Virus genome (UHGV): UHGV-0383738
Strand: one strand, 5' to 3'
Origin: a virus
Length of the DNA: 43,241 bases
Shown: piece by piece, positions 1 to 43,241 of the stretch
Position numbering within the stretch: position 1 is the stretch's first letter
How the letters are laid out: each line of letters starts with the position of its first letter
Notes under the pieces: model-generated
The model's input: the letters and a program-made list of their open reading frames with translations, nothing else
What the model was told of the DNA's origin: nothing
The model's database searches: none
Translations under genes and position numbers: made by a program

Positions 1-200
1 TGCTCCGCAGTACCCGGCTGTTGCTGCTCCGCATTCCCCGGCTGTTGCTGCTCCGCATTCCCCGGCTGTTGCTGCTCCGTAGTCCCCGGCTGTTGCTGCT
101 CCGCATTCCCCGGCTGTTGCTGCTCCGCGGTCCCCGGCTGTTGCTGCTCCGCGGTCCCCGGCTGTTGCTGCTCCGCATTCCCCGGCTGTTGCTGCTTTAG
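1..200. repeat. 24-bp tandem repeat array, about 8.3 units (unit TGCTGCTCCGCATTCCCCGGCTGT with variants GCAGTAC/GCGGTCC/GTAGTCC). It is coding on the minus strand as octapeptide repeats GAATAG[E/D/Y][C/R].
   Basis: The periodicity is directly visible in the sequence. The unit is 24 nt, and repeat phase is kept with the flanking minus-strand ORF (frame ...KAATAGECGAATAG...). Confidence 0.9.
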
Positions 201-537
201 ATTCTATACAAGTTGTTTTAACCTTTTCTTTGGTATATTTGATTGCTGCATTTACAACTCCAGCAATATTCAGTTGCGCACCAATGTGCATCTTTGTTGA
301 TGCAATTTTACTATCATCATCGTGTCTGCTTATATCTCCACTCTGCTCTACCTCACAATACACAGATTTTGATGGTGGATAATATTTAAAACAATCAAGT
401 GGGTATTCGCACGCATGCATTCCGCATTCACAAGCCACGGCTTTATCTTCCTCGTAATCCTTTCCTACTTCATATTGTTTATCTTTGCAGGTCATATCCT
501 TGTTAAAACCTTTATACGATTTTATTATTTCTTCCAT
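1..537 (-). CDS. Repeat-containing early protein, N-terminal part (start ATG at 537-535). It has a Cys/His-rich N domain (MEEIIKSYKGFNKDMTCKDKQYEVGKDYEEDKAVACECGMHACEYPLDCFKYYPPSKSVYCEVE...) followed by the (GAATAGxx)n repeats. The ORF runs off the window at position 1.
   Basis: There is a strong RBS AAAGGAGGAAAC-ATG, read on the minus strand (complement of 541-552). The ORF is not in the supplied track because its stop lies outside or across the window edge. I recognise the N-terminal motif as a recurrent Firmicutes phage DUF, but cannot name it with certainty. Confidence 0.6.
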   Translation of the reverse strand, partial: MEEIIKSYKGFNKDMTCKDKQYEVGKDYEEDKAVACECGMHACEYPLDCFKYYPPSKSVYCEVEQSGDISRHDDDSKIASTKMHIGAQLNIAGVVNAAIKYTKEKVKTTCIESKAATAGECGAATAGDRGAATAGDRGAATAGECGAATAGDYGAATAGECGAATAGECGAATAGYCGA

Positions 538-628
538 GTTTCCTCCTTTAATCTTGTCATTCCTACCCAACTCCTTTATAATTTAAGTACAGGCGTTGCC
601 GCGCCAAGTACATAAGAAAGAAAAAGAG

Positions 629-916
629 CTAGAAAAATAATTCATTATTCCCAGTGCAGATATGGCTTGAAAGAAAATCAAATTTATCCACACTTGATTT
701 TTCAACTACAGTCTTTTTTGAAATTTCTTTCGCCATATCTGCTGCTAATTCAAGTTCTGCTATCGTTAATCCGTTTTCGGCTGCAACAGCAATGATTTGC
801 ATTGCAATAAATTCTACCTTTTTTAAATTCTCCACCGCTTCACCTCCTACTAAGAATTTCCCAACTGCTGAACAGCTTCTGAAAAAGCTTGCCTTACAGA
901 TTGGCACGGAGAACAT
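629..916 (-). CDS. Hypothetical early protein. An alternative start at 802 (MQIIAVAAENGLTIAELELAADMAKEISKK...) would remove the overlap with the upstream gene.
   Basis: ORF-track entry. It lies in the minus-strand early operon downstream of the Cro-like gene. It has no recognisable domain. Confidence 0.35.
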   Translation of the reverse strand: MFSVPICKASFFRSCSAVGKFLVGGEAVENLKKVEFIAMQIIAVAAENGLTIAELELAADMAKEISKKTVVEKSSVDKFDFLSSHICTGNNELFF

Positions 917-1158
917 TTCTTTGTGGTTTCATCTTCTTCGTAGACGTGACTAATCAGAGTACTTGTTACCCTGTCAACCTTCCCATCTTCCAAAAATTCA
1001 AAATCATTCAAGTTAAAAGAAATGGTAATTTCTGGATTCCCACCTGCTTCATGAACATAAGAAACGGATGAAATACCTTTCCCTATAGATTTTCCACATA
1101 ATTCAAAATAGGTATGTTTTCCATCGCTCACCAACCTAAACTTTGGTCCATTCATCAT
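850..1158 (-). CDS. Hypothetical early protein (102 aa).
   Basis: Strong RBS AAGGAGGTG, read on the minus strand (complement of 1163-1171), just upstream of the ATGATG start. It follows the Cro-like gene stop immediately. Confidence 0.55.
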   Translation of the reverse strand: MMNGPKFRLVSDGKHTYFELCGKSIGKGISSVSYVHEAGGNPEITISFNLNDFEFLEDGKVDRVTSTLISHVYEEDETTKKCSPCQSVRQAFSEAVQQLGNS

Positions 1159-1170
1159 TTTTCACCTCCT

Positions 1171-1356
1171 TTAAGAAATAAGCTTGTCCACTTTGACTTT
1201 TAAAACATCTGCAACCGCTTTAAGGCTTTTTACAGTCGGACTTGAATCATTCCATTTGCTAATAGCACCGTTTTTAAGTCCAGCAGTTGTTTCTACTTGT
1301 CGAACACTAATACCTTTTTCTTCACATATTGCTTTAATCCTATCGTAAATCAGCAA
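1171..1356 (-). CDS. Cro-like XRE-family HTH regulator (61 aa, TTG start). It is the first gene of the leftward early transcript.
   Basis: HTH_3-type sequence (ICEEKGISVRQVETTAGLKNGAISKWNDSSPTVKSLKAVADVL). RBS AAGGAGG lies 8 nt before the TTG. It is divergent from the CI-like gene across an operator-rich intergenic region. Confidence 0.7.
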   Translation of the reverse strand: MLIYDRIKAICEEKGISVRQVETTAGLKNGAISKWNDSSPTVKSLKAVADVLKVKVDKLIS

Positions 1357-1374
1357 CTTATATCCTCCTTTCTT

Positions 1375-1390
1375 TTAGAAAAAATTCTAC
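1375..1390. promoter_or_regulatory. Operator copy 1 (TTAGAAAAAATTCTAC), a palindromic half-site pair TAGAA/TTCTA.
   Basis: 16-bp near-palindrome seen directly. It matches copies 2 and 3 at 15/16 positions and abuts the -35 of the rightward promoter. Confidence 0.55.
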
Positions 1391-1398
1391 CTTATATA

Positions 1399-1427
1399 TT
1401 GACATGATGTAGATTTTATTCTATAAT
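1399..1427 (+). promoter_or_regulatory. Sigma-A-type promoter for the lysogeny operon (TTGACA, 17-nt spacer, TATAAT).
   Basis: TTGACA at 1399-1404 and TATAAT at 1422-1427 with exactly 17 nt between them. Confidence 0.6.
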
Positions 1428-1468
1428 CAAGTTACCAGCAAAATCATAGACAACATCAAAATCTGTAT

Positions 1469-1484
1469 TTTACATTTGGTAGAA
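1469..1484. promoter_or_regulatory. Operator copy 2 (GTAGAATTTTTTCTAC), a perfect half-site palindrome.
   Basis: Seen directly. GTAGAA and TTCTAC are reverse complements. Confidence 0.55.
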
Positions 1485-1544
1485 TTTTTTCTACTCCATA
1501 TATCTGTATTATACAGACTATATTCTATGTTGTCAATAGTTTTT

Positions 1545-1560
1545 GTAGACTTTTTTCTAC
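1545..1560. promoter_or_regulatory. Operator copy 3 (GTAGACTTTTTTCTAC), overlapping the leader/RBS region of the CI-like gene.
   Basis: Matches copy 2 at 15/16 positions. It lies 8 nt upstream of the AGGAGG RBS of the 1579 gene. Confidence 0.55.
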
Positions 1561-1578
1561 TTTTATTAGGAGGCCACC

Positions 1579-1959
1579 ATGACAACATATGATATAATTT
1601 CTGACCTTTGCAAACAACGCGGAATTGCGATTACGGCCTTAGAAAAGGAATTGGGATTTGGAAGGGGGTATATTGGTAAATTTAAGACCAGAGGCACAAG
1701 CCCGACAATAAAAAAACTCCAACAAATAGCTGACTATTTTGGAGTGTCGGTCAATGATTTAATGCCCGGAAACGAGAAAGCAGAAGCTGACAGATACTAT
1801 ATCAATCCAGAAACTGCGGCCATAGCACAAGACATTTTCGAGAATAAAGAACTGCGTCTGCTATTCGATGCTGCCAGGGATGCAACGGTAGATGATTTGA
1901 AAACTACACATGATATGCTTTTAGCTTTGAAAAGAAAGGAACGAGGCAATGTCGATTGA
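1579..1959 (+). CDS. CI-like phage repressor (126 aa) with an N-terminal XRE HTH plus a C-terminal oligomerisation-type extension.
   Basis: HTH_3 motif (LCKQRGIAITALEKELGFGRGYIGKFKTRGTSPTIKKLQQIADYFGVSVNDL). RBS AGGAGG. It is the first gene of the plus-strand operon that ends with the integrase. Confidence 0.7.
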   Translation: MTTYDIISDLCKQRGIAITALEKELGFGRGYIGKFKTRGTSPTIKKLQQIADYFGVSVNDLMPGNEKAEADRYYINPETAAIAQDIFENKELRLLFDAARDATVDDLKTTHDMLLALKRKERGNVD

Positions 1960-2179
1960 CTACAACGTCCAATTGATTAGCTTTCCATCTGGAAAAATAC
2001 ATGAAGCTGTAACGCCCAATGAGGATGGAACCGTTACTATATTTTTAGATAAAAATGCAACCAGGGAATCTCAAAGACAAAGGTTCTGGCATGTTATGAG
2101 GCACTTAGAGGGAAATGATTTTGAAAAAGATGATGTACAAGATATTGAGTGTGATGCTCATTCTGGAGGAATCTCATGA
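1949..2179 (+). CDS. Small protein (76 aa) translationally coupled on both sides. Function unknown.
   Basis: Overlaps the upstream gene by 11 nt and the downstream gene by ATGA. It contains WHVMRHLEGNDF but no clean HExxH, so an ImmA-like assignment is not supported. Confidence 0.45.
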   Translation: MSIDYNVQLISFPSGKIHEAVTPNEDGTVTIFLDKNATRESQRQRFWHVMRHLEGNDFEKDDVQDIECDAHSGGIS

Positions 2180-3114
2180 GTATTAAAGGAACTACAAAAG
2201 AATGGTACGTGGGGAAAAATAAGTCAACATTATTTAATTGGTCTGGAAAAAGATTGGATTTTAGATACGATGACCTAAATAAAATTACATATTTTTTTGC
2301 CGATAAAACCAGTGTTGGAAATGTTACTTTTATAAAAAAAACGGATGAAAAAATCTTATTTGATTTTAGATATAAATCAAATGATGCTGTACTAAGGGCA
2401 ATTAATTTAATAGAAGAAAACAACCCAAATGTATTATTTCAAAAAGTTGAATCAGTAAAAAGCACTGAGCATACTCAATCAAAATACAAATTATGTAAAT
2501 TCTGCAAGACGGAAATACCAATAAAGGCTACCATATGCCCGAATTGTAAAAAAAGTCAAAACCAAGGTTGTATAATAGTATTTTTATTTATCATACTTTT
2601 TTTAATATTTTTTGCGGTGTTTTCTACATTACTTACAAAGAACAAGACAACTCCCCCAAAAAATAATGATATTATATATCAAAATACTGTTAATGCATCC
2701 TCTGAAACAACCGCTTATGAAGAAGAGACAAATACATTCAATGTAGGAGATTTGTTTGAATCAGAAAAACTTAATATTTCATATTTAGACAGAGGAGACT
2801 ATTCATCAGATAACATGTTTATCGAACCCGCATCTGGAAACAAATTTATTTTTATTGATTTATCAATACAGAATACCGGAGATACAGATTTATCAGTAGG
2901 AAGTACTTCATTTACATGCTATGCTGATGATACCAAATGTTCACAATCGGTTGTTACTGCGGATGACCAAATGGATATTATTGCAACAGTTTCTCCAAAA
3001 AAATATTTAAAAGGAAAAATATATTTTGAAGTTCCAAAAGATTCTCAGAATATAGAGGTTGAATTTGAAACCAGTTTTTGGACACAGGAGAAAATATATT
3101 TCATAGTCAAATAA
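2176..3114 (+). CDS. Membrane protein of 312 aa. It has a cytoplasmic N domain, a zinc ribbon (CKFCK..CPNCK), one TM helix and an extracytoplasmic DUF4352-like Ig-fold domain. It is a candidate lysogenic-conversion or superinfection-exclusion gene.
   Basis: The domain order is read from the translation. The gene is markedly AT-rich relative to its neighbours, so moron-like. It sits between the repressor and integrase genes. Confidence 0.6.
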   Translation: MSIKGTTKEWYVGKNKSTLFNWSGKRLDFRYDDLNKITYFFADKTSVGNVTFIKKTDEKILFDFRYKSNDAVLRAINLIEENNPNVLFQKVESVKSTEHTQSKYKLCKFCKTEIPIKATICPNCKKSQNQGCIIVFLFIILFLIFFAVFSTLLTKNKTTPPKNNDIIYQNTVNASSETTAYEEETNTFNVGDLFESEKLNISYLDRGDYSSDNMFIEPASGNKFIFIDLSIQNTGDTDLSVGSTSFTCYADDTKCSQSVVTADDQMDIIATVSPKKYLKGKIYFEVPKDSQNIEVEFETSFWTQEKIYFIVK

Positions 3115-3279
3115 AACAAAACCGGCTCCTGCGCCAACAGGAACCGGCCCACATACCCGAAGATATGCACTATAATTCGCACCTATATTGTACCATCTTC
3201 GGGGCGGCTTTGCAAGATATTTGCGGAGCTGTATTTTTTATACCCATTTTAGGGAAATCAATTGAAGGAGGAAAGAGAA

Positions 3280-4353
3280 ATGACAAAGAAAGCCCCGAAA
3301 AAGAAAATAGGAGAACTACCGTCTGGAAATGTCCGAGTACAGTTATATTTATATACGGACGAAAAAGGCAAGCGGCATTACAAAAGCTTTGTTGCCGCGT
3401 CACGCAAGGAAGCAAAGGAAATGGCTACCCGATGGAAATTAGATATGAAAGATAAGCCCATAGAGCAATACAATGAACTGGATGAGGACGAGGACGAAGA
3501 TATTACAGTCAATGATGCTATTGAACGCTATTTGAACGTCAAGAGCGGCGTTTTAAGCCCTTCTACGCTTAGAGGGTACACTGGTATGAAAAGACAGTAT
3601 TTCGGCGGCGCATTTGGTCAAAAAAAGCTTTCAGAACTGACAAGTCCATCTGTGCAAATATGGGTAAGTAATTTAGCTGCGAAAAAACTATCTCCAAAGA
3701 CGGTAAGAAATGCCTATGGTCTGTTATCTCCAACACTGGAAATGTTTGCACCCGAATTAACTTTAAACGTTAAACTGCCGCAGAAAAAACGTCCTAACTT
3801 ATATTGCCCCAATGACAATGATATTAAAAAGTTGCTGGACGCTATTAAAGGCACTGATTTGGAGATAGCTGTATTATTGGCTGCGTTTGGTCCACTTAGG
3901 AGAGGGGAGATAAGCGCTCTAACTGATAAGGACGTGGATGAAAAAATTATCCATGTAAGAGATAATATGGTCAAGGGGCCAGACAATCAATGGTACATCA
4001 AACAGCCTAAAACGGATGACAGTGCCCGGGACGTAGAAATGCCAGCATTTGTAATTGACCGGATATCTGAAAAAAAAGGAAAATTGGTTGACATGAACCC
4101 GGATTACATCACACACAGATTCGGACGGGTACTCAAAAAGATTGATATACCCCATTTCCGCTTTCACGACCTCCGGCATTATGCTGCATCCATTATGCAC
4201 GCCATAGGGATACCGGACCAATATATTTTGCAGCGGGGAGGATGGGCCAGCGATAATATCATGAAAACTGTATATAGAAATGCAATTGACTCTGAAACCG
4301 TCCGGCAAAATAAAAAAATTAATAAGCACTTTGAGAAATTGAACAGTATGTAA
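3280..4353 (+). CDS. int: Tyrosine site-specific integrase (the ORF-track TTG at 3262 is probably not the real start; ATG at 3280 sits behind AGGAGG).
   Basis: C-terminal catalytic motifs HDLRHY...GGW...VYRN (R-H-R-Y tyrosine recombinase signature), N-terminal SAM-like domain, and position next to attP. Confidence 0.9.
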   Translation: MTKKAPKKKIGELPSGNVRVQLYLYTDEKGKRHYKSFVAASRKEAKEMATRWKLDMKDKPIEQYNELDEDEDEDITVNDAIERYLNVKSGVLSPSTLRGYTGMKRQYFGGAFGQKKLSELTSPSVQIWVSNLAAKKLSPKTVRNAYGLLSPTLEMFAPELTLNVKLPQKKRPNLYCPNDNDIKKLLDAIKGTDLEIAVLLAAFGPLRRGEISALTDKDVDEKIIHVRDNMVKGPDNQWYIKQPKTDDSARDVEMPAFVIDRISEKKGKLVDMNPDYITHRFGRVLKKIDIPHFRFHDLRHYAASIMHAIGIPDQYILQRGGWASDNIMKTVYRNAIDSETVRQNKKINKHFEKLNSM

Positions 4354-4370
4354 TAAAACAGCATATTTTT

Positions 4371-4384
4371 CGTGTTGCATATAT
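4371..4384. repeat. Arm-type direct repeat copy 1 (CGTGTTGCATATAT) in the attP-like region.
   Basis: The same 12-mer core CGTGTTGCAT(A/T)T recurs twice in tandem at 4555-4580. Confidence 0.5.
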
Positions 4385-4497
4385 CATAAAAAATATAATA
4401 TAATCCTCCGTGATAGGCAGGGGAAGTAATGTTTAAAAACATGAAAAAACCTTGTAAATACGTTGTTTTTCCCGTATCTACAAGGTTTTATGGAAAA

Positions 4498-4521
4498 GCT
4501 GCTGACGGGAATCGGACCCGT
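4498..4521 (-). other. tRNA 3'-end-like segment (ACGGG-TCCGATT-CCCGT-CAGCAGC), the candidate attP core.
   Basis: 5-bp T-stem, 7-nt T-loop-like sequence and a 7-nt acceptor-like strand, with no 5' half. It lies between the arm-type repeats. The T-loop deviates from consensus (TCCGATT), so confidence is low. Confidence 0.3.
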
Positions 4522-4554
4522 AAAATACAACGGTTTTATGCGGTTTCCAGGCTC

Positions 4555-4580
4555 CGTGTTGCATTTCGTGTTGCATATTT
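4555..4580. repeat. Arm-type direct repeat copies 2 and 3 in tandem (CGTGTTGCATTT CGTGTTGCATATTT).
   Basis: Seen directly. Same core as 4371-4384. Confidence 0.5.
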
Positions 4581-4604
4581 CCGAAGATGGTATATTATAT
4601 GGAA

Positions 4605-4631
4605 GCGTCAGAGTTAGGTTCTGGCGCTTTT
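4605..4631 (+). terminator. Rho-independent terminator ending the plus-strand lysogeny transcript (stem GCGTCAGA/TCTGGCGC, loop GTTAGG, then TTTT).
   Basis: 8-bp stem with one G.U pair plus a T-run. The T-run overlaps the endolysin stop codon in convergent orientation. Confidence 0.55.
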
Positions 4632-5376
4632 ATATTGAATCAGAATCCTCTATGTACCAGATTCCCTGGGAACCATTTTCCTGACTATGCCAGCAGGCCC
4701 CCTCCAGCGGACCATCTGATGTTGGGTCGAAATAGTACCAGTCACCTGAGCCGTCCTCTGGGTCGCACACACTGCCATTCCAGCGGTGCCAGCTAGTGCA
4801 AGCATACCCGTCTTTGTTAAATAGGTACCAATGGTGATTTATGACACACCACTTATTAGCTGGGCAAGTTCCATCTGGTCTGCGGTACCACCAGCCATTA
4901 TTGTCTTTAATCCACCCAGTGCGCTCCTGCTCAGTCCAGGTTTTCATGAATTGTTCTGGATTTTGGTACAATTTCTTGATACCACTGGTGGAGCTACCCC
5001 AATCAGGCAGTTGAAAATGTGGCTTGTCCACAGGAGACTTCCAGTTTCCTCCCCATTCAAGACCGATAGATACGCCAATAGCACCCACACGGTTAAAGAA
5101 TCCGCCTATTTCGTTATAGGCTCCAGCGCCATCATTGCGGAATATATCAAAAGCTGTCCCCCACTGATGATAGGAGCTGTAGCTGCTGCCGGGAGCATTA
5201 GTTACAATGTTACCCGGTTTAGTCCTACCCTGAGCGTATAGTGCATCCTGTTCTGCCACGGTCCGAAGTGTCTCGCCTATCTTAATTTTTAATCCCTGTT
5301 TATTACATTCATCCACCAACTGACCTGCTAAAAGCTGCAGACGTGAATGGCACAATGTGATATCTCTCATAATCAT
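4630..5376 (-). CDS. Endolysin with an N-terminal M15-family (VanY/L-Ala-D-Glu peptidase-like) domain and C-terminal GW/WYY cell-wall-binding repeats.
   Basis: TVAEQDALYAQGRTKPGNIVTNAPGSSYSSYHQWGTAFDI resembles peptidase_M15. The C-terminus carries repeated GWxxxxGxWYY-type motifs. The start is probably ATG 5376 or 5370, coupled to the XkdX stop (ATGA overlap) behind GGAGG. Confidence 0.85.
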   Translation of the reverse strand: MIMRDITLCHSRLQLLAGQLVDECNKQGLKIKIGETLRTVAEQDALYAQGRTKPGNIVTNAPGSSYSSYHQWGTAFDIFRNDGAGAYNEIGGFFNRVGAIGVSIGLEWGGNWKSPVDKPHFQLPDWGSSTSGIKKLYQNPEQFMKTWTEQERTGWIKDNNGWWYRRPDGTCPANKWCVINHHWYLFNKDGYACTSWHRWNGSVCDPEDGSGDWYYFDPTSDGPLEGACWHSQENGSQGIWYIEDSDSI

Positions 5377-5498
5377 CCTCCAATTATGCTGTTCTTCTGC
5401 TGCTCTGTAATCCACCCAATTGACACGGCCCGGTTAAGTTCGGAAACGGTTAAGGGTCCTTTGCCATTGTTATATAGCCTTTTTAATGTTGTATACAT
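5373..5498 (-). CDS. xkdX: XkdX-family small phage protein (41 aa: MYTTLKRLYNNGKGPLTVSELNRAVSIGWITEQQKNSIIGG).
   Basis: Not in the ORF track (shorter than 60 aa). RBS GGAGG lies 6 nt upstream of the ATG at 5498. The conserved C-terminal ...GWIT.E.YK.ITG-like motif of the XkdX family is present. Its stop overlaps the endolysin start. Confidence 0.6.
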   Translation of the reverse strand: MYTTLKRLYNNGKGPLTVSELNRAVSIGWITEQQKNSIIGG

Positions 5499-5499
5499 A

Positions 5500-5949
5500 T
5501 CACACCTCCAACTGGCTTAAAATTATTGCGTCTACTGTATCTTGCAAGGTCTGCACTGTATCCCGTATATCCGGCCTACGAAGCTTTGCAACCATAATGG
5601 TATCCTTCACTTCGCTGGTTGTATAATTTGGCTCTTCCTCGGTGCCAGTATTTATTGTATCGGAAGATATGACATAATCTATTTTCTTTTGCATCTCTAC
5701 CAGCCGAGTAAACCCGGTTTTTACTTCCATCGGCTGACCGTCCAAACCAAGTATGTAAATTTTTGCTGTATGTAAAGGATTGAATTCTGATTCTACCGTT
5801 TCAAAACTGTCTAGGCCAGGAAGAAACGACAGGGTTAGGTATTCGCCTGATTCTTCCACCCCGTTTGTTATTAAGTCGTATTTTGTGTTGTTTGATAATT
5901 TTAATTGGTTCATTTGACTCCTTTCGTGGATATGGTTTTTATATAGCAA
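5500..5949 (-). CDS. Hypothetical protein in the XkdW-like position (between the fibre genes and XkdX).
   Basis: ORF-track entry on the late strand. No domain recognised. Confidence 0.5.
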   Translation of the reverse strand: MLYKNHIHERSQMNQLKLSNNTKYDLITNGVEESGEYLTLSFLPGLDSFETVESEFNPLHTAKIYILGLDGQPMEVKTGFTRLVEMQKKIDYVISSDTINTGTEEEPNYTTSEVKDTIMVAKLRRPDIRDTVQTLQDTVDAIILSQLEV

Positions 5950-6164
5950 ATAGCAATTTAGTTAGTAAATTAGGTACTGGGTCATTTACGTTCACCCGGT
6001 GTCAGAAAATGATAATCTTTGTAAACGAAAACCTCCAAGGGATAACACTGGAATTTATTTTTAACGAAGAATGGTCACGTTTACTTACATTCTCTAACGA
6101 TAGAATAACATATGCATCCAGAGACAGAAAAACCGGAACAGATTCCGTAATATGGACAAAATGA

Positions 6165-6731
6165 TTATTTTGTGCTGAAAGCATACAGATTGGTAAGGAT
6201 TGGAACCTGATTATCATAACCGACAAATTTTATGGCATCTCCCTTCCGCACCGCAAAGCAAACTGGCGCAAAAGAATTGGTTGCTGCATCATTATTGACC
6301 CAAAATATAGTTATGCTATTAACTGATACATAACATCCATGGGCTGAACTATTAAAGCCTATGGAACCACAGACTATACAATTTTCTGTGGCCGTCCAAC
6401 TGATTCCATTGGCAAACCCATCTTTGATTTTTTTGCTGGTATCTATGTATGGTAAATTGCTATTTGCAGTAGCAATATCCTCTTTGTTTTTTGTGATTTC
6501 TTGCTGCATTGCATAGGCCAACGAGGATGACGGAACAGTGTTATCAGAATTTGTTTGAACGGTTGAAATTAATGTTTTTAAAGCATCAATGATTTCATTG
6601 GCTTTTGCAACCGTTTCTTCAAGTTTATTTTCGGTTTTATTCAGATTATCAGCATCAATATCTGGTTCAGAATTATTTACATAATTAGTTGGATTATAGA
6701 TATCCATTTTTTCTAAATTTTTGATTGCCAT
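6165..6731 (-). CDS. Tail fibre/receptor-binding tip protein with an N-terminal coiled coil. AT-rich.
   Basis: Coiled-coil N-terminus (NKTENKLEETVAKANEIIDALKTLISTVQ) and a beta-rich C-terminus. It sits at the distal end of the tail module and has low GC relative to its neighbours. Confidence 0.5.
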   Translation of the reverse strand: MAIKNLEKMDIYNPTNYVNNSEPDIDADNLNKTENKLEETVAKANEIIDALKTLISTVQTNSDNTVPSSSLAYAMQQEITKNKEDIATANSNLPYIDTSKKIKDGFANGISWTATENCIVCGSIGFNSSAHGCYVSVNSITIFWVNNDAATNSFAPVCFAVRKGDAIKFVGYDNQVPILTNLYAFSTK

Positions 6732-6743
6732 GTATGCCTCCTG

Positions 6744-7709
6744 TTACATAGTACATTTTAATTCACGTAATGTCATATTAACAACTGATGTGCTTGCTGT
6801 AGTGCGCATAAAAAGTGATATGTATATAAATCGTGTTCCAGTAATATTGGACACATCAAAGTTATTCGTTTTTAAATTTCCTGATGTATTTGGTATCTCT
6901 CTCCTCCAATAATCTCCTAATCCAGAGTTATAATCTTTACCGGAGCCACTGGAATCTCGCATATATATATAATCACTGACATATCCAGTAGCTAGAACCA
7001 TTTCACATCCTCCAGAAGCATTGGCGAGAGAATATTTCAGCGTTATTCGATTGATATTATCAAAATTGAGAGGGACATTAAATACAATTGCCGTTGTTAC
7101 ATAATCTGTGCTAAGAGGATTTTCAATGTGAATGTTATCTCGCCCAAATGTCACATCTCCTTTATAGTAAGGTCCACCTTTACGCCCAAAAGATGGAAAC
7201 GAGCTTATTGATTGGCCTGGACCAAACACGCCATTGTAATACGGTGTATACGGGTCATCATTCTCATATCCTTCGTAAGTTCCTACAATAGTTGTATCCC
7301 CTACTCTAATAACTACATTTTTTTTAATATTCGATGCAATAAGATTCGGGAGACTTTCTACAAAAACATCACCTTCCATATATTTACCAGCTGTTTCTAT
7401 TGTTTGTAAATCTGCGCTCGGAACAACATATTGATTGCCTAATGTCGGTATGTTTTGTGTTACAGTACTACCTGATTCATAAAATCCTTCTCCCAAAGAT
7501 AGCGTCTGATTTAATTGCAATTCATACCTTTCAGGTTGTATAATTGGCATTTTTCCAATTTGTTCATTATCACTTCCACGACCTAAAAATATTTTTCCTT
7601 TTTTTACGCTCGATGGAAGAGCAGTTAAATCACTTGTATCTGCATTAGCTCCATTTTTTTTAATTATGCAATCAGCCATTTTAATCAACCCATCCCTCAA
7701 ACGTCCCAA
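6744..7709 (-). CDS. Tail fibre/receptor-binding protein (321 aa). It is a paralog of the upstream 134-aa gene in its N domain.
   Basis: The N-terminal 110 aa align with 7681..8085 (MA[D/E]CI..., ...QNIPTLGNQYVVPS vs ...QDIPTLGAQYVDPS). The remainder is Gly/Tyr-rich and beta-rich. Confidence 0.5.
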   Translation of the reverse strand: MGRLRDGLIKMADCIIKKNGANADTSDLTALPSSVKKGKIFLGRGSDNEQIGKMPIIQPERYELQLNQTLSLGEGFYESGSTVTQNIPTLGNQYVVPSADLQTIETAGKYMEGDVFVESLPNLIASNIKKNVVIRVGDTTIVGTYEGYENDDPYTPYYNGVFGPGQSISSFPSFGRKGGPYYKGDVTFGRDNIHIENPLSTDYVTTAIVFNVPLNFDNINRITLKYSLANASGGCEMVLATGYVSDYIYMRDSSGSGKDYNSGLGDYWRREIPNTSGNLKTNNFDVSNITGTRFIYISLFMRTTASTSVVNMTLRELKCTM

Positions 7710-8085
7710 TATATGGACCTATTTTAACTCCCTTTTTTATTACAGCACTTGAAATTCCCGATATGCCACCTATAAAGGTATTTCCAGTCATATAGGTTCC
7801 TTTGACCCCGGCGGTTGTTCCATTGATAGAAGGGTCAACGTATTGCGCCCCTAGCGTTGGGATATCCTGTTTTAATGTTATTGAAACAAAATATCCTTCT
7901 GGGATATAAAATTTTCCATTAATCGGGAAATCATGTTCCACATTATAATAAGTTGGCATAGTTCCCTCTTGTGCATTTTCTGTTCCTGCACCAATAAACG
8001 TTTCTCCATACCTGACATCTTCTGGTTTTGCAGTAAGATAGTCATTATTAAACATGCCTCCATTATATAGTATACATTCTGCCAT
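7681..8085 (-). CDS. Short paralog (134 aa) of the fibre/RBP N-terminal domain.
   Basis: See the alignment with 6744..7709. It overlaps the downstream gene by 29 nt. Confidence 0.45.
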   Translation of the reverse strand: MAECILYNGGMFNNDYLTAKPEDVRYGETFIGAGTENAQEGTMPTYYNVEHDFPINGKFYIPEGYFVSITLKQDIPTLGAQYVDPSINGTTAGVKGTYMTGNTFIGGISGISSAVIKKGVKIGPYIGTFEGWVD

Positions 8086-8086
8086 G

Positions 8087-8563
8087 CTAATTCCCTGCCC
8101 CTTTTACGATAATTTGAAAATCTGTTGATGGTTTAGAACCATAGCAATATAATGTAACAACTCCATTTCCGCTTTCAGCACTATCGACATATCCAAAAGC
8201 TTTTTTTCTCTCTCTGGCTACGCTTGCGCTTGGTTTATCCCCTAAATATGGACCACCAATAATAAGCCCTATGTTCTCTTTTGCTCCAGGAACACCAACA
8301 GTCTGCGAATAGGGCACAGATGTGCTCCAATTTTCCGAAAGAACCATAATTCTTTTTATACCTTTAATATCTTCGATTTCTGAGTTATTTTGTAATACAG
8401 CCTTATTGGTTTCGTTAATATCATCAGCCGTAAAAATGTCTCCTATTTCCTGATACTCTGTTTTATCTTCAAGCGTTGTTAGGCCGGTTGACGCATCTGT
8501 GGTCATCTTATATTTTCGTAATCCGGAAAATTTGTCATTTTTAAAATTTGTTTTCAAATTCAT
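8087..8563 (-). CDS. Hypothetical baseplate/tail-tip protein.
   Basis: ORF-track entry on the late strand, ATGA-coupled to the upstream gene. Confidence 0.45.
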   Translation of the reverse strand: MNLKTNFKNDKFSGLRKYKMTTDASTGLTTLEDKTEYQEIGDIFTADDINETNKAVLQNNSEIEDIKGIKRIMVLSENWSTSVPYSQTVGVPGAKENIGLIIGGPYLGDKPSASVARERKKAFGYVDSAESGNGVVTLYCYGSKPSTDFQIIVKGAGN

Positions 8564-9000
8564 AGCTTAATACCTCTATTTCCTAGAACTTTGGTTCCCA
8601 ATTTAAACGACAAATGCTGAGGACCAGGATAGGACTTTTCAATCAAATTACCTAAATCATAAATGATTTTTTCTATGGCATTGGCCTGATAAATTGATGT
8701 GTATGTTATCTTATCTGGGGTAAGGGGAGTGCTATCGCCTGTATAGTACGCGTTTCTTATTGCAACTATATTTTTTCTTAGACGTTCCATTTCTTTATCC
8801 GTCCTATGGTCCTCAGGTTTCCAATTCAGCTTGTTGTTTGTCGTATTTCTATATCCATACTGATTGAGAACATAAGATACCCATTTAATCGCCTGTTCGA
8901 TTCGGTTTAGGTCTTTATAATCAATGTAAGCTTTGTCAGTTAATTCTATTATGTCTGACTGCGTACGGTCAAAAATAAGAGATTCTAAATACTTACTCAT
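8560..9000 (-). CDS. Hypothetical tail/baseplate protein.
   Basis: ORF-track entry on the late strand, tightly packed. Confidence 0.45.
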   Translation of the reverse strand: MSKYLESLIFDRTQSDIIELTDKAYIDYKDLNRIEQAIKWVSYVLNQYGYRNTTNNKLNWKPEDHRTDKEMERLRKNIVAIRNAYYTGDSTPLTPDKITYTSIYQANAIEKIIYDLGNLIEKSYPGPQHLSFKLGTKVLGNRGIKL

Positions 9001-10855
9001 GTATTTTTACCTCTGCCTTAATTTCGTTGGGAGAAAAGCTGTAATTGTAGCTCTCAATAATACCAGTGCGGTATCCATCATAATCTGTATCAATCCTAAC
9101 CTTCTGTCCTAGTTTTTTATTTCCTATAAGTACATCCCCCACCACATTTTCTGCGCGCTGGTAATATGCATATACGCGTTCAAGCACTTGCTGAGCATTA
9201 CCATTGTGCACCAACGTTGCATCTGTTACTTCACGAATATTTTTGTTAAACACAATATCAGGATTCTCTTTAAGGATTGATGTTGTAAGATGGTTGTATT
9301 TCTTTCCGGTTAGTATTACATTTCCACCGGTTCCGGTTATGTAAGCATAGTTATCACCAGACTGACCAATGGTGCCGCCAGTTATCTCCAGACCATGATA
9401 AGGCTCACTAAAAATAACCTCTGCTGTTCCATTCAAAGTATCATTATATAGTTCTTGCGCCTCATCCGATTTTTGATATGTATGAACTGTTAGCCGGATT
9501 CCTGTGACAATATCAGAATGCTCCAATGTAACCCCAGAAAATACTTCATCATTCAAAAATTCACCACTCAAAGCATTTTCTTGCGGATAGATAACAATTC
9601 CGTCATAATTGCTTGTATCTGCAATAGCTCCAATAGCAAAGCATATGTATACTAATGCGTTTCTCTTTGTGGTATACGGTATGTAACCATAAAGCGGAAT
9701 ATCTGAAAATGATTCATCCAACAAATAATTAAAATCTTCATTCTCAAATATTTTCTCTAATATCTCAGAAACCGGCTGGCCTGTATATATTCCTCCAACA
9801 AATTCATTACCATCCAATACCCCCACCGCATCATGCGCGTCCATATGGTAATCCGTTTTGTTTTTCCTGGCACCGTTTTTAAGATAAAAATTTCCTATCA
9901 ACTCACCGTTGAAATATAAAGTAAGTTTCTGCTTTTTCTGTAAATCAAACGGTATATCGGATGTTGTCCTGACCGTGAAATTCAAGGTGTTAATACTTAT
10001 GCTTTCTGATATTGCATTGATTTCTTGCAAACAGTTTCTTTCCAATAATTCGTTGTCCAGAAAATCACGGTATATTCCATAATCTATTCTGGTAACAAAT
10101 ACTGGCCTTATGGGTTTTGATGTCTGCAAAAACGTGATTTCAAGTTTATTATATCCTCTCACATAGTTATTACAAAAATATCGCACTGATTCCGGGGAAA
10201 ACTCCATATCTGACAATAGGTTATTATCCGCGTACCACTTTACTCTCATTCGTGTGCAATAATCTCCAGACATCATATTAAAAGTAAAAAGCAGTCCTAC
10301 ACTGGTGAATTTTTGATTAAAGGTTACTGTCAGCATGGGGGATTCAATTAACTTTTCAGTTGTTGATTTAGGATATAAAAACATTCCTGGATGCAAACCC
10401 ATTTGGGGCTTAAGTCCTTGGCTTTGCTTAACATATTCGAACAATCCTTGTTCATTTGATACTTCTGGGCTTATATATCCATACGGAAGCGGATTATCTG
10501 GAAAATTGATATACTTTCCATTCAGCAGAGAAAACCGTGGAAAGCATAGAGCATATCCAGGATAAGAAATATCATCTCGCTTTAATTCTGGAAATTCCTG
10601 CTCTGTTATTGTCCCACGCGGATGTAAACCAGGGCCTGGACGAAGTCCTATTCTCGGTCTTAATCCAGGTCTTGTAATGGATGCTGTACTATTTTCTTTG
10701 GCATAAGGGGCCAAGTCATCATAAACAATCTTTAATCCCTCAGTATTCTGTTCTGCATCAGATAATATGGATTGCTTTAAAAACACATCACGGCCTCCTC
10801 TGCGGCTCCATAGCGGTAAAGGTAATGGATAACCCGGTCCAATGGTTACGCTCAC
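8993..10855 (-). CDS. Tail-associated protein (Tal-like, baseplate hub/host-interaction). The real start is probably internal to the 620-aa ORF.
   Basis: Large beta-rich protein directly after the Dit-like gene. Its first 68 nt overlap 10788..11198 in another frame. Confidence 0.55.
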   Translation of the reverse strand: MSVTIGPGYPLPLPLWSRRGGRDVFLKQSILSDAEQNTEGLKIVYDDLAPYAKENSTASITRPGLRPRIGLRPGPGLHPRGTITEQEFPELKRDDISYPGYALCFPRFSLLNGKYINFPDNPLPYGYISPEVSNEQGLFEYVKQSQGLKPQMGLHPGMFLYPKSTTEKLIESPMLTVTFNQKFTSVGLLFTFNMMSGDYCTRMRVKWYADNNLLSDMEFSPESVRYFCNNYVRGYNKLEITFLQTSKPIRPVFVTRIDYGIYRDFLDNELLERNCLQEINAISESISINTLNFTVRTTSDIPFDLQKKQKLTLYFNGELIGNFYLKNGARKNKTDYHMDAHDAVGVLDGNEFVGGIYTGQPVSEILEKIFENEDFNYLLDESFSDIPLYGYIPYTTKRNALVYICFAIGAIADTSNYDGIVIYPQENALSGEFLNDEVFSGVTLEHSDIVTGIRLTVHTYQKSDEAQELYNDTLNGTAEVIFSEPYHGLEITGGTIGQSGDNYAYITGTGGNVILTGKKYNHLTTSILKENPDIVFNKNIREVTDATLVHNGNAQQVLERVYAYYQRAENVVGDVLIGNKKLGQKVRIDTDYDGYRTGIIESYNYSFSPNEIKAEVKIHE

Positions 10856-11198
10856 CTTCTTTTCCGTTCTTGTTGATTTTTAAATCATCATCCCCGCTCG
10901 TTATGTATGCTTCAAACTCTTTGGTAACTTGACCATATGGAAATACCATATTATGAGACTCGACTGGAGCGGAGATAATTTCATAAAATGTATCATAGTC
11001 AGCCGGATTACTTCTTTCCGCATCAATATCTAGGGTATAATTATAAAATGTACCAATGATATCCCGGTGCATCCGGTAAGACTGCAAACGTCCAGAATTT
11101 TCACTATCTGCGACCGAAAAATTTCGCTTTAAGGATTTTACCCATAGGCGGAGATTAACTCCGTCTATGGTAAATACTCCGTTCCCATTCTGAGCCAT
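10788..11198 (-). CDS. Distal tail protein-like (Sipho_tail-type N domain).
   Basis: FTIDGVNLRLWVKSL... follows the tape measure stop immediately, which is the conserved Dit position. Confidence 0.5.
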   Translation of the reverse strand: MAQNGNGVFTIDGVNLRLWVKSLKRNFSVADSENSGRLQSYRMHRDIIGTFYNYTLDIDAERSNPADYDTFYEIISAPVESHNMVFPYGQVTKEFEAYITSGDDDLKINKNGKEGERNHWTGLSITFTAMEPQRRP

Positions 11199-13654
11199 TA
11201 TACGCTACCCTCCGTGACCATTCTTACACCCACACGGTTCTTTTCGTTGTTTCCAAATTTGACTACAAGCTGACCAAATCTTGTACCATCAAGTATTAGC
11301 TCCGCTTTAGCAATCTGGTTTCCACCAGATATATTGCTTTCTGCCAGCGCTTCCTTAAGTGCTTGCTTCATAGTTGATAGCGGAGACACAACTTCTGTTT
11401 CACGGTTGTTATCTCCCAAGATAGCAGCAAACATTCCTGCCCGCGGTGGTACTACTGTACCGGTTGCAAGCATTGGCATTTTATAGGGGACTGCTGCATA
11501 GGCAGACATGGGGTAGTCACTTCTTCCTCCATACCCACCAGAATATCCGGCAGATGCAGCACGCTTACCAGCATTAATTGCTATTGTAGCAGCAGCTATT
11601 CCGGCAGCTAATGAAGCAGCTACAACACCAGCGCCTACACCACCAGCTAATGCTCCTAAAGCGACTGCAAGAATTCCAACTGCCGAAGCCGCTGCAAGAA
11701 TACTTGCTATAACTTTTTCTGTTGGAGACATGTTGTTCCAGTTCTTGGCCAACACAGCAATCAGCGATATTATGCCTGATATAGCAAGGACAAGGGGATT
11801 TATATTTGATACGGTTCTTGCTAAAAGTGAAATAACACGTTCTCCAATTGCTAAAAAGCCTCCAAGATTGCTTATTAATTGTCCTATGCCCAATACAAAT
11901 GCTGAAAACTTCCACGCCGCAAAAAATGCCAGTACTGCAACTGTAATATTTTCAACCAATGTCTGATTTTGACTTACCCAATCCGAAAATTTAGTCAACC
12001 ATTCTACGACTTTTTCTAATGCAGCTATGATAACTGCCCCGGTCCACTCTCCTAATGGCTGTAAAAATTCTTCCCATAACCATATCCCCAATGGCTTCAG
12101 TGCATCAATCACACTATGTATTGCTTTCAGGGCTGCTGCAATTAAATCAAATACAGTTGGCAACGCTTGCTCTACTCCCCATTTTGCAATTGGAAGTAGT
12201 ACATTGTTAAGAAACCACAATATCAAGTTTCCAACATCTGATACAATAGGTTTTACAGCAATCAAAATCCTGTCAAAGCTTTCCAGCAAAGGTGAAAAAT
12301 CCAAATCCGCAGACCATTCTTTTAAACTTTCTGATGCTTGACGGAAAAATCCTGTTATTTCAAGAATAATATCCCCAAGGTGCCTTAAAATGTTTGTGCC
12401 AGTATCGCCAGATACCCACGCCTTATCAAAGTTTGTAACTAGATTACCAACTGTATCAACCAGATTTGCAAAAGTAATTAGTAAATCATCCGTGATTGCT
12501 TTCCCATATCCCTCTACATTCCACACCTGCATAAACGATGCGCCTACATCACTTGCAAGCTGCTTAATAGCAGAGAATGTGTTTTGCAACGAACTCATTA
12601 CCTGTGGGCCATTTTCAAGCCACGATTCCTTAAGCGGGTCGAACAGTTTCCCGAGCGTATCCTTTATAGCCTCTGCCTGTAGCTTAATATCATTGGATAC
12701 TTCTTCCGTGGTAAACATATCCTCTGGTTTAAGCTCGTTCTTTTCTTCGCTTTTTTTCTTTCCTGTTGTTATCTGTATCAGCTTGTCAAATGGTGCTAAT
12801 GCCTTTTCTGTTTCTTTGGCTGCATCCTTGGTTTCGTCTTTGGTCTTATCCAGACTATCCGCATAATCCTGCTGAACTTTAACCGCCTTGACAAATGTAT
12901 CCTTTCCAGTTAATGCCGCCAGCAGTTGCGCCGTCCAGGTGACGGCCTGGGATAACAAATTGATGAACTGTGCCAGGGCTGGAGCTGCGTACTCAACCAA
13001 CGGGGAAAAGGCTGTGCCAAAGGAGTTTTTAAGATGGGTCATACTGGACATTAGCATGGATAATGCTTTATTGGTATCATCTGAATACTGGGCCAGATTA
13101 TCCATACCTTCTTTTAATCCGCCCGTTACTGCGGAAATGGCACGGAATACAGTGCTAAATAAGATAGATGTTGCAAGCATTCGGCCCAATCCCATTCGTG
13201 CACCTCGGGATGCTTTCTCAGTACCTTTTAATGATTTATTGAGCTTACTTCCACTTTTGCTTGCCTTCTTTTGCTCATTATCAACACCGAGCAGCTTTTT
13301 TTTGTAATCCTGCATTGCTTTTTTAGCCCGTTGCAATCCTGCTAATGCCTTGTCATATGGCGCATCGCCAAGTCCATAACCAGCCTTTTCAGCGTAATAC
13401 AATGCATCTTTATACCGGTCCACTTCATCTTGCAAATTGCGTACACTTGGTGTAAGACTTTGTATGGATTTAGAAGCAGATGAAAATGTATGTTTCATAA
13501 TGCCTGGAATATCCTTAAAAGCCTGAGGTAGCAATTTTATATAATCCATTGTGCCGGATAGCGTCCTTTTGATATCTTCGCTGCCTGTTTTTGCACCATC
13601 CGTATTGATTTTAGTATCTATTAATACAGTTCCATCAGGTTGCAAAGATATCAC
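11198..13654 (-). CDS. Tail tape measure protein (818 aa).
   Basis: Long alpha-helical protein with a central cluster of hydrophobic/TM segments and a C-terminal Gly-rich region. Position between the chaperone pair and Dit. Confidence 0.85.
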   Translation of the reverse strand: MISLQPDGTVLIDTKINTDGAKTGSEDIKRTLSGTMDYIKLLPQAFKDIPGIMKHTFSSASKSIQSLTPSVRNLQDEVDRYKDALYYAEKAGYGLGDAPYDKALAGLQRAKKAMQDYKKKLLGVDNEQKKASKSGSKLNKSLKGTEKASRGARMGLGRMLATSILFSTVFRAISAVTGGLKEGMDNLAQYSDDTNKALSMLMSSMTHLKNSFGTAFSPLVEYAAPALAQFINLLSQAVTWTAQLLAALTGKDTFVKAVKVQQDYADSLDKTKDETKDAAKETEKALAPFDKLIQITTGKKKSEEKNELKPEDMFTTEEVSNDIKLQAEAIKDTLGKLFDPLKESWLENGPQVMSSLQNTFSAIKQLASDVGASFMQVWNVEGYGKAITDDLLITFANLVDTVGNLVTNFDKAWVSGDTGTNILRHLGDIILEITGFFRQASESLKEWSADLDFSPLLESFDRILIAVKPIVSDVGNLILWFLNNVLLPIAKWGVEQALPTVFDLIAAALKAIHSVIDALKPLGIWLWEEFLQPLGEWTGAVIIAALEKVVEWLTKFSDWVSQNQTLVENITVAVLAFFAAWKFSAFVLGIGQLISNLGGFLAIGERVISLLARTVSNINPLVLAISGIISLIAVLAKNWNNMSPTEKVIASILAAASAVGILAVALGALAGGVGAGVVAASLAAGIAAATIAINAGKRAASAGYSGGYGGRSDYPMSAYAAVPYKMPMLATGTVVPPRAGMFAAILGDNNRETEVVSPLSTMKQALKEALAESNISGGNQIAKAELILDGTRFGQLVVKFGNNEKNRVGVRMVTEGSV

Positions 13655-13655
13655 C

Positions 13656-14213
13656 TCACTTTAGCAACTCTGCAAAATAATCAAATTCTTCTTTAGATTT
13701 GTCAGTGGATTTTTCAAGTTCACATAGCTTTTTATTGTTCTGTAAAAACTCCTGCTCCCACTTTTCTAAGCGCTTCCCTTTTGACAGTTTCTGCCGGATA
13801 GAAAGGACCTGAGAAAACAATCCGTCCCCAATTTCCATGAACCATCCGTAGAAAGTCCACCAATGGATTATCTGGCATCCGCGTGTTTCAAACCCTGCAA
13901 TCCTGTTAACCGCTGGGAAAATAATTCCTGCGTCCTGTTCCCAGTCAATTACACGCGGTGATGGAGTATCTTCATGCACCACACCACAGTCGATAAACCA
14001 TAATGCTTTTTCTGCCGCTTCTGTTAAATCGTGCGGAGGCGGGATAACGGGCCAGTAAAGAATTTCAAGCATTGCTTGTGTTTTCTCTGGGTCAGATAAT
14101 TCTTCATCTGCAAAGGCTGATAAAATATCTAATATTGCCCGGAAGTCCTCACGAATTTCATAGTCTATTCCATTAACAGAGAGAGAATATGGGAGGGACC
14201 ACGCTGCGCTCAT
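13656..14213 (-). CDS. Tail assembly chaperone (Gp15/gpT-like).
   Basis: Position immediately upstream of the TMP. Acidic protein, overlapping the upstream chaperone gene by 4 nt. Confidence 0.5.
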   Translation of the reverse strand: MSAAWSLPYSLSVNGIDYEIREDFRAILDILSAFADEELSDPEKTQAMLEILYWPVIPPPHDLTEAAEKALWFIDCGVVHEDTPSPRVIDWEQDAGIIFPAVNRIAGFETRGCQIIHWWTFYGWFMEIGDGLFSQVLSIRQKLSKGKRLEKWEQEFLQNNKKLCELEKSTDKSKEEFDYFAELLK

Positions 14214-14680
14214 TTTACGGGAAATGGGTATTTTCCCGGACCGGCATTATACGGTTGTGTATATTTTCCGGCCTTACTTTCCATTTCCGTAAAATTCTTA
14301 CCGGTTTCCTGCTCTATGATTTTTTGGACACTTTCAAGTATTACCAGCGCCCAGGGGTCGCCATTTTCCATAGGGGTAAATGGACTGGCGATTTTGAAAA
14401 AACCGGAAGTATCGGCATTAAACAGATAATCAAACTTATCTTGCAGAGACTTTGCGTATCTGTTGATTGTCTCTAGGGAAAGTTCTTCCTTTTTTTTACT
14501 ATCAAGAGTTTCTTTTAATTCCATCCACATATCCTCGAATGCTCTATACACATTCTGCTGCCGCTCGAATATGTCAAGGTCTGTTGGAACAAATTTAAAA
14601 GTTGCCAACACATCTCCATGCTGGTCAGTAAAATCGTAGTATTTAACCGGACTTTCAATATTTATTGGAATATTAGGCAT
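14210..14680 (-). CDS. Tail assembly chaperone (gpG-like).
   Basis: Position between the major tail gene and the TMP-proximal chaperone. Confidence 0.5.
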   Translation of the reverse strand: MPNIPINIESPVKYYDFTDQHGDVLATFKFVPTDLDIFERQQNVYRAFEDMWMELKETLDSKKKEELSLETINRYAKSLQDKFDYLFNADTSGFFKIASPFTPMENGDPWALVILESVQKIIEQETGKNFTEMESKAGKYTQPYNAGPGKYPFPVK

Positions 14681-14691
14681 GATTAATCTCC

Positions 14692-15264
14692 TTATTCGGA
14701 CAACGAAGCAGGACTTGCCCCATCAGCCGTAAAAGCCATTGTTGTAGGGTCTACAGCGCCAAGAGTCCTATCACCTACATAATGCACCGTATGAGCTGCG
14801 GAAACACCTTTCAGTCCTCCTGCAAAGTCTCCCAACTCAACAACCCCCTCTTGCACCCATGCACGCATCTTTCCCGTGCTGTCGGTTTTGTATCGCTTTA
14901 CACAAAGATATTTCAGCCGCAAATCTGACAGAGTTGCCCTTTCTTCCATAAGCGTATCTATCTTTTGAGCATATTTACTTTCGCCTGATACATTAGTCGG
15001 GTCCACTGTCATGCTTTCCGCATATCCGGTGATATCATAGTTATTATTTCCAAGCACATCCTGGCTTTCTTCCGTCTCTGGATTCATCGAAATCGGCATA
15101 TCCTCAACGCCTTTTCCAATAATTTCAAGTTTATCTTTTGTGATATTTGTGGTGCTTCCATCAGTTATCCAAAAGACCATAAAATCTTTTCTTTTTGCCT
15201 CTCCATCGGCATAAGTCCACGTTGCCACTGTTTTTCTCCTTTCAAATAAAAATAGAGCCATCAC
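14692..15264 (-). CDS. Major tail protein.
   Basis: Conserved position. The N-terminal ...ATWTYADGEAKRKDF... is typical of TP901-1/phi13-type major tail proteins. Its GTG/ATG start lies inside a hairpin (15254-15274). Confidence 0.65.
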   Translation of the reverse strand: MMALFLFERRKTVATWTYADGEAKRKDFMVFWITDGSTTNITKDKLEIIGKGVEDMPISMNPETEESQDVLGNNNYDITGYAESMTVDPTNVSGESKYAQKIDTLMEERATLSDLRLKYLCVKRYKTDSTGKMRAWVQEGVVELGDFAGGLKGVSAAHTVHYVGDRTLGAVDPTTMAFTADGASPASLSE

Positions 15265-15274
15265 ACAAGGCTCT
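15241..15274 (-). terminator. Hairpin AGAGCC-N9-GGCTCT followed by a U-run on the minus strand. It is terminator-like and encloses the major tail start codon.
   Basis: 6-bp stem, 9-nt loop, then AUUUUUAUUU in the minus-strand RNA. Confidence 0.35.
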
Positions 15275-15294
15275 GCGTCTTAGCGTCTGGCTCT
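15269..15294 (-). promoter_or_regulatory. Conserved late-operon element copy A (minus-strand AGAGCCAGACGCTAAGACGCAGAGCC).
   Basis: Near-identical to 19830-19854. It overlaps the stop codon of 15293..15808. Confidence 0.45.
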
Positions 15295-15808
15295 ACCATC
15301 TTTCAAAATCATATTTATATTCTATCGATACCGGAAGTATCCAATCTTGCACACCACTTTCCTGCGGTTCCAGGCCATAAGAGTTATCACGGGTAACTTT
15401 GGTTATCTTTCTTCCCTGGGATAATGTGGGATAATTTGATAATCGTTTCTCACTCCCATCAATCACAACCGGCTCACGACACAGCCACTTTCCAAACGTA
15501 TCAAGAAATTCCTGTATGCTCATCTTCTGCCGCTCTTTTGTGGAGGATGTACGGTATATAATATAGAAAGGATACTGGCAGGTCTGGCGCACTCCACCCA
15601 GTACATCCTCAGTCTCAGAAAAGATTAAGGCTCCATTATCTGCCGAAAATGCAATCCCACTATCCTCACCCAATTCTTCAAACTTAACGGTTTCATTTTC
15701 ATACAAACCGGGGAATTGATTAAGCAAGGCCTTTACAGCGATTGTCAGCACATCATATCCGCTTGCGTCTTTTCCTATTGGTTTTCGTTCATCACCCACG
15801 CTTTCCAC
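15293..15808 (-). CDS. Tail completion / head-tail joining protein (hypothetical).
   Basis: Position between the connector genes and the major tail gene. Confidence 0.45.
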   Translation of the reverse strand: MESVGDERKPIGKDASGYDVLTIAVKALLNQFPGLYENETVKFEELGEDSGIAFSADNGALIFSETEDVLGGVRQTCQYPFYIIYRTSSTKERQKMSIQEFLDTFGKWLCREPVVIDGSEKRLSNYPTLSQGRKITKVTRDNSYGLEPQESGVQDWILPVSIEYKYDFERW

Positions 15809-16304
15809 CTCCAGCCGTTTTCTTGGCTTGCTTTATCCATGATTTACCATCTGCTTTTTTTGCTGCATCAAACCATTTAGCCTGTGCCTTAGGATGCGCT
15901 GTTTTGGTATACTGTAAATCCTCTTTTGCTTTGGTTTTTCCTCCATATTGGCTTACTAATACCTTTTTAGTACCCTTTGTAGCCCAAGTACTACCAGTAA
16001 CAGTACTAACCATAGTTTTACCCCGATACAGAAAACGACCAGCAGGGCCATATGCGGCATATGCTTTTCCGCTCCCTTGTACTGCGGCACTCGCTGCTCT
16101 GGTAACATCCACAAAATCGCCTGTAATCATAGGCATAAAAGGGACCATACTATTCATGACATTTCCGTCAAGCTGATACTGCGCGCGCTGGAATTGCTTA
16201 TCAAACCGGGTTAAATTAATCTTGATTTTGATATCCGCATCAACAACAGAGAATCCTTTAAAATGTGTTGTTTTACTTGCCATATTATTTCCCCAATATC
16301 TCAA
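15792..16304 (-). CDS. Minor capsid / head-tail joining protein, Lys-rich C-terminus.
   Basis: Position and composition are typical of siphovirus minor capsid proteins. Confidence 0.45.
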   Translation of the reverse strand: MRYWGNNMASKTTHFKGFSVVDADIKIKINLTRFDKQFQRAQYQLDGNVMNSMVPFMPMITGDFVDVTRAASAAVQGSGKAYAAYGPAGRFLYRGKTMVSTVTGSTWATKGTKKVLVSQYGGKTKAKEDLQYTKTAHPKAQAKWFDAAKKADGKSWIKQAKKTAGGGKRG

Positions 16305-16752
16305 AGTGAGGAATCACAGAGTATGGACCTCCAACAGAGGATACCAAATATACAAAGTCATACCGGTTGTTCATATAGGCATAAAAACCGTCACGATAAT
16401 CTTCATCATTTACCGGACCACTATCCCATACTCCTTCCCAAAAAAAGCAATCGTCTGAAAAATCGAATGTAATGGTATCGTCCAACAAATCATTTACCTG
16501 TCTCCTCCACTCCTTCGGAGGGAGCCAGGGCAATACTTTGCCATCAGCATCACGGATTATCTGTTTACCGTCTTGTAACTCGTAGATTATGTGTAATTCG
16601 GCATTATCCGTGCTGTCTGGCCCATACTTTTTTAGTATTGCGCCTTTGTCAGTATTAAGGTCAACACCAGATAATACATGGGGATACCAAATACCAATGC
16701 CAGTTGTGGATGATTCATAATAGTTAAAAACAGTCACCGTGGCATTGTACAT
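16285..16752 (-). CDS. Head-tail joining protein (hypothetical).
   Basis: Position in the connector block. Confidence 0.4.
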   Translation of the reverse strand: MYNATVTVFNYYESSTTGIGIWYPHVLSGVDLNTDKGAILKKYGPDSTDNAELHIIYELQDGKQIIRDADGKVLPWLPPKEWRRQVNDLLDDTITFDFSDDCFFWEGVWDSGPVNDEDYRDGFYAYMNNRYDFVYLVSSVGGPYSVIPHFEILGK

Positions 16753-16767
16753 AAGGTATCCCCTCCG

Positions 16768-17031
16768 TTATTTATTCATCTGCTTATACATCTGGTTAAC
16801 CCCCGTAGCCGCCAGACCAGACACAGCGCCTACCGCTACAGCCGTGATATAGTCAGTTGCCGGGAAATCTGGTATGGTTCCCATTCCAAGCGCGCCCAAA
16901 GCGCCACCCACTACAGCCATAATGACCGGAATCCATTCGTCCGGTATCTTCTTTGCCGCTTTGCATCCAAGACCAACCACATAGCTCAGAGTCACAATAG
17001 CTACACATGTTCCCAATGTTGTGATGTCCAT
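16768..17031 (-). CDS. Small 3-TM membrane protein, holin-like (87 aa).
   Basis: Three predicted TM segments (LGTCVAIVTLSYVVGLG, WIPVIMAVVGGALGALGMG, YITAVAVGAVSGLAATGV) and a charged C-terminus. Its location inside the connector block is unusual. Confidence 0.4.
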   Translation of the reverse strand: MDITTLGTCVAIVTLSYVVGLGCKAAKKIPDEWIPVIMAVVGGALGALGMGTIPDFPATDYITAVAVGAVSGLAATGVNQMYKQMNK

Positions 17032-17330
17032 TACTCTGTTTCCTCCAAATCAACACCTTCCATGACTGCTCTTGCCTCCAAAACGGCAATATAGTCAGTC
17101 ATTGCGGCAATCTGAATATTATATGTTCTTCTCGGGCAGGTGGGCGTAAAATTCAGTTCTCCTTTATCCCACTTTTCCAGCATTGCTTTCAGCTTTTCGT
17201 ACCGAATGACAATCTGGTAATATTCAGCCTCAAACCTGTCCTTATAATCTGCACTGTTCATCATCTGTACGGTGTCTTTTAATTCCATATCTACCCATTC
17301 CGGCGCACAGCAATGGAACGCCACTATCAT
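17031..17330 (-). CDS. Hypothetical small protein. The first 89 nt overlap 17242..17790, so the real start is probably the internal M at about 17288.
   Basis: ORF-track entry. The overlap is analysed above. Confidence 0.35.
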   Translation of the reverse strand: MIVAFHCCAPEWVDMELKDTVQMMNSADYKDRFEAEYYQIVIRYEKLKAMLEKWDKGELNFTPTCPRRTYNIQIAAMTDYIAVLEARAVMEGVDLEETE

Positions 17331-17790
17331 CTCTTACTCCCATCAGATATACCTTTGCAGCATCATACAGGAGTTTATTGGTTGCCTGTTCATCCCCTGC
17401 CGCAGAGTATACAGTACTCCAGGCTTTAGCTCCGTTAGCTATTTCAGACGGGGATGCATAGCTGATTGATTCGGAACCGGAATTACGAGAAACAATAATT
17501 CCAGAAGATTTTCCATTGATATCTGTCTTAGAATCACTTCCAGCGGCGGCAGATAGCGCCTGTTTTTCTGCCAGTTCCAAACCATACAGTTTATCAGATA
17601 CGGCACATACGGCTTTCTTGATTTTAGTTTGCGCTCGTTCATTGTCTGGGAGGCCGTCAACCAATCGTTCAAATGTTATAGTGTCAAGAAAGTCGCTTGC
17701 CCGTTCTGCCTGCTTATCAAATGATTGGGAATCCGGTATGTCGCTGCCATAGTATTTTGTTGTGTAAAACTCATAGTCTGCATATGCCAT
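17242..17790 (-). CDS. Head-tail connector (gp6-like/DNA-packaging adaptor). The C-terminal ~30 aa of the ORF are probably read-through.
   Basis: The N-terminus AYADYEFYTTKYYGSDIPDSQSFDKQAERASDFLD is typical of gp6-like head-tail connectors. It sits directly after the capsid gene. Confidence 0.55.
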   Translation of the reverse strand: MAYADYEFYTTKYYGSDIPDSQSFDKQAERASDFLDTITFERLVDGLPDNERAQTKIKKAVCAVSDKLYGLELAEKQALSAAAGSDSKTDINGKSSGIIVSRNSGSESISYASPSEIANGAKAWSTVYSAAGDEQATNKLLYDAAKVYLMGVRDDSGVPLLCAGMGRYGIKRHRTDDEQCRL

Positions 17791-17807
17791 GCCGGATTCT
17801 CCTTTCT

Positions 17808-18980
17808 TTAAGAGCGAGACGTTACATCGTCATTTCCAGATTTCAACGCCTTATATGTATTGTCACACTCAACTACTGTGATATGATTCCCGGTCGTTGC
17901 CTTGATATCAGTTTTACCGTCCCATGCTGTCCACGTCTTTACATTCTGACCATATTTCACTTCTGGAGCGGAATCAGCTGCCACTTTGTACTTGTACATG
18001 TGTCCTGTTTCGAGGGGAGGTTCAACGGTTAATTTTGTGTTTCCCGATGTACTTCCGGCCGAAGAAGTTACCGTCAGTGTTCCAAGAACGGGATTATCAG
18101 TAACATCAACAACCGCTATTCCGTCAATATATTCTGCAAACAAGGTCAAACCCATGATTGCAAATGCTTCGGAAACAGCTGTATTGTAGTTCCCCTGAGT
18201 ATGGAATCCGATAAGGTTTGTCTCCCCGGCTCCAGTGGTATATACCAGACCCGCCCGTGCAAAATCGCTCTCATTTGGGTCAACATAGTACATTACAATG
18301 TTTTCCACTGGTGTAGCTATTACCTTTCCTCTTGCAATTTCCGAATCGGACAGCAGGAAGATTGTATTGAATCCCATGAAATCCTTAAGATACTGGAAAC
18401 CAAACTGATTCTGCACGGTGATTTCAGCGGCACCTAGATACTGGTAAACATCCAGTATATTCACGAACCCAACCACACCTGTAACATTCCGGTGCATCTG
18501 TTTGAATTTGTTTTCTACCATTCCTTTTGCCATAGCAAGGGCCATCTGGAAGGTGGTTTCTGTTCCGGTAAGCGTGCCGGTATTCAGATATGTATAAAAT
18601 CGTTCTGTTACATCCGATTGAAGCTGGAACAAAAATTCATCGTCTGTCATCTGAACGGCATTTTCATAGCCGTGGTCTTTAATTGCTTCAATGGAAACGG
18701 CCTTTGCATACTTCTCAATGGTCATTTCCGCATACGTCTTTTCCTTTACTGTGAATTTGCTGTAAGGGATTTCCTCTCCTTCGCCTACAGCACCGCTCTG
18801 TAAAGTTCCTTCTGCGTATTTGCTTTTCAACACCGCGCCCGGTGTTTTCTTAATAGGACGCATAATCCCCAGGATATCCCGGAGGTGCTGCCAGTTCCGT
18901 TCAAACCGGGTCACAAAATCAATTTCTCGCGCTGTTACCTGTATGTCCGCGCTTGTGATTAAATTGGCTTTTGCTGCCAT
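17808..18980 (-). CDS. Major capsid protein (HK97 fold) with a C-terminal Ig-like (Big-type) decoration domain.
   Basis: Size and position after the scaffold gene. The C-terminal TLTVTSSAGSTSGNTKLTVEP...YKYKVAAD is Ig-like. Confidence 0.8.
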   Translation of the reverse strand: MAAKANLITSADIQVTAREIDFVTRFERNWQHLRDILGIMRPIKKTPGAVLKSKYAEGTLQSGAVGEGEEIPYSKFTVKEKTYAEMTIEKYAKAVSIEAIKDHGYENAVQMTDDEFLFQLQSDVTERFYTYLNTGTLTGTETTFQMALAMAKGMVENKFKQMHRNVTGVVGFVNILDVYQYLGAAEITVQNQFGFQYLKDFMGFNTIFLLSDSEIARGKVIATPVENIVMYYVDPNESDFARAGLVYTTGAGETNLIGFHTQGNYNTAVSEAFAIMGLTLFAEYIDGIAVVDVTDNPVLGTLTVTSSAGSTSGNTKLTVEPPLETGHMYKYKVAADSAPEVKYGQNVKTWTAWDGKTDIKATTGNHITVVECDNTYKALKSGNDDVTSRS

Positions 18981-19591
18981 TACTGTTCTCCTTTACCAAA
19001 TAAATGTAGGTTACTGGCGATTGCAGACTGTCGCTCAGACGGGTCTTTAATCGCTTCAATATCCTTTCGTGTCATAGTTCCTGGCGTATTCTGCTTACCT
19101 ACTGGTGTGGTAAACCTCGCCATGTTCTGCTGTGCATCATCAATAAATGCCGAAGCATCATTTTCTTTCATTTGGGCCAAAAGGTCATTTAAACCAAGAA
19201 TTTTACCATCCTTAAATTTAAGACCGGCTTCTTTAATGTCTGCCACCGCAGCTCTCTTTGCTGCCTCACTTGAAAACTTTACACTTTCAAGCTCAGTTTT
19301 CAATGCATCCGAAAAATCACGCTCGTAAAGCTGCTCCTGGGCTTTTTTTTCGGCTTCTGTAGCCTTCTGTTTCCAGTCAGATATTTCCCTCTGCATCGTC
19401 TCCAGGTCAACCCCTTCAAAGCCTTTCAACGTTGTTTCTGCTGCTTCTGCTTTTTCTTTCCAGGTATCCCGGTCCGCGCTCAGATTGTCGTTTTCTTTCT
19501 GCAACTTTTTGAGGTCTTTCCCATTTTCAGCCATGACAAATGATATCTGTTCCTCTGTCAATCCCTGTGCTTTTAATTCTTCGGTTTTCAT
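18980..19591 (-). CDS. Scaffolding protein.
   Basis: Highly charged coiled-coil protein immediately upstream of the capsid gene. Its stop overlaps the MCP start. Confidence 0.75.
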   Translation of the reverse strand: MKTEELKAQGLTEEQISFVMAENGKDLKKLQKENDNLSADRDTWKEKAEAAETTLKGFEGVDLETMQREISDWKQKATEAEKKAQEQLYERDFSDALKTELESVKFSSEAAKRAAVADIKEAGLKFKDGKILGLNDLLAQMKENDASAFIDDAQQNMARFTTPVGKQNTPGTMTRKDIEAIKDPSERQSAIASNLHLFGKGEQ

Positions 19592-19790
19592 TGATGCTTC
19601 TCCTTTTCCGTTATTAGGTTATTTGTAGGTGTGTAACCGTCCACCAACGGTTGCCATTTTGTAGGACTTGACTTGTCCAAAAACGCACATGCCGGAAATT
19701 GCATCCGCTTTTCAACCTCCAGGCTGTTCACGCTATGCGCTAGAACCTGTTTCTTTTAAGGACATGTGCTATAGGAGGGAGGTCAAATAT

Positions 19791-19832
19791 AAGAAAAAGC
19801 CAAACAAACTACATTGCTGTAATCTGTTTGGC
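19791..19832 (-). terminator. Rho-independent terminator on the minus strand (GCCAAACA-N18-TGTTTGGC then UUUUUCUU).
   Basis: 8-bp stem plus a U-run in the minus-strand RNA, downstream of the KTR-domain gene. Confidence 0.55.
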
Positions 19833-19854
19833 TCTGCGTCTGGCGTCTGGCTCT
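19830..19854 (-). promoter_or_regulatory. Conserved late-operon element copy B (minus-strand AGAGCCAGACGCCAGACGCAGAGCC).
   Basis: Near-identical to 15269-15294. It starts 4 nt after the stop of 19859..20110. Confidence 0.45.
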
Positions 19855-19858
19855 AAAG

Positions 19859-20110
19859 TTATTTTGCAGGTGATAAACCACTTTTGTCTAAATCATTTGC
19901 TTTTCCTTTTGCAATATTCATTATGGATGTATTCTTGCATACAGGGCAAAATACGGGGAGGTTTTTCGCAACCGTATCTAGTCGTATTTTAGTCCGGGTT
20001 TTATTGTTACATATAGGGCAGTACACCCAACTGTCTTTTACCATGTTTTCACCCTTTCTGCTTATTCCTACTCCCATTTTACCGTATTCCCAGAAAATAA
20101 TCGTCCCCAC
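19859..20110 (-). CDS. Cysteine-rich KTR-domain zinc-ribbon protein (83 aa).
   Basis: CPICNNKTRTKIRLDTVAKNLPVFCPVCKN matches the Cys-rich KTR motif. Confidence 0.6.
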   Translation of the reverse strand: MGTIIFWEYGKMGVGISRKGENMVKDSWVYCPICNNKTRTKIRLDTVAKNLPVFCPVCKNTSIMNIAKGKANDLDKSGLSPAK

Positions 20111-20125
20111 ATTTTAAATATACCA

Positions 20126-20154
20126 TTGACTTTACGCCCTTTTGGGCGTATAAT
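20126..20154 (+). promoter_or_regulatory. Strong sigma-A promoter (TTGACT, 17-nt spacer, TATAAT) whose spacer is the palindrome ACGCCCTTTTGGGCGT.
   Basis: Seen directly. It drives the plus-strand three-gene cassette and is antisense to the late operon. Confidence 0.65.
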
Positions 20155-20186
20155 ATAATCAGTGATAAAGAAAGGGGATAAAAACA

Positions 20187-20516
20187 ATGACAGTAGCCGA
20201 GTTAAAAGAAATGATAGATAGCAACGATTGGGATATTAAATATAGTAGGTTTGGAATCCGCATTCAGGAACAGCCCTTTGAACTCGGCGCTATGGACCAC
20301 AATTCAAAGGTATGGATTGACGAAGAGGAAACCGATGAAGAGCTTAACGGTGTATGTGCCATTGATTTAAACTCTCCCGAAGCCGCCGAAGCTCTTAATG
20401 GTAATGGATATTTTGGTTCCTACATTGCCTTGATTGCAAGCGATAGTTACGAGTACGGTTTTGATGCAGGTGAAGTTATTTTAAAAGATGCAGAAGTATT
20501 GTTTATCATAAAATGA
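20187..20516 (+). CDS. Acidic small protein (109 aa), possibly immunity/antitoxin-like.
   Basis: RBS AAAGGGGA. First gene of the moron cassette. No domain recognised. Confidence 0.55.
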   Translation: MTVAELKEMIDSNDWDIKYSRFGIRIQEQPFELGAMDHNSKVWIDEEETDEELNGVCAIDLNSPEAAEALNGNGYFGSYIALIASDSYEYGFDAGEVILKDAEVLFIIK

Positions 20517-20806
20517 TGGAGGAAATCATGAGAAGATACCCAGACTGTATCAGGACTGATGGACTATGCGGGGCCTGCTCCGCATCCAGTTATGGCAGGG
20601 ATTGCCATAACAATAATATCAATAAACTGTTGTATCAACGTTCCCTATCCGGGATGACCCAGCAGCAGGTGGCCGACTCTGCGGGAATAAATATCCGCCA
20701 GATACAAAAATTTGAATCCGGAGAAAGGGACCTTGGCAACATGACCCTGCGTAATGCCTTGTCATTGGCAAAAGCCCTTGACTGTGAGGTGAATGATTTA
20801 ATATAG
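20513..20806 (+). CDS. XRE-family HTH regulator with an unusual N-terminal Cys cluster (C..C..C...C).
   Basis: C-terminal HTH_3 (LSGMTQQQVADSAGINIRQIQKFESGERDLGNMTLRNALSLAKAL). The N-terminus is CIRTDGLCGACSASSYGRDCH. Confidence 0.6.
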   Translation: MMEEIMRRYPDCIRTDGLCGACSASSYGRDCHNNNINKLLYQRSLSGMTQQQVADSAGINIRQIQKFESGERDLGNMTLRNALSLAKALDCEVNDLI

Positions 20807-20814
20807 GAGATAGT

Positions 20815-21300
20815 ATGGCACCAAAAAAAGATATATCGGGACAAACATATGGATATCTTAAGGCAATTAGGTGTACCGGAGATAAGAAGAACGGGAGCTA
20901 TTTGTGGGAATTCGAATGCATACTATGCGGAAAGCATATTATAAGGCGTATTGGTCTGGTCACTGGTGGAGAAATTATTTCATGCGGTTGCTATAAAGCC
21001 AGAAATCTTAAAAACAAGCCATTGTCCGATAAGGTCGGTCAAGTTTTAGGGACAAACATATCCCGTATTACCTCTAAAAAGCCCCAGTCAAATACATCGT
21101 CCGGGCATAGAGGAGTATCTTTGCATCGCCAGCAAGGTAAATCAGATACTTGGATTGCTTACATATACTTTCAAGGAAAACGCTTTTATCTTGGGAGCTT
21201 TGCAGACAAACAAGAAGCTATTAAAGCGCGTGAAACTGCCGAAAATCAGATATTTGGAGATTTTTTAAAATGGTACAATAAGCGAAAAAGCAAAAAGTGA
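20815..21300 (+). CDS. Zinc-ribbon + AP2-domain DNA-binding protein (161 aa).
   Basis: AP2 signature GHRGVSLHRQQGKSDTWIAYIYFQGKRFYLGSFADKQEAIKARE. The N-terminus is CILCGK...SCGCYKARN. Confidence 0.65.
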   Translation: MAPKKDISGQTYGYLKAIRCTGDKKNGSYLWEFECILCGKHIIRRIGLVTGGEIISCGCYKARNLKNKPLSDKVGQVLGTNISRITSKKPQSNTSSGHRGVSLHRQQGKSDTWIAYIYFQGKRFYLGSFADKQEAIKARETAENQIFGDFLKWYNKRKSKK

Positions 21301-21317
21301 TTTCGCTTTTAAAACAG

Positions 21318-21348
21318 TTAAAAAGGCGGTAGGACTTTTCCCACCGCC
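21318..21348. terminator. Bidirectional terminator hairpin (GGCGGTAGG/CCCACCGCC) between convergent genes.
   Basis: 9-bp stem (1 mismatch) with an A-run on one side and a T-run on the other. It sits between the stop of 20815..21300 and the stop of 21355..21894. Confidence 0.55.
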
Positions 21349-21354
21349 AATTTA

Positions 21355-21894
21355 TTACATCATATTACGAAGCTTTTCAATATACCTTTTCATGGTTTCT
21401 CTTTCTTCCCGGCAGTCAGCATCTTTGGACATTTCTCCTAATTCTTCTGTCAGTTCGTCCATATGCTCTTCCAAGGCTGCAAGCATACGCCGCTTACAAT
21501 CTTCATCTTTTCCGCCGTTTCTGTAGCTCTGCTTCTGGTTCATGTAGTCATCATAGGCCGGTCCAGTGGCGCGACTGTAATGACCTCTGACGTAATGCTT
21601 TCCACGTGTGCCGCGATATGAGCTGTCATTATCATAGTCCTGCGACATTCCGTCAGCACGGCTATAACGTCCCATGCTGTCGCGCTTGCGGCGCGCTTCG
21701 CTGTATTCTCCGCCGTCCATTTCATCCATTACCTGATTGTAGTACTCTTCTTTGCACTTCCAGTACTCCACATTCTCCATGTCTTTCCACATGTCAATCA
21801 GTTTGTATGCGTTTTCAAGGTTGCTGGTGTTCAGGCCCTTCTCCGCAATATTGTCCAGCTCTTCGTGGATTTTTTGCATTAATTTATAACTCAT
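21355..21894 (-). CDS. Hypothetical protein with an Arg/Tyr/Gly-rich low-complexity centre (179 aa).
   Basis: ORF-track entry. Last gene of the cargo island. Confidence 0.55.
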   Translation of the reverse strand: MSYKLMQKIHEELDNIAEKGLNTSNLENAYKLIDMWKDMENVEYWKCKEEYYNQVMDEMDGGEYSEARRKRDSMGRYSRADGMSQDYDNDSSYRGTRGKHYVRGHYSRATGPAYDDYMNQKQSYRNGGKDEDCKRRMLAALEEHMDELTEELGEMSKDADCREERETMKRYIEKLRNMM

Positions 21895-21906
21895 AGCCTT
21901 ACCTCC

Positions 21907-22305
21907 TTAACCTATTCTGCTAACTACAAGGTTAGCGTCTGATACTGTCGCCGCTGCGGTTCCAACGTTTTTCACCGACAGTGTAGCGCAACATGGTTTG
22001 CATACTCGTACTTCTACAGTTGCGGAACCATTGATTGTTGCGCCAGCGGCAACTGTGTTCTGGATTCTTGCACCGGGAATGCCTTCGCCGTCCTGCTGTA
22101 TTTCAAAAATTACATCTCCTGCCGCAGCTGCGGAAAAGTTTCCGTTAAATCCTACACGGTACAGGCCAGGAAGTAAAACTACTCTCCCAGAAAGCGGCTC
22201 ATGTCTTATATTTGGACAATTGCAAGAATATATCCGATTTGCTGCAAACAAAACACTTGCATTGACTTCAACGGTCTGTGTGCCAGCAGTTACAAAATCT
22301 GCCAT
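21907..22305 (-). CDS. BclA-C-terminal/C1q-TNF-like jelly-roll domain protein (132 aa).
   Basis: Resembles the C-terminal domain of exosporium BclA/BclB-type proteins (PNIRHEPLSGRVVLLPGLYRVGFNGNFSA...IFEIQQDGEGIPGARI). The assignment comes from my memory of the family, not a search. Confidence 0.4.
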   Translation of the reverse strand: MADFVTAGTQTVEVNASVLFAANRIYSCNCPNIRHEPLSGRVVLLPGLYRVGFNGNFSAAAAGDVIFEIQQDGEGIPGARIQNTVAAGATINGSATVEVRVCKPCCATLSVKNVGTAAATVSDANLVVSRIG

Positions 22306-22370
22306 AATAATTCCTCCTTATATGCACAGAAGGGCAAGCCTGTGCCTACCCCTCCATGTGTGTAATACTA

Positions 22371-22607
22371 CTATTCAGTAGACATGTCCTTTTCGGACAA
22401 GATACGCAATATGCGGTTGTTTTGGTAGATAATCTTTTCCATGTATTCTTTATTTTGCTGTTGAAGCGCCTCCATAATATCATTATTAGAAGCTTCTCCC
22501 AAAAGCAAAAACACATCAATCATTTGTAATGCTGCTGCATATAAAGCAAGATTATCGTAAAACTGTTCGTTTCGAGTTAGCATCCGCATCCAGCATTGCA
22601 CCCACAA
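22371..22607 (-). CDS. Hypothetical small protein (78 aa).
   Basis: ORF-track entry. It overlaps the upstream gene by 31 nt. Confidence 0.35.
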   Translation of the reverse strand: MWVQCWMRMLTRNEQFYDNLALYAAALQMIDVFLLLGEASNNDIMEALQQQNKEYMEKIIYQNNRILRILSEKDMSTE

Positions 22608-23278
22608 TTAGATGCATATGGATATGGCGCCGGTACTGTATAAGCCGGTACAGGCTGCGGCTGACGAAGCTGGGCAACGATTGAGTTACCAACCGCATCA
22701 ATAAAACCATTCTGGGAAGTCTGACTTGCCTGGAACCTAAGTGTCTGATTCTCTGCCTGTAAAGTGGAAATCTTATCTTGGGTTAAGAAGTCAAGAATAG
22801 CTCTTGTGTTGCTATTGTTATTGTCCAGAATATCTCTGGTTGCAGTCTGAATGGTATTTCTGGTATCACATGACTGTGTAGCCAGATTGTAGTTTACGCC
22901 GTCAATTGCGCGCTGTGTCTGGCAGCAGCAATCCTGGAGCTGATAGCCCATCTGGCATAAGCTCCGGTCAACACCATTGAATCCGCTAGTAATAGTGTTG
23001 TTCAGTGCGTATGTGCTGTCACAGATACCCTGCTGGATACCTCTAATTCCGTTTTCTATACCATTCAAAGCAAAGCCCTCATTGATATCTGCTCTGGTTG
23101 CAAGACCCTGGAGTCCTGCGCCATTTGCACCGTTTCCGCCAAAGCCATTGCCCCAGCCTCCACCAGCAAATAGAAAGAGAACGATAATCCAAATCCAGTC
23201 GCCCCACATACCGTCACCATTTCTGTTATTGTTTCCTGTAGCGGCTGCAATGTCCGCTAAAGAGTAACCACTTTCCAT
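22577..23278 (-). CDS. Gly/Asn-rich membrane protein with Cys clusters (CCCQ, C-terminal NCGCNAGCGC).
   Basis: One TM helix (WIWIIVLFLFAGGGW), GNGxG repeats, and a Cys-rich tail. Confidence 0.5.
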   Translation of the reverse strand: MESGYSLADIAAATGNNNRNGDGMWGDWIWIIVLFLFAGGGWGNGFGGNGANGAGLQGLATRADINEGFALNGIENGIRGIQQGICDSTYALNNTITSGFNGVDRSLCQMGYQLQDCCCQTQRAIDGVNYNLATQSCDTRNTIQTATRDILDNNNSNTRAILDFLTQDKISTLQAENQTLRFQASQTSQNGFIDAVGNSIVAQLRQPQPVPAYTVPAPYPYASNCGCNAGCGC

Positions 23279-23332
23279 AAATATTTACTCCTTTAAAATT
23301 TATTTACAAAATCATGCGCATTGATTTGTGTA

Positions 23333-23581
23333 CTATTTTTTCATGCCCCCAAGCATCTGCTGAAACTGCTGGGCCATCTGTTGTGCCTGGTCTAACTGCT
23401 GCTGAGTTATCTGCCCAGACTGTAGCATCTTCTGCACTTCTTCCTGGGGATTCCCTTTGAAGTTGTTCTTAAATTCCATAAACTTCTGAATCATCTGCAT
23501 TGGGTTGTTTCCCCCGCCCATTCCAGGCATCATGCCGCCCATTGGTGAGCCGCCGCCCAACATGCTAAATAATGGATTCAT
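23333..23581 (-). CDS. Gly/Met/Gln-rich low-complexity small protein (82 aa).
   Basis: MNPLFSMLGGGSPMGGMMPGMGGGNNPMQM...QQLDQAQQMAQQFQQMLGG. Confidence 0.45.
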   Translation of the reverse strand: MNPLFSMLGGGSPMGGMMPGMGGGNNPMQMIQKFMEFKNNFKGNPQEEVQKMLQSGQITQQQLDQAQQMAQQFQQMLGGMKK

Positions 23582-23584
23582 ATA

Positions 23585-24055
23585 TTATTTCCCCTTTCCG
23601 CTTGGCGCTGTGCTGGATTCTAAAAGGCCATATAATTCATCATATTTTGCCTTTAAATCCTGATACTCGTTTCTGGTAACATACTTTTCATCCAGATTTT
23701 CAGTCGGTGCAATTTCCTTCTTCTGACCATTTACAATCTCTTTATATTCAAAAGTGCGGAGTGTTGGCATCCCTGCCGCATCGGTTGTCTTAATATAAAA
23801 ATACTCATTTTCGCTGTCCATCAGCAATATGGATGTGCTGGGCGCTACTAAATACGACTTTGCCCCGGCCTCACCCTGCACCCATAATATTCCCTGGTTG
23901 GTCTGCGGGACCTGTGGAACCTGCGTCTGTTGCGGCATCTGGTATGGTGCCTGTAGCTGCTGCAATCGGTCCATAGGTGGTTGCATCTGTGGTTGATATG
24001 GGTATGCGTTTGGATATGTATTCAGATAGTTTGGATTGATAAATGGTTGCGGCAT
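23585..24055 (-). CDS. Protein with a Pro/Gln/Tyr-rich N-terminus and a globular C domain (156 aa).
   Basis: PYQPQMQPP...QMPQQTQVPQVPQ followed by GILWVQGEAGAKSYLVAPSTSILLMDSENEYFYIKT. Confidence 0.5.
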   Translation of the reverse strand: MPQPFINPNYLNTYPNAYPYQPQMQPPMDRLQQLQAPYQMPQQTQVPQVPQTNQGILWVQGEAGAKSYLVAPSTSILLMDSENEYFYIKTTDAAGMPTLRTFEYKEIVNGQKKEIAPTENLDEKYVTRNEYQDLKAKYDELYGLLESSTAPSGKGK

Positions 24056-24147
24056 TAAATCCCCTCCGTTCTTTTATAATCCAATTATCCCATAAAAAAT
24101 AAGCCTCTGACAGTTCGTCAAAGACTTATAAAAGTATCATGCAAGTA

Positions 24148-24348
24148 TCAGCATACTCTAATTATTTTATTGTTGACTTTTCGGCTCAATCTCTTGGCTG
24201 TGGATACACTTACATTCATTAGTTCAGCGCAATATTCCAAAGGATAATTTTTAGCCCGGTACTCAAACAGCGCCCGTTCTTCATCCGTAAAGTTACAATA
24301 TGTACGAAAATAATTTAGTTCTGGCACTGTAAAGTCATATACCTTCAA
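24148..24348 (-). CDS. Sigma-70 region-4-like HTH mini-protein (66 aa).
   Basis: FTDEERALFEYRAKNYPLEYCAELMNVSVSTAKRLSRKV resembles region 4.2 of ECF/phage sigma factors and ArpU/RinA-type activators. Confidence 0.5.
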   Translation of the reverse strand: MKVYDFTVPELNYFRTYCNFTDEERALFEYRAKNYPLEYCAELMNVSVSTAKRLSRKVNNKIIRVC

Positions 24349-24359
24349 AGCAACGCTCC

Positions 24360-24653
24360 TTAAATACCCTCTGACAAATGCTTTATCATAGCTTCTTTGG
24401 TTTTTTTTAAACCCTCTATGTTGTTACCGGTTATACGATTATCAATTAATGCTATCATTCCCTGGCATAAAAGAGATTGCATATCTCTTATTTCTTGGAT
24501 AGATTTATAATCCTTTTCCACATTTATTTCTAATTTATCCACTCTGTTTTTTAGCTTAAATGCCGGGTGAAACAATTTATATATTACGGTTCCTGCTCCT
24601 CCAAGAGTAATAAGCCAACCGCATACAACCATAATAGAGTTTAATGTTTCCAT
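24360..24653 (-). CDS. Small membrane protein with an N-terminal TM helix and coiled coil (97 aa).
   Basis: IMVVCGWLITLGGAGTVIY TM segment followed by a charged helical region. Confidence 0.45.
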   Translation of the reverse strand: METLNSIMVVCGWLITLGGAGTVIYKLFHPAFKLKNRVDKLEINVEKDYKSIQEIRDMQSLLCQGMIALIDNRITGNNIEGLKKTKEAMIKHLSEGI

Positions 24654-24656
24654 AAG

Positions 24657-25046
24657 TTATCGCCTTTCCCAGTAGTATATTGGTATTTCTTGACCGCTGT
24701 CCCATGTGTCCCAGTAAAATCCGTCCACAACCGTTACCACATGACCATCAATCCCAAGAACAAACACTCCGTTTTGGTGGTCTGCCGAAAATTCTTCCAC
24801 GGTATAATCTTCTGGATATTCGTCTGGTATAATGTTTCTCCGAAACCCGTTGCGCCTGAGATATGTCCCCCACACGCTGTTAGCTGACGGCATATCTGAT
24901 TTCTCGCACGCCACCACCATAACGCCAGCAAAGGCGGTTTCCCAATCCTGTCCGGTTGCTTTGCAAATTGCACGTATGGCACAGTCGCCTACACGCTGAT
25001 TACGGACTGGGTTAGGGTTATATGGTTTCCATCTATTCAAATTCAT
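24657..25046 (-). CDS. Papain/transglutaminase-like Cys-His protein (129 aa).
   Basis: GDCAIRAICKATG (G-x-C-x-x-x-A catalytic-Cys context) and a downstream GHVVTVVDGFYWDTWD (His, Asp). ATGA-coupled to the minor head gene. Confidence 0.4.
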   Translation of the reverse strand: MNLNRWKPYNPNPVRNQRVGDCAIRAICKATGQDWETAFAGVMVVACEKSDMPSANSVWGTYLRRNGFRRNIIPDEYPEDYTVEEFSADHQNGVFVLGIDGHVVTVVDGFYWDTWDSGQEIPIYYWERR

Positions 25047-26275
25047 TCCCCTTTCGCATTTTGATACCGCCTTGCAGCCCCTCTGGCCTTTGCAGCCTGT
25101 TCACGGCTCCAGCGGGCAATCTGTAATCTCTCTGACTGAGTTCTAAGGTTATTCTCCTTACAAAACTCGCTGTATACCCCATTCTGTCGCTGAAGCAGAT
25201 AGGACTTTTGGTCAAGCGCCTGCTGTAGCTCAAACTTTGCCGCCTTGTCCTGGCATTTCTCTACGGCCTCTTGCAGGCCCATAACCTCGCGCTTGGTCTT
25301 GCGGATGCGGCGTTCAAGCGTTCGCTGGCGTTGCTCCTTTTCGTACTGATTTCGATTTTCCTCTGTGTCTATTGGGTCATACGGATTATTTTCTCCATCA
25401 CTTGGGCCAAAACTATGCCTGCAATTTACTCCACATAGCCCGGTAATATCTCCATACCCTGTAGAATAGTAGAAATCCGGAAATCTATGTCCATATTGTG
25501 GGAGGCTGTAGAATTTTCCTTGCCAAAGTTCATGATTCTCTGGTATTCCTCCAATATTTCTTGCGCCTACATGTGCAGACACAAGCACGACTTCCCATTT
25601 CATTTCTTCCATGCGCTTCAATGTTATCTGTGCTGTTGCCTGTGATATACCTGTCCGCACAGCCCGCGCCGTAGCTGTTTCTATCGTGTCATTTCTTATG
25701 TCTCCAGTATTTTTGCTTCTGTATTGAATAAGAGTAATACCCCCACTGGTCACATTTTCTACGGCCTCTTTAACTGCTTGTGTGTAAGATGTTGCTCCAC
25801 TCATAACTTTGTTATAGGCCATATCGCACTCATTAATAAATAATCTTTGAGCAGATTGCGCCGTTGTCCTAGTGTAGTTTTTCCATTCCCCCAGCGTTGC
25901 CCGATAATTCCGTTCCATCAGCCGGATAAGCGCCGGGGATTGCGTCAGCGGCATAGGGGACAGTCCGGCAGCTTGGTATATCTTATCGTCATATTTCAAA
26001 GCCTTGATTCCCGCCTCCTCCATAGCCGCTTTGATTTCTTTTTCCTGTCGCTTAGTGATTTTGGATAACTCTGCCGTTATGTCCTCCAGCAGATATCCTG
26101 CATCCTGCAATATCTGTATTCGCCATCGGTCAGAGGAGGTGAGCAGGTAATCATCGCCGCGGCCTATGCGTATCATCATGCGGTCTATTATCTGACGGAT
26201 AATGTATGTATGAAGCTGTGAGGCTATTTCTTCGCTTCCTTCTGCGATTCTTGCAAGGTAATCAGGGCTTAACAT
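25043..26275 (-). CDS. Minor head / head morphogenesis protein (Mu F / SPP1 gp7-like).
   Basis: Size, position after portal, and conserved motifs of phage minor capsid (Mu F-like) proteins. Confidence 0.75.
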   Translation of the reverse strand: MLSPDYLARIAEGSEEIASQLHTYIIRQIIDRMMIRIGRGDDYLLTSSDRWRIQILQDAGYLLEDITAELSKITKRQEKEIKAAMEEAGIKALKYDDKIYQAAGLSPMPLTQSPALIRLMERNYRATLGEWKNYTRTTAQSAQRLFINECDMAYNKVMSGATSYTQAVKEAVENVTSGGITLIQYRSKNTGDIRNDTIETATARAVRTGISQATAQITLKRMEEMKWEVVLVSAHVGARNIGGIPENHELWQGKFYSLPQYGHRFPDFYYSTGYGDITGLCGVNCRHSFGPSDGENNPYDPIDTEENRNQYEKEQRQRTLERRIRKTKREVMGLQEAVEKCQDKAAKFELQQALDQKSYLLQRQNGVYSEFCKENNLRTQSERLQIARWSREQAAKARGAARRYQNAKGE

Positions 26276-26381
26276 TTACTCTTCCTTCTTTCCCTTATGT
26301 CTAATCGACCATTCAAATACTTTCGGGGCAAATGGACCAAGTGGTATATTGAATACTATCCAAATTAATAAGCTTCTCAAT

Positions 26382-27815
26382 TTATTCCTCCTCAAACATC
26401 CTAGGTCCATCCTTCGGCTGTGCTTCCTTTACCATAGCTTTTGCATCTTCTTCAGATAATCCTTCAAACTTCCGAAAATACATCCAGGCCGGCACCTTTC
26501 CCTGCACAACATACTGCCACCATCTTGCCCGGTCCTCTTCACGGTTGTATGTAATGTCCCCAAAATCATATGTTATTTCGTAGTTTCCGGCTGGTGCCAG
26601 TCCGTACAGGTCAGCATATACATTGAGCGCATATATTGCCCCGTCAAGACAACTTTCCAGTTTGTCGCGCACATCCTTGATTAGCTGTATGGTTCTCCTG
26701 TCGTCAGCCTCTACCTGTGTGGCTGTGACCATTCCTGTTTTTTCATCAAGCACAAAATACCCATTGGAATATCCACACTTAAATCCCACAAATGAGAGTA
26801 GGTTGTTTATTCCGGTAATTCTGATATCAGTATTCAACGATGGAACAATCTCCTGATAGAAAGACTCTGTTCCATTTCCAAATACATTTTTAACATAATG
26901 AGGAAGCTTTTCATTGCTCATGCCAGCATAACGGCTTTTAATGTTTGTACCGCTTCCAAACATCAGCTGGTCATCTGCCAATATGATTTTCTCACTGTCA
27001 AATATTTCACCCACGTTTCGGCTATATGCTATATCAAGGTCCTTTAATTCTTCTATGGCCTCGGCATACATCGGTAATCCCAAAGGTGATGAAATATCCA
27101 AATTATTAGCCTGTGGAGTGCGGAGTATTCCAAACATGGGACCATCTATTTTATCATTGTTTGCTTTAAGTATAGGTGGAGTCTCTGGAAGTAAGTCGGA
27201 CCACTTAGTCCTGTTTAATGCTATCGGTTCCCCCACGCTTTTTGCAGAGTGAGACACATAGGCTCTATTGGATATGTAATATGGGTAATAGGTGTTCTCC
27301 CCATCCTTAACCTCAACAAACCGATGATACTCAAATCTGGTATAATACTTATCATTTTCGCTGTAACTATCCTTGAACACAATCCCATAGATACCTTCAT
27401 TGTCGCAGTCTGTAATGATAAAATCCATGGGTGTGAATATGTCCAGTCCCTTACCATTTGGCTTAAGGATGATTGTGCCGTAGGCCATACCATACTCTAC
27501 CCAGTGGCGAATCTGGAAATATATCTTATCAATCTGCTCCTGGAGCCATTCCGCCCGCGCGCTCCCATCAATCTGTATTCCGATTGCCAAAGTAGCAAGC
27601 CGGGCCGTCTCCGAGCATATAGCCTTTGCAAAGTTGATTGTCTTAACGTTATCGTCAGCGTTCACCCAATAGGGCGTACCCCGGTAGATATTGGCGCACT
27701 CTGCAATCTTGCTTTCCATCTCCGGGGATACCACTGATTCAACATTAAAATCTTCTTCTGCCTGTCGCTTGAATATCATTCCTATCACCTTTTTAGCCCA
27801 TTTTATTAGTCCCAT
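26382..27815 (-). CDS. Portal protein (SPP1 gp6-like).
   Basis: 477 aa. Position between the terminase and the minor head protein. Conserved portal core regions. Confidence 0.85.
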   Translation of the reverse strand: MGLIKWAKKVIGMIFKRQAEEDFNVESVVSPEMESKIAECANIYRGTPYWVNADDNVKTINFAKAICSETARLATLAIGIQIDGSARAEWLQEQIDKIYFQIRHWVEYGMAYGTIILKPNGKGLDIFTPMDFIITDCDNEGIYGIVFKDSYSENDKYYTRFEYHRFVEVKDGENTYYPYYISNRAYVSHSAKSVGEPIALNRTKWSDLLPETPPILKANNDKIDGPMFGILRTPQANNLDISSPLGLPMYAEAIEELKDLDIAYSRNVGEIFDSEKIILADDQLMFGSGTNIKSRYAGMSNEKLPHYVKNVFGNGTESFYQEIVPSLNTDIRITGINNLLSFVGFKCGYSNGYFVLDEKTGMVTATQVEADDRRTIQLIKDVRDKLESCLDGAIYALNVYADLYGLAPAGNYEITYDFGDITYNREEDRARWWQYVVQGKVPAWMYFRKFEGLSEEDAKAMVKEAQPKDGPRMFEEE

Positions 27816-27819
27816 TTAC

Positions 27820-28041
27820 TCACCTGTATTTTGCACAATTTTCAATGTAGCTCAAGGGCAACAATACCGATTGTTCCCTTAATATCTGTCTCTGCAATCC
27901 TTTAGGTGTATAGACGCAGTTTGATGTTAGTTCATTTATTCCTTGCCGTATAACGCATTCCTCTGTGTATGAATGACCAGGGGAAATATCAACATGCTTT
28001 TCCAAAAATTGTCCTATTCGTTTTTTGCTATATTCTGTCAT
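27820..28041 (-). CDS. Hypothetical small protein between terminase and portal (73 aa).
   Basis: ATGA-coupled to the terminase stop. Confidence 0.45.
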   Translation of the reverse strand: MTEYSKKRIGQFLEKHVDISPGHSYTEECVIRQGINELTSNCVYTPKGLQRQILREQSVLLPLSYIENCAKYR

Positions 28042-28868
28042 GCACTGTTCCCCCTTCTCATTGATAATGGGCTTGTGGCATAGCGGAGTGCATCAATCCA
28101 GTGGTCATTTCCGTCTGGGTAATCCGAAATCACCTCACCGTTGCTGTCTACCTCATGCTCATATTCTATGATTTCCTTGTATGCTCGCGGTGTACGCGCC
28201 GGGTCTATAACGATTGTACGGCATTGCAACCATTCAAATGTATATTTTCTGCTTCCAGGTCCAGCAGATGCATCCCTGGCCGGAAGTCCCGCATCTCGAA
28301 AATCTATAACAAATTCATCATCATCCAATCCGCAGTATATCATATAGTCATCGTATCCAGCTTTTTTGATTTGTTTTGCCATTTCTTTTACTCGGATTTT
28401 GCATCCTCCCAATTCGTCTAATAAGATAATTTTTTCTTTGTTTGGCACATAAGCTGCACGAATAAATGCTTTAGGGTCAGGCCACCATCCCCAGTCCTGC
28501 CCTTGATATATGCTTTCGTATTTCTGTATTTCTTCATCCGTGATTGGTCTAATCTCCAGCATATCAAATATATTTGTACCAAGTCCAACCGGCAAGCCTA
28601 AATACTCGTGGTTGTATGCCCGCTCATTAGTGGCTTTAAGATGTTCAGCGCGCTCAATAAACATTTCCCCCAGCCATTCTGCCGGAACAGAACGGTAATC
28701 GCTTTTATGCCTGTATGCGCTGTCATCCGGCGTATTTACATACTGATTCGCCCAGTTGCTTTGACTGATAGGCGGATTAAAGGATTTAAATACAACAAAC
28801 TTGCTGCCACCACGCAATACTGACTGTTCAACAGTTCGTATTTCATCCGGTCCTGCAAATTCGTCCAG
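28038..28868 (-). CDS. terL: Terminase large subunit, C-terminal part (exon 2: remainder of the ATPase plus the RNaseH-like nuclease domain). The ORF-track TTG at 28817 is internal.
   Basis: The frame is open upstream to 28883. The translation reads ...L DEFAGPDEIRTVEQSVLRGGSKFVVFKSFNP... and later GNDHWIDALRYA (terminase nuclease motif). The DEF completes the Walker B LWL|DEF that is split from exon 1. Confidence 0.75.
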   Translation of the reverse strand: MDEFAGPDEIRTVEQSVLRGGSKFVVFKSFNPPISQSNWANQYVNTPDDSAYRHKSDYRSVPAEWLGEMFIERAEHLKATNERAYNHEYLGLPVGLGTNIFDMLEIRPITDEEIQKYESIYQGQDWGWWPDPKAFIRAAYVPNKEKIILLDELGGCKIRVKEMAKQIKKAGYDDYMIYCGLDDDEFVIDFRDAGLPARDASAGPGSRKYTFEWLQCRTIVIDPARTPRAYKEIIEYEHEVDSNGEVISDYPDGNDHWIDALRYATSPLSMRRGNSA

Positions 28869-29724
28869 TTCTTCACAATTTTGTTACGCATATACCGTTT
28901 CCGTATACACTCACCATATTACTATGGTGTTCAGACTATATCATGTAAATGGAATCTGTTACCAATTCCACTCACCCCACTTTTTCAACCTCACTCGAGG
29001 CTTACTCTACTCGTTCTCAGTTATAGATTTCTCTATAACCTACCTTTCGATAGTCGTTGCACATTATTATTCGACATTCTTATAGCTTTTTCTTCTTACG
29101 CATTTATCAATTACAGAAGGACTTACATTATATTTTTTTGCTAGAGCGTTCATTCCAAACTCTTTATCATGTCCCTTATAAATTCTGCGAATTTCTCTCA
29201 CTTCATCTTCGCTCAAAACATGATTCCCTTGTAAATATCCTCGAACTGGCTTTTTTAAGCCATTTGCATAAGCATGCTGCATTTGCTCCTCGCGGGTAGC
29301 CCATTCTAAATTGTCTGCGTTGTTATTGGATTTATCTCCATCAATGTGATTAACTGTAGGTTTATTTTCTGGGTTATTAACAAAAGCCTCAGCCACAAGC
29401 CTATTTGCTCGCTTTGTGTACTGTTTGCCATTCATGCACAAGTTGTACCATACATAACCATCATGCGATACTCTTTGCTTTAAAATGACTTCTCGGCCAT
29501 GCTTATGGCTTTTTACCCTTCCTGTATTGCTAATCTCATAGTCCTCAAACCCTTTAATAATTCTCCAAATTTCTTTCATGGTATTTTCTCCTTAAATTCG
29601 TTTATTATATTGTACCATAAAAGATGAATTTATTAAATATTATGTCGAATAATCTTTGCTCAGGATTGTCCTATTTTGTAGGAGTTTCCCTGAATTTAAT
29701 GGGTTTAACGTGGTCAGAAGTGTT
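28869..29724 (-). mobile_element. Probable group I intron (about 0.85 kb) carrying an HNH homing-endonuclease ORF, inserted in terL between the LWL and DEF codons.
   Basis: terL is interrupted exactly inside the Walker B motif. The intervening region encodes an HNH_3/NUMOD protein with its own RBS. The predicted 3' end is G immediately before the exon-2 DEF codons. The boundaries are approximate. Confidence 0.55.
29067..29579 (-). CDS. HNH homing endonuclease (NUMOD4-like N-terminus + HNH_3).
   Basis: YEISNTGRVKS ... NHIDGDKSNNNADNLEWATREEQ. RBS AAGGAG. Confidence 0.85.
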   Translation of the reverse strand: MKEIWRIIKGFEDYEISNTGRVKSHKHGREVILKQRVSHDGYVWYNLCMNGKQYTKRANRLVAEAFVNNPENKPTVNHIDGDKSNNNADNLEWATREEQMQHAYANGLKKPVRGYLQGNHVLSEDEVREIRRIYKGHDKEFGMNALAKKYNVSPSVIDKCVRRKSYKNVE

Positions 29725-30129
29725 TAACCACAAATATTTGAAGTATCCCTTACTAGCTTTAATTGACTTTGTTTTCTTTGCCTTGTCAAGTCCACGGAAT
29801 ATTATCTTTTGTCCTGTCGGCTTATAAACAAATCGGTATGGGCTTGTACGGGATTCCCATAATTCCGTTACTCCCAGTGCATCTATGGCCCATTGTATCT
29901 GCTCAAATACTGATTCCCCAATTGTAACAGCGTACTTTCGGAATATAACAGCATTGGACTCTGGGTCATCCATTATTCCCAGTACGATTTCCCCGGATAT
30001 AAAAGAGGACTTCGCGGAACCTCGCCCACCATACAGGTCATAATATGTATGGTTTCCTTCCAGGATATCCCAGTGAACACCATAGAATGAAGGGGCGATT
30101 ACATCAGTCAGATTTATTATGTCACTCAT
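29671..30129 (-). CDS. terL: Terminase large subunit, N-terminal ATPase part (exon 1). The true coding sequence probably ends near 29725; the last ~17 codons are intron read-through.
   Basis: Walker A YGGRGSAKS. It ends ...KGYFKYLWL then NTSDHVKPIKFRETPTK*. Confidence 0.8.
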   Translation of the reverse strand: MSDIINLTDVIAPSFYGVHWDILEGNHTYYDLYGGRGSAKSSFISGEIVLGIMDDPESNAVIFRKYAVTIGESVFEQIQWAIDALGVTELWESRTSPYRFVYKPTGQKIIFRGLDKAKKTKSIKASKGYFKYLWLNTSDHVKPIKFRETPTK

Positions 30130-30551
30130 GCATCATCATTCCCTTTCTCCGGTTTTGGTATATCATTCAGTATAGTGACTCCTTGTGCATTTTCTCCCTT
30201 TTTTGTATTATCCATAAACTTATCAACTACTATCCCCATCGCTGTTGCAATTTGGGAGATAGTAGCATTTTCTAACTTATGCGGGTCCGCCAGCTTTTCA
30301 AGATATTTATCAATAATACCCTGTGCTTGTTCTTTCCTGGAATCCATATATGCCAACATATCAGCTGTGTTCTGTTCTTTTTTTTGTGCGCACTTCTGCG
30401 CAATATCTGCACTTTTTGCGCATATGTTTTTTACTGTGTTATCTGAAACACCGAATTTTTTTGCTGTGGCACGATAGCTTCCAGATTCCACATAATCAGC
30501 TATTATTTTCTTTTTCTGTTTATCTGTTAATCTGGAAGCCACAATCACCAC
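30126..30551 (-). CDS. terS: Terminase small subunit.
   Basis: N-terminal HTH typical of TerS (LTDKQKKKIIADYVESGSYRATAKKFGVSDNTV). It overlaps the terL start (ATGA). Confidence 0.8.
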   Translation of the reverse strand: MVIVASRLTDKQKKKIIADYVESGSYRATAKKFGVSDNTVKNICAKSADIAQKCAQKKEQNTADMLAYMDSRKEQAQGIIDKYLEKLADPHKLENATISQIATAMGIVVDKFMDNTKKGENAQGVTILNDIPKPEKGNDDA

Positions 30552-30679
30552 CCCTTATTCTCTGTGCTTCACAAGGTATAATAGTCCTATACTAATTTTA
30601 CCATGTTCGCGTTGGTCAAACCGTCCCCACATTTAAGCGTATCCATTGTTTCTACTTAACTCCCCCCTTTGCCTTATCG

Positions 30680-30862
30680 TTATTGTGAATACTTGACTGT
30701 ACCAAATATCTGTGCTTTATGCGCTTCTGCCCTAAGACAACTTTTTGTTTCGTGACAGTACAGCCTGCATTCATCTTCATAACAATCAGCAAATGTATCA
30801 AAGTTTTTTTCTGTTTCAACCGTTTTGATTAAACTTGTTTCTTTACGATATGGGCATTTCAT
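30680..30862 (-). CDS. Small Cys-rich protein (60 aa).
   Basis: CPYRK...CYEDECRLYCHETKSC. Confidence 0.4.
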   Translation of the reverse strand: MKCPYRKETSLIKTVETEKNFDTFADCYEDECRLYCHETKSCLRAEAHKAQIFGTVKYSQ

Positions 30863-31011
30863 TTTTTTATTTCTTCCATTTTCTCCGCAATGTTTTCAAG
30901 CATTACCATATCTTCATCGGTTAATTTCTTACTGGCTTCTATAGCCAATCGTAAGGCATATAAAAACTCTGTTACCCGTATAGTGCTATTAGTATTAATC
31001 ATCCTTTCCAT
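30859..31011 (-). CDS. Possible small ORF (47-50 aa: MERMINTNSTIRVTEFLYALRLAIEASKKLTDEDMVMLENIAEKMEEIKK) coupled by ATGA to the Cys-rich gene. The internal ATG at 31002 has better RBS spacing.
   Basis: Not in the ORF track. GGAG lies upstream. Helical and charged. Confidence 0.25.
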   Translation of the reverse strand: MERMINTNSTIRVTEFLYALRLAIEASKKLTDEDMVMLENIAEKMEEIKK

Positions 31012-31025
31012 CTCCAAGACAATGC

Positions 31026-31427
31026 TTATTCATCCATCAATAGTTCTGGATTATCAAATATGTTTCCTATAATATCAATTCTGTTTTCCATTCCTTTCAG
31101 TGGGCCTTTATATTTTCCTCCAATTATATTGATTTCAAATCCCCCATTCTCAAATACCACTTTTGCTTTAAAACAATAATCACCTATATAATTACCTAAA
31201 TATTGAATAATATCATTTTCGTAAATCCTTATTCCTAATATGTTATCTATTCCACTATATTCACATATAGTTTCTGGAAAAACCTTATAATTATCAATTT
31301 CTTGTTGCGGTATATTTTGAATTATGTATGTTCCGTTATCGGTATGCAACAAATTTCCATAAATCCATTCTCCTGTTTCTACCTTTTTTCCTCTAAATAA
31401 AATATCTCTCATGCCTATCCTTTCCAC
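31026..31427 (-). CDS. yopX: YopX-family phage protein.
   Basis: ILFRGKKVETGEWIYGNLL... and the C-terminal IIGNIFDNPELL signature of the YopX family. Confidence 0.8.
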   Translation of the reverse strand: MERIGMRDILFRGKKVETGEWIYGNLLHTDNGTYIIQNIPQQEIDNYKVFPETICEYSGIDNILGIRIYENDIIQYLGNYIGDYCFKAKVVFENGGFEINIIGGKYKGPLKGMENRIDIIGNIFDNPELLMDE

Positions 31428-31717
31428 CTCCCAAACAATGTCATTAACCGCCTGTATTCATCCAGCGTTTTTCTTTGATACCCGTAAAAATCATCCCGTT
31501 TAATTGGTATATTCTTTCGCTTGCTCAGCTTGTCATATCCGATATTACTTACAAGGCTTTCGTATATCTCCACCTCCAGGCCAGGAGCGGAGGATATGGC
31601 GCACTGGAACAATGTTAGCTTATCTTCTACGCTGGCGGTCTGGCAGTATTCTTTTATGCGTCTGGCTTCATCATCCGTAATTCCATAATCGCTATAGTTC
31701 TTGTCCCTGGTCCTCAT
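31415..31717 (-). CDS. Hypothetical protein (100 aa), possibly a late-gene regulator.
   Basis: ORF-track entry. It overlaps the YopX start. Confidence 0.45.
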   Translation of the reverse strand: MRTRDKNYSDYGITDDEARRIKEYCQTASVEDKLTLFQCAISSAPGLEVEIYESLVSNIGYDKLSKRKNIPIKRDDFYGYQRKTLDEYRRLMTLFGRWKG

Positions 31718-31728
31718 AGCCCTCCTTC

Positions 31729-32775
31729 CTACACATTAACTCTTTCTCTTACTGAGCGAAGAGTACGCGGGTTAGACTGTGCATAATAACGTGCCGTAAC
31801 TCCTGGGTCTGCATGGCCCATAATTTCCTGTATGGTCCCAATATCAACTCCTCTGTTTTTCAGATTCATTCCCAGCGTCTTGCGTGACTTATGCGGATAT
31901 ACCCGACATGTTAGACCGGCTCTTTTCCTTATGGTTTTCAATATCGCCCGAAATCCACAAGTAGTCATCTTTCCATACGGTTTTCTGGAGCGTGGGAACA
32001 TATATGGACAATCATCTTTCCTGCTGTCCAAATACAGGCCGTAGTAATGACGCGCATCATCATCCAGATAGATAGTCCGATATCTTCCGCCTTTCTCTCC
32101 CTGTATCCAAATATCGCCGGTTCTCATGTCTATCTGGTCCAGAGTTATTTCTGCAATCTCCCCTATCCTGGCTCCAGTACTTCGAAGTACCTCCAGCAAG
32201 GCCCTCTCGCGGATATTTTTGCACGCATCCCTTAATCTTGCAGATTCTTCTGGACTGTAGTAATCAATCGGTTTAATTGGTACTTTCTTAGCTGGGATAG
32301 ATTCTGCGGGATTGTCTGTGATTAATTTTTCAAGGCGCATCCATGTAAAGAATGCTGACAAAAAACGGCGCTCGTTATTATAAGTGCTAGGCTGGTTTTT
32401 CTTTCCTCCACTGGACACATTTCTGATTTCATATCGCGATAAATACCAATCAATATCAGTGGTGTCCATCTGGTCCAGTGATTTTGTGCTTATCTCTGTC
32501 AGCAATCTTCGTATGGAATTAAGATAGTTTTCTTTGGTTCCTCTTGCTAAATCACGCTTTTTAATCAGGAATAACTGTATTATGTACTGATTCCGTTGAC
32601 TTATATCATCTTTTCTTTCTACTGGAAGTGTAGTTATTTCTTCCATGTTCACCCTAACCAATTCCTGCTGCATTACATTTTGCAGAATGGTAAGAGTCTG
32701 CTGCTCCATGATATATAAGGACATTGCTACCAGTACATTGTTGATGATTTCGGCTTTTATTGTCTGTGTACTCAT
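31729..32775 (-). CDS. Second tyrosine recombinase (XerC/D-like phage integrase family, 348 aa from ATG 32775).
   Basis: ARHYYG...HKSRKTLGMNL...MGHADPGVTARYYA (R..H..R..Y). GAGGAGGA RBS lies 8 nt before the ATG at 32775. The ORF-track GTG at 32877 is unlikely to be the start. Confidence 0.85.
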   Translation of the reverse strand: MSTQTIKAEIINNVLVAMSLYIMEQQTLTILQNVMQQELVRVNMEEITTLPVERKDDISQRNQYIIQLFLIKKRDLARGTKENYLNSIRRLLTEISTKSLDQMDTTDIDWYLSRYEIRNVSSGGKKNQPSTYNNERRFLSAFFTWMRLEKLITDNPAESIPAKKVPIKPIDYYSPEESARLRDACKNIRERALLEVLRSTGARIGEIAEITLDQIDMRTGDIWIQGEKGGRYRTIYLDDDARHYYGLYLDSRKDDCPYMFPRSRKPYGKMTTCGFRAILKTIRKRAGLTCRVYPHKSRKTLGMNLKNRGVDIGTIQEIMGHADPGVTARYYAQSNPRTLRSVRERVNV

Positions 32776-32806
32776 AATTATATCCTCCTCATTCGTATTG
32801 ATTTTC

Positions 32807-32838
32807 ACGTCCGAGTAAGGTATAATATACTCAGACGT
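32807..32838. promoter_or_regulatory. 11-bp inverted repeat (ACGTCCGAGTA ... TACTCAGACGT) enclosing GGTATAATAT, upstream of the second recombinase.
   Basis: Seen directly, 10/11 symmetric. It contains a -10-like TATAAT. Confidence 0.4.
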
Positions 32839-32840
32839 AT

Positions 32841-33260
32841 TTACGGGAGCGGTGGAATCATCTTGGCGGGTGTCCACCGCTCAGTTTTTATTCTGTGCAT
32901 ATAATGTGTTCCTTTACTTTTTATTATTATGTTTGAAAATTTCAGTTTCTTTAAAACCTCAAAATCCACCAGATATATACCTGTTTCCGGATACCGGATC
33001 ACAAACATTCCGCGCTTGTTTCCCGTCAGCCGAAACAACTTCATTGCATTGTACTGGTTCTCCTCCATCCTGCTGAGTGGAAATCTATTACCTTGGCAGT
33101 CTTTACAGTCAAAGAGATAAGCATTTCCGTCCCTGGCTGCAATCACATCACAGGGCTGTCCGTTCCTATTATCCTGGAACAGATGGACCCAGAACCAGTT
33201 GTCTGCCAGGATGCCGGCAAACTCTTTTTCAAACCTTGTTCCTGCCGCCTTATTACTCAT
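32841..33260 (-). CDS. Hjc-type Holliday junction resolvase-like PD-(D/E)xK nuclease.
   Basis: GTRFEKEFAGIL ... CDVIAARDGNAYLFDCKD fits the E...D...(E/D)xK arrangement of Hjc-like resolvases. Confidence 0.5.
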   Translation of the reverse strand: MSNKAAGTRFEKEFAGILADNWFWVHLFQDNRNGQPCDVIAARDGNAYLFDCKDCQGNRFPLSRMEENQYNAMKLFRLTGNKRGMFVIRYPETGIYLVDFEVLKKLKFSNIIIKSKGTHYMHRIKTERWTPAKMIPPLP

Positions 33261-33475
33261 ATCTTGTCCAGCTCCCTTTCAATATCCAGTGTCAACCTGC
33301 GGATTACTCTCATATTGTCGCGGATTCTCTCCTTCGATGGATGCCGCATACTGTACAGCTTTTTACAATCTCCTGTTTCATCTGCCTCTTTTTCAGCTGC
33401 ACGATACGCTTTTAAATTCATCAATTCTTTCTGCGCATCAAACAGAAGGCCGGAAATAACATCAAAATTCATCAT
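33257..33475 (-). CDS. Hypothetical small protein (72 aa).
   Basis: RBS AGGAGGATTG. ATGA-coupled to the Hjc-like gene. Confidence 0.5.
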   Translation of the reverse strand: MMNFDVISGLLFDAQKELMNLKAYRAAEKEADETGDCKKLYSMRHPSKERIRDNMRVIRRLTLDIERELDKI

Positions 33476-33592
33476 ATTTGTTCAATCCTCCTTTTTGCTT
33501 ACAGTCCAACCATTTTTCAAGGTCGTCCAACCGGGTTTTTGACCACTTTAGACCCGGAAACCCTTTATTTACAAACTTGAACCACCGTTCTT

Positions 33593-33733
33593 TTATGTCA
33601 GATTACGTCTCCACTCTTTATGTTTTAAGCGTTCATTTTCCTTAACTTGTTGTCCATATCCGACCACAAGAACAATGTTCACAGCAACAGAAAATCCCAA
33701 TAATACTCCTAATATAGCTAATACAACAATCAT
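33593..33733 (-). CDS. Possible small membrane peptide (46 aa: MIVVLAILGVLLGFSVAVNIVLVVGYGQQVKENERLKHKEWRRNLT).
   Basis: Not in the ORF track. RBS GAGGAAGG lies upstream. One TM segment plus a basic tail. Confidence 0.35.
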   Translation of the reverse strand: MIVVLAILGVLLGFSVAVNIVLVVGYGQQVKENERLKHKEWRRNLT

Positions 33734-33784
33734 CTTATTTCCTTCCTCTGGTTCTCCCGAAAATTAAAATAGCTACTATTGCTA

Positions 33785-33918
33785 TTGAATAGTTGCTTTA
33801 AAGCTGTTATAATTGAATCAAATAACAGGGAACGCAAAGCCGCCAGCAGACCCTTGTGTGGTTGAAATTCCACACCCGCTAGTGAAAACGTCGGGCAGAG
33901 CCGTAAGGCTCTTTTTTG
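33785..33918 (+). ncRNA. Candidate small RNA. Promoter TTGAAT-17-TATAAT (33785-33813), then ~100 nt containing hairpin GUGUGG-N8-CCACAC, ending in terminator AGAGCC-GUAA-GGCUCU-U6 (33897-33918).
   Basis: A promoter and an intrinsic terminator on the plus strand bracket an ORF-free stretch between two minus-strand genes. Confidence 0.3.
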
Positions 33919-33930
33919 TTCCCTTAAATT

Positions 33931-34143
33931 TTAAAGCTTGTCTAACAGTTTTCTAAATTCCTTCGATGGTCTCCTAACCTGTTCCCATGCCAGTTCTGCA
34001 CCGCAGTAGGGACAGCATTTATACTCCTCTGCCACGCCCATTCCGCAGGAACACTCATATTCCGGTTTCATGGGTTTTGAACCCTGGCTGGAATATGCAA
34101 CAATCTCCGGCACGACCACTTTAATCAGTCTTAATTTTCTCAT
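33931..34143 (-). CDS. Zinc-ribbon small protein (CSCG ... CCPYCG).
   Basis: Two Cys pairs. It is a paralogous C-terminal CPYCG motif with 34188..34403. Confidence 0.5.
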   Translation of the reverse strand: MRKLRLIKVVVPEIVAYSSQGSKPMKPEYECSCGMGVAEEYKCCPYCGAELAWEQVRRPSKEFRKLLDKL

Positions 34144-34187
34144 TTCGTCACCTCAATCCTAATATTGCTTATGTCAGTTTTTGTGGA

Positions 34188-34403
34188 TTAAAGCTTATGC
34201 CCGCAGTACGGACAATACGCAATTCCATCCGCTGTATTTCCGTGTTTTTCGCTCCACCTCACCCAGTACCAATGTAAATCACTGAGCTGTTGGACAGCGA
34301 TTTGTTGCTTTTTCAAACTCGCATTATATTTTTCCAGCACTTTGCACTCGTGGCTCTCTATTACTTCCATAGGTCTGCTCATAATCTTCCCTTCCTCCGT
34401 CAA
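34188..34403 (-). CDS. Zinc-ribbon small protein (HEC...CPYCGHKL).
   Basis: ORF-track entry with a Cys/His motif. It lies directly downstream of the methyltransferase. Confidence 0.5.
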   Translation of the reverse strand: MTEEGKIMSRPMEVIESHECKVLEKYNASLKKQQIAVQQLSDLHWYWVRWSEKHGNTADGIAYCPYCGHKL

Positions 34404-34406
34404 ATA

Positions 34407-35255
34407 TTAATTTACTGTATCAAACATGCTGATTTGATCATCTGGCTCCCAGGACAGCATTTCAGTCTTTGCCCTTCGATAAAAAGTACGGTCAATCTCA
34501 AAGCCATATGCACTCCGTCCTAACTCATACGCAGCACGTAATGTACTTCCGCTTCCTGCGCAGGGGTCAATCACAACATCTCCCGGATCCGTAAAGACTT
34601 CTATCAGATATTTCAACACTTTTACCGGCTTTTGTGCCGGGTGGATTTTCGGAATGTCTTTCCCATCCCTCTCCCATCGGAACCAGTTAAACACCATATG
34701 CCCTGTACCAGGGATCGTCTTTCCATTCTCGTCCGTCCTCACGCCGTTTCTGAATTTTGGCAATCGGTCACGGTACAGCACAAGGGCATATTCTGTCGCG
34801 CCTACGATCCGCATATTTGCTTTTAACACCTGTGGGCTGTAATTCTTGCAGAAAACCAATGGTATGTAATTTACAAACCCATGTTTTTCTGCTGCCTTAA
34901 TCAATGTCTGGATCTGCTCGAAACTGCAAAATACGATCATGCACGGGCTATCGCTGCTGCGGCCACGCTGCACCGGTTTCACATCATCTTTTTTTAACAT
35001 CTTTGAGCAAAAGTGGAAATACTCAAAAAGATTGAAATTGAAGTCCGAGTTAAATGCCGCTTTCCCTGCCAGCCTGCTTTCCCCATTCCTGTTATCCCCT
35101 CCTTTGTACCACATTGGATTCGATCCATAAAAGTTATTTCCTACGTTATACGGTACATCCGCAATAATCAGCTGCGCTGGAGGGATTGCATATTTTTTGT
35201 AATTCTGCATATTGTCTCTGTATATCTCACATTTTACTTTTTTGGTGTATTTCAT
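34407..35255 (-). CDS. DNA methyltransferase, beta-class N6-adenine/N4-cytosine type (motif IV before motif I).
   Basis: IIADVPYN (DPPY-like motif IV) precedes VIDPCAGSGSTL (motif I FxGxG). Confidence 0.85.
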   Translation of the reverse strand: MKYTKKVKCEIYRDNMQNYKKYAIPPAQLIIADVPYNVGNNFYGSNPMWYKGGDNRNGESRLAGKAAFNSDFNFNLFEYFHFCSKMLKKDDVKPVQRGRSSDSPCMIVFCSFEQIQTLIKAAEKHGFVNYIPLVFCKNYSPQVLKANMRIVGATEYALVLYRDRLPKFRNGVRTDENGKTIPGTGHMVFNWFRWERDGKDIPKIHPAQKPVKVLKYLIEVFTDPGDVVIDPCAGSGSTLRAAYELGRSAYGFEIDRTFYRRAKTEMLSWEPDDQISMFDTVN

Positions 35256-35329
35256 TTTTTCAGAAAGAGCCGGGATATCCCATTACGGTGGCCACCGCTC
35301 CGGCCTCCTTTCTCAAATTTCGATTTAAT

Positions 35330-35581
35330 CTATTCGTTATATAACATACCTAACAGTTTCATACGCTCTACATACTCCTGTTTGGTCTGACGCACTTTCT
35401 TCTCATAGTCTGCCATAATCGCTCCCGTCAGCCTATCCACTGCCTCGCGTCTTTTCCACAAATGTTCCGCTCGGCAGCCTTTTACCAGGATATTGTTAAG
35501 TCCCATCCGGCTCATTCCGGTTACTTCGCACAGGCCATTGACCGTTAGACCCATTTTTTTGGCATACTCTTTTACCGTCAT
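35330..35581 (-). CDS. HTH DNA-binding protein (83 aa), first gene of the HTH-methyltransferase pair.
   Basis: MTVKEYAKKMGLTVNGLCEVTGMSRMGLNNIL HTH. RBS GGGAG. Confidence 0.6.
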   Translation of the reverse strand: MTVKEYAKKMGLTVNGLCEVTGMSRMGLNNILVKGCRAEHLWKRREAVDRLTGAIMADYEKKVRQTKQEYVERMKLLGMLYNE

Positions 35582-35809
35582 GCAGTCTCACTCCCTTCTG
35601 CTTTACGTTTTTGATTGATTTTGTAAATAACGATATAGTGGATGTGCGCCAGACCGGAACCCCTGGCCGTATGGTCCTCCATTCTCTCTCCATAGGCACA
35701 TCCGCTGCTGGTCTTACTGGTTGTGCATACACCAGAGCCATGCCAGCTATCTTTACGCAGTCACGGTCCTGCGAATCAGGTACCGGTATGCGCTGCTGCG
35801 TTATAAGCA

Positions 35810-36076
35810 TTACACGGGCATCTGGTATGGACAAGGACTCCCCAGGTAACACCGGTCCATAAACCCCTCCGTTTCACCGCTCTCCAGCGCTTTAATAGCC
35901 ATCTCGTAAACCTGTATCTGCCTCTCTGCCTCTGCTATAAAAGCTATTTTTTCTGGTATCGTGTTTCCGACAATTCCAGTGCGTACCATTTGCTCCCATC
36001 CCTTATCTGTAGTTTGGTATCGGTATGTATTAATGTGCTCCTGTAATATCGCAATTGCTCCCTGTCTATCTATCAT
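35810..36076 (-). CDS. Hypothetical small protein (88 aa).
   Basis: ORF-track entry. It overlaps the DUF551 stop by 4 nt. Confidence 0.5.
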   Translation of the reverse strand: MIDRQGAIAILQEHINTYRYQTTDKGWEQMVRTGIVGNTIPEKIAFIAEAERQIQVYEMAIKALESGETEGFMDRCYLGSPCPYQMPV

Positions 36077-36525
36077 TCCTCTGCCTCCTTATATGGCTCC
36101 GGCAATGGCATCCAGGCCAACACTTTCATTGGTTCTGCCTTATCGTTATGAAAATTTTTCACCCCGAACCGCTCAAAATAAAATGCTCTATCTGTCACGA
36201 TATATGCATTTCCCTCTGCATTCCTCTTCTGTGCAGATACCAACACCGGGACTACTGCATATTCTCCTCGTTCTTTGATTGCGCTTTGAAGCTCTGATTC
36301 TGGTAGCCGCTCCGCCACCGGAATCCACTTATGCAGCATCCCCTCTATTTCCTCTGGTTCCAATCCAGTGTTTTCGTAGCGTGACAGTTTTTCAACACAT
36401 GCCGTAGCCTCAAACTCCCCGCGGCACCAATATCCAGTTAATTTGTCTGCTCTTTTTCCCTCCGCTCCGTGCGGAAATTCCTCGTTTGTTGTCAGTCTAT
36501 TCATCTTTATTCCTCCACGCACCAC
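36073..36525 (-). CDS. DUF551-type phage protein, paralog 2.
   Basis: Shares YENTGLEPEEI, WIPVAERLP and a C-terminal AWMPLPEPY with 41872..42306. Confidence 0.6.
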   Translation of the reverse strand: MVRGGIKMNRLTTNEEFPHGAEGKRADKLTGYWCRGEFEATACVEKLSRYENTGLEPEEIEGMLHKWIPVAERLPESELQSAIKERGEYAVVPVLVSAQKRNAEGNAYIVTDRAFYFERFGVKNFHNDKAEPMKVLAWMPLPEPYKEAEE

Positions 36526-36830
36526 TCAATATCCCATTTGATTCTCTGCCCACAGTGTCCACAATATGGATAATTTGAATTAACCCCTTCACCGCAAGAT
36601 GGGCACAATCCGATATTCTCTTTGTCTTTAATAAAACACCTTTCATCCTCTGGTTTTTTTGCTATCTGTTTCTGTAGAGCTGATATGACAGCCTCAACAT
36701 TTTTCAATGGTATATGTCTAAATGACTTAACCTCTTGGCATCCCATCAATTTTGCATTTTCAACTACCATTGATAGGTCTTTCGCGATTCCTTCTTCAAT
36801 CATCCCTCTACCTCCTCCGGTTTTCCACAC
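36507..36830 (-). CDS. Protein with a C-terminal zinc ribbon (CPSCG...CGHCG).
   Basis: Cys motifs in the translation. Confidence 0.5.
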   Translation of the reverse strand: MWKTGGGRGMIEEGIAKDLSMVVENAKLMGCQEVKSFRHIPLKNVEAVISALQKQIAKKPEDERCFIKDKENIGLCPSCGEGVNSNYPYCGHCGQRIKWDIEWCVEE

Positions 36831-37501
36831 CGCTCAAATTCTATCACCCATACCCAGGGGTTGGCGGTCCATCCATAACGGTCAATATTTAACTTATCAA
36901 CCGTAGAATCCCATAGTTGCGAAAAAACATACTGCTGTTCCTGCCCATTCAATACATGAGGATGCTCTGTTTTAACCCCTTCCTTTTCTATCTGGTCGAG
37001 TGTTATCTTCTGCAACCTCTCCACCCTCACATCTGTCACTTTTAGCCAGATGCGAGCTGCTTCCTTTGGCATATGGATTGATGGGTGCCACTTATGCATT
37101 GACGGCGGAAACGTATCGTCTTCTGTGGTTCCGTAGTCTGTTCGATATACAAAACATCCTGGTGCTCCTTTATATGTATCCGGCGCCGGAGTATTACACA
37201 CATCTGCACATCTTGTACAAGGATTAAATCCCCATGTTTCCCGGACATACAGAATATCACCAGCGGCATATGGAGCGTGTATCCAGGAGCCTCCTCGCAT
37301 CGGTATTACTCCATAGCCGCATTGACGACAAGCCCACTCATTTCCTCCCATATCCCAGAATCCCTTTTCGTGGCTACATTCACATTCTGTTCCTTCTAAG
37401 GATATTTCAAATTGCGGCTTAATCACTCTCCTGGTAACTGTCTTACACCCCTCCAGGATTGCCTGAACCATATCGCCGTTAAATAATATCGGTCTTACCA
37501 T
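36800..37501 (-). CDS. ASCH-like domain protein (GxKTxTRR motif) with a Cys-rich insertion.
   Basis: The N-terminal ILFNGDMVQAILEGCKTVTRRV matches the ASCH GxKxxxxR signature. Many Cys follow (CECSH...CRQCG...CTRCADVC). Confidence 0.45.
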   Translation of the reverse strand: MVRPILFNGDMVQAILEGCKTVTRRVIKPQFEISLEGTECECSHEKGFWDMGGNEWACRQCGYGVIPMRGGSWIHAPYAAGDILYVRETWGFNPCTRCADVCNTPAPDTYKGAPGCFVYRTDYGTTEDDTFPPSMHKWHPSIHMPKEAARIWLKVTDVRVERLQKITLDQIEKEGVKTEHPHVLNGQEQQYVFSQLWDSTVDKLNIDRYGWTANPWVWVIEFERCGKPEEVEG

Positions 37502-37518
37502 GACCTGCTCCTTCCTCG

Positions 37519-37710
37519 CTAAATGTGCGCTAAAGAATCAATGGCCTCCATAGCCTCTCGCAGGCTATCAAACACCATACCGTCATACAAGATATCATTA
37601 ATCCTGTACCCAAATTCATCACCATTGGATGGGTCGGCAATCCTCAATGCGCATATATCCATACCTTTGTATTCCATAATTTTTGCGTATCTATCATTCA
37701 GATGCTTCAT
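37519..37710 (-). CDS. Hypothetical small protein.
   Basis: ORF-track entry, tightly packed. Confidence 0.4.
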   Translation of the reverse strand: MKHLNDRYAKIMEYKGMDICALRIADPSNGDEFGYRINDILYDGMVFDSLREAMEAIDSLAHI

Positions 37711-37907
37711 TTCCCTTCCTCCCTTAAATACGTGTTTTGATTACTTGGACGCCTAGAAAAATCAGGACATATTTCAGTCCTATCATATGCCGGTCGAAGA
37801 AATGCTTTAGTCATAGGTGATGGGTATTTCTCCATTTCCTTAATCGCTGCCATTCTTTGACGTTCCGAATTCTCGCTATATTGATTTTTCATTTTGTTAT
37901 CTGGCAA
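37707..37907 (-). CDS. Hypothetical small protein.
   Basis: ORF-track entry, tightly packed. Confidence 0.4.
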   Translation of the reverse strand: MPDNKMKNQYSENSERQRMAAIKEMEKYPSPMTKAFLRPAYDRTEICPDFSRRPSNQNTYLREEGK

Positions 37908-37908
37908 T

Positions 37909-38160
37909 TCAATTCCCCCTTGCCTGAATGTTATCCTTGGTATCGCATGTGTAATGCATTCCTGGTATTGTTATAGTTCTAGGGCATTCATCCACATAAC
38001 CAATTAACCCTATCTCTTTCATATCTCGCAGATATCCCCAGATAGTAGAGCTTGACGTATAACCAACCCCGTCCCCTATTTCCCTGGTTGTGGGGGGATA
38101 ATCATGCTCTAACATGTATTGCTTTACATACACCAGAATTTTTTTATGTATTTCCTTCAT
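37909..38160 (-). CDS. LexA-type N-terminal winged-helix DNA-binding domain protein (no peptidase domain).
   Basis: ILVYVKQYMLEHDYPPTTREIGDGVGYTSSSTIWGYLRDMKEIGLI resembles LexA_DNA_bind. Confidence 0.55.
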   Translation of the reverse strand: MKEIHKKILVYVKQYMLEHDYPPTTREIGDGVGYTSSSTIWGYLRDMKEIGLIGYVDECPRTITIPGMHYTCDTKDNIQARGN

Positions 38161-38803
38161 TTGCTTCCTCCGCCACCCAGTCTTTTACCTGTTTTAACAT
38201 CAATGCATCATAGTCCATATCTCGCTGGTCAAAATTGTGAAACTGATTTTTACTGCCTTTGGCGGTCGATTCCTGCCGCTGGCTTCGTACCCAGGTCCTT
38301 ACCGAGGCTTTCCAGTCCTTCATCTTGTTTTTCCCAACCATCCATCCCTTTGATGCATAAAAATCAACAAAACTCTCTGGGTCAATGCCATATCCATTCA
38401 AAGTGCAATAATCGGAAACATCCGACACCGAAGGTGGAGTAAATGTTTTTTTATTATTATCATTTACATTATCCTTTTCCTTTACATTATCCTTTTCCTT
38501 AGGTTTTGCTTTGGTTATGGTTTGGTTATCACTTGGTTTATTATAATTTGATTCTAGGTTATTGTTTGGTTCTGGTTTGGTTACTGGCCTACCACCCTTA
38601 GTTCCGTTTTGGTATCTGCGATTATTCGCATCAATTTGTGGTTTTGCCATTAAAAACATTGCCGATGCAACACCTGCCGATTTAGGTTCTATTTCATCAA
38701 GTCCATATTCTAAGATTGCTGTAAGAGATTCCAATCTTTCTTTTTCCGGCAGCTGCTTAATGGCTTCCCAGAAGCTGCGATAAAATACAACACTATCTCT
38801 CAT
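38144..38803 (-). CDS. Phage replisome organizer / DnaD-like replication initiation protein.
   Basis: The N-terminal FYRSFWEAIKQLP..ERLE..AILEYGL (phage_rep_org_N-like) and a C-terminal GWMVGKNKMKDWKASVRTW region are separated by a low-complexity linker encoded by tandem repeats. Confidence 0.65.
   Translation of the reverse strand: MRDSVVFYRSFWEAIKQLPEKERLESLTAILEYGLDEIEPKSAGVASAMFLMAKPQIDANNRRYQNGTKGGRPVTKPEPNNNLESNYNKPSDNQTITKAKPKEKDNVKEKDNVNDNNKKTFTPPSVSDVSDYCTLNGYGIDPESFVDFYASKGWMVGKNKMKDWKASVRTWVRSQRQESTAKGSKNQFHNFDQRDMDYDALMLKQVKDWVAEEANEGNT
38463..38498. repeat. 18-bp perfect tandem duplication (TTTACATTATCCTTTTCC x2) inside the replisome organizer gene. It encodes KEKDNV x2.
   Basis: Seen directly. 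Confidence 0.8.
38505..38590. repeat. Six iteron-like TGGTT(A/C/T)T repeats around an AT-rich core. This is a candidate replication origin inside the initiator gene.
   Basis: TTGGTTAT, TTGGTTAT, TTGGTTTAT, AGGTTATT, TTGGTTCT and TTGGTTACT lie within 86 nt. The TTATAATTTGATTCTAGG core sits between them. Confidence 0.4.
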
Positions 38804-39174
38804 AACCCAGCTCCAAACATACTAATCTGACCGGGAATACCTTTATCTTTTTTCTTATTCCGGCTTATAAACAGCTGTGCGCCACGTTCTGCTGCCTTTA
38901 TACTCTTAGTCCTATTATTCTGGCTGACAAGCCATTTCTCTGTTTCTTGCCGTCCCTGTGCATCGTCACGGGGTATATAGTAACCTTTCCCTGTTGGCAA
39001 TGTAAGAATCACTTTATCGTGCCTTAATATCTCAATGGCGGTTCGTATATCTCTATCCGATTCCCCTATCTTGGATACCAGTTCATCTCTGTTCAATGCA
39101 TTCTCTTTACCTACAAGTAGCGCATTATATACCCTTGCTTGAACATCTTCACTAACAATTCGCTTATTCTTCAA
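38800..39174 (-). CDS. Winged-helix DNA-binding protein (124 aa, TTG start), coupled to the replisome organizer.
   Basis: RBS AGGAGG lies 6 nt before the TTG. ATGA overlap with 38144..38803. Confidence 0.55.
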   Translation of the reverse strand: MKNKRIVSEDVQARVYNALLVGKENALNRDELVSKIGESDRDIRTAIEILRHDKVILTLPTGKGYYIPRDDAQGRQETEKWLVSQNNRTKSIKAAERGAQLFISRNKKKDKGIPGQISMFGAGL

Positions 39175-39188
39175 ATAATCCCTCCTTT

Positions 39189-39224
39189 CGGGCCGGGTAA
39201 AGGAGGTTTGATAGGTCCCGGCCC
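39189..39224 (-). promoter_or_regulatory. GC-rich hairpin (GGGCCGGG/CCCGGCCC) whose loop carries an anti-SD (ACCUCCUUUA) able to pair with the adjacent SD of the 38800..39174 gene.
   Basis: Seen directly. There are two mutually exclusive pairings: hairpin, or anti-SD:SD. Confidence 0.4.
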
Positions 39225-39330
39225 AGGGTCAGAAAGTATATCATGACATATCAGCATTCTGACCAGTACTCATTTCCGTTGTATGTATCATCCCGCAAGG
39301 GGAATAGATACCAAAATATCAGTATTAACT

Positions 39331-39531
39331 TTAAGACTGCCCTGGGGCCTCAGACTTACCAGTGACCATCTCTCGTATGTATCGATGAGGCACGTTACAG
39401 TTTATTGCATTCATCACTAGTTCTGATTTTGTGCTCTCTCGCATGATTCTATAAAAATCCGAAAAAGTCACTTCCACTCTATCCTCTTTTGCAAATGCAT
39501 CTAAAATAGTTGCCATATGTTTTTTTTCCAT
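39331..39531 (-). CDS. Hypothetical small protein (66 aa).
   Basis: ORF-track entry. Confidence 0.45.
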   Translation of the reverse strand: MEKKHMATILDAFAKEDRVEVTFSDFYRIMRESTKSELVMNAINCNVPHRYIREMVTGKSEAPGQS

Positions 39532-39549
39532 CCTTTTCTTCTCAATATA

Positions 39550-40176
39550 TCAGTTATCAAACTTGATTCCGTACACCTTATATCTGTCCTCAAACGCTGT
39601 CATACCAATGCTATGCGCTTCTGTATGGTGCTGCCGGCATAAGCATATTTTCCGGTACTCCGAATCATCAACCTTCCTCCGGTCATTACCCATGCCGATA
39701 GTATCTACATGGTGTATCTCTCCATCTCGACCGCATATAGCACACTTACGAAGCTTTAAACACGCATACAGGTAATGTCCTATATCATCGGTACGGTTAA
39801 GAGCGAAATCCAACAACGGTATTCCCTGCTCCAGCGCATAATCCAACATAGTATTGATAAATTCCCTGGCAGTATCCATAGAGCAATCAGACAGTGAAAA
39901 ATATCCGCATCCGGTCCGGTTGATATGTAAATACTTAAGCCATTCTTTCTCGACCTCCGGCACATTCCCGGAATAAGCAGATATGTCGTTGACTGTGGCA
40001 TAAATCTTTCGGCGCTGGTCTGAACTGATGTGCCTGCCATCGTCAAGCCATATGCTGCAACTATTCATGTGCTTCTCAATAATCGGTTCCATGAGATTCT
40101 TTCCAGGAATAAATATCTGTAAATATGTTCCCTCAGGAACCAGCTTGTATGCTGTAATATCCGCTGACTCATGCAT
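39550..40176 (-). CDS. HNH-motif nuclease-like protein (CxxC ... HH ... CxC ... HHxxxH) with an N-terminal domain of unknown function.
   Basis: KCAICGRDGEIHHVDTIGMGNDRRKVDDSEYRKICLCRQHHTEAH. Confidence 0.6.
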   Translation of the reverse strand: MHESADITAYKLVPEGTYLQIFIPGKNLMEPIIEKHMNSCSIWLDDGRHISSDQRRKIYATVNDISAYSGNVPEVEKEWLKYLHINRTGCGYFSLSDCSMDTAREFINTMLDYALEQGIPLLDFALNRTDDIGHYLYACLKLRKCAICGRDGEIHHVDTIGMGNDRRKVDDSEYRKICLCRQHHTEAHSIGMTAFEDRYKVYGIKFDN

Positions 40177-40184
40177 ATAATCAC

Positions 40185-40883
40185 CTACTTAAACGGAAGT
40201 CCACATGTGTCCATATCTTCTGGTGGAGCAGTATTTTCACCAGAAGATTTATCTGGAGTACATTTAAATCTTGCAATACAATCTTTGTACTGAGACTCAA
40301 CCATATCACTGAATTTCTCTACACTATACATAGAGCAAATTGCCCTCCAATTCTTTCCCGTCCTGTTGCATTCTGCTATTAAATCATTTACCTGCACCTC
40401 AGTCAGTTTTTTTTCCTTACTAGATGTTTCTTCCTTTGACTCAGAATTATTTTCTTTATTGTACTTAGTCCGGTCTGAATCCCAATACACATCTGCGCCA
40501 ATCCCAAGCTGCTTACACGCTACCGATATAGCATCTGTGGTTGCCATCTTATAGCATTCGTCAGATACATAGATACCTGACTTCTCCTTTGATGCGAACA
40601 TACTCCCGCCGTTCCCAGGGATTGGTTTAGACCACTCCCCATCAACCTTTATATATAACTCGATATCCACGAAAGCTGCTATCTCATTACCCGATGTTTC
40701 TAACCACTTATTCGTTGGGATGTAGTACCATCCTATCCCACATGGTCCGAATTGCTCAGTAAGGACTTTTATGCGCCACATGGGATTAATATCGGTCATA
40801 CCACTGGTACGGCCTCCCTTAATGGTTTTCTTGGCGCTATCCGGGACAGAACGGACCTTTTCATATAAGTCAAGATTCCCCAT
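40185..40883 (-). CDS. Single-strand annealing protein, ERF-family-like.
   Basis: VPDSAKKTIKGGRTSGMTDINPMWRIKVLTEQFGPCGIGWYY matches the conserved N-terminal block of ERF-type recombinases as I recall it. Acidic C-terminal tail. Confidence 0.55.
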   Translation of the reverse strand: MGNLDLYEKVRSVPDSAKKTIKGGRTSGMTDINPMWRIKVLTEQFGPCGIGWYYIPTNKWLETSGNEIAAFVDIELYIKVDGEWSKPIPGNGGSMFASKEKSGIYVSDECYKMATTDAISVACKQLGIGADVYWDSDRTKYNKENNSESKEETSSKEKKLTEVQVNDLIAECNRTGKNWRAICSMYSVEKFSDMVESQYKDCIARFKCTPDKSSGENTAPPEDMDTCGLPFK

Positions 40884-41034
40884 CTTTGCCCTCCTTCATG
40901 AGCGTTCCAACTATATAGATGACAGCCATTTCAAGCTCCTTTCTTGCAACACTTCCAATAGGCAAGAGCGACTGTCTATCCCGGAGATAAGATACCATTG
41001 CAGTACCATCAATCGTCTTGTGTTCCAGATTCAT
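40870..41034 (-). CDS. Possible small ORF (54 aa, MNLEHKTIDGTAMVSYLRDRQSLLPIGSVARKELEMAVIYIVGTLMKEGKDGES) overlapping the ERF start.
   Basis: Not in the ORF track. AAGGAG lies 10 nt upstream. Confidence 0.25.
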   Translation of the reverse strand: MNLEHKTIDGTAMVSYLRDRQSLLPIGSVARKELEMAVIYIVGTLMKEGKDGES

Positions 41035-41150
41035 GTTTTATAATCTCCTTATAATGCTGTTTATGACGTTCTCTGTCCTTCCCCCTGCATTTATCACATT
41101 CTTTCCAATGTTCCGGGTCAAGAAAACATCCACAAGAATCACATTTAGAA

Positions 41151-41348
41151 TTATTCATCATGTGTTTTATCCTTAGGAACTTTAACCGGTACGCCTCTCA
41201 AAATACCAACCAGTACATTACGACTGGCATATTCATCGGTATCCAAAAAAATCAAAGCTGCATTTACCCGACATTCAAGCTCAATAAGCTTTCTATATTC
41301 ATTGGCAGAAATTTCAACTGTTCTTTCTTCCATCTTGCAAACCTCCAT
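41151..41348 (-). CDS. Hypothetical small protein (65 aa).
   Basis: ORF-track entry. Confidence 0.4.
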   Translation of the reverse strand: MEVCKMEERTVEISANEYRKLIELECRVNAALIFLDTDEYASRNVLVGILRGVPVKVPKDKTHDE

Positions 41349-41520
41349 AATCTCTGATATAATCAGACTGAGTTATTTTTTGTATCCGGTCGTTTAGCTC
41401 TGTCAAGCTGACGACCCTTTTTATTGGCTTACCATATCCGGTGTACCGACTGGCATTTGTCATTGCTCCGGCCCGGTTGGTGCCATTCCGACGGCGGCTC
41501 ATAATATCACCGCCACGCAT
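41314..41520 (-). CDS. Hypothetical small basic protein (68 aa).
   Basis: ORF-track entry. Confidence 0.4.
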   Translation of the reverse strand: MRGGDIMSRRRNGTNRAGAMTNASRYTGYGKPIKRVVSLTELNDRIQKITQSDYIRDYGGLQDGRKNS

Positions 41521-41625
41521 ATCACCAGCAATCCGCTTAAGACCATCACCGCAGCGGTCAAGCCGCGAATAATCATACGGTCTTTCTGCCGTGGGCTTAA
41601 GTGTGTTTTACCAACAGGTATGTAT

Positions 41626-41853
41626 TCAAGCTGTTTCAACAAATTTCATCTCCTTCCCGGTCAATTGCAGAAGTATCTGCAATTTTTCTATTGTCAGTTT
41701 TTGAGGGTTGGCTTTACGCTCTCTAAACGAGCTTGTACAAAAACCCAAATACAAGGCCAGCTCATTATCATCAAAGTTATTTCTTATTTTGGCTTCTTCT
41801 ATCAGCAACCGGATACTGTCCTTTTGCCATTCTGACGGCTTCTTAGATTTCAC
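41626..41853 (-). CDS. HTH DNA-binding protein (75 aa).
   Basis: DNELALYLGFCTSSFRERKANPQKLTIEKLQILLQLTG HTH-like. Confidence 0.5.
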   Translation of the reverse strand: MKSKKPSEWQKDSIRLLIEEAKIRNNFDDNELALYLGFCTSSFRERKANPQKLTIEKLQILLQLTGKEMKFVETA

Positions 41854-41871
41854 TCCACTTCCTCCTTAATA

Positions 41872-42306
41872 TCAGTTTTGTAGATTAAATGGTTCATGGT
41901 TTTTCCACGCTACAACGTTTGGAATCTCTTTGTTGCTCTTATCAATCCACTTGTAACCATCATAATATCCAAACTGGTACCCTACTGTGTCCGTGATATA
42001 TGCTACTTCAAATCGCCTTAAAAACGGCTTTCCACTATGCGCTGCACATACCACTCTGTATTCATTTTCTGCCGGTATTCGCTCCGCCACCGGAATCCAT
42101 ACAGGTACGTCCTTCTGGTAAGCATCACACCAGATATCCCACTGCTCACTCGCACGTTTGAGCCTATCCAATAATACCGGGATTTCACACGGCTCCAGGC
42201 CAGTATCCTCATAGGCAGCTAATCTTATCATCGCATCGCGAAATCTATCATGCCGTATGCTTACCTCTGTTTTTTCCTCATTAATCCAATCTGTTAATCT
42301 CTCCAT
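41872..42306 (-). CDS. DUF551-type phage protein, paralog 1.
   Basis: AAYEDTGLEPCEI, WIPVAERIP and a C-terminal VVAWKNHEPF. It shares a 19-nt identical stretch (GCTCCGCCACCGGAATCCA) with 36073..36525. Confidence 0.6.
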   Translation of the reverse strand: MERLTDWINEEKTEVSIRHDRFRDAMIRLAAYEDTGLEPCEIPVLLDRLKRASEQWDIWCDAYQKDVPVWIPVAERIPAENEYRVVCAAHSGKPFLRRFEVAYITDTVGYQFGYYDGYKWIDKSNKEIPNVVAWKNHEPFNLQN

Positions 42307-42334
42307 ACCGTAGTTCCCTTCTTAAATGCTAAGT

Positions 42335-42424
42335 TGGCGGCGGCCGGAGTCGAACCGGCACCCTCTTACTTTCCACCATGGTTATGCCAGGAATCGAACC
42401 TGGGCCTGTGTACCACACACCGCC
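42335..42424 (-). other. Composite tRNA-derived element (90 nt). Two tandem T-arm+acceptor 3' halves (CCAGG-TTCGATT-CCTGG-CATAACC-A and GCCGG-TTCGACT-CCGGC-CGCCGCC-A) are preceded by GGCGGTG, which pairs with the final acceptor strand.
   Basis: Two canonical T-arms are seen directly. No anticodon arm can be folded, so this is not a functional canonical tRNA. Confidence 0.5.
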
Positions 42425-42425
42425 A

Positions 42426-42524
42426 TTAACTCTTAAAATACTGGTAAATCGCTATTGCTATAATTATTAGTATCTCTGCAAAAACAGTGCAAACAACTCC
42501 TGCTAAAAATGGATTGATGTACAT
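42426..42524 (-). CDS. Possible 32-aa hydrophobic peptide (MYINPFLAGVVCTVFAEILIIIAIAIYQYFKS).
   Basis: Not in the ORF track. AGGAG lies 7 nt before the ATG. The stop is 1 nt from the tRNA-like element. Confidence 0.3.
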   Translation of the reverse strand: MYINPFLAGVVCTVFAEILIIIAIAIYQYFKS

Positions 42525-42573
42525 CGTTTATCTCCTTCTCTTCCTCTTGATTCCCCGGCTCTTGCCGTTCTTT

Positions 42574-42840
42574 TTAATCCTGGCTCTCTGTCCCATTCTC
42601 TAAGTCTCCTTGTGTTCCTGTATTGATGTTGTTCAGTCCAGTGCCATCCTGGGAAACATAGTCATAAGTGCCGGCCGTATAAAGCCATGCGGCATTGGTG
42701 CCTATCAGCGCAGCAAGCGTTACCAGAAACGCTATAAACCAATGTTTTGCATTCCTTTTGCTCTGCTCTATTACCTCTACAGCAAAATACTGCTCCAGCC
42801 CTTCCCATGTTGGCTTGTCCTTCTGGTTTTCAATGTTCAT
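42574..42840 (-). CDS. Small single-TM membrane protein (88 aa).
   Basis: RBS AGGAGG. TM segment WFIAFLVTLAALIGTNAAWLY. Confidence 0.5.
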   Translation of the reverse strand: MNIENQKDKPTWEGLEQYFAVEVIEQSKRNAKHWFIAFLVTLAALIGTNAAWLYTAGTYDYVSQDGTGLNNINTGTQGDLENGTESQD

Positions 42841-42968
42841 AAATATTTTCCTCCTGTGCTTGCGTAATACAGGAGAAAATGGTAAAATATTCCTGTATCC
42901 GCATTAGTTTGGGTAATGTGGTTACGGCTCCGGTTGGTGTGACAGCACCGCCGGGGCATTTTATAAAT

Positions 42969-43241
42969 CTAATCTTCCGCTTCTATGAGTTCCCCATCTT
43001 TAAGCATATACCATGTATCTGCTTTGATGTTTACTCCATCAACAACTACTGCTTTCCAGTTGGAAATTTTACAGCTATTTTCTTCTTCTGCAATAACCAA
43101 AATCGAACCTATCCCTCCTTTTGCTTTTACCCCGTTTCCTCTTGCAACAGATAATCCGTTTTCGCCTGTTGATGATTTTCCACGACTTGTTGCTGCTCCG
43201 CATTCCCCGGCTGTTGCTGCTCCGCGGTCCCCGGCTGTTGC
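42969..43241 (-). CDS. Probable C-terminal 90 codons of the same repeat protein if the element is circular (...GAATAGDRGAATAGECGAATSRGKSSTGENGLSVARGNGVKAKGGIGSILVIAEEENSCKISNWKAVVVDGVNIKADTWYMLKDGELIEAED*).
   Basis: The minus-strand frame is open from the window edge to TAG at 42969-42971. The codon phase at 43241 joins exactly to the codon ending at position 1 (..gca|gca aca gcc ggg..). Confidence 0.5.
   Translation of the reverse strand, partial: ATAGDRGAATAGECGAATSRGKSSTGENGLSVARGNGVKAKGGIGSILVIAEEENSCKISNWKAVVVDGVNIKADTWYMLKDGELIEAED
43190..43241. repeat. Two further copies of the same 24-bp repeat unit at the opposite window edge.
   Basis: TGCTGCTCCGCATTCCCCGGCTGT TGCTGCTCCGCGGTCCCCGGCTGTTGC is identical in unit and phase to the array at 1-200. 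The minus-strand reading frame is continuous across 43241|1. Confidence 0.9.

Follow-up and report, generated by a model that had tools for sequence, protein, structure and literature searches.

Gene content and boundaries of the island

We analyzed a window of 43,241 nucleotides, the whole stretch of viral DNA UHGV-0383738, in which a minus-strand island (positions 21355 to 25046) is flanked by a MuF-type minor head gene (Phage_min_cap2; 25043 to 26275, E = 1.4e-73) and a scaffold gene (Phage_scaffold; 18980 to 19591, E = 1.6e-28). The eight open reading frames (ORFs) listed by a first-pass annotation were all found at the coordinates claimed for them, and its unlisted ninth gene is probably c9 (22371 to 22607), a helical ORF of about 70 to 78 residues between g6 and g7. 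The island genes of this prophage are a genuine, co-directional set of nine on the minus strand. The reported interruption of the head gene block is real, but it is larger than annotated, as a plus-strand unit with its own promoter (20187 to 21300) and a zinc-ribbon gene of 83 codons (19859 to 20110) also lie between the island and the scaffold gene. The view of the island as cargo rather than core head assembly genes was supported, and composition counts bore out the descriptions of its products as Pro/Gln-rich, Gly/Met-rich, Gly-rich with Cys clusters, and Arg/Tyr/Gly-rich.

Among 123 related loci with adequate flanks, hereafter called cassettes, 115 had a full five-gene core, always collinear and on a single strand, consisting in strict order of the PQ-rich protein (g4), the Met/Gln-rich protein (g5), the Gly/Cys-rich membrane protein (g6), the β-sandwich protein (g7), and the Arg/Tyr-rich protein (g8). 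Three accessory products are frequently encoded at the 5′ end: a peptidase with a papain-like fold, a small membrane/coiled-coil protein resembling either g2 or XhlA, and a helix-turn-helix (HTH) protein of the sigma region 4 type. All the features described below are on the minus strand.

The first gene, g1 (24657 to 25046), is predicted to encode a papain-like cysteine peptidase of 129 residues, and its ATG overlaps the stop codon of the minor head gene as ATGA, indicating translational coupling. The fold proposed for this accessory member was confirmed as papain-like with a Cys-His-Asp arrangement, with Josephin, C39, UFSP, and ATG4-type enzymes as neighbors, although no Pfam or NCBIfam peptidase model matched it. 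Those enzymes cleave after Gly-Gly or other small residues. g1 can be likened to the clan CA papain-like Gly-Gly cutters, namely, C39 bacteriocin-processing domains, Josephin/JOS "clippases," staphopains, and AvrPphB, but unlike them it is a minimal domain devoid of a transporter, ubiquitin-binding, or wall-binding partner domain.

g2 (24360 to 24653) codes for a 97-residue protein with an N-terminal transmembrane helix (maximum hydropathy of 1.85, residues 6 to 24) and a charged helical tail. Its slot is variable, with nonhomologous DNA in close relatives and XhlA-like "hemolysin" proteins of phrog_937 in other cassettes, and an ORF for a charged protein with a single transmembrane segment was present at most 2.6 kb upstream in 95 of 133 loci. 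g2 itself matched no holin family, and the phage encodes a separate holin, Phage_holin_5_2.

The product of g3 (24148 to 24348), the presumed regulator of the cassette, is a 66-residue HTH protein of the sigma-70 region 4 type. In the window this assignment is weak, with a below-cutoff match to Pfam Sigma70_r4_2 (E = 0.011) and a match to phrog_1190 "RNA polymerase sigma factor" limited to the C-terminal part (E = 9.5e-6). Its positional equivalents in L053 and L002, however, scored 25.7 and 26.7 bits, above the Pfam Sigma70_r4 cutoff, and a region 4-type HTH was found in 91 of the 123 cassettes (74%), in agreement with the first-pass annotation. A candidate terminator-like hairpin with a T run (24084 to 24129) was detected between g3 and g4 by consensus scan and reading of the sequence, and a promoter-like extended −10 element (TGgGATAAT) overlaps it ahead of g4; this promoter call matches the consensus only weakly (9 of 12). 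At the other end, the strong terminator said to close the island is indeed present (21325 to 21348), with a 10-bp stem including 7 GC pairs, a 4-nt loop, and a TTTTT tail.

Alignment of 14 diverse members showed that the 156-residue g4 protein (23585 to 24055; phrog_21718, E = 1e-47) comprises a P/Q/Y-rich N terminus, a small conserved β-rich domain, and a C-terminal helix. Q and P account for 26% and 22% of residues 1 to 54, respectively, and Q, P, and Y together for 57% of the N terminus. g4 is present in 121 of the 123 cassettes, and it matched no Pfam or PDB profile. The 82-residue g5 protein (23333 to 23581; phrog_22984, E = 3e-22) is rich in Met, Gly, and Gln, with 30% G and 27% M in residues 1 to 30. 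It can be aligned with a variant, c20, through an invariant proline (P45), the glycine preceding which is at least 90% conserved, and its slot is occupied in 120 of the 123 cassettes.

g6 (22577 to 23278; phrog_16490, E = 5e-61) codes for a 233-residue membrane protein. It combines a single hydrophobic helix and a stretch rich in Gly and aromatic residues with a helical N/Q-rich domain, in which invariant cysteines include CCC, and it also has a coiled-coil motif, a segment rich in Pro, and a Cys-Gly C terminus. It has a stretch of 50% Gly and 10 cysteines, including CCC and the C-terminal CGCNAGCGC. In the alignment all members are Gly-rich, and invariant cysteines include CCC and a terminal Cys. 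The charges flanking the helix gave no topology prediction, and there was no match to PDB profiles. More than 7,995 clusters at 90% identity were found for g6, none with a functional name or a Pfam domain. c9, whose ATG overlaps the g6 stop codon, fills an apparent gap of 271 bp between the 233- and 132-codon genes. It is an accessory gene, conserved in 30 of the 123 cassettes, with a marginal match to Pfam DAM-like-phage2 (27.1 bits, for a cutoff of 27).

g7 (21907 to 22305) encodes a stand-alone protein of 132 residues with a jelly-roll fold of the BclA-C/TNF type (AF2 pLDDT of 87). Foldseek searches of the PDB matched it to the C-terminal domain of F-BclA (9h38; E = 1.3e-8, TM score of 0.75) and also to BxpB (8d02), BclA (1wck), and ExsFA (7r5i). 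Pfam BclA_C was matched by 10 of 18 close homologs, not including the window protein itself. The BclA-C/C1q-TNF-like assignment was thereby upheld. The fold is equally common in phage fibers: it also matches the phi812 spike knob and cyanophage fiber tips and is shared by many phage collagen/C1q fiber proteins. g7 shares its jelly-roll (E = 1e-8 to 1e-6, TM scores of 0.7 to 0.79) with TNF/C1q-like exosporium and endospore appendage proteins of the Bacillus cereus group (the C-terminal domain of BclA, BxpB/ExsFA, and F-BclA), with just 14% to 21% sequence identity to them. In being a small domain that stands alone it resembles BxpB/ExsFA. It has neither a collagen-like region nor an N terminus for exosporium targeting, and it is phage-borne, in a fixed cassette that also encodes a membrane protein. 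It carries a conserved PCC motif, which to our knowledge is not found in BclA. The family has 514 representatives at 50% identity, of which the best 150 are almost all 130 to 145 residues long and stand-alone. In 45 cassettes, including that of the close relative L090, the g7 slot is held by an unrelated Cys-rich protein, c30.

The 179-residue product of g8 (21355 to 21894; phrog_28802, E = 2e-71) has helical ends and a middle region rich in Arg, Tyr, Gly, Ser, and Asp, with 16% R, 13% G, and 13% Y in residues 66 to 128. Its slot is occupied in 118 of the 123 cassettes, 40 of which have a variant with Pfam DUF7841. Signal peptides are missing from g4, g5, g7, and g8, as read from the sequences.

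Distribution and exchange of the cassette

Phages of gut Clostridia very commonly carry the cassette, which occupies at least three sites, always within the late/structural region and co-directional with it. It lies between the MuF and scaffold genes in the window, Dulem virus 35, and L006 to L036; after the holin and endolysin genes at the prophage end in L003 to L005, L053, bajarodcaudo virus 5, and Butyrivibrio virus Ceridwen; and after the capsid and connector genes in L171. At the prophage-end site of Anaerotruncus colihominis DSM 17241, the order is GH25 lysin, cassette, ruvCAB. In most lineages the cassette follows the lysis genes, at a distance from the head and tail genes.

The cassette may be present, absent, or relocated among relatives. 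Its DNA is 84% to 99% identical between phages with TerL or capsid genes that cannot be aligned, and near-identical cassettes adjoin unrelated capsid genes, one of which is SPP1 gp13-like. The cassette thus passes between phages whose packaging and capsid genes are unrelated. We found no cellular, nonphage homolog of g6 among 185,579 species genomes or 72,556 plasmids, and g6 homologs were phage-borne in every case in which the surroundings were examined. PADLOC detected no known defense family. In keeping with the first-pass annotation, a literature search yielded no published description of this arrangement.

Many of the assigned hosts are Clostridia able to sporulate, and others belong to several lineages not known to do so. 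Cassettes were assigned to Agathobacter, Subdoligranulum, Christensenellales, Anaeroplasmatales, and Collinsella genomes, with the caveat of MAG binning. A complete cassette is also present in Ceridwen, for which only lytic growth has been seen, on Butyrivibrio fibrisolvens. This bacterium is not known to form spores.

Alternative roles for the island genes

The first-pass annotation had proposed spore surface remodeling or capsid decoration and cross-linking. Both are disfavored because of the several insertion sites, the exchange between unrelated phages, and the presence of the cassette in Ceridwen, and the cassette is unlikely to be dedicated to either spores or the capsid. The island represents a single copy of an accessory cassette that is autonomous and horizontally mobile among tailed phages of gut Clostridia, and we tentatively prefer to regard this cassette as a late module that would act at the host envelope or membrane.

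A virion-associated structure appears rather unlikely. It might be a detachable fiber, whisker, or decoration, with a TNF-like knob and a stalk made of the PQ-rich and coiled-coil proteins, or a set of internal or ejected proteins in which g6 would be a membrane-inserting pilot kept soluble by g5; an ejected protein would be well served by a Met-rich holdase for its hydrophobic segment. The constant late structural location, the coupling to the MuF gene in the window, the fiber-like fold of g7, and the soluble members without signal peptides are consistent with this. However, near-identical cassettes are found among unrelated capsid, portal, and terminase genes, mostly far from head and tail genes, which argues against capsid decoration in particular. 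In addition, virion parts have no need of the two membrane proteins and the dedicated HTH regulator that the cassette usually encodes. g7 is devoid of an N-terminal attachment domain, and an unrelated protein can take its slot in near-identical cassettes.

It is improbable that g1, perhaps with g2 as its immunity protein, represents a MuF cargo domain that has become detached and is packaged and injected with the DNA, the remaining island being unrelated. [quoted passage not shown] The translational coupling of g1 to the MuF gene, the correlation between g1 identity and the MuF allele in several relatives, and the occurrence of g1 separately from the remaining cassette genes in phages of Bacillus, Geobacillus, and Prevotella fit such a split effector. 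Nevertheless, cassettes located after lysis genes carry g1 with g4 to g8 and no MuF gene (L003 to L005, L087 and L088, and Ceridwen), no g1-MuF fusion was seen in the loci examined, and this reading would account for no more than two of the nine genes.

We give little credence to a cytoplasmic organizer, that is, a membrane-tethered condensate of prion-like PQ/Y-rich, RGG-like R/Y/G-rich, and Met-rich proteins that would organize late assembly, or to a Cu/Zn-binding metal-handling module of Met-rich and Cys-rich proteins. The arguments are compositional (Q/P/Y at 57% in the g4 N terminus, R/G/Y at 42% in the middle of g8, G/M at 57% in the g5 N terminus, and the 10 cysteines of g6 with its invariant CCC and terminal Cys), but low-complexity composition is weak evidence, and homology searches linked the proteins to neither condensate scaffolds nor metalloproteins.

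Least probable of all is mother-cell expression in a sporulating lysogen, through which the spore would acquire a cross-linking enzyme and a GerE-like regulator along with proteins resembling those of the coat or exosporium. The fold of g7, closest to those of F-BclA, BxpB, BclA, and ExsFA, would fit, as would compositions rich in Cys, Tyr, and Arg/Ser/Tyr that recall ExsY/CotY, CdeC, and CotG/ExsB, the lack of signal peptides, which coat proteins share, the sporulation-capable hosts, and a prophage-end position typical of lysogenic conversion genes; against it stand Ceridwen, the lineages not known to sporulate, BclA_C as the sole coat or exosporium family of Pfam or NCBIfam matched by any product, the phage-borne nature of all g6 homologs with examined surroundings, and a g7 that lacks the collagen-like region of BclA and has a fold just as frequent in phage fibers.

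A candidate late envelope module

Our preferred reading of an autonomous envelope module draws on the two bitopic membrane proteins encoded per cassette (g6 plus g2 or a phrog_937 protein), also when it lies far from lysis genes, and on the cassette HMM for g2, which matched an ORF of the Ceridwen lysis cluster directly upstream of the holin and endolysin genes. Autonomy is suggested by the frequent HTH, the hairpin with the extended −10 before g4, and the terminator after g8. On the other side, none of the core proteins is tied by homology to a function in the membrane or envelope, the missing signal peptides suit a virion part assembled in the cytoplasm equally well, TNF-like domains are typical of phage fiber tips, and the cassette never leaves the structural/late region. 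Exclusion or lysis functions known so far also seldom require five or more genes.

Phage morons and lysogenic conversion cassettes are promoter-gene-terminator units in late operons or between the lysin gene and attR. The cassette resembles them in that it is flanked by conserved late genes or lies at the end of the prophage, has its own terminator and a candidate promoter, and varies in presence and location among relatives. It differs by its larger size (five to nine genes), its far more conserved gene order, its presence in a phage seen only in lytic growth, and the lack of a known conversion function.

The cassette also recalls the XhlA/BhlA lysis modules of Bacillus prophages and the TcdR/TcdE and UviA/UviB loci, which are holin-plus-sigma secretion loci of clostridial toxins and bacteriocins, in that a cargo-like block carries at its 5′ end genes for a small transmembrane/coiled-coil protein (phrog_937 or g2) and an HTH related to sigma factors. 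It differs from them in several respects: its HTH is limited to region 4 and could not serve as a sigma factor, its g2 matched no holin family, the phage encodes a separate holin, and its cargo is not toxin-like. Finally, g6 is reminiscent of Rz/Rz1 spanins in architecture only, through its N-terminal membrane anchor, its coiled coil, and its conserved cysteines and Pro-rich segment, and in many phages it directly follows the holin and endolysin genes. In contrast to spanins of phages of Gram-negative hosts, the cassette is found in single-membrane hosts, with no sequence similarity, no lipoprotein partner, and four additional core genes.

We propose that the HTH protein would drive a dedicated promoter ahead of the core, so that the core proteins would be produced in large amounts late in infection and possibly from the prophage too. 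The Met-rich g5 may handle the hydrophobic membrane protein g6, which would nucleate a Cys-linked or metal-bound assembly at the cytoplasmic membrane with the trimeric β-sandwich and the two low-complexity proteins as partners. The peptidase g1 might trim a Gly-rich partner; its fold neighbors cut after Gly-Gly or other small residues, and all members of the g6 family are Gly-rich. Such an assembly would act on the host envelope, for example, in lysis and egress or in the exclusion of other phages, rather than on capsids or spores.

Gene content of the prophage and its island

The window is a temperate prophage of the siphophage type whose late genes lie on the minus strand. The large terminase gene (30129-28038, minus strand) is split by an HNH-type ORF. 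Further along this strand come the portal gene (27815-26382) and the gene of the minor head protein (26275-25043), which is of the Phage_min_cap2/MuF type (E 1.4e-73), then those for the scaffold (19591-18980; Phage_scaffold, E 1.6e-28) and the major capsid protein (18980-17808). The endolysin, an M15 peptidase with choline-binding repeats, is encoded at 5415-4630, and the integrase gene is at 3262-4353 on the plus strand. The holin gene (Phage_holin_5_2, 16768-17031, minus strand, E 4e-22) sits among the head-tail connector genes, approximately 11 kb from the endolysin gene. No membrane protein gene adjoins the latter in the window, and Dulem virus 35 has the same holin/endolysin arrangement.

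The island (21355-25046, minus strand) separates the minor head and scaffold genes. The eight ORFs listed in the first-pass annotation, numbered here g1 to g8 in the direction in which they are transcribed, are all present where it had placed them, and its count of nine genes is probably explained by a small ORF (22371-22607, minus strand) in what had looked like a gap between the genes of g6 (233 aa) and g7 (132 aa). The small ORF scores right at the Pfam threshold for 'Phage DNA adenine methylase-like domain 2' (27.1 bits, threshold 27). The proposed coupling of g1 to the minor head gene was confirmed as an ATGA overlap, the terminator was found at 21348-21325, and the compositional descriptions of the products were borne out.

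Several features around the island were also recorded. The two terminase ORFs (29671-30129 and 28038-28817, minus strand) flank a 170-aa HNH/NUMOD-like ORF (29067-29579). In relatives, TerL is intact (536 aa) or split otherwise, the HNH ORF being present in loci L024 and L030 only; the split suggests an insertion of the homing-endonuclease or intron type. The portal-to-minor-head gap of L001 (3503-4996), L023, L025 and L034 contains a large extra ORF (family c41, 497 to 691 aa) and is a second insertion hot spot of the head module. Residues 308-388 of the major capsid protein form an Ig-like S-l_SbsC_C domain at its C-terminus (E 6.5e-16); in close relatives, the capsid protein is either a 298-aa form that lacks the Ig-like domain or an unrelated SPP1 gp13-like one. 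A plus-strand unit of three genes (20187-21300), present in some relatives only, runs convergently towards the island terminator from a near-consensus promoter (TTGACT-17-TATAAT, 20126-20154) and encodes a 109-aa ORF, a 97-aa XRE-type HTH protein and a 161-aa AP2-domain protein. Directly upstream of the scaffold gene is an 83-aa Cys_rich_KTR zinc-ribbon gene (19859-20110, minus strand, E 2e-18), conserved in relatives and followed, within the late operon, by a terminator-like hairpin (19796-19835, minus strand). Together, the hairpins at 19796-19835, 24099-24129 and 21325-21348 suggest a need for read-through or antitermination in late transcription.

The island is a horizontally exchanged accessory cassette

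The survey set, 80 loci from viruses and 80 from genomes together with several annotated phages, was analyzed with one HMM per gene family; core counts were restricted to the 123 loci flanked on both sides by at least 2 kb. A complete five-gene core, on one strand and in constant order, was found in 115 of these 123 loci. Its slots are filled, in order, by g4 (Pro/Gln-rich), by g5 (Met/Gln-rich) or family c20, by g6 (a Gly/Cys-rich membrane protein), by g7 or the unrelated Cys-rich family c30, and by g8 (Arg/Tyr-rich) or c46 (DUF7841). g5 and c20 align. The hhalign comparisons of g7 with c30, of g8 with c46 and of g2 with c17, c19, c29 and c75 gave nothing significant, and these families are treated as positional equivalents rather than as demonstrated homologues. 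Among the accessory genes, the HTH gene was found in 74% and g1 in 56% of the cassettes. A small protein that crosses the membrane once and has a charged tail is encoded directly upstream in 95 of 133 loci, and in several of them it is an XhlA-like 'hemolysin' (phrog_937). The order of the core is constant across phages of Lachnospiraceae, Oscillospiraceae and other gut Firmicutes, indicating that it must do something important to these phages.

The cassette was found at three types of sites, between genes that are adjacent in relatives. In the window, in Dulem virus 35 and in many IMG/VR contigs, it lies between the MuF and scaffold genes. Elsewhere it is located downstream of the holin and endolysin genes at the prophage end, adjoining the integrase or host genes, as in Anaerotruncus colihominis DSM 17241, where the order is GH25 lysin, cassette and ruvCAB. 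In an 85-kb phage, it follows the capsid and connector genes. Cassette DNA is 84 to 99% identical between phages in which the terminase or capsid genes fail to align, and in close relatives the g2 and g7 slots can hold unrelated DNA instead. The cassette's own terminator is clear, and a candidate promoter, a weak match, follows the hairpin at 24129-24099, with 9 of 12 consensus positions and an extended -10 (TGgGATAAT). The island is an autonomous, horizontally exchanged accessory cassette made up of the fixed five-gene core, two membrane proteins, a dedicated HTH protein and a terminator of its own, which substantiates its earlier description as a cargo island.

AP2/HNH-type endonuclease genes are found inside some cassettes (L169, 9382-10245; L003 to L005, approximately 9162-9833, minus strand; L039 to L043). 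The insertion lies between g7 and g8 in L169, which is Butyrivibrio virus Ceridwen, and elsewhere on the opposite strand between g5 or c20 and g6.

Mobile accessory units in the late regions of phages are known, and the cassette is of this kind. The composition, size, strict order and abundance of this cassette are without a described counterpart. Our literature search (gut-phage sporulation genes, DUF7841, BclA/C1q in Lachnospiraceae prophages) returned no account of it, in line with the first-pass statement that the arrangement had not been described.

Predicted properties of the cassette proteins

The product of g7 (21907..22305, 132 aa) had been proposed to be BclA-C/TNF-like. Its AF2 model is an all-beta jelly roll (pLDDT 87) of the ten-strand, TNF-like type, and the best Foldseek match in the PDB was the F-BclA tip domain (9h38; E 1.3e-8, TM 0.75). 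Other matches were to BxpB, BclA and ExsFA (8d02, 1wck, 7r5i), to TNF-family ligands (EDA, 4-1BBL) and to the knobs of phage fibres or spikes. The Pfam BclA_C profile (PF18573) did not match the g7 protein of the window at E values up to 10; it matched 10 of 18 g7 homologues of 61 to 95% identity (best E 1.5e-7), and precomputed PF18573 matches exist for two g7 homologues. The fold bears out the proposal. BclA-type exosporium glycoproteins have a targeting N-terminus and collagen-like GXX repeats, whereas g7 has neither: its beta strands begin at residue 2 and GXX repeats are absent. The 150 best-scoring g7 representatives are almost all stand-alone proteins of 130 to 145 aa, and relatives are occasionally auto-annotated as 'BclA protein'. 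In an Enterocloster hominis prophage (L090, 8993-9430), the BclA-C-like gene is swapped for one encoding a Cys-rich c30 protein (133 to 145 aa) unrelated to g7, in a cassette otherwise approximately 84% identical at the DNA level. Searches with the c30 variant in Pfam, NCBIfam and PDB sequences returned noise only.

The papain-like assignment of g1 (24657..25046) likewise gained support from the predicted structure. Its Cys22 is invariant and starts a helix (22-31), His102 is at least 90% conserved in a strand (102-107), and Asp113 is invariant in a strand (110-113). This is the layout typical of clan CA, with Cys at a helix N-terminus and His and Asp/Asn on later strands, and the predicted fold resembles solved papain-like members of that clan. 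No Pfam or NCBIfam family matched g1 at E values up to 1, Peptidase_C39 and C39_2 included. The C39_2 endolysin of bajarodcaudo virus 5 was rejected as a long form of g1 (hhalign probability 0.1), as was a match to the designed Kelch-repeat protein SAKe (8pjs, E 3.7e-8), which is the sum of five weak repeats. Relatives of g1 are occasionally auto-annotated as 'endopeptidase'. Its fold neighbours mostly cleave after Gly-Gly or other small residues.

The 66-aa g3 protein had been called sigma-70 region-4-like. It matched phrog_1190 (E 9.5e-6) and stayed below threshold for Sigma70_r4_2 (E 0.011; 15.8 bits, cut-off 25.7), but its positional equivalents in other cassettes exceed the Pfam Sigma70_r4 cut-off; it is probably a region-4-type HTH protein. 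At its length it cannot be a sigma factor: it matches the C-terminal 46 positions of sigma profiles only and has no region 2. g2 combines a membrane helix at the N-terminus with a charged, helical tail; it was discarded as a missing holin, since the window already has its Phage_holin_5_2 gene.

g6 has one hydrophobic helix, a stretch of 50% Gly and a helical, N/Q-rich domain whose invariant Cys residues include CCC. Its other features are a conserved coiled-coil motif, a segment rich in Pro and a terminal cluster of Cys and Gly. Matches for g4, g5, g6 and g8 were confined to PHROG families that have no assigned function, and their searches against Pfam, NCBIfam and PDB sequences gave noise only. 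The PADLOC defence models matched none of the eight proteins. A ferritin-like identity for the protein in the g8 slot of L002 found no Pfam support and was set aside. Public data and metagenomes contain more than 7995 g6 clusters at 90% identity, and none of these (at least 7995) is functionally named or has a Pfam domain. A plasmid search gave one match, in a Vescimonas megaplasmid. No cellular homologues of g6 were found, and every match whose surroundings were inspected lies in a phage or prophage context.

Hosts and possible functions

Ceridwen carries the complete cassette, with g1, g4, g5, g6, g7 and g8, downstream of its endolysin gene. This phage has no integrase, and only lytic growth was observed on B. 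fibrisolvens DSM 3071; the genome paper lists the cassette genes as hypothetical, with no function given (PMC7372960). Genome assignments, for which MAG binning may mislead, are mostly to Lachnospiraceae and Oscillospiraceae and also to Agathobacter, Subdoligranulum, Christensenellales, Anaeroplasmatales and Collinsella bins, and the assigned hosts include several lineages not known to sporulate. To our knowledge, B. fibrisolvens does not sporulate either, and the cassette is thus not restricted to spore-forming hosts. A further putative lysin, of the Hydrolase_2 (SleB/CwlJ) family, is nevertheless encoded in the early region of Ceridwen (13337-13912), making it the second of this phage.

We tentatively favour the view that the cassette acts on the host envelope, in egress/lysis or in exclusion, given its recurrence beside lysis genes and its association with XhlA-type proteins. 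More speculatively, and with a fair measure of doubt, it may be an unrecognised multi-protein system of gut Clostridia phages that builds a cysteine-linked, membrane-anchored proteinaceous structure inside infected cells, serving an egress/lysis step or forming a surface or compartment layer. In the favoured view, the HTH protein would activate the promoter ahead of g4, and the Met/Gln-rich g5 would handle the hydrophobic g6. g6 might then anchor the beta-sandwich protein, as a trimer, and the two low-complexity proteins in an assembly at the cytoplasmic membrane, with g1 trimming a Gly-rich partner.

The main rival, which we regard as unlikely, is an accessory structure of the virion, such as a fibre or ejected proteins; the g7-type fold is as typical of phage and giant-virus fibre tips as of exosporium proteins. 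In its narrower form of capsid decoration, as suggested in the first-pass annotation, this reading is weakened by the independence of the cassette from capsid type and position, and by its usually having two membrane proteins and a regulator of its own. Cassettes of 84 to 96% DNA identity lie beside three capsid types (390-aa Ig-like, 298-aa, and SPP1 gp13-like of 339 aa), and co-inheritance with one major capsid protein was thus not observed.

Remodelling of the spore surface, the other initial suggestion, ranks as less likely than envelope action or virion structure. The g7 fold is its sole link to coats or exosporia and fits fibres equally well; Ceridwen, the host range and the lack of detected cellular g6 homologues further weaken it. 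g4, g5, g6 and g8 resemble coat and exosporium morphogenetic proteins in composition only, and no Pfam or NCBIfam profile of the CotY/ExsY, CdeC/CdeM or CotG/ExsB families matched them above noise. An effector role linked to MuF, which would concern g1 alone, is also less likely; unlike the toxin domain of a MuF polymorphic toxin module, g1 is a separate gene and occurs with g4 to g8 in post-lysis cassettes, without MuF. A condensate or metal-handling role is less likely as well.

As the cassette is carried by the cultured Ceridwen and by prophages of cultivable Enterocloster and Anaerotruncus strains, the question is amenable to direct experiment. Its function, once known, would provide annotation for thousands of 'hypothetical' gut-virome genes and would reveal whether lysis, exclusion, virion function or host conversion is served by the proposed TNF/BclA-like trimer and the minimal peptidase of papain type. 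If the proposed membrane-anchored structure is real, the cassette would be one of the commonest uncharacterised modules of the human gut virome, and would represent an extra egress/lysis step of Gram-positive anaerobes or a phage-made layer without a described counterpart.

Follow-up and report, generated by a model that had tools for sequence, protein, structure and literature searches.

A terminase large subunit gene probably split by a mobile group I intron that carries a homing endonuclease gene in a Lachnospiraceae-type prophage

How can a prophage supply a working large terminase subunit when the gene for it is broken within the Walker B motif? The question is raised by a viral DNA of 43,241 nucleotides (UHGV-0383738; 'the window' denotes this whole stretch). 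Its TerL belongs to the PBSX/Terminase_3 family, with an N-terminal ATPase domain containing Walker A and Walker B and a C-terminal nuclease domain. All features described below lie on the minus strand. A first ORF (29671..30129) carries Walker A (YGGRGSAKS) and ends in ...KYLWLNTSDHVKPIKFRETPTK followed by a stop; a second terL frame is open from 28883 (QNCEELDEF...) and runs to 28038 through KSFNPP and GNDHWIDALRYA. An endonuclease gene lies between the two. The portal gene (PHROG 533, 2.1e-93) is found downstream of terL, with a 73-aa ORF in between. Current annotation gives only a truncated 'PBSX family phage terminase large subunit' and a 'NUMOD4 domain-containing protein'. An earlier note on this DNA had described both terL frames, the downstream one by its FNP motif, and had proposed that a group I intron with an HNH endonuclease interrupts Walker B. 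Both frames are present as described, and the proposal is supported by a precise insertion, by P1, P10 and the terminal G, by Rfam and by covariation. At a probability of roughly 90%, the two terL frames of this Lachnospiraceae-type prophage form a single gene into which a mobile group I intron with its own endonuclease gene has been inserted, with splicing predicted from the sequence.

The interrupted gene (30129..28038) consists of exon 1, an 850-nt intron and exon 2. Exon 1 (29726..30129) comprises codons 1–134, with Walker A GGRGSAKS, and the first two bases of Phe135, its 3′ end reading ...TTG TGG TT. Exon 2 (28038..28875) opens with U GAA GAA CUG GAC GAA UUU, the third base of Phe135 followed by EELDEF, and continues to the stop codon. 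The Phe135 codon is split TT/T by the intron (TGG TT / T GAA GAA), and in-silico ligation gives KYLWFEELDEF (KYLW-F-EELDEF), with ...TTGTGGTT joined directly to TGAAGAACTG. The resulting TerL has 413 residues and an intact Walker B, YLWFEE. It aligns without gaps to 10 full-length uninterrupted homologues (76–91% identity), and W134, E136, E137, L138, D139 and E140 at the junction are invariant. An intron-less DNA allele, L001, is colinear over the site (query position 404 corresponds to 3440, and 1256 to 3442), its insertion site reading ...CTATGGTTCGAGGAACTGGAC. Together, this allele and the gap-free protein alignment make the intron boundaries unambiguous.

The Pfam model Terminase_3 spans the junction, covering residues 27–228 of the spliced protein (E=2.3e-37; 128.9 bits against a cut-off of 23.2); the match of the predicted product to the TerL family is far beyond chance. 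Terminase_3C scores 19.5 bits on the spliced protein, under its cut-off of 26.7; PF17288 is present in close homologues. Alignment with uninterrupted homologues, which the earlier note had suggested as a means of placing the splice sites, puts the junction inside the Phe135 codon, with exon 1 extending to 29726 and exon 2 beginning at 28875. The junction that the note itself had drawn, LWL followed by DEF, is wrong; it would place the 5′ splice site after an A, and would delete Phe135 and the invariant E136 and E137 that follow the hydrophobic YLWF run of Walker B. Its interval for the intron fold, 28869..29724, misses the intron boundaries by 1 nt on the 5′ side and by 7 nt on the 3′ side.

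The intron (28876..29725) starts with AAACACUUCUGACCAC and ends in ...AACAAAAUUG, its terminal G (omega-G) being position 28876. P1 is formed by the final 6 nt of exon 1, GUGGUU (29731..29726), and the internal guide GACCAC (29715–29710), and P10 by the guide CUUC (29720–29717) and exon-2 GAAG (28874–28871). The 5′ half of the ribozyme (29642..29720) is defined by an Rfam fragment, pair statistics, RNAalifold and the minimum-free-energy fold. It contributes to P3 (CCCAUU 29703–29698 with AGUGGG 28981–28976), P4 (UCAGGG 29693–29688 with UCCUGA 29665–29660), P5 (UCCUA 29683–29679 with UAGGA 29673–29669), P6 (GCA 29659–29657 with UGU 29063–29061) and P6a (AUUAUUCGACAU 29653–29642 with AUGUCGAAUAAU 29077–29066). 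The in-frame UAG that closes the exon-1 frame (29671..29673) lies 18 codons inside the intron, on the 3′ strand of P5. The 3′ half (28888..29077), defined by an Rfam fragment and compensatory changes, contains the P7 5′ strand GACUA (29055–29051), P7.1 (29039–29032 with 29027–29020), P7.2 (29002–28997 with 28992–28987), P8 (28974–28965 with 28955–28946), J8/7 with the P7 3′ strand (ACAUGAUAUAGUC, 28946–28934), P9 (28929–28923 with 28918–28912) and P9.1 (28910–28903 with 28895–28888). P3 and P7 form a pseudoknot.

P6a is a 12-bp stem that closes the ribozyme; the endonuclease gene is situated inside its loop, and the stop codon of that gene is part of the 3′ strand. A local hairpin, AAAGAU...AUCUUU (29656–29619), was considered as P6a, with the ORF in J6/7, and rejected, since a long-range P6a enclosing the ORF emerges when the ORF-less L054 is compared with L023, its twin with the endonuclease gene, and with L093 and L086. 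In phage IA introns such as those of T4 td and Twort (IA2), P7.1 and P7.2 follow P7, and the td endonuclease ORF is looped out of P6. The present intron resembles these in its extra helices between P7 and the P3 3′ strand, where compensatory pairs are found at 6 of 8 positions in P7.1 and 4 of 6 in P7.2, and in having its ORF in the P6a loop; it differs in that no P2 is evident and no direct sequence match is found. It is assigned to the phage IA-like type approximately only, as no obvious P2 is seen in the intron fold. Phage 'IA2' is described as heterogeneous (PMC11878797).

Detection of this ribozyme by Rfam is complicated by the endonuclease gene. At the gathering score of Intron_gpI (RF00028; 50 bits), a scan of the whole window gives no intron match. 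A permissive scan of the window gives two fragments below this threshold, 28912–29059 (29.5 bits, E=4e-5) and 29610–29693 (22.3 bits, model positions 60–142), which flank the 513-nt endonuclease ORF; the scores are sub-threshold because the ribozyme is split by that gene. ORF-less relatives at the same terL site exceed the gathering score, with 67.2 bits for L041 and 65.0 bits for L054. In the Rfam alignments of these relatives, the extra helices appear as an insertion between P7 and the P3 3′ strand.

Pairing was assessed for P1, P3–P9.1 and P10 in an alignment of nine sequences (A2). The proposed partners pair in 94.9% of cells, against 36–45% with slid partners, and both bases have changed in 49 of 86 pairs, against 9–13 in the slid controls. 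On four of five measures none of 500 shuffles reached the observed value; on the fifth, further standard pair types, 3 did. Compensatory changes are found in P6a, P7.1, P7.2, P8, P9 and P9.1; for P6a, complementary segments were chosen when the ORF-deleted cores were made for A2, which favours pairing there. A hairpin occupies the P6a position in the natural ORF-less introns of L041 and L054. In 8 of 8 sequences the 5′ splice site has its U.G pair, P1 shows covariation with the exon at its first pair (GC in four, AU in three, UA in one), and the terminal G is present in all nine aligned sequences. P10 (CUUC/GAAG), of 4 bp only, pairs in 96.9% of cells and has one compensatory pair; P3 likewise has a single compensatory pair. 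P4 and P7 are invariant, so that covariation is uninformative for both, and GAUAUAGUC in J8/7-P7 is invariant across the alignment. The pattern AAACCCATNAAATTCAGGG was also tried; it gave two chance matches (L082 and L083), neither with an intron core. RNAalifold independently recovers P1, P3, P4, P5, P6, P6a, P7.1, P7.2, P8, P9 and P9.1, and the minimum-free-energy fold of the ORF-deleted core (z=−7.6) also recovers the 5′-half elements.

The endonuclease gene (29067..29579) encodes 170 residues with NUMOD4, HNH_3 and a C-terminal HTH-like region, and is preceded by its own ribosome-binding site, AAGGAG (29593–29588). The NUMOD/HNH_3 architecture and this site had both been named in the earlier note, and both stand: NUMOD4 scores 47.5 bits (2.2e-12; cut-off 23.4) and HNH_3 38.4 bits (9.6e-10; cut-off 24.8). 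The protein matches I-HmuI (PDB 1U3E; E=1.3e-14) over residues 5–107, with the H...N...N motif aligned (VNHIDGDKSNNNADNLEW in the endonuclease, VDHKDGNKDNNLSTNLRW in I-HmuI). I-HmuI is a strand-specific nickase, encoded in the DNA-polymerase intron of phage SPO1. The two endonucleases are homologous, retain the HNH motif and reside in phage group I introns; the SPO1 intron differs in host gene and ribozyme lineage. The protein also matches PHROG 59 'HNH endonuclease' (6.8e-52), the cluster given for intron-encoded HNH enzymes in Bastillevirinae (PMC11878797). The gene may have its own extended −10 promoter: an extended −10-like element, TGGTACAAT (29609..29617), precedes the endonuclease ATG by 38 nt within the P6a loop, and a promoter scan gives a site at 29636..29609 with TG ahead of the −10. 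The number of sites found by the scan in the region is not above chance; TGGTAyAAT/TGGTATACT is kept at −38 to −47 in six of seven endonuclease-carrying lineages.

The 850-nt element is found at the same site in L003–L006, L008, L009, L011, L084 and L088–L090. In seven contigs the intron is identical at 850/850 positions, and their exon 2 differs from that of the window at 136–150 of 838 positions (~17%); identical exon flanks beside the shared intron extend just 54–81 nt upstream and 30–96 nt downstream. An identical intron in contigs with such exon-2 divergence indicates its recent horizontal spread. Further lineages carry an intron at the same terL site, either with an ORF (L023, L086, L093 and L095) or ORF-less (L041 and L054). 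The element is common in public gut data: 752 contigs carry exactly this endonuclease protein and 132 exactly this truncated exon-1 ORF. The population pattern fits homing that is still going on among Lachnospiraceae prophages. When phages co-infect a cell, or in polylysogens, the enzyme would be expected to nick or cut intron-less terL in the vicinity of W-F-E-E, and recombinational repair would then copy the intron and short exon flanks into these alleles. Indirect support for such site-specific cleavage comes from the identical intron copies, with their short matching exon flanks, in terL genes that have otherwise diverged.

A splicing pathway can be proposed. The pre-mRNA would fold so that the final six bases of exon 1, GUGGUU, pair with the guide GACCAC, giving a U.G wobble at the 5′ splice site, which would be attacked by an external guanosine bound in P7. 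The guide would then align exon 2 through P10, and the terminal G (28876) would move into the G site. Exon ligation would produce TGG TTT GAA GAA and restore the Walker B motif in full-length TerL. Such catalysis in vivo is a prediction, and for some phage group I introns splicing in vivo is not accompanied by self-splicing in vitro (PMC11878797).

It could be argued that the element descends from a group I intron but has lost its ability to splice, leaving terL a pseudogene and the prophage defective. Splicing is, after all, deduced from sequence; P2 is lacking and P10 is short; and translation of the exon-1 frame would continue for 18 codons into the core, so that ribosomes could disturb folding. 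However, every core element and the endonuclease ORF are intact, both terL exons are still open and conserved, and the same intron recurs unchanged in at least seven other contigs, with the exact endonuclease protein far more widespread still. Moreover, pairing is kept across lineages by compensatory change, which implies selection on the RNA structure. Loss of splicing is thus distinctly unlikely.

A second alternative dispenses with splicing altogether: a free-standing homing endonuclease gene would have split terL, and the two polypeptides would reassemble to a functional terminase. T4-like phages provide examples of split genes accompanied by free-standing endonucleases, GenBank records two terL CDSs and an endonuclease in vB_CpeP_PMQ04 (a Clostridium perfringens phage) and LBR48 (a Lactobacillus phage), and the window itself scores below the Rfam gathering threshold. 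Against this, the invariant Walker B glutamates would be in neither polypeptide. From unspliced RNA, the exon-1 frame (...KYLWLNTSD...) would yield, by its UAG within the intron, a 152-aa product without them. In the exon-2 frame, the first start codon (ATG, GTG or TTG) after the in-frame stop upstream (28886–28884) is TTG 28817, 20 codons past the two glutamates. With E136/E137 missing from both, neither unspliced product could work as an ATPase. In addition, the ~290 nt of non-coding flanks around the ORF form a covarying group I core, contrary to the earlier note's refuting case of an insertion devoid of intron secondary structure, and a free-standing gene cannot account for ORF-less versions of 256 nt and 334 nt at the same site, both above the Rfam threshold. 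Reassembly of two polypeptides is very improbable.

Other phages frequently have inteins in terL. A recent paper reports group II introns in phages (PMC12350094). Either kind of intervening element is already refuted here by sequence and has a negligible chance of being correct, as stop codons in the terL frame and an ORF with its own ribosome-binding site and start codon preclude an in-frame intein, and there is no reverse transcriptase or maturase, the sole group II match being a chance 18-bit fragment on the other strand.

A group I intron in terL has precedents. Such introns are known in Lactobacillus phage LL-H (Mikkonen & Alatossava 1995, as cited in PMC4299906), Streptococcus thermophilus phage 2972 and prophage TP1-M17PTZA496 (PMC6356513), Bacillus megaterium phage Moonbeam (PMC4299906) and Bastillevirinae such as SIOphi, where splicing of the TerL intron occurs both in vitro and in vivo (PMC11878797). 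Host gene and element type are the same in each case, usually with an embedded homing endonuclease, and in Bastillevirinae the ribozyme is likewise interrupted by a nuclease-encoding loop. The present phage differs in being temperate, of PBSX/Terminase_3 type and from gut Lachnospiraceae; furthermore, the Bastillevirinae terL introns mostly carry a VSR-like 'HNH' (PHROG 559) rather than PHROG 59 (PMC11878797). BLAST of the whole region against cultured phages gives no full-length match; the 3′ ribozyme half alone matches only PMQ04/CPQ4 and LBR48, with no DNA similarity to LL-H, 2972 or SIOphi detectable.

A close parallel is provided by the C. perfringens phages vB_CpeP_PMQ04 and CPQ4 (MZ995505, MZ401006). 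Their insertion site is the same (GTG TGG TT / T GAA GAG, W-F/EELDQF), P1 is identical (GUGGUU/GACCAC), a NUMOD4-HNH endonuclease occupies the same loop, and relatedness extends to the 3′ ribozyme (78.6% identity over 70 nt). Intron lineage and host differ, and the records give two 'terminase large subunit' CDSs and no intron. These cultured phages, and LBR48, were deposited with 'split' terminases.

A more speculative reading, which we regard as unlikely, is that translation is coupled to splicing, making the intron a conditional switch on terminase production instead of a neutral passenger. It is prompted by the exon-1 stop on the P5 3′ strand, the endonuclease stop in P6a and the apparently conserved extended −10 promoter; ribosomes on either ORF would unfold P3–P5 or P6a and so delay splicing. 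If this were true, TerL supply, and hence packaging, would be tied to endonuclease expression or to host translation status, and intron-bearing prophages in the gut would be favoured by excluding intron-less relatives.

As terL group I introns are known from LL-H, S. thermophilus 2972 and Bastillevirinae, the present intron joins a known kind; it is, on good evidence, an ordinary example of elements described in phages since the 1990s, and leaves general knowledge of group I introns unchanged. Its recognition corrects the gene models of terL, which is widely used as a phage phylogenetic marker and for prediction of packaging mode, and the splitting of the ribozyme by the endonuclease gene explains why Rfam misses endonuclease-bearing introns. 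The intron belongs to a well-resolved family of six or more lineages, some with the endonuclease gene and some lacking it, whose shared target is the codon directly before the Walker B glutamates: a clean example of how homing elements choose invariant catalytic sites.

The terL gene of the window is interrupted on the minus strand, on which all genes of the region lie. A first open reading frame of 152 aa (30129..29671) has a terminase-like start and the Walker A motif YGGRGSAKS, and it ends in ...KYLWLNTSDHVKPIKFRETPTK*; a second terL frame runs down to 28038 on the same strand, passing KSFNPP and GNDHWIDALRYA. Upstream lies a gene for a 141-aa HTH-like protein with weak PHROG matches, which is likely to be the small terminase, and downstream, beyond a 73-aa reading frame, lies the portal gene (PHROG 533, 2.1e-93). 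These neighbours fit a phage packaging module. The 73-aa frame (27820-28041, minus strand) occupies the terL–portal gap, its start overlapping the terL stop codon (ATGA); comparison with PHROG gave no match for it, and the intron-less relative L001 has a 73-aa gene in the equivalent position. From its sequence, the interruption of terL is predicted to be a group I intron that is functional and carries a homing endonuclease, at a probability of about nine in ten.

Exon 1 ends ...TTG TGG TT (last base 29726) and exon 2 opens T GAA GAA CTG (first base 28875). The intron-less allele L001 reads CTATGGTTCGAGGAACTGGAC across the insertion site and is colinear at the DNA level, with query base 404 corresponding to its base 3440 and base 1256 to 3442. 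The boundaries are unable to slide because the flanking bases differ at each. Together with a gap-free protein alignment, this defines the intervening sequence as 29725..28876, 850 nt. It lies inside Walker B (YLWF-EE), within the Phe codon directly before the two glutamates. Splicing in silico gives a 413-aa protein with the junction KYLW-F-EELDEF, whose single Pfam match (Terminase_3, 2.3e-37, residues 27-228) crosses the junction. The protein aligns without gaps to ten uninterrupted homologues at 76-91% identity, W134, E136, E137, L138, D139 and E140 being invariant. The earlier note described a split terL whose second exon continues through the FNP motif to the nuclease part; with both frames present, this observation is real. 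Its placement of the interruption in Walker B also stands, and the alignment with uninterrupted homologues that it proposed locates the exact splice sites (29726/28875). Its junction, LWL joined to DEF, is ruled out, as that join would delete both Walker B glutamates.

If the terminase were made as two polypeptides, without splicing, both products would miss the Walker B glutamates. The exon-1 frame ends at a UAG (29673-29671) on the P5 3' strand, before either glutamate. Read upstream, the exon-2 frame is *QNCEELDEFAGPDE; from its upstream stop (28886-28884) it has no ATG, GTG or TTG until a TTG at 28817, 20 codons beyond the glutamates. An unspliced product of either frame is therefore predicted not to work as an ATPase. 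Nor does a two-polypeptide terminase account for ORF-less insertions of 256 and 334 nt at the same terL site.

The group I reading is supported by the junctions themselves. P1 forms between GUGGUU, the last bases of exon 1, and the guide GACCAC (intron positions 11-16), and its U.G wobble falls precisely on the 5' splice site. P10 joins a CUUC lying shortly before the guide to GAAG (exon-2 positions 2-5), and the last intron base is G. The earlier note also proposed a check against Intron_gpI: at gathering thresholds the Rfam scan of the window gave no intron match, and a permissive scan found two fragments on the correct strand, flanking the endonuclease gene. One (29610-29693, 22.3 bits) covers the P4-P6 part of the model and the other (28912-29059, 29.5 bits, E=4e-5) J8/7-P7-P9; the match is fragmented because the 513-nt ORF and its leader break the model. 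The ORF-less relatives L041 and L054 are full-length matches at 67.2 and 65.0 bits (gathering score 50). In the printed Rfam alignments of the two best matches, both in the large phage contig L020, additional helices following P7 show up as an insertion that separates P7 from the P3 3' strand, which is how P7.1/P7.2 are arranged in IA-type introns of phages. L020 (1640-2767) has three full-length Intron_gpI matches in about 1.1 kb, and another large phage contig, L060 (8304-11076), four in about 2.8 kb; they score 67-94 bits, and the genes there are very heavily interrupted. Elsewhere in the window, RAGATH-21 (19684-19770, minus strand; 83.5 bits, gathering 70.3) and GP20-b (19615-19678, minus strand; 40.9 bits, gathering 36.2) lie back to back; no function is known for either.

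When L054, which has no ORF, is compared with its twin L023, which has the endonuclease gene, and also with L093 and L086, that gene proves to occupy the terminal loop of P6a. This helix has 12 bp in the window, AUUAUUCGACAU (29653-29642) with AUGUCGAAUAAU (29077-29066) on the minus strand, and its 3' strand contains the endonuclease stop codon. ORF-deleted cores were made in silico, nine sequences were aligned, and a hand-drawn structure was scored for P1, P3, P4, P5, P6, P6a, P7 (pseudoknot), P7.1, P7.2, P8, P9, P9.1 and P10. Standard pairs fill 94.9% of cells, against 36-45% with partners slid by 1-3 columns, and both sides have changed in 49 of 86 pairs, against 9-13 in the slid controls. 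None of 500 shuffles matched the observed value on four of five measures, and three did so on the fifth (further standard pair types). Compensatory pairs are found in P8 (10/10), P9.1 (7/8), P9 (6/7), P7.1 (6/8), P7.2 (4/6) and P5 (4/5), with one each in P1, P3, P6 and P10. P6a has 8/12, a value that is biased, for this helix alone, since its segments were hand-chosen at ORF deletion; natural ORF-less members have a hairpin there. Covariation speaks neither for nor against P4 and P7, as both are invariant. Independently of the drawing, RNAalifold recovered all non-pseudoknotted helices, and the minimum-free-energy fold of the 290-nt core contains P3-P6a, P7.1, P7.2, P8, P9 and P9.1 (z=-7.6). 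L054 and L023 have an additional P1-loop hairpin, GAAG...CUUC (intron positions ~1-35); it takes up the CUUC expected for P10 and might, as an alternative pairing, compete with the docking of exon 2.

The endonuclease ORF (170 aa, 29579..29067, minus strand) exceeds the Pfam cut-offs for NUMOD4 and HNH_3, at 47.5 and 38.4 bits, with a weak HTH match at its C-terminus; AAGGAG (29593-29588) precedes its ATG. A NUMOD/HNH_3 enzyme with its own ribosome-binding site is thus confirmed, and the probable group I intron proposed with it agrees with P1, P10, the terminal G, the relatives' Rfam scores and covariation. The protein is a homologue of I-HmuI (PDB 1U3E; E=1.3e-14), an HNH enzyme encoded within an intron of phage SPO1, VNHIDGDKSNNNADNLEW aligning with VDHKDGNKDNNLSTNLRW. 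It is assigned to PHROG 59, a cluster listed for intron-encoded HNH/NUMOD4 enzymes (PMC11878797). In six of seven endonuclease-bearing lineages, an extended -10-like TGGTAyAAT/TGGTATACT lies 38-47 nt upstream of the ATG (29609-29617, minus strand, in the window, within the P6a loop; equivalents in L008, L010, L023, L086 and L095), which suggests a putative promoter for this gene.

In exact-pattern scans of public collections, this 850-nt element also turned up at this position of terL in IMG/VR contigs (L003-L006, L008, L009), an uncultured Dorea sp. MAG (L011) and metagenome contigs (L084, L088-L090). Diverged relatives at the W-F/EE site either lack an ORF (L041, 256 nt; L054, 334 nt) or carry a NUMOD4/HNH gene (L023, L086, L093; 843-874 nt); L010 is a truncated copy there. 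In seven other contigs the intron is identical at 850/850 positions, while exon 2 differs from that of the window at 136-150/838 (~17%) and exon 1, where full-length, at 0-52/404. In diverging exon flanks, the first mismatch comes after 54-81 identical nt upstream and 30-96 downstream. L008 and L009 have an intron of 95% identity within a terL-plus-intron region that averages only ~80% as a whole. Endonuclease-driven homing would be expected to leave such a footprint, an intron far more conserved than the gene it sits in and flanked by short co-converted stretches. Exon 1 of the window is 100% identical to that of L003 and L090, but its exon 2 (28038-28875) is ~17% off those two and every other carrier, L005, L006 and L011 included, which suggests that terL is a mosaic, recombined at the intron or shortly downstream of it.

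The element is common in public data: 752 contigs carry the exact endonuclease protein and 132 the exact exon-1-plus-tail ORF. Sources call them 'NUMOD4 domain-containing protein [Enterocloster]' and, for the ORF, 'PBSX family phage terminase large subunit', and none of the names seen for the two proteins mentions an intron; in metagenome and NCBI protein sets, exon 1 plus the tail that the intron encodes is labelled a PBSX family terminase. Among cultured phages, Clostridium perfringens phages vB_CpeP_PMQ04 (L095, MZ995505 27210-29277) and CPQ4 (MZ401006) have a related intron at exactly the window's site (GTG TGG TT / T GAA GAG), annotated as two terL CDSs and a 'NUMOD4 motif-containing HNH endonuclease' with no intron feature. 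Unlike these, Lactobacillus phage LBR48 (L096, GU967410 24299-26438) has a related intron at a second terL site, FRGL/DD, upstream of Walker B, as do L021, L073, L036 and L063; introns there end ...CAACAAAATG / TAGATGATC or / TGGATGATC. At least two conserved motifs of terL are therefore targets of this intron family. In the LBR48 record, too, an endonuclease separates two CDSs named 'terminase large subunit', and no intron is annotated.

Group I introns in terL have been described in Lactobacillus phage LL-H (Mikkonen & Alatossava 1995, as cited in PMC4299906), Bacillus megaterium phage Moonbeam (PMC4299906), Streptococcus thermophilus phage 2972 and a related prophage (PMC6356513), and 5 of 52 terL genes of Bastillevirinae; the SIOphi TerL intron splices in vitro and in vivo (PMC11878797). 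Some ribozyme cores are broken by nuclease-coding loops, with partial model matches on either side (PMC11878797), and the window intron resembles these in both respects. Since terL group I introns are already established, the element adds to a known type; its Lachnospiraceae-prophage lineage is previously undescribed. The outcome, which would hardly surprise a specialist, is a solid correction to terL annotation and a neat case of probable homing into a catalytic motif.
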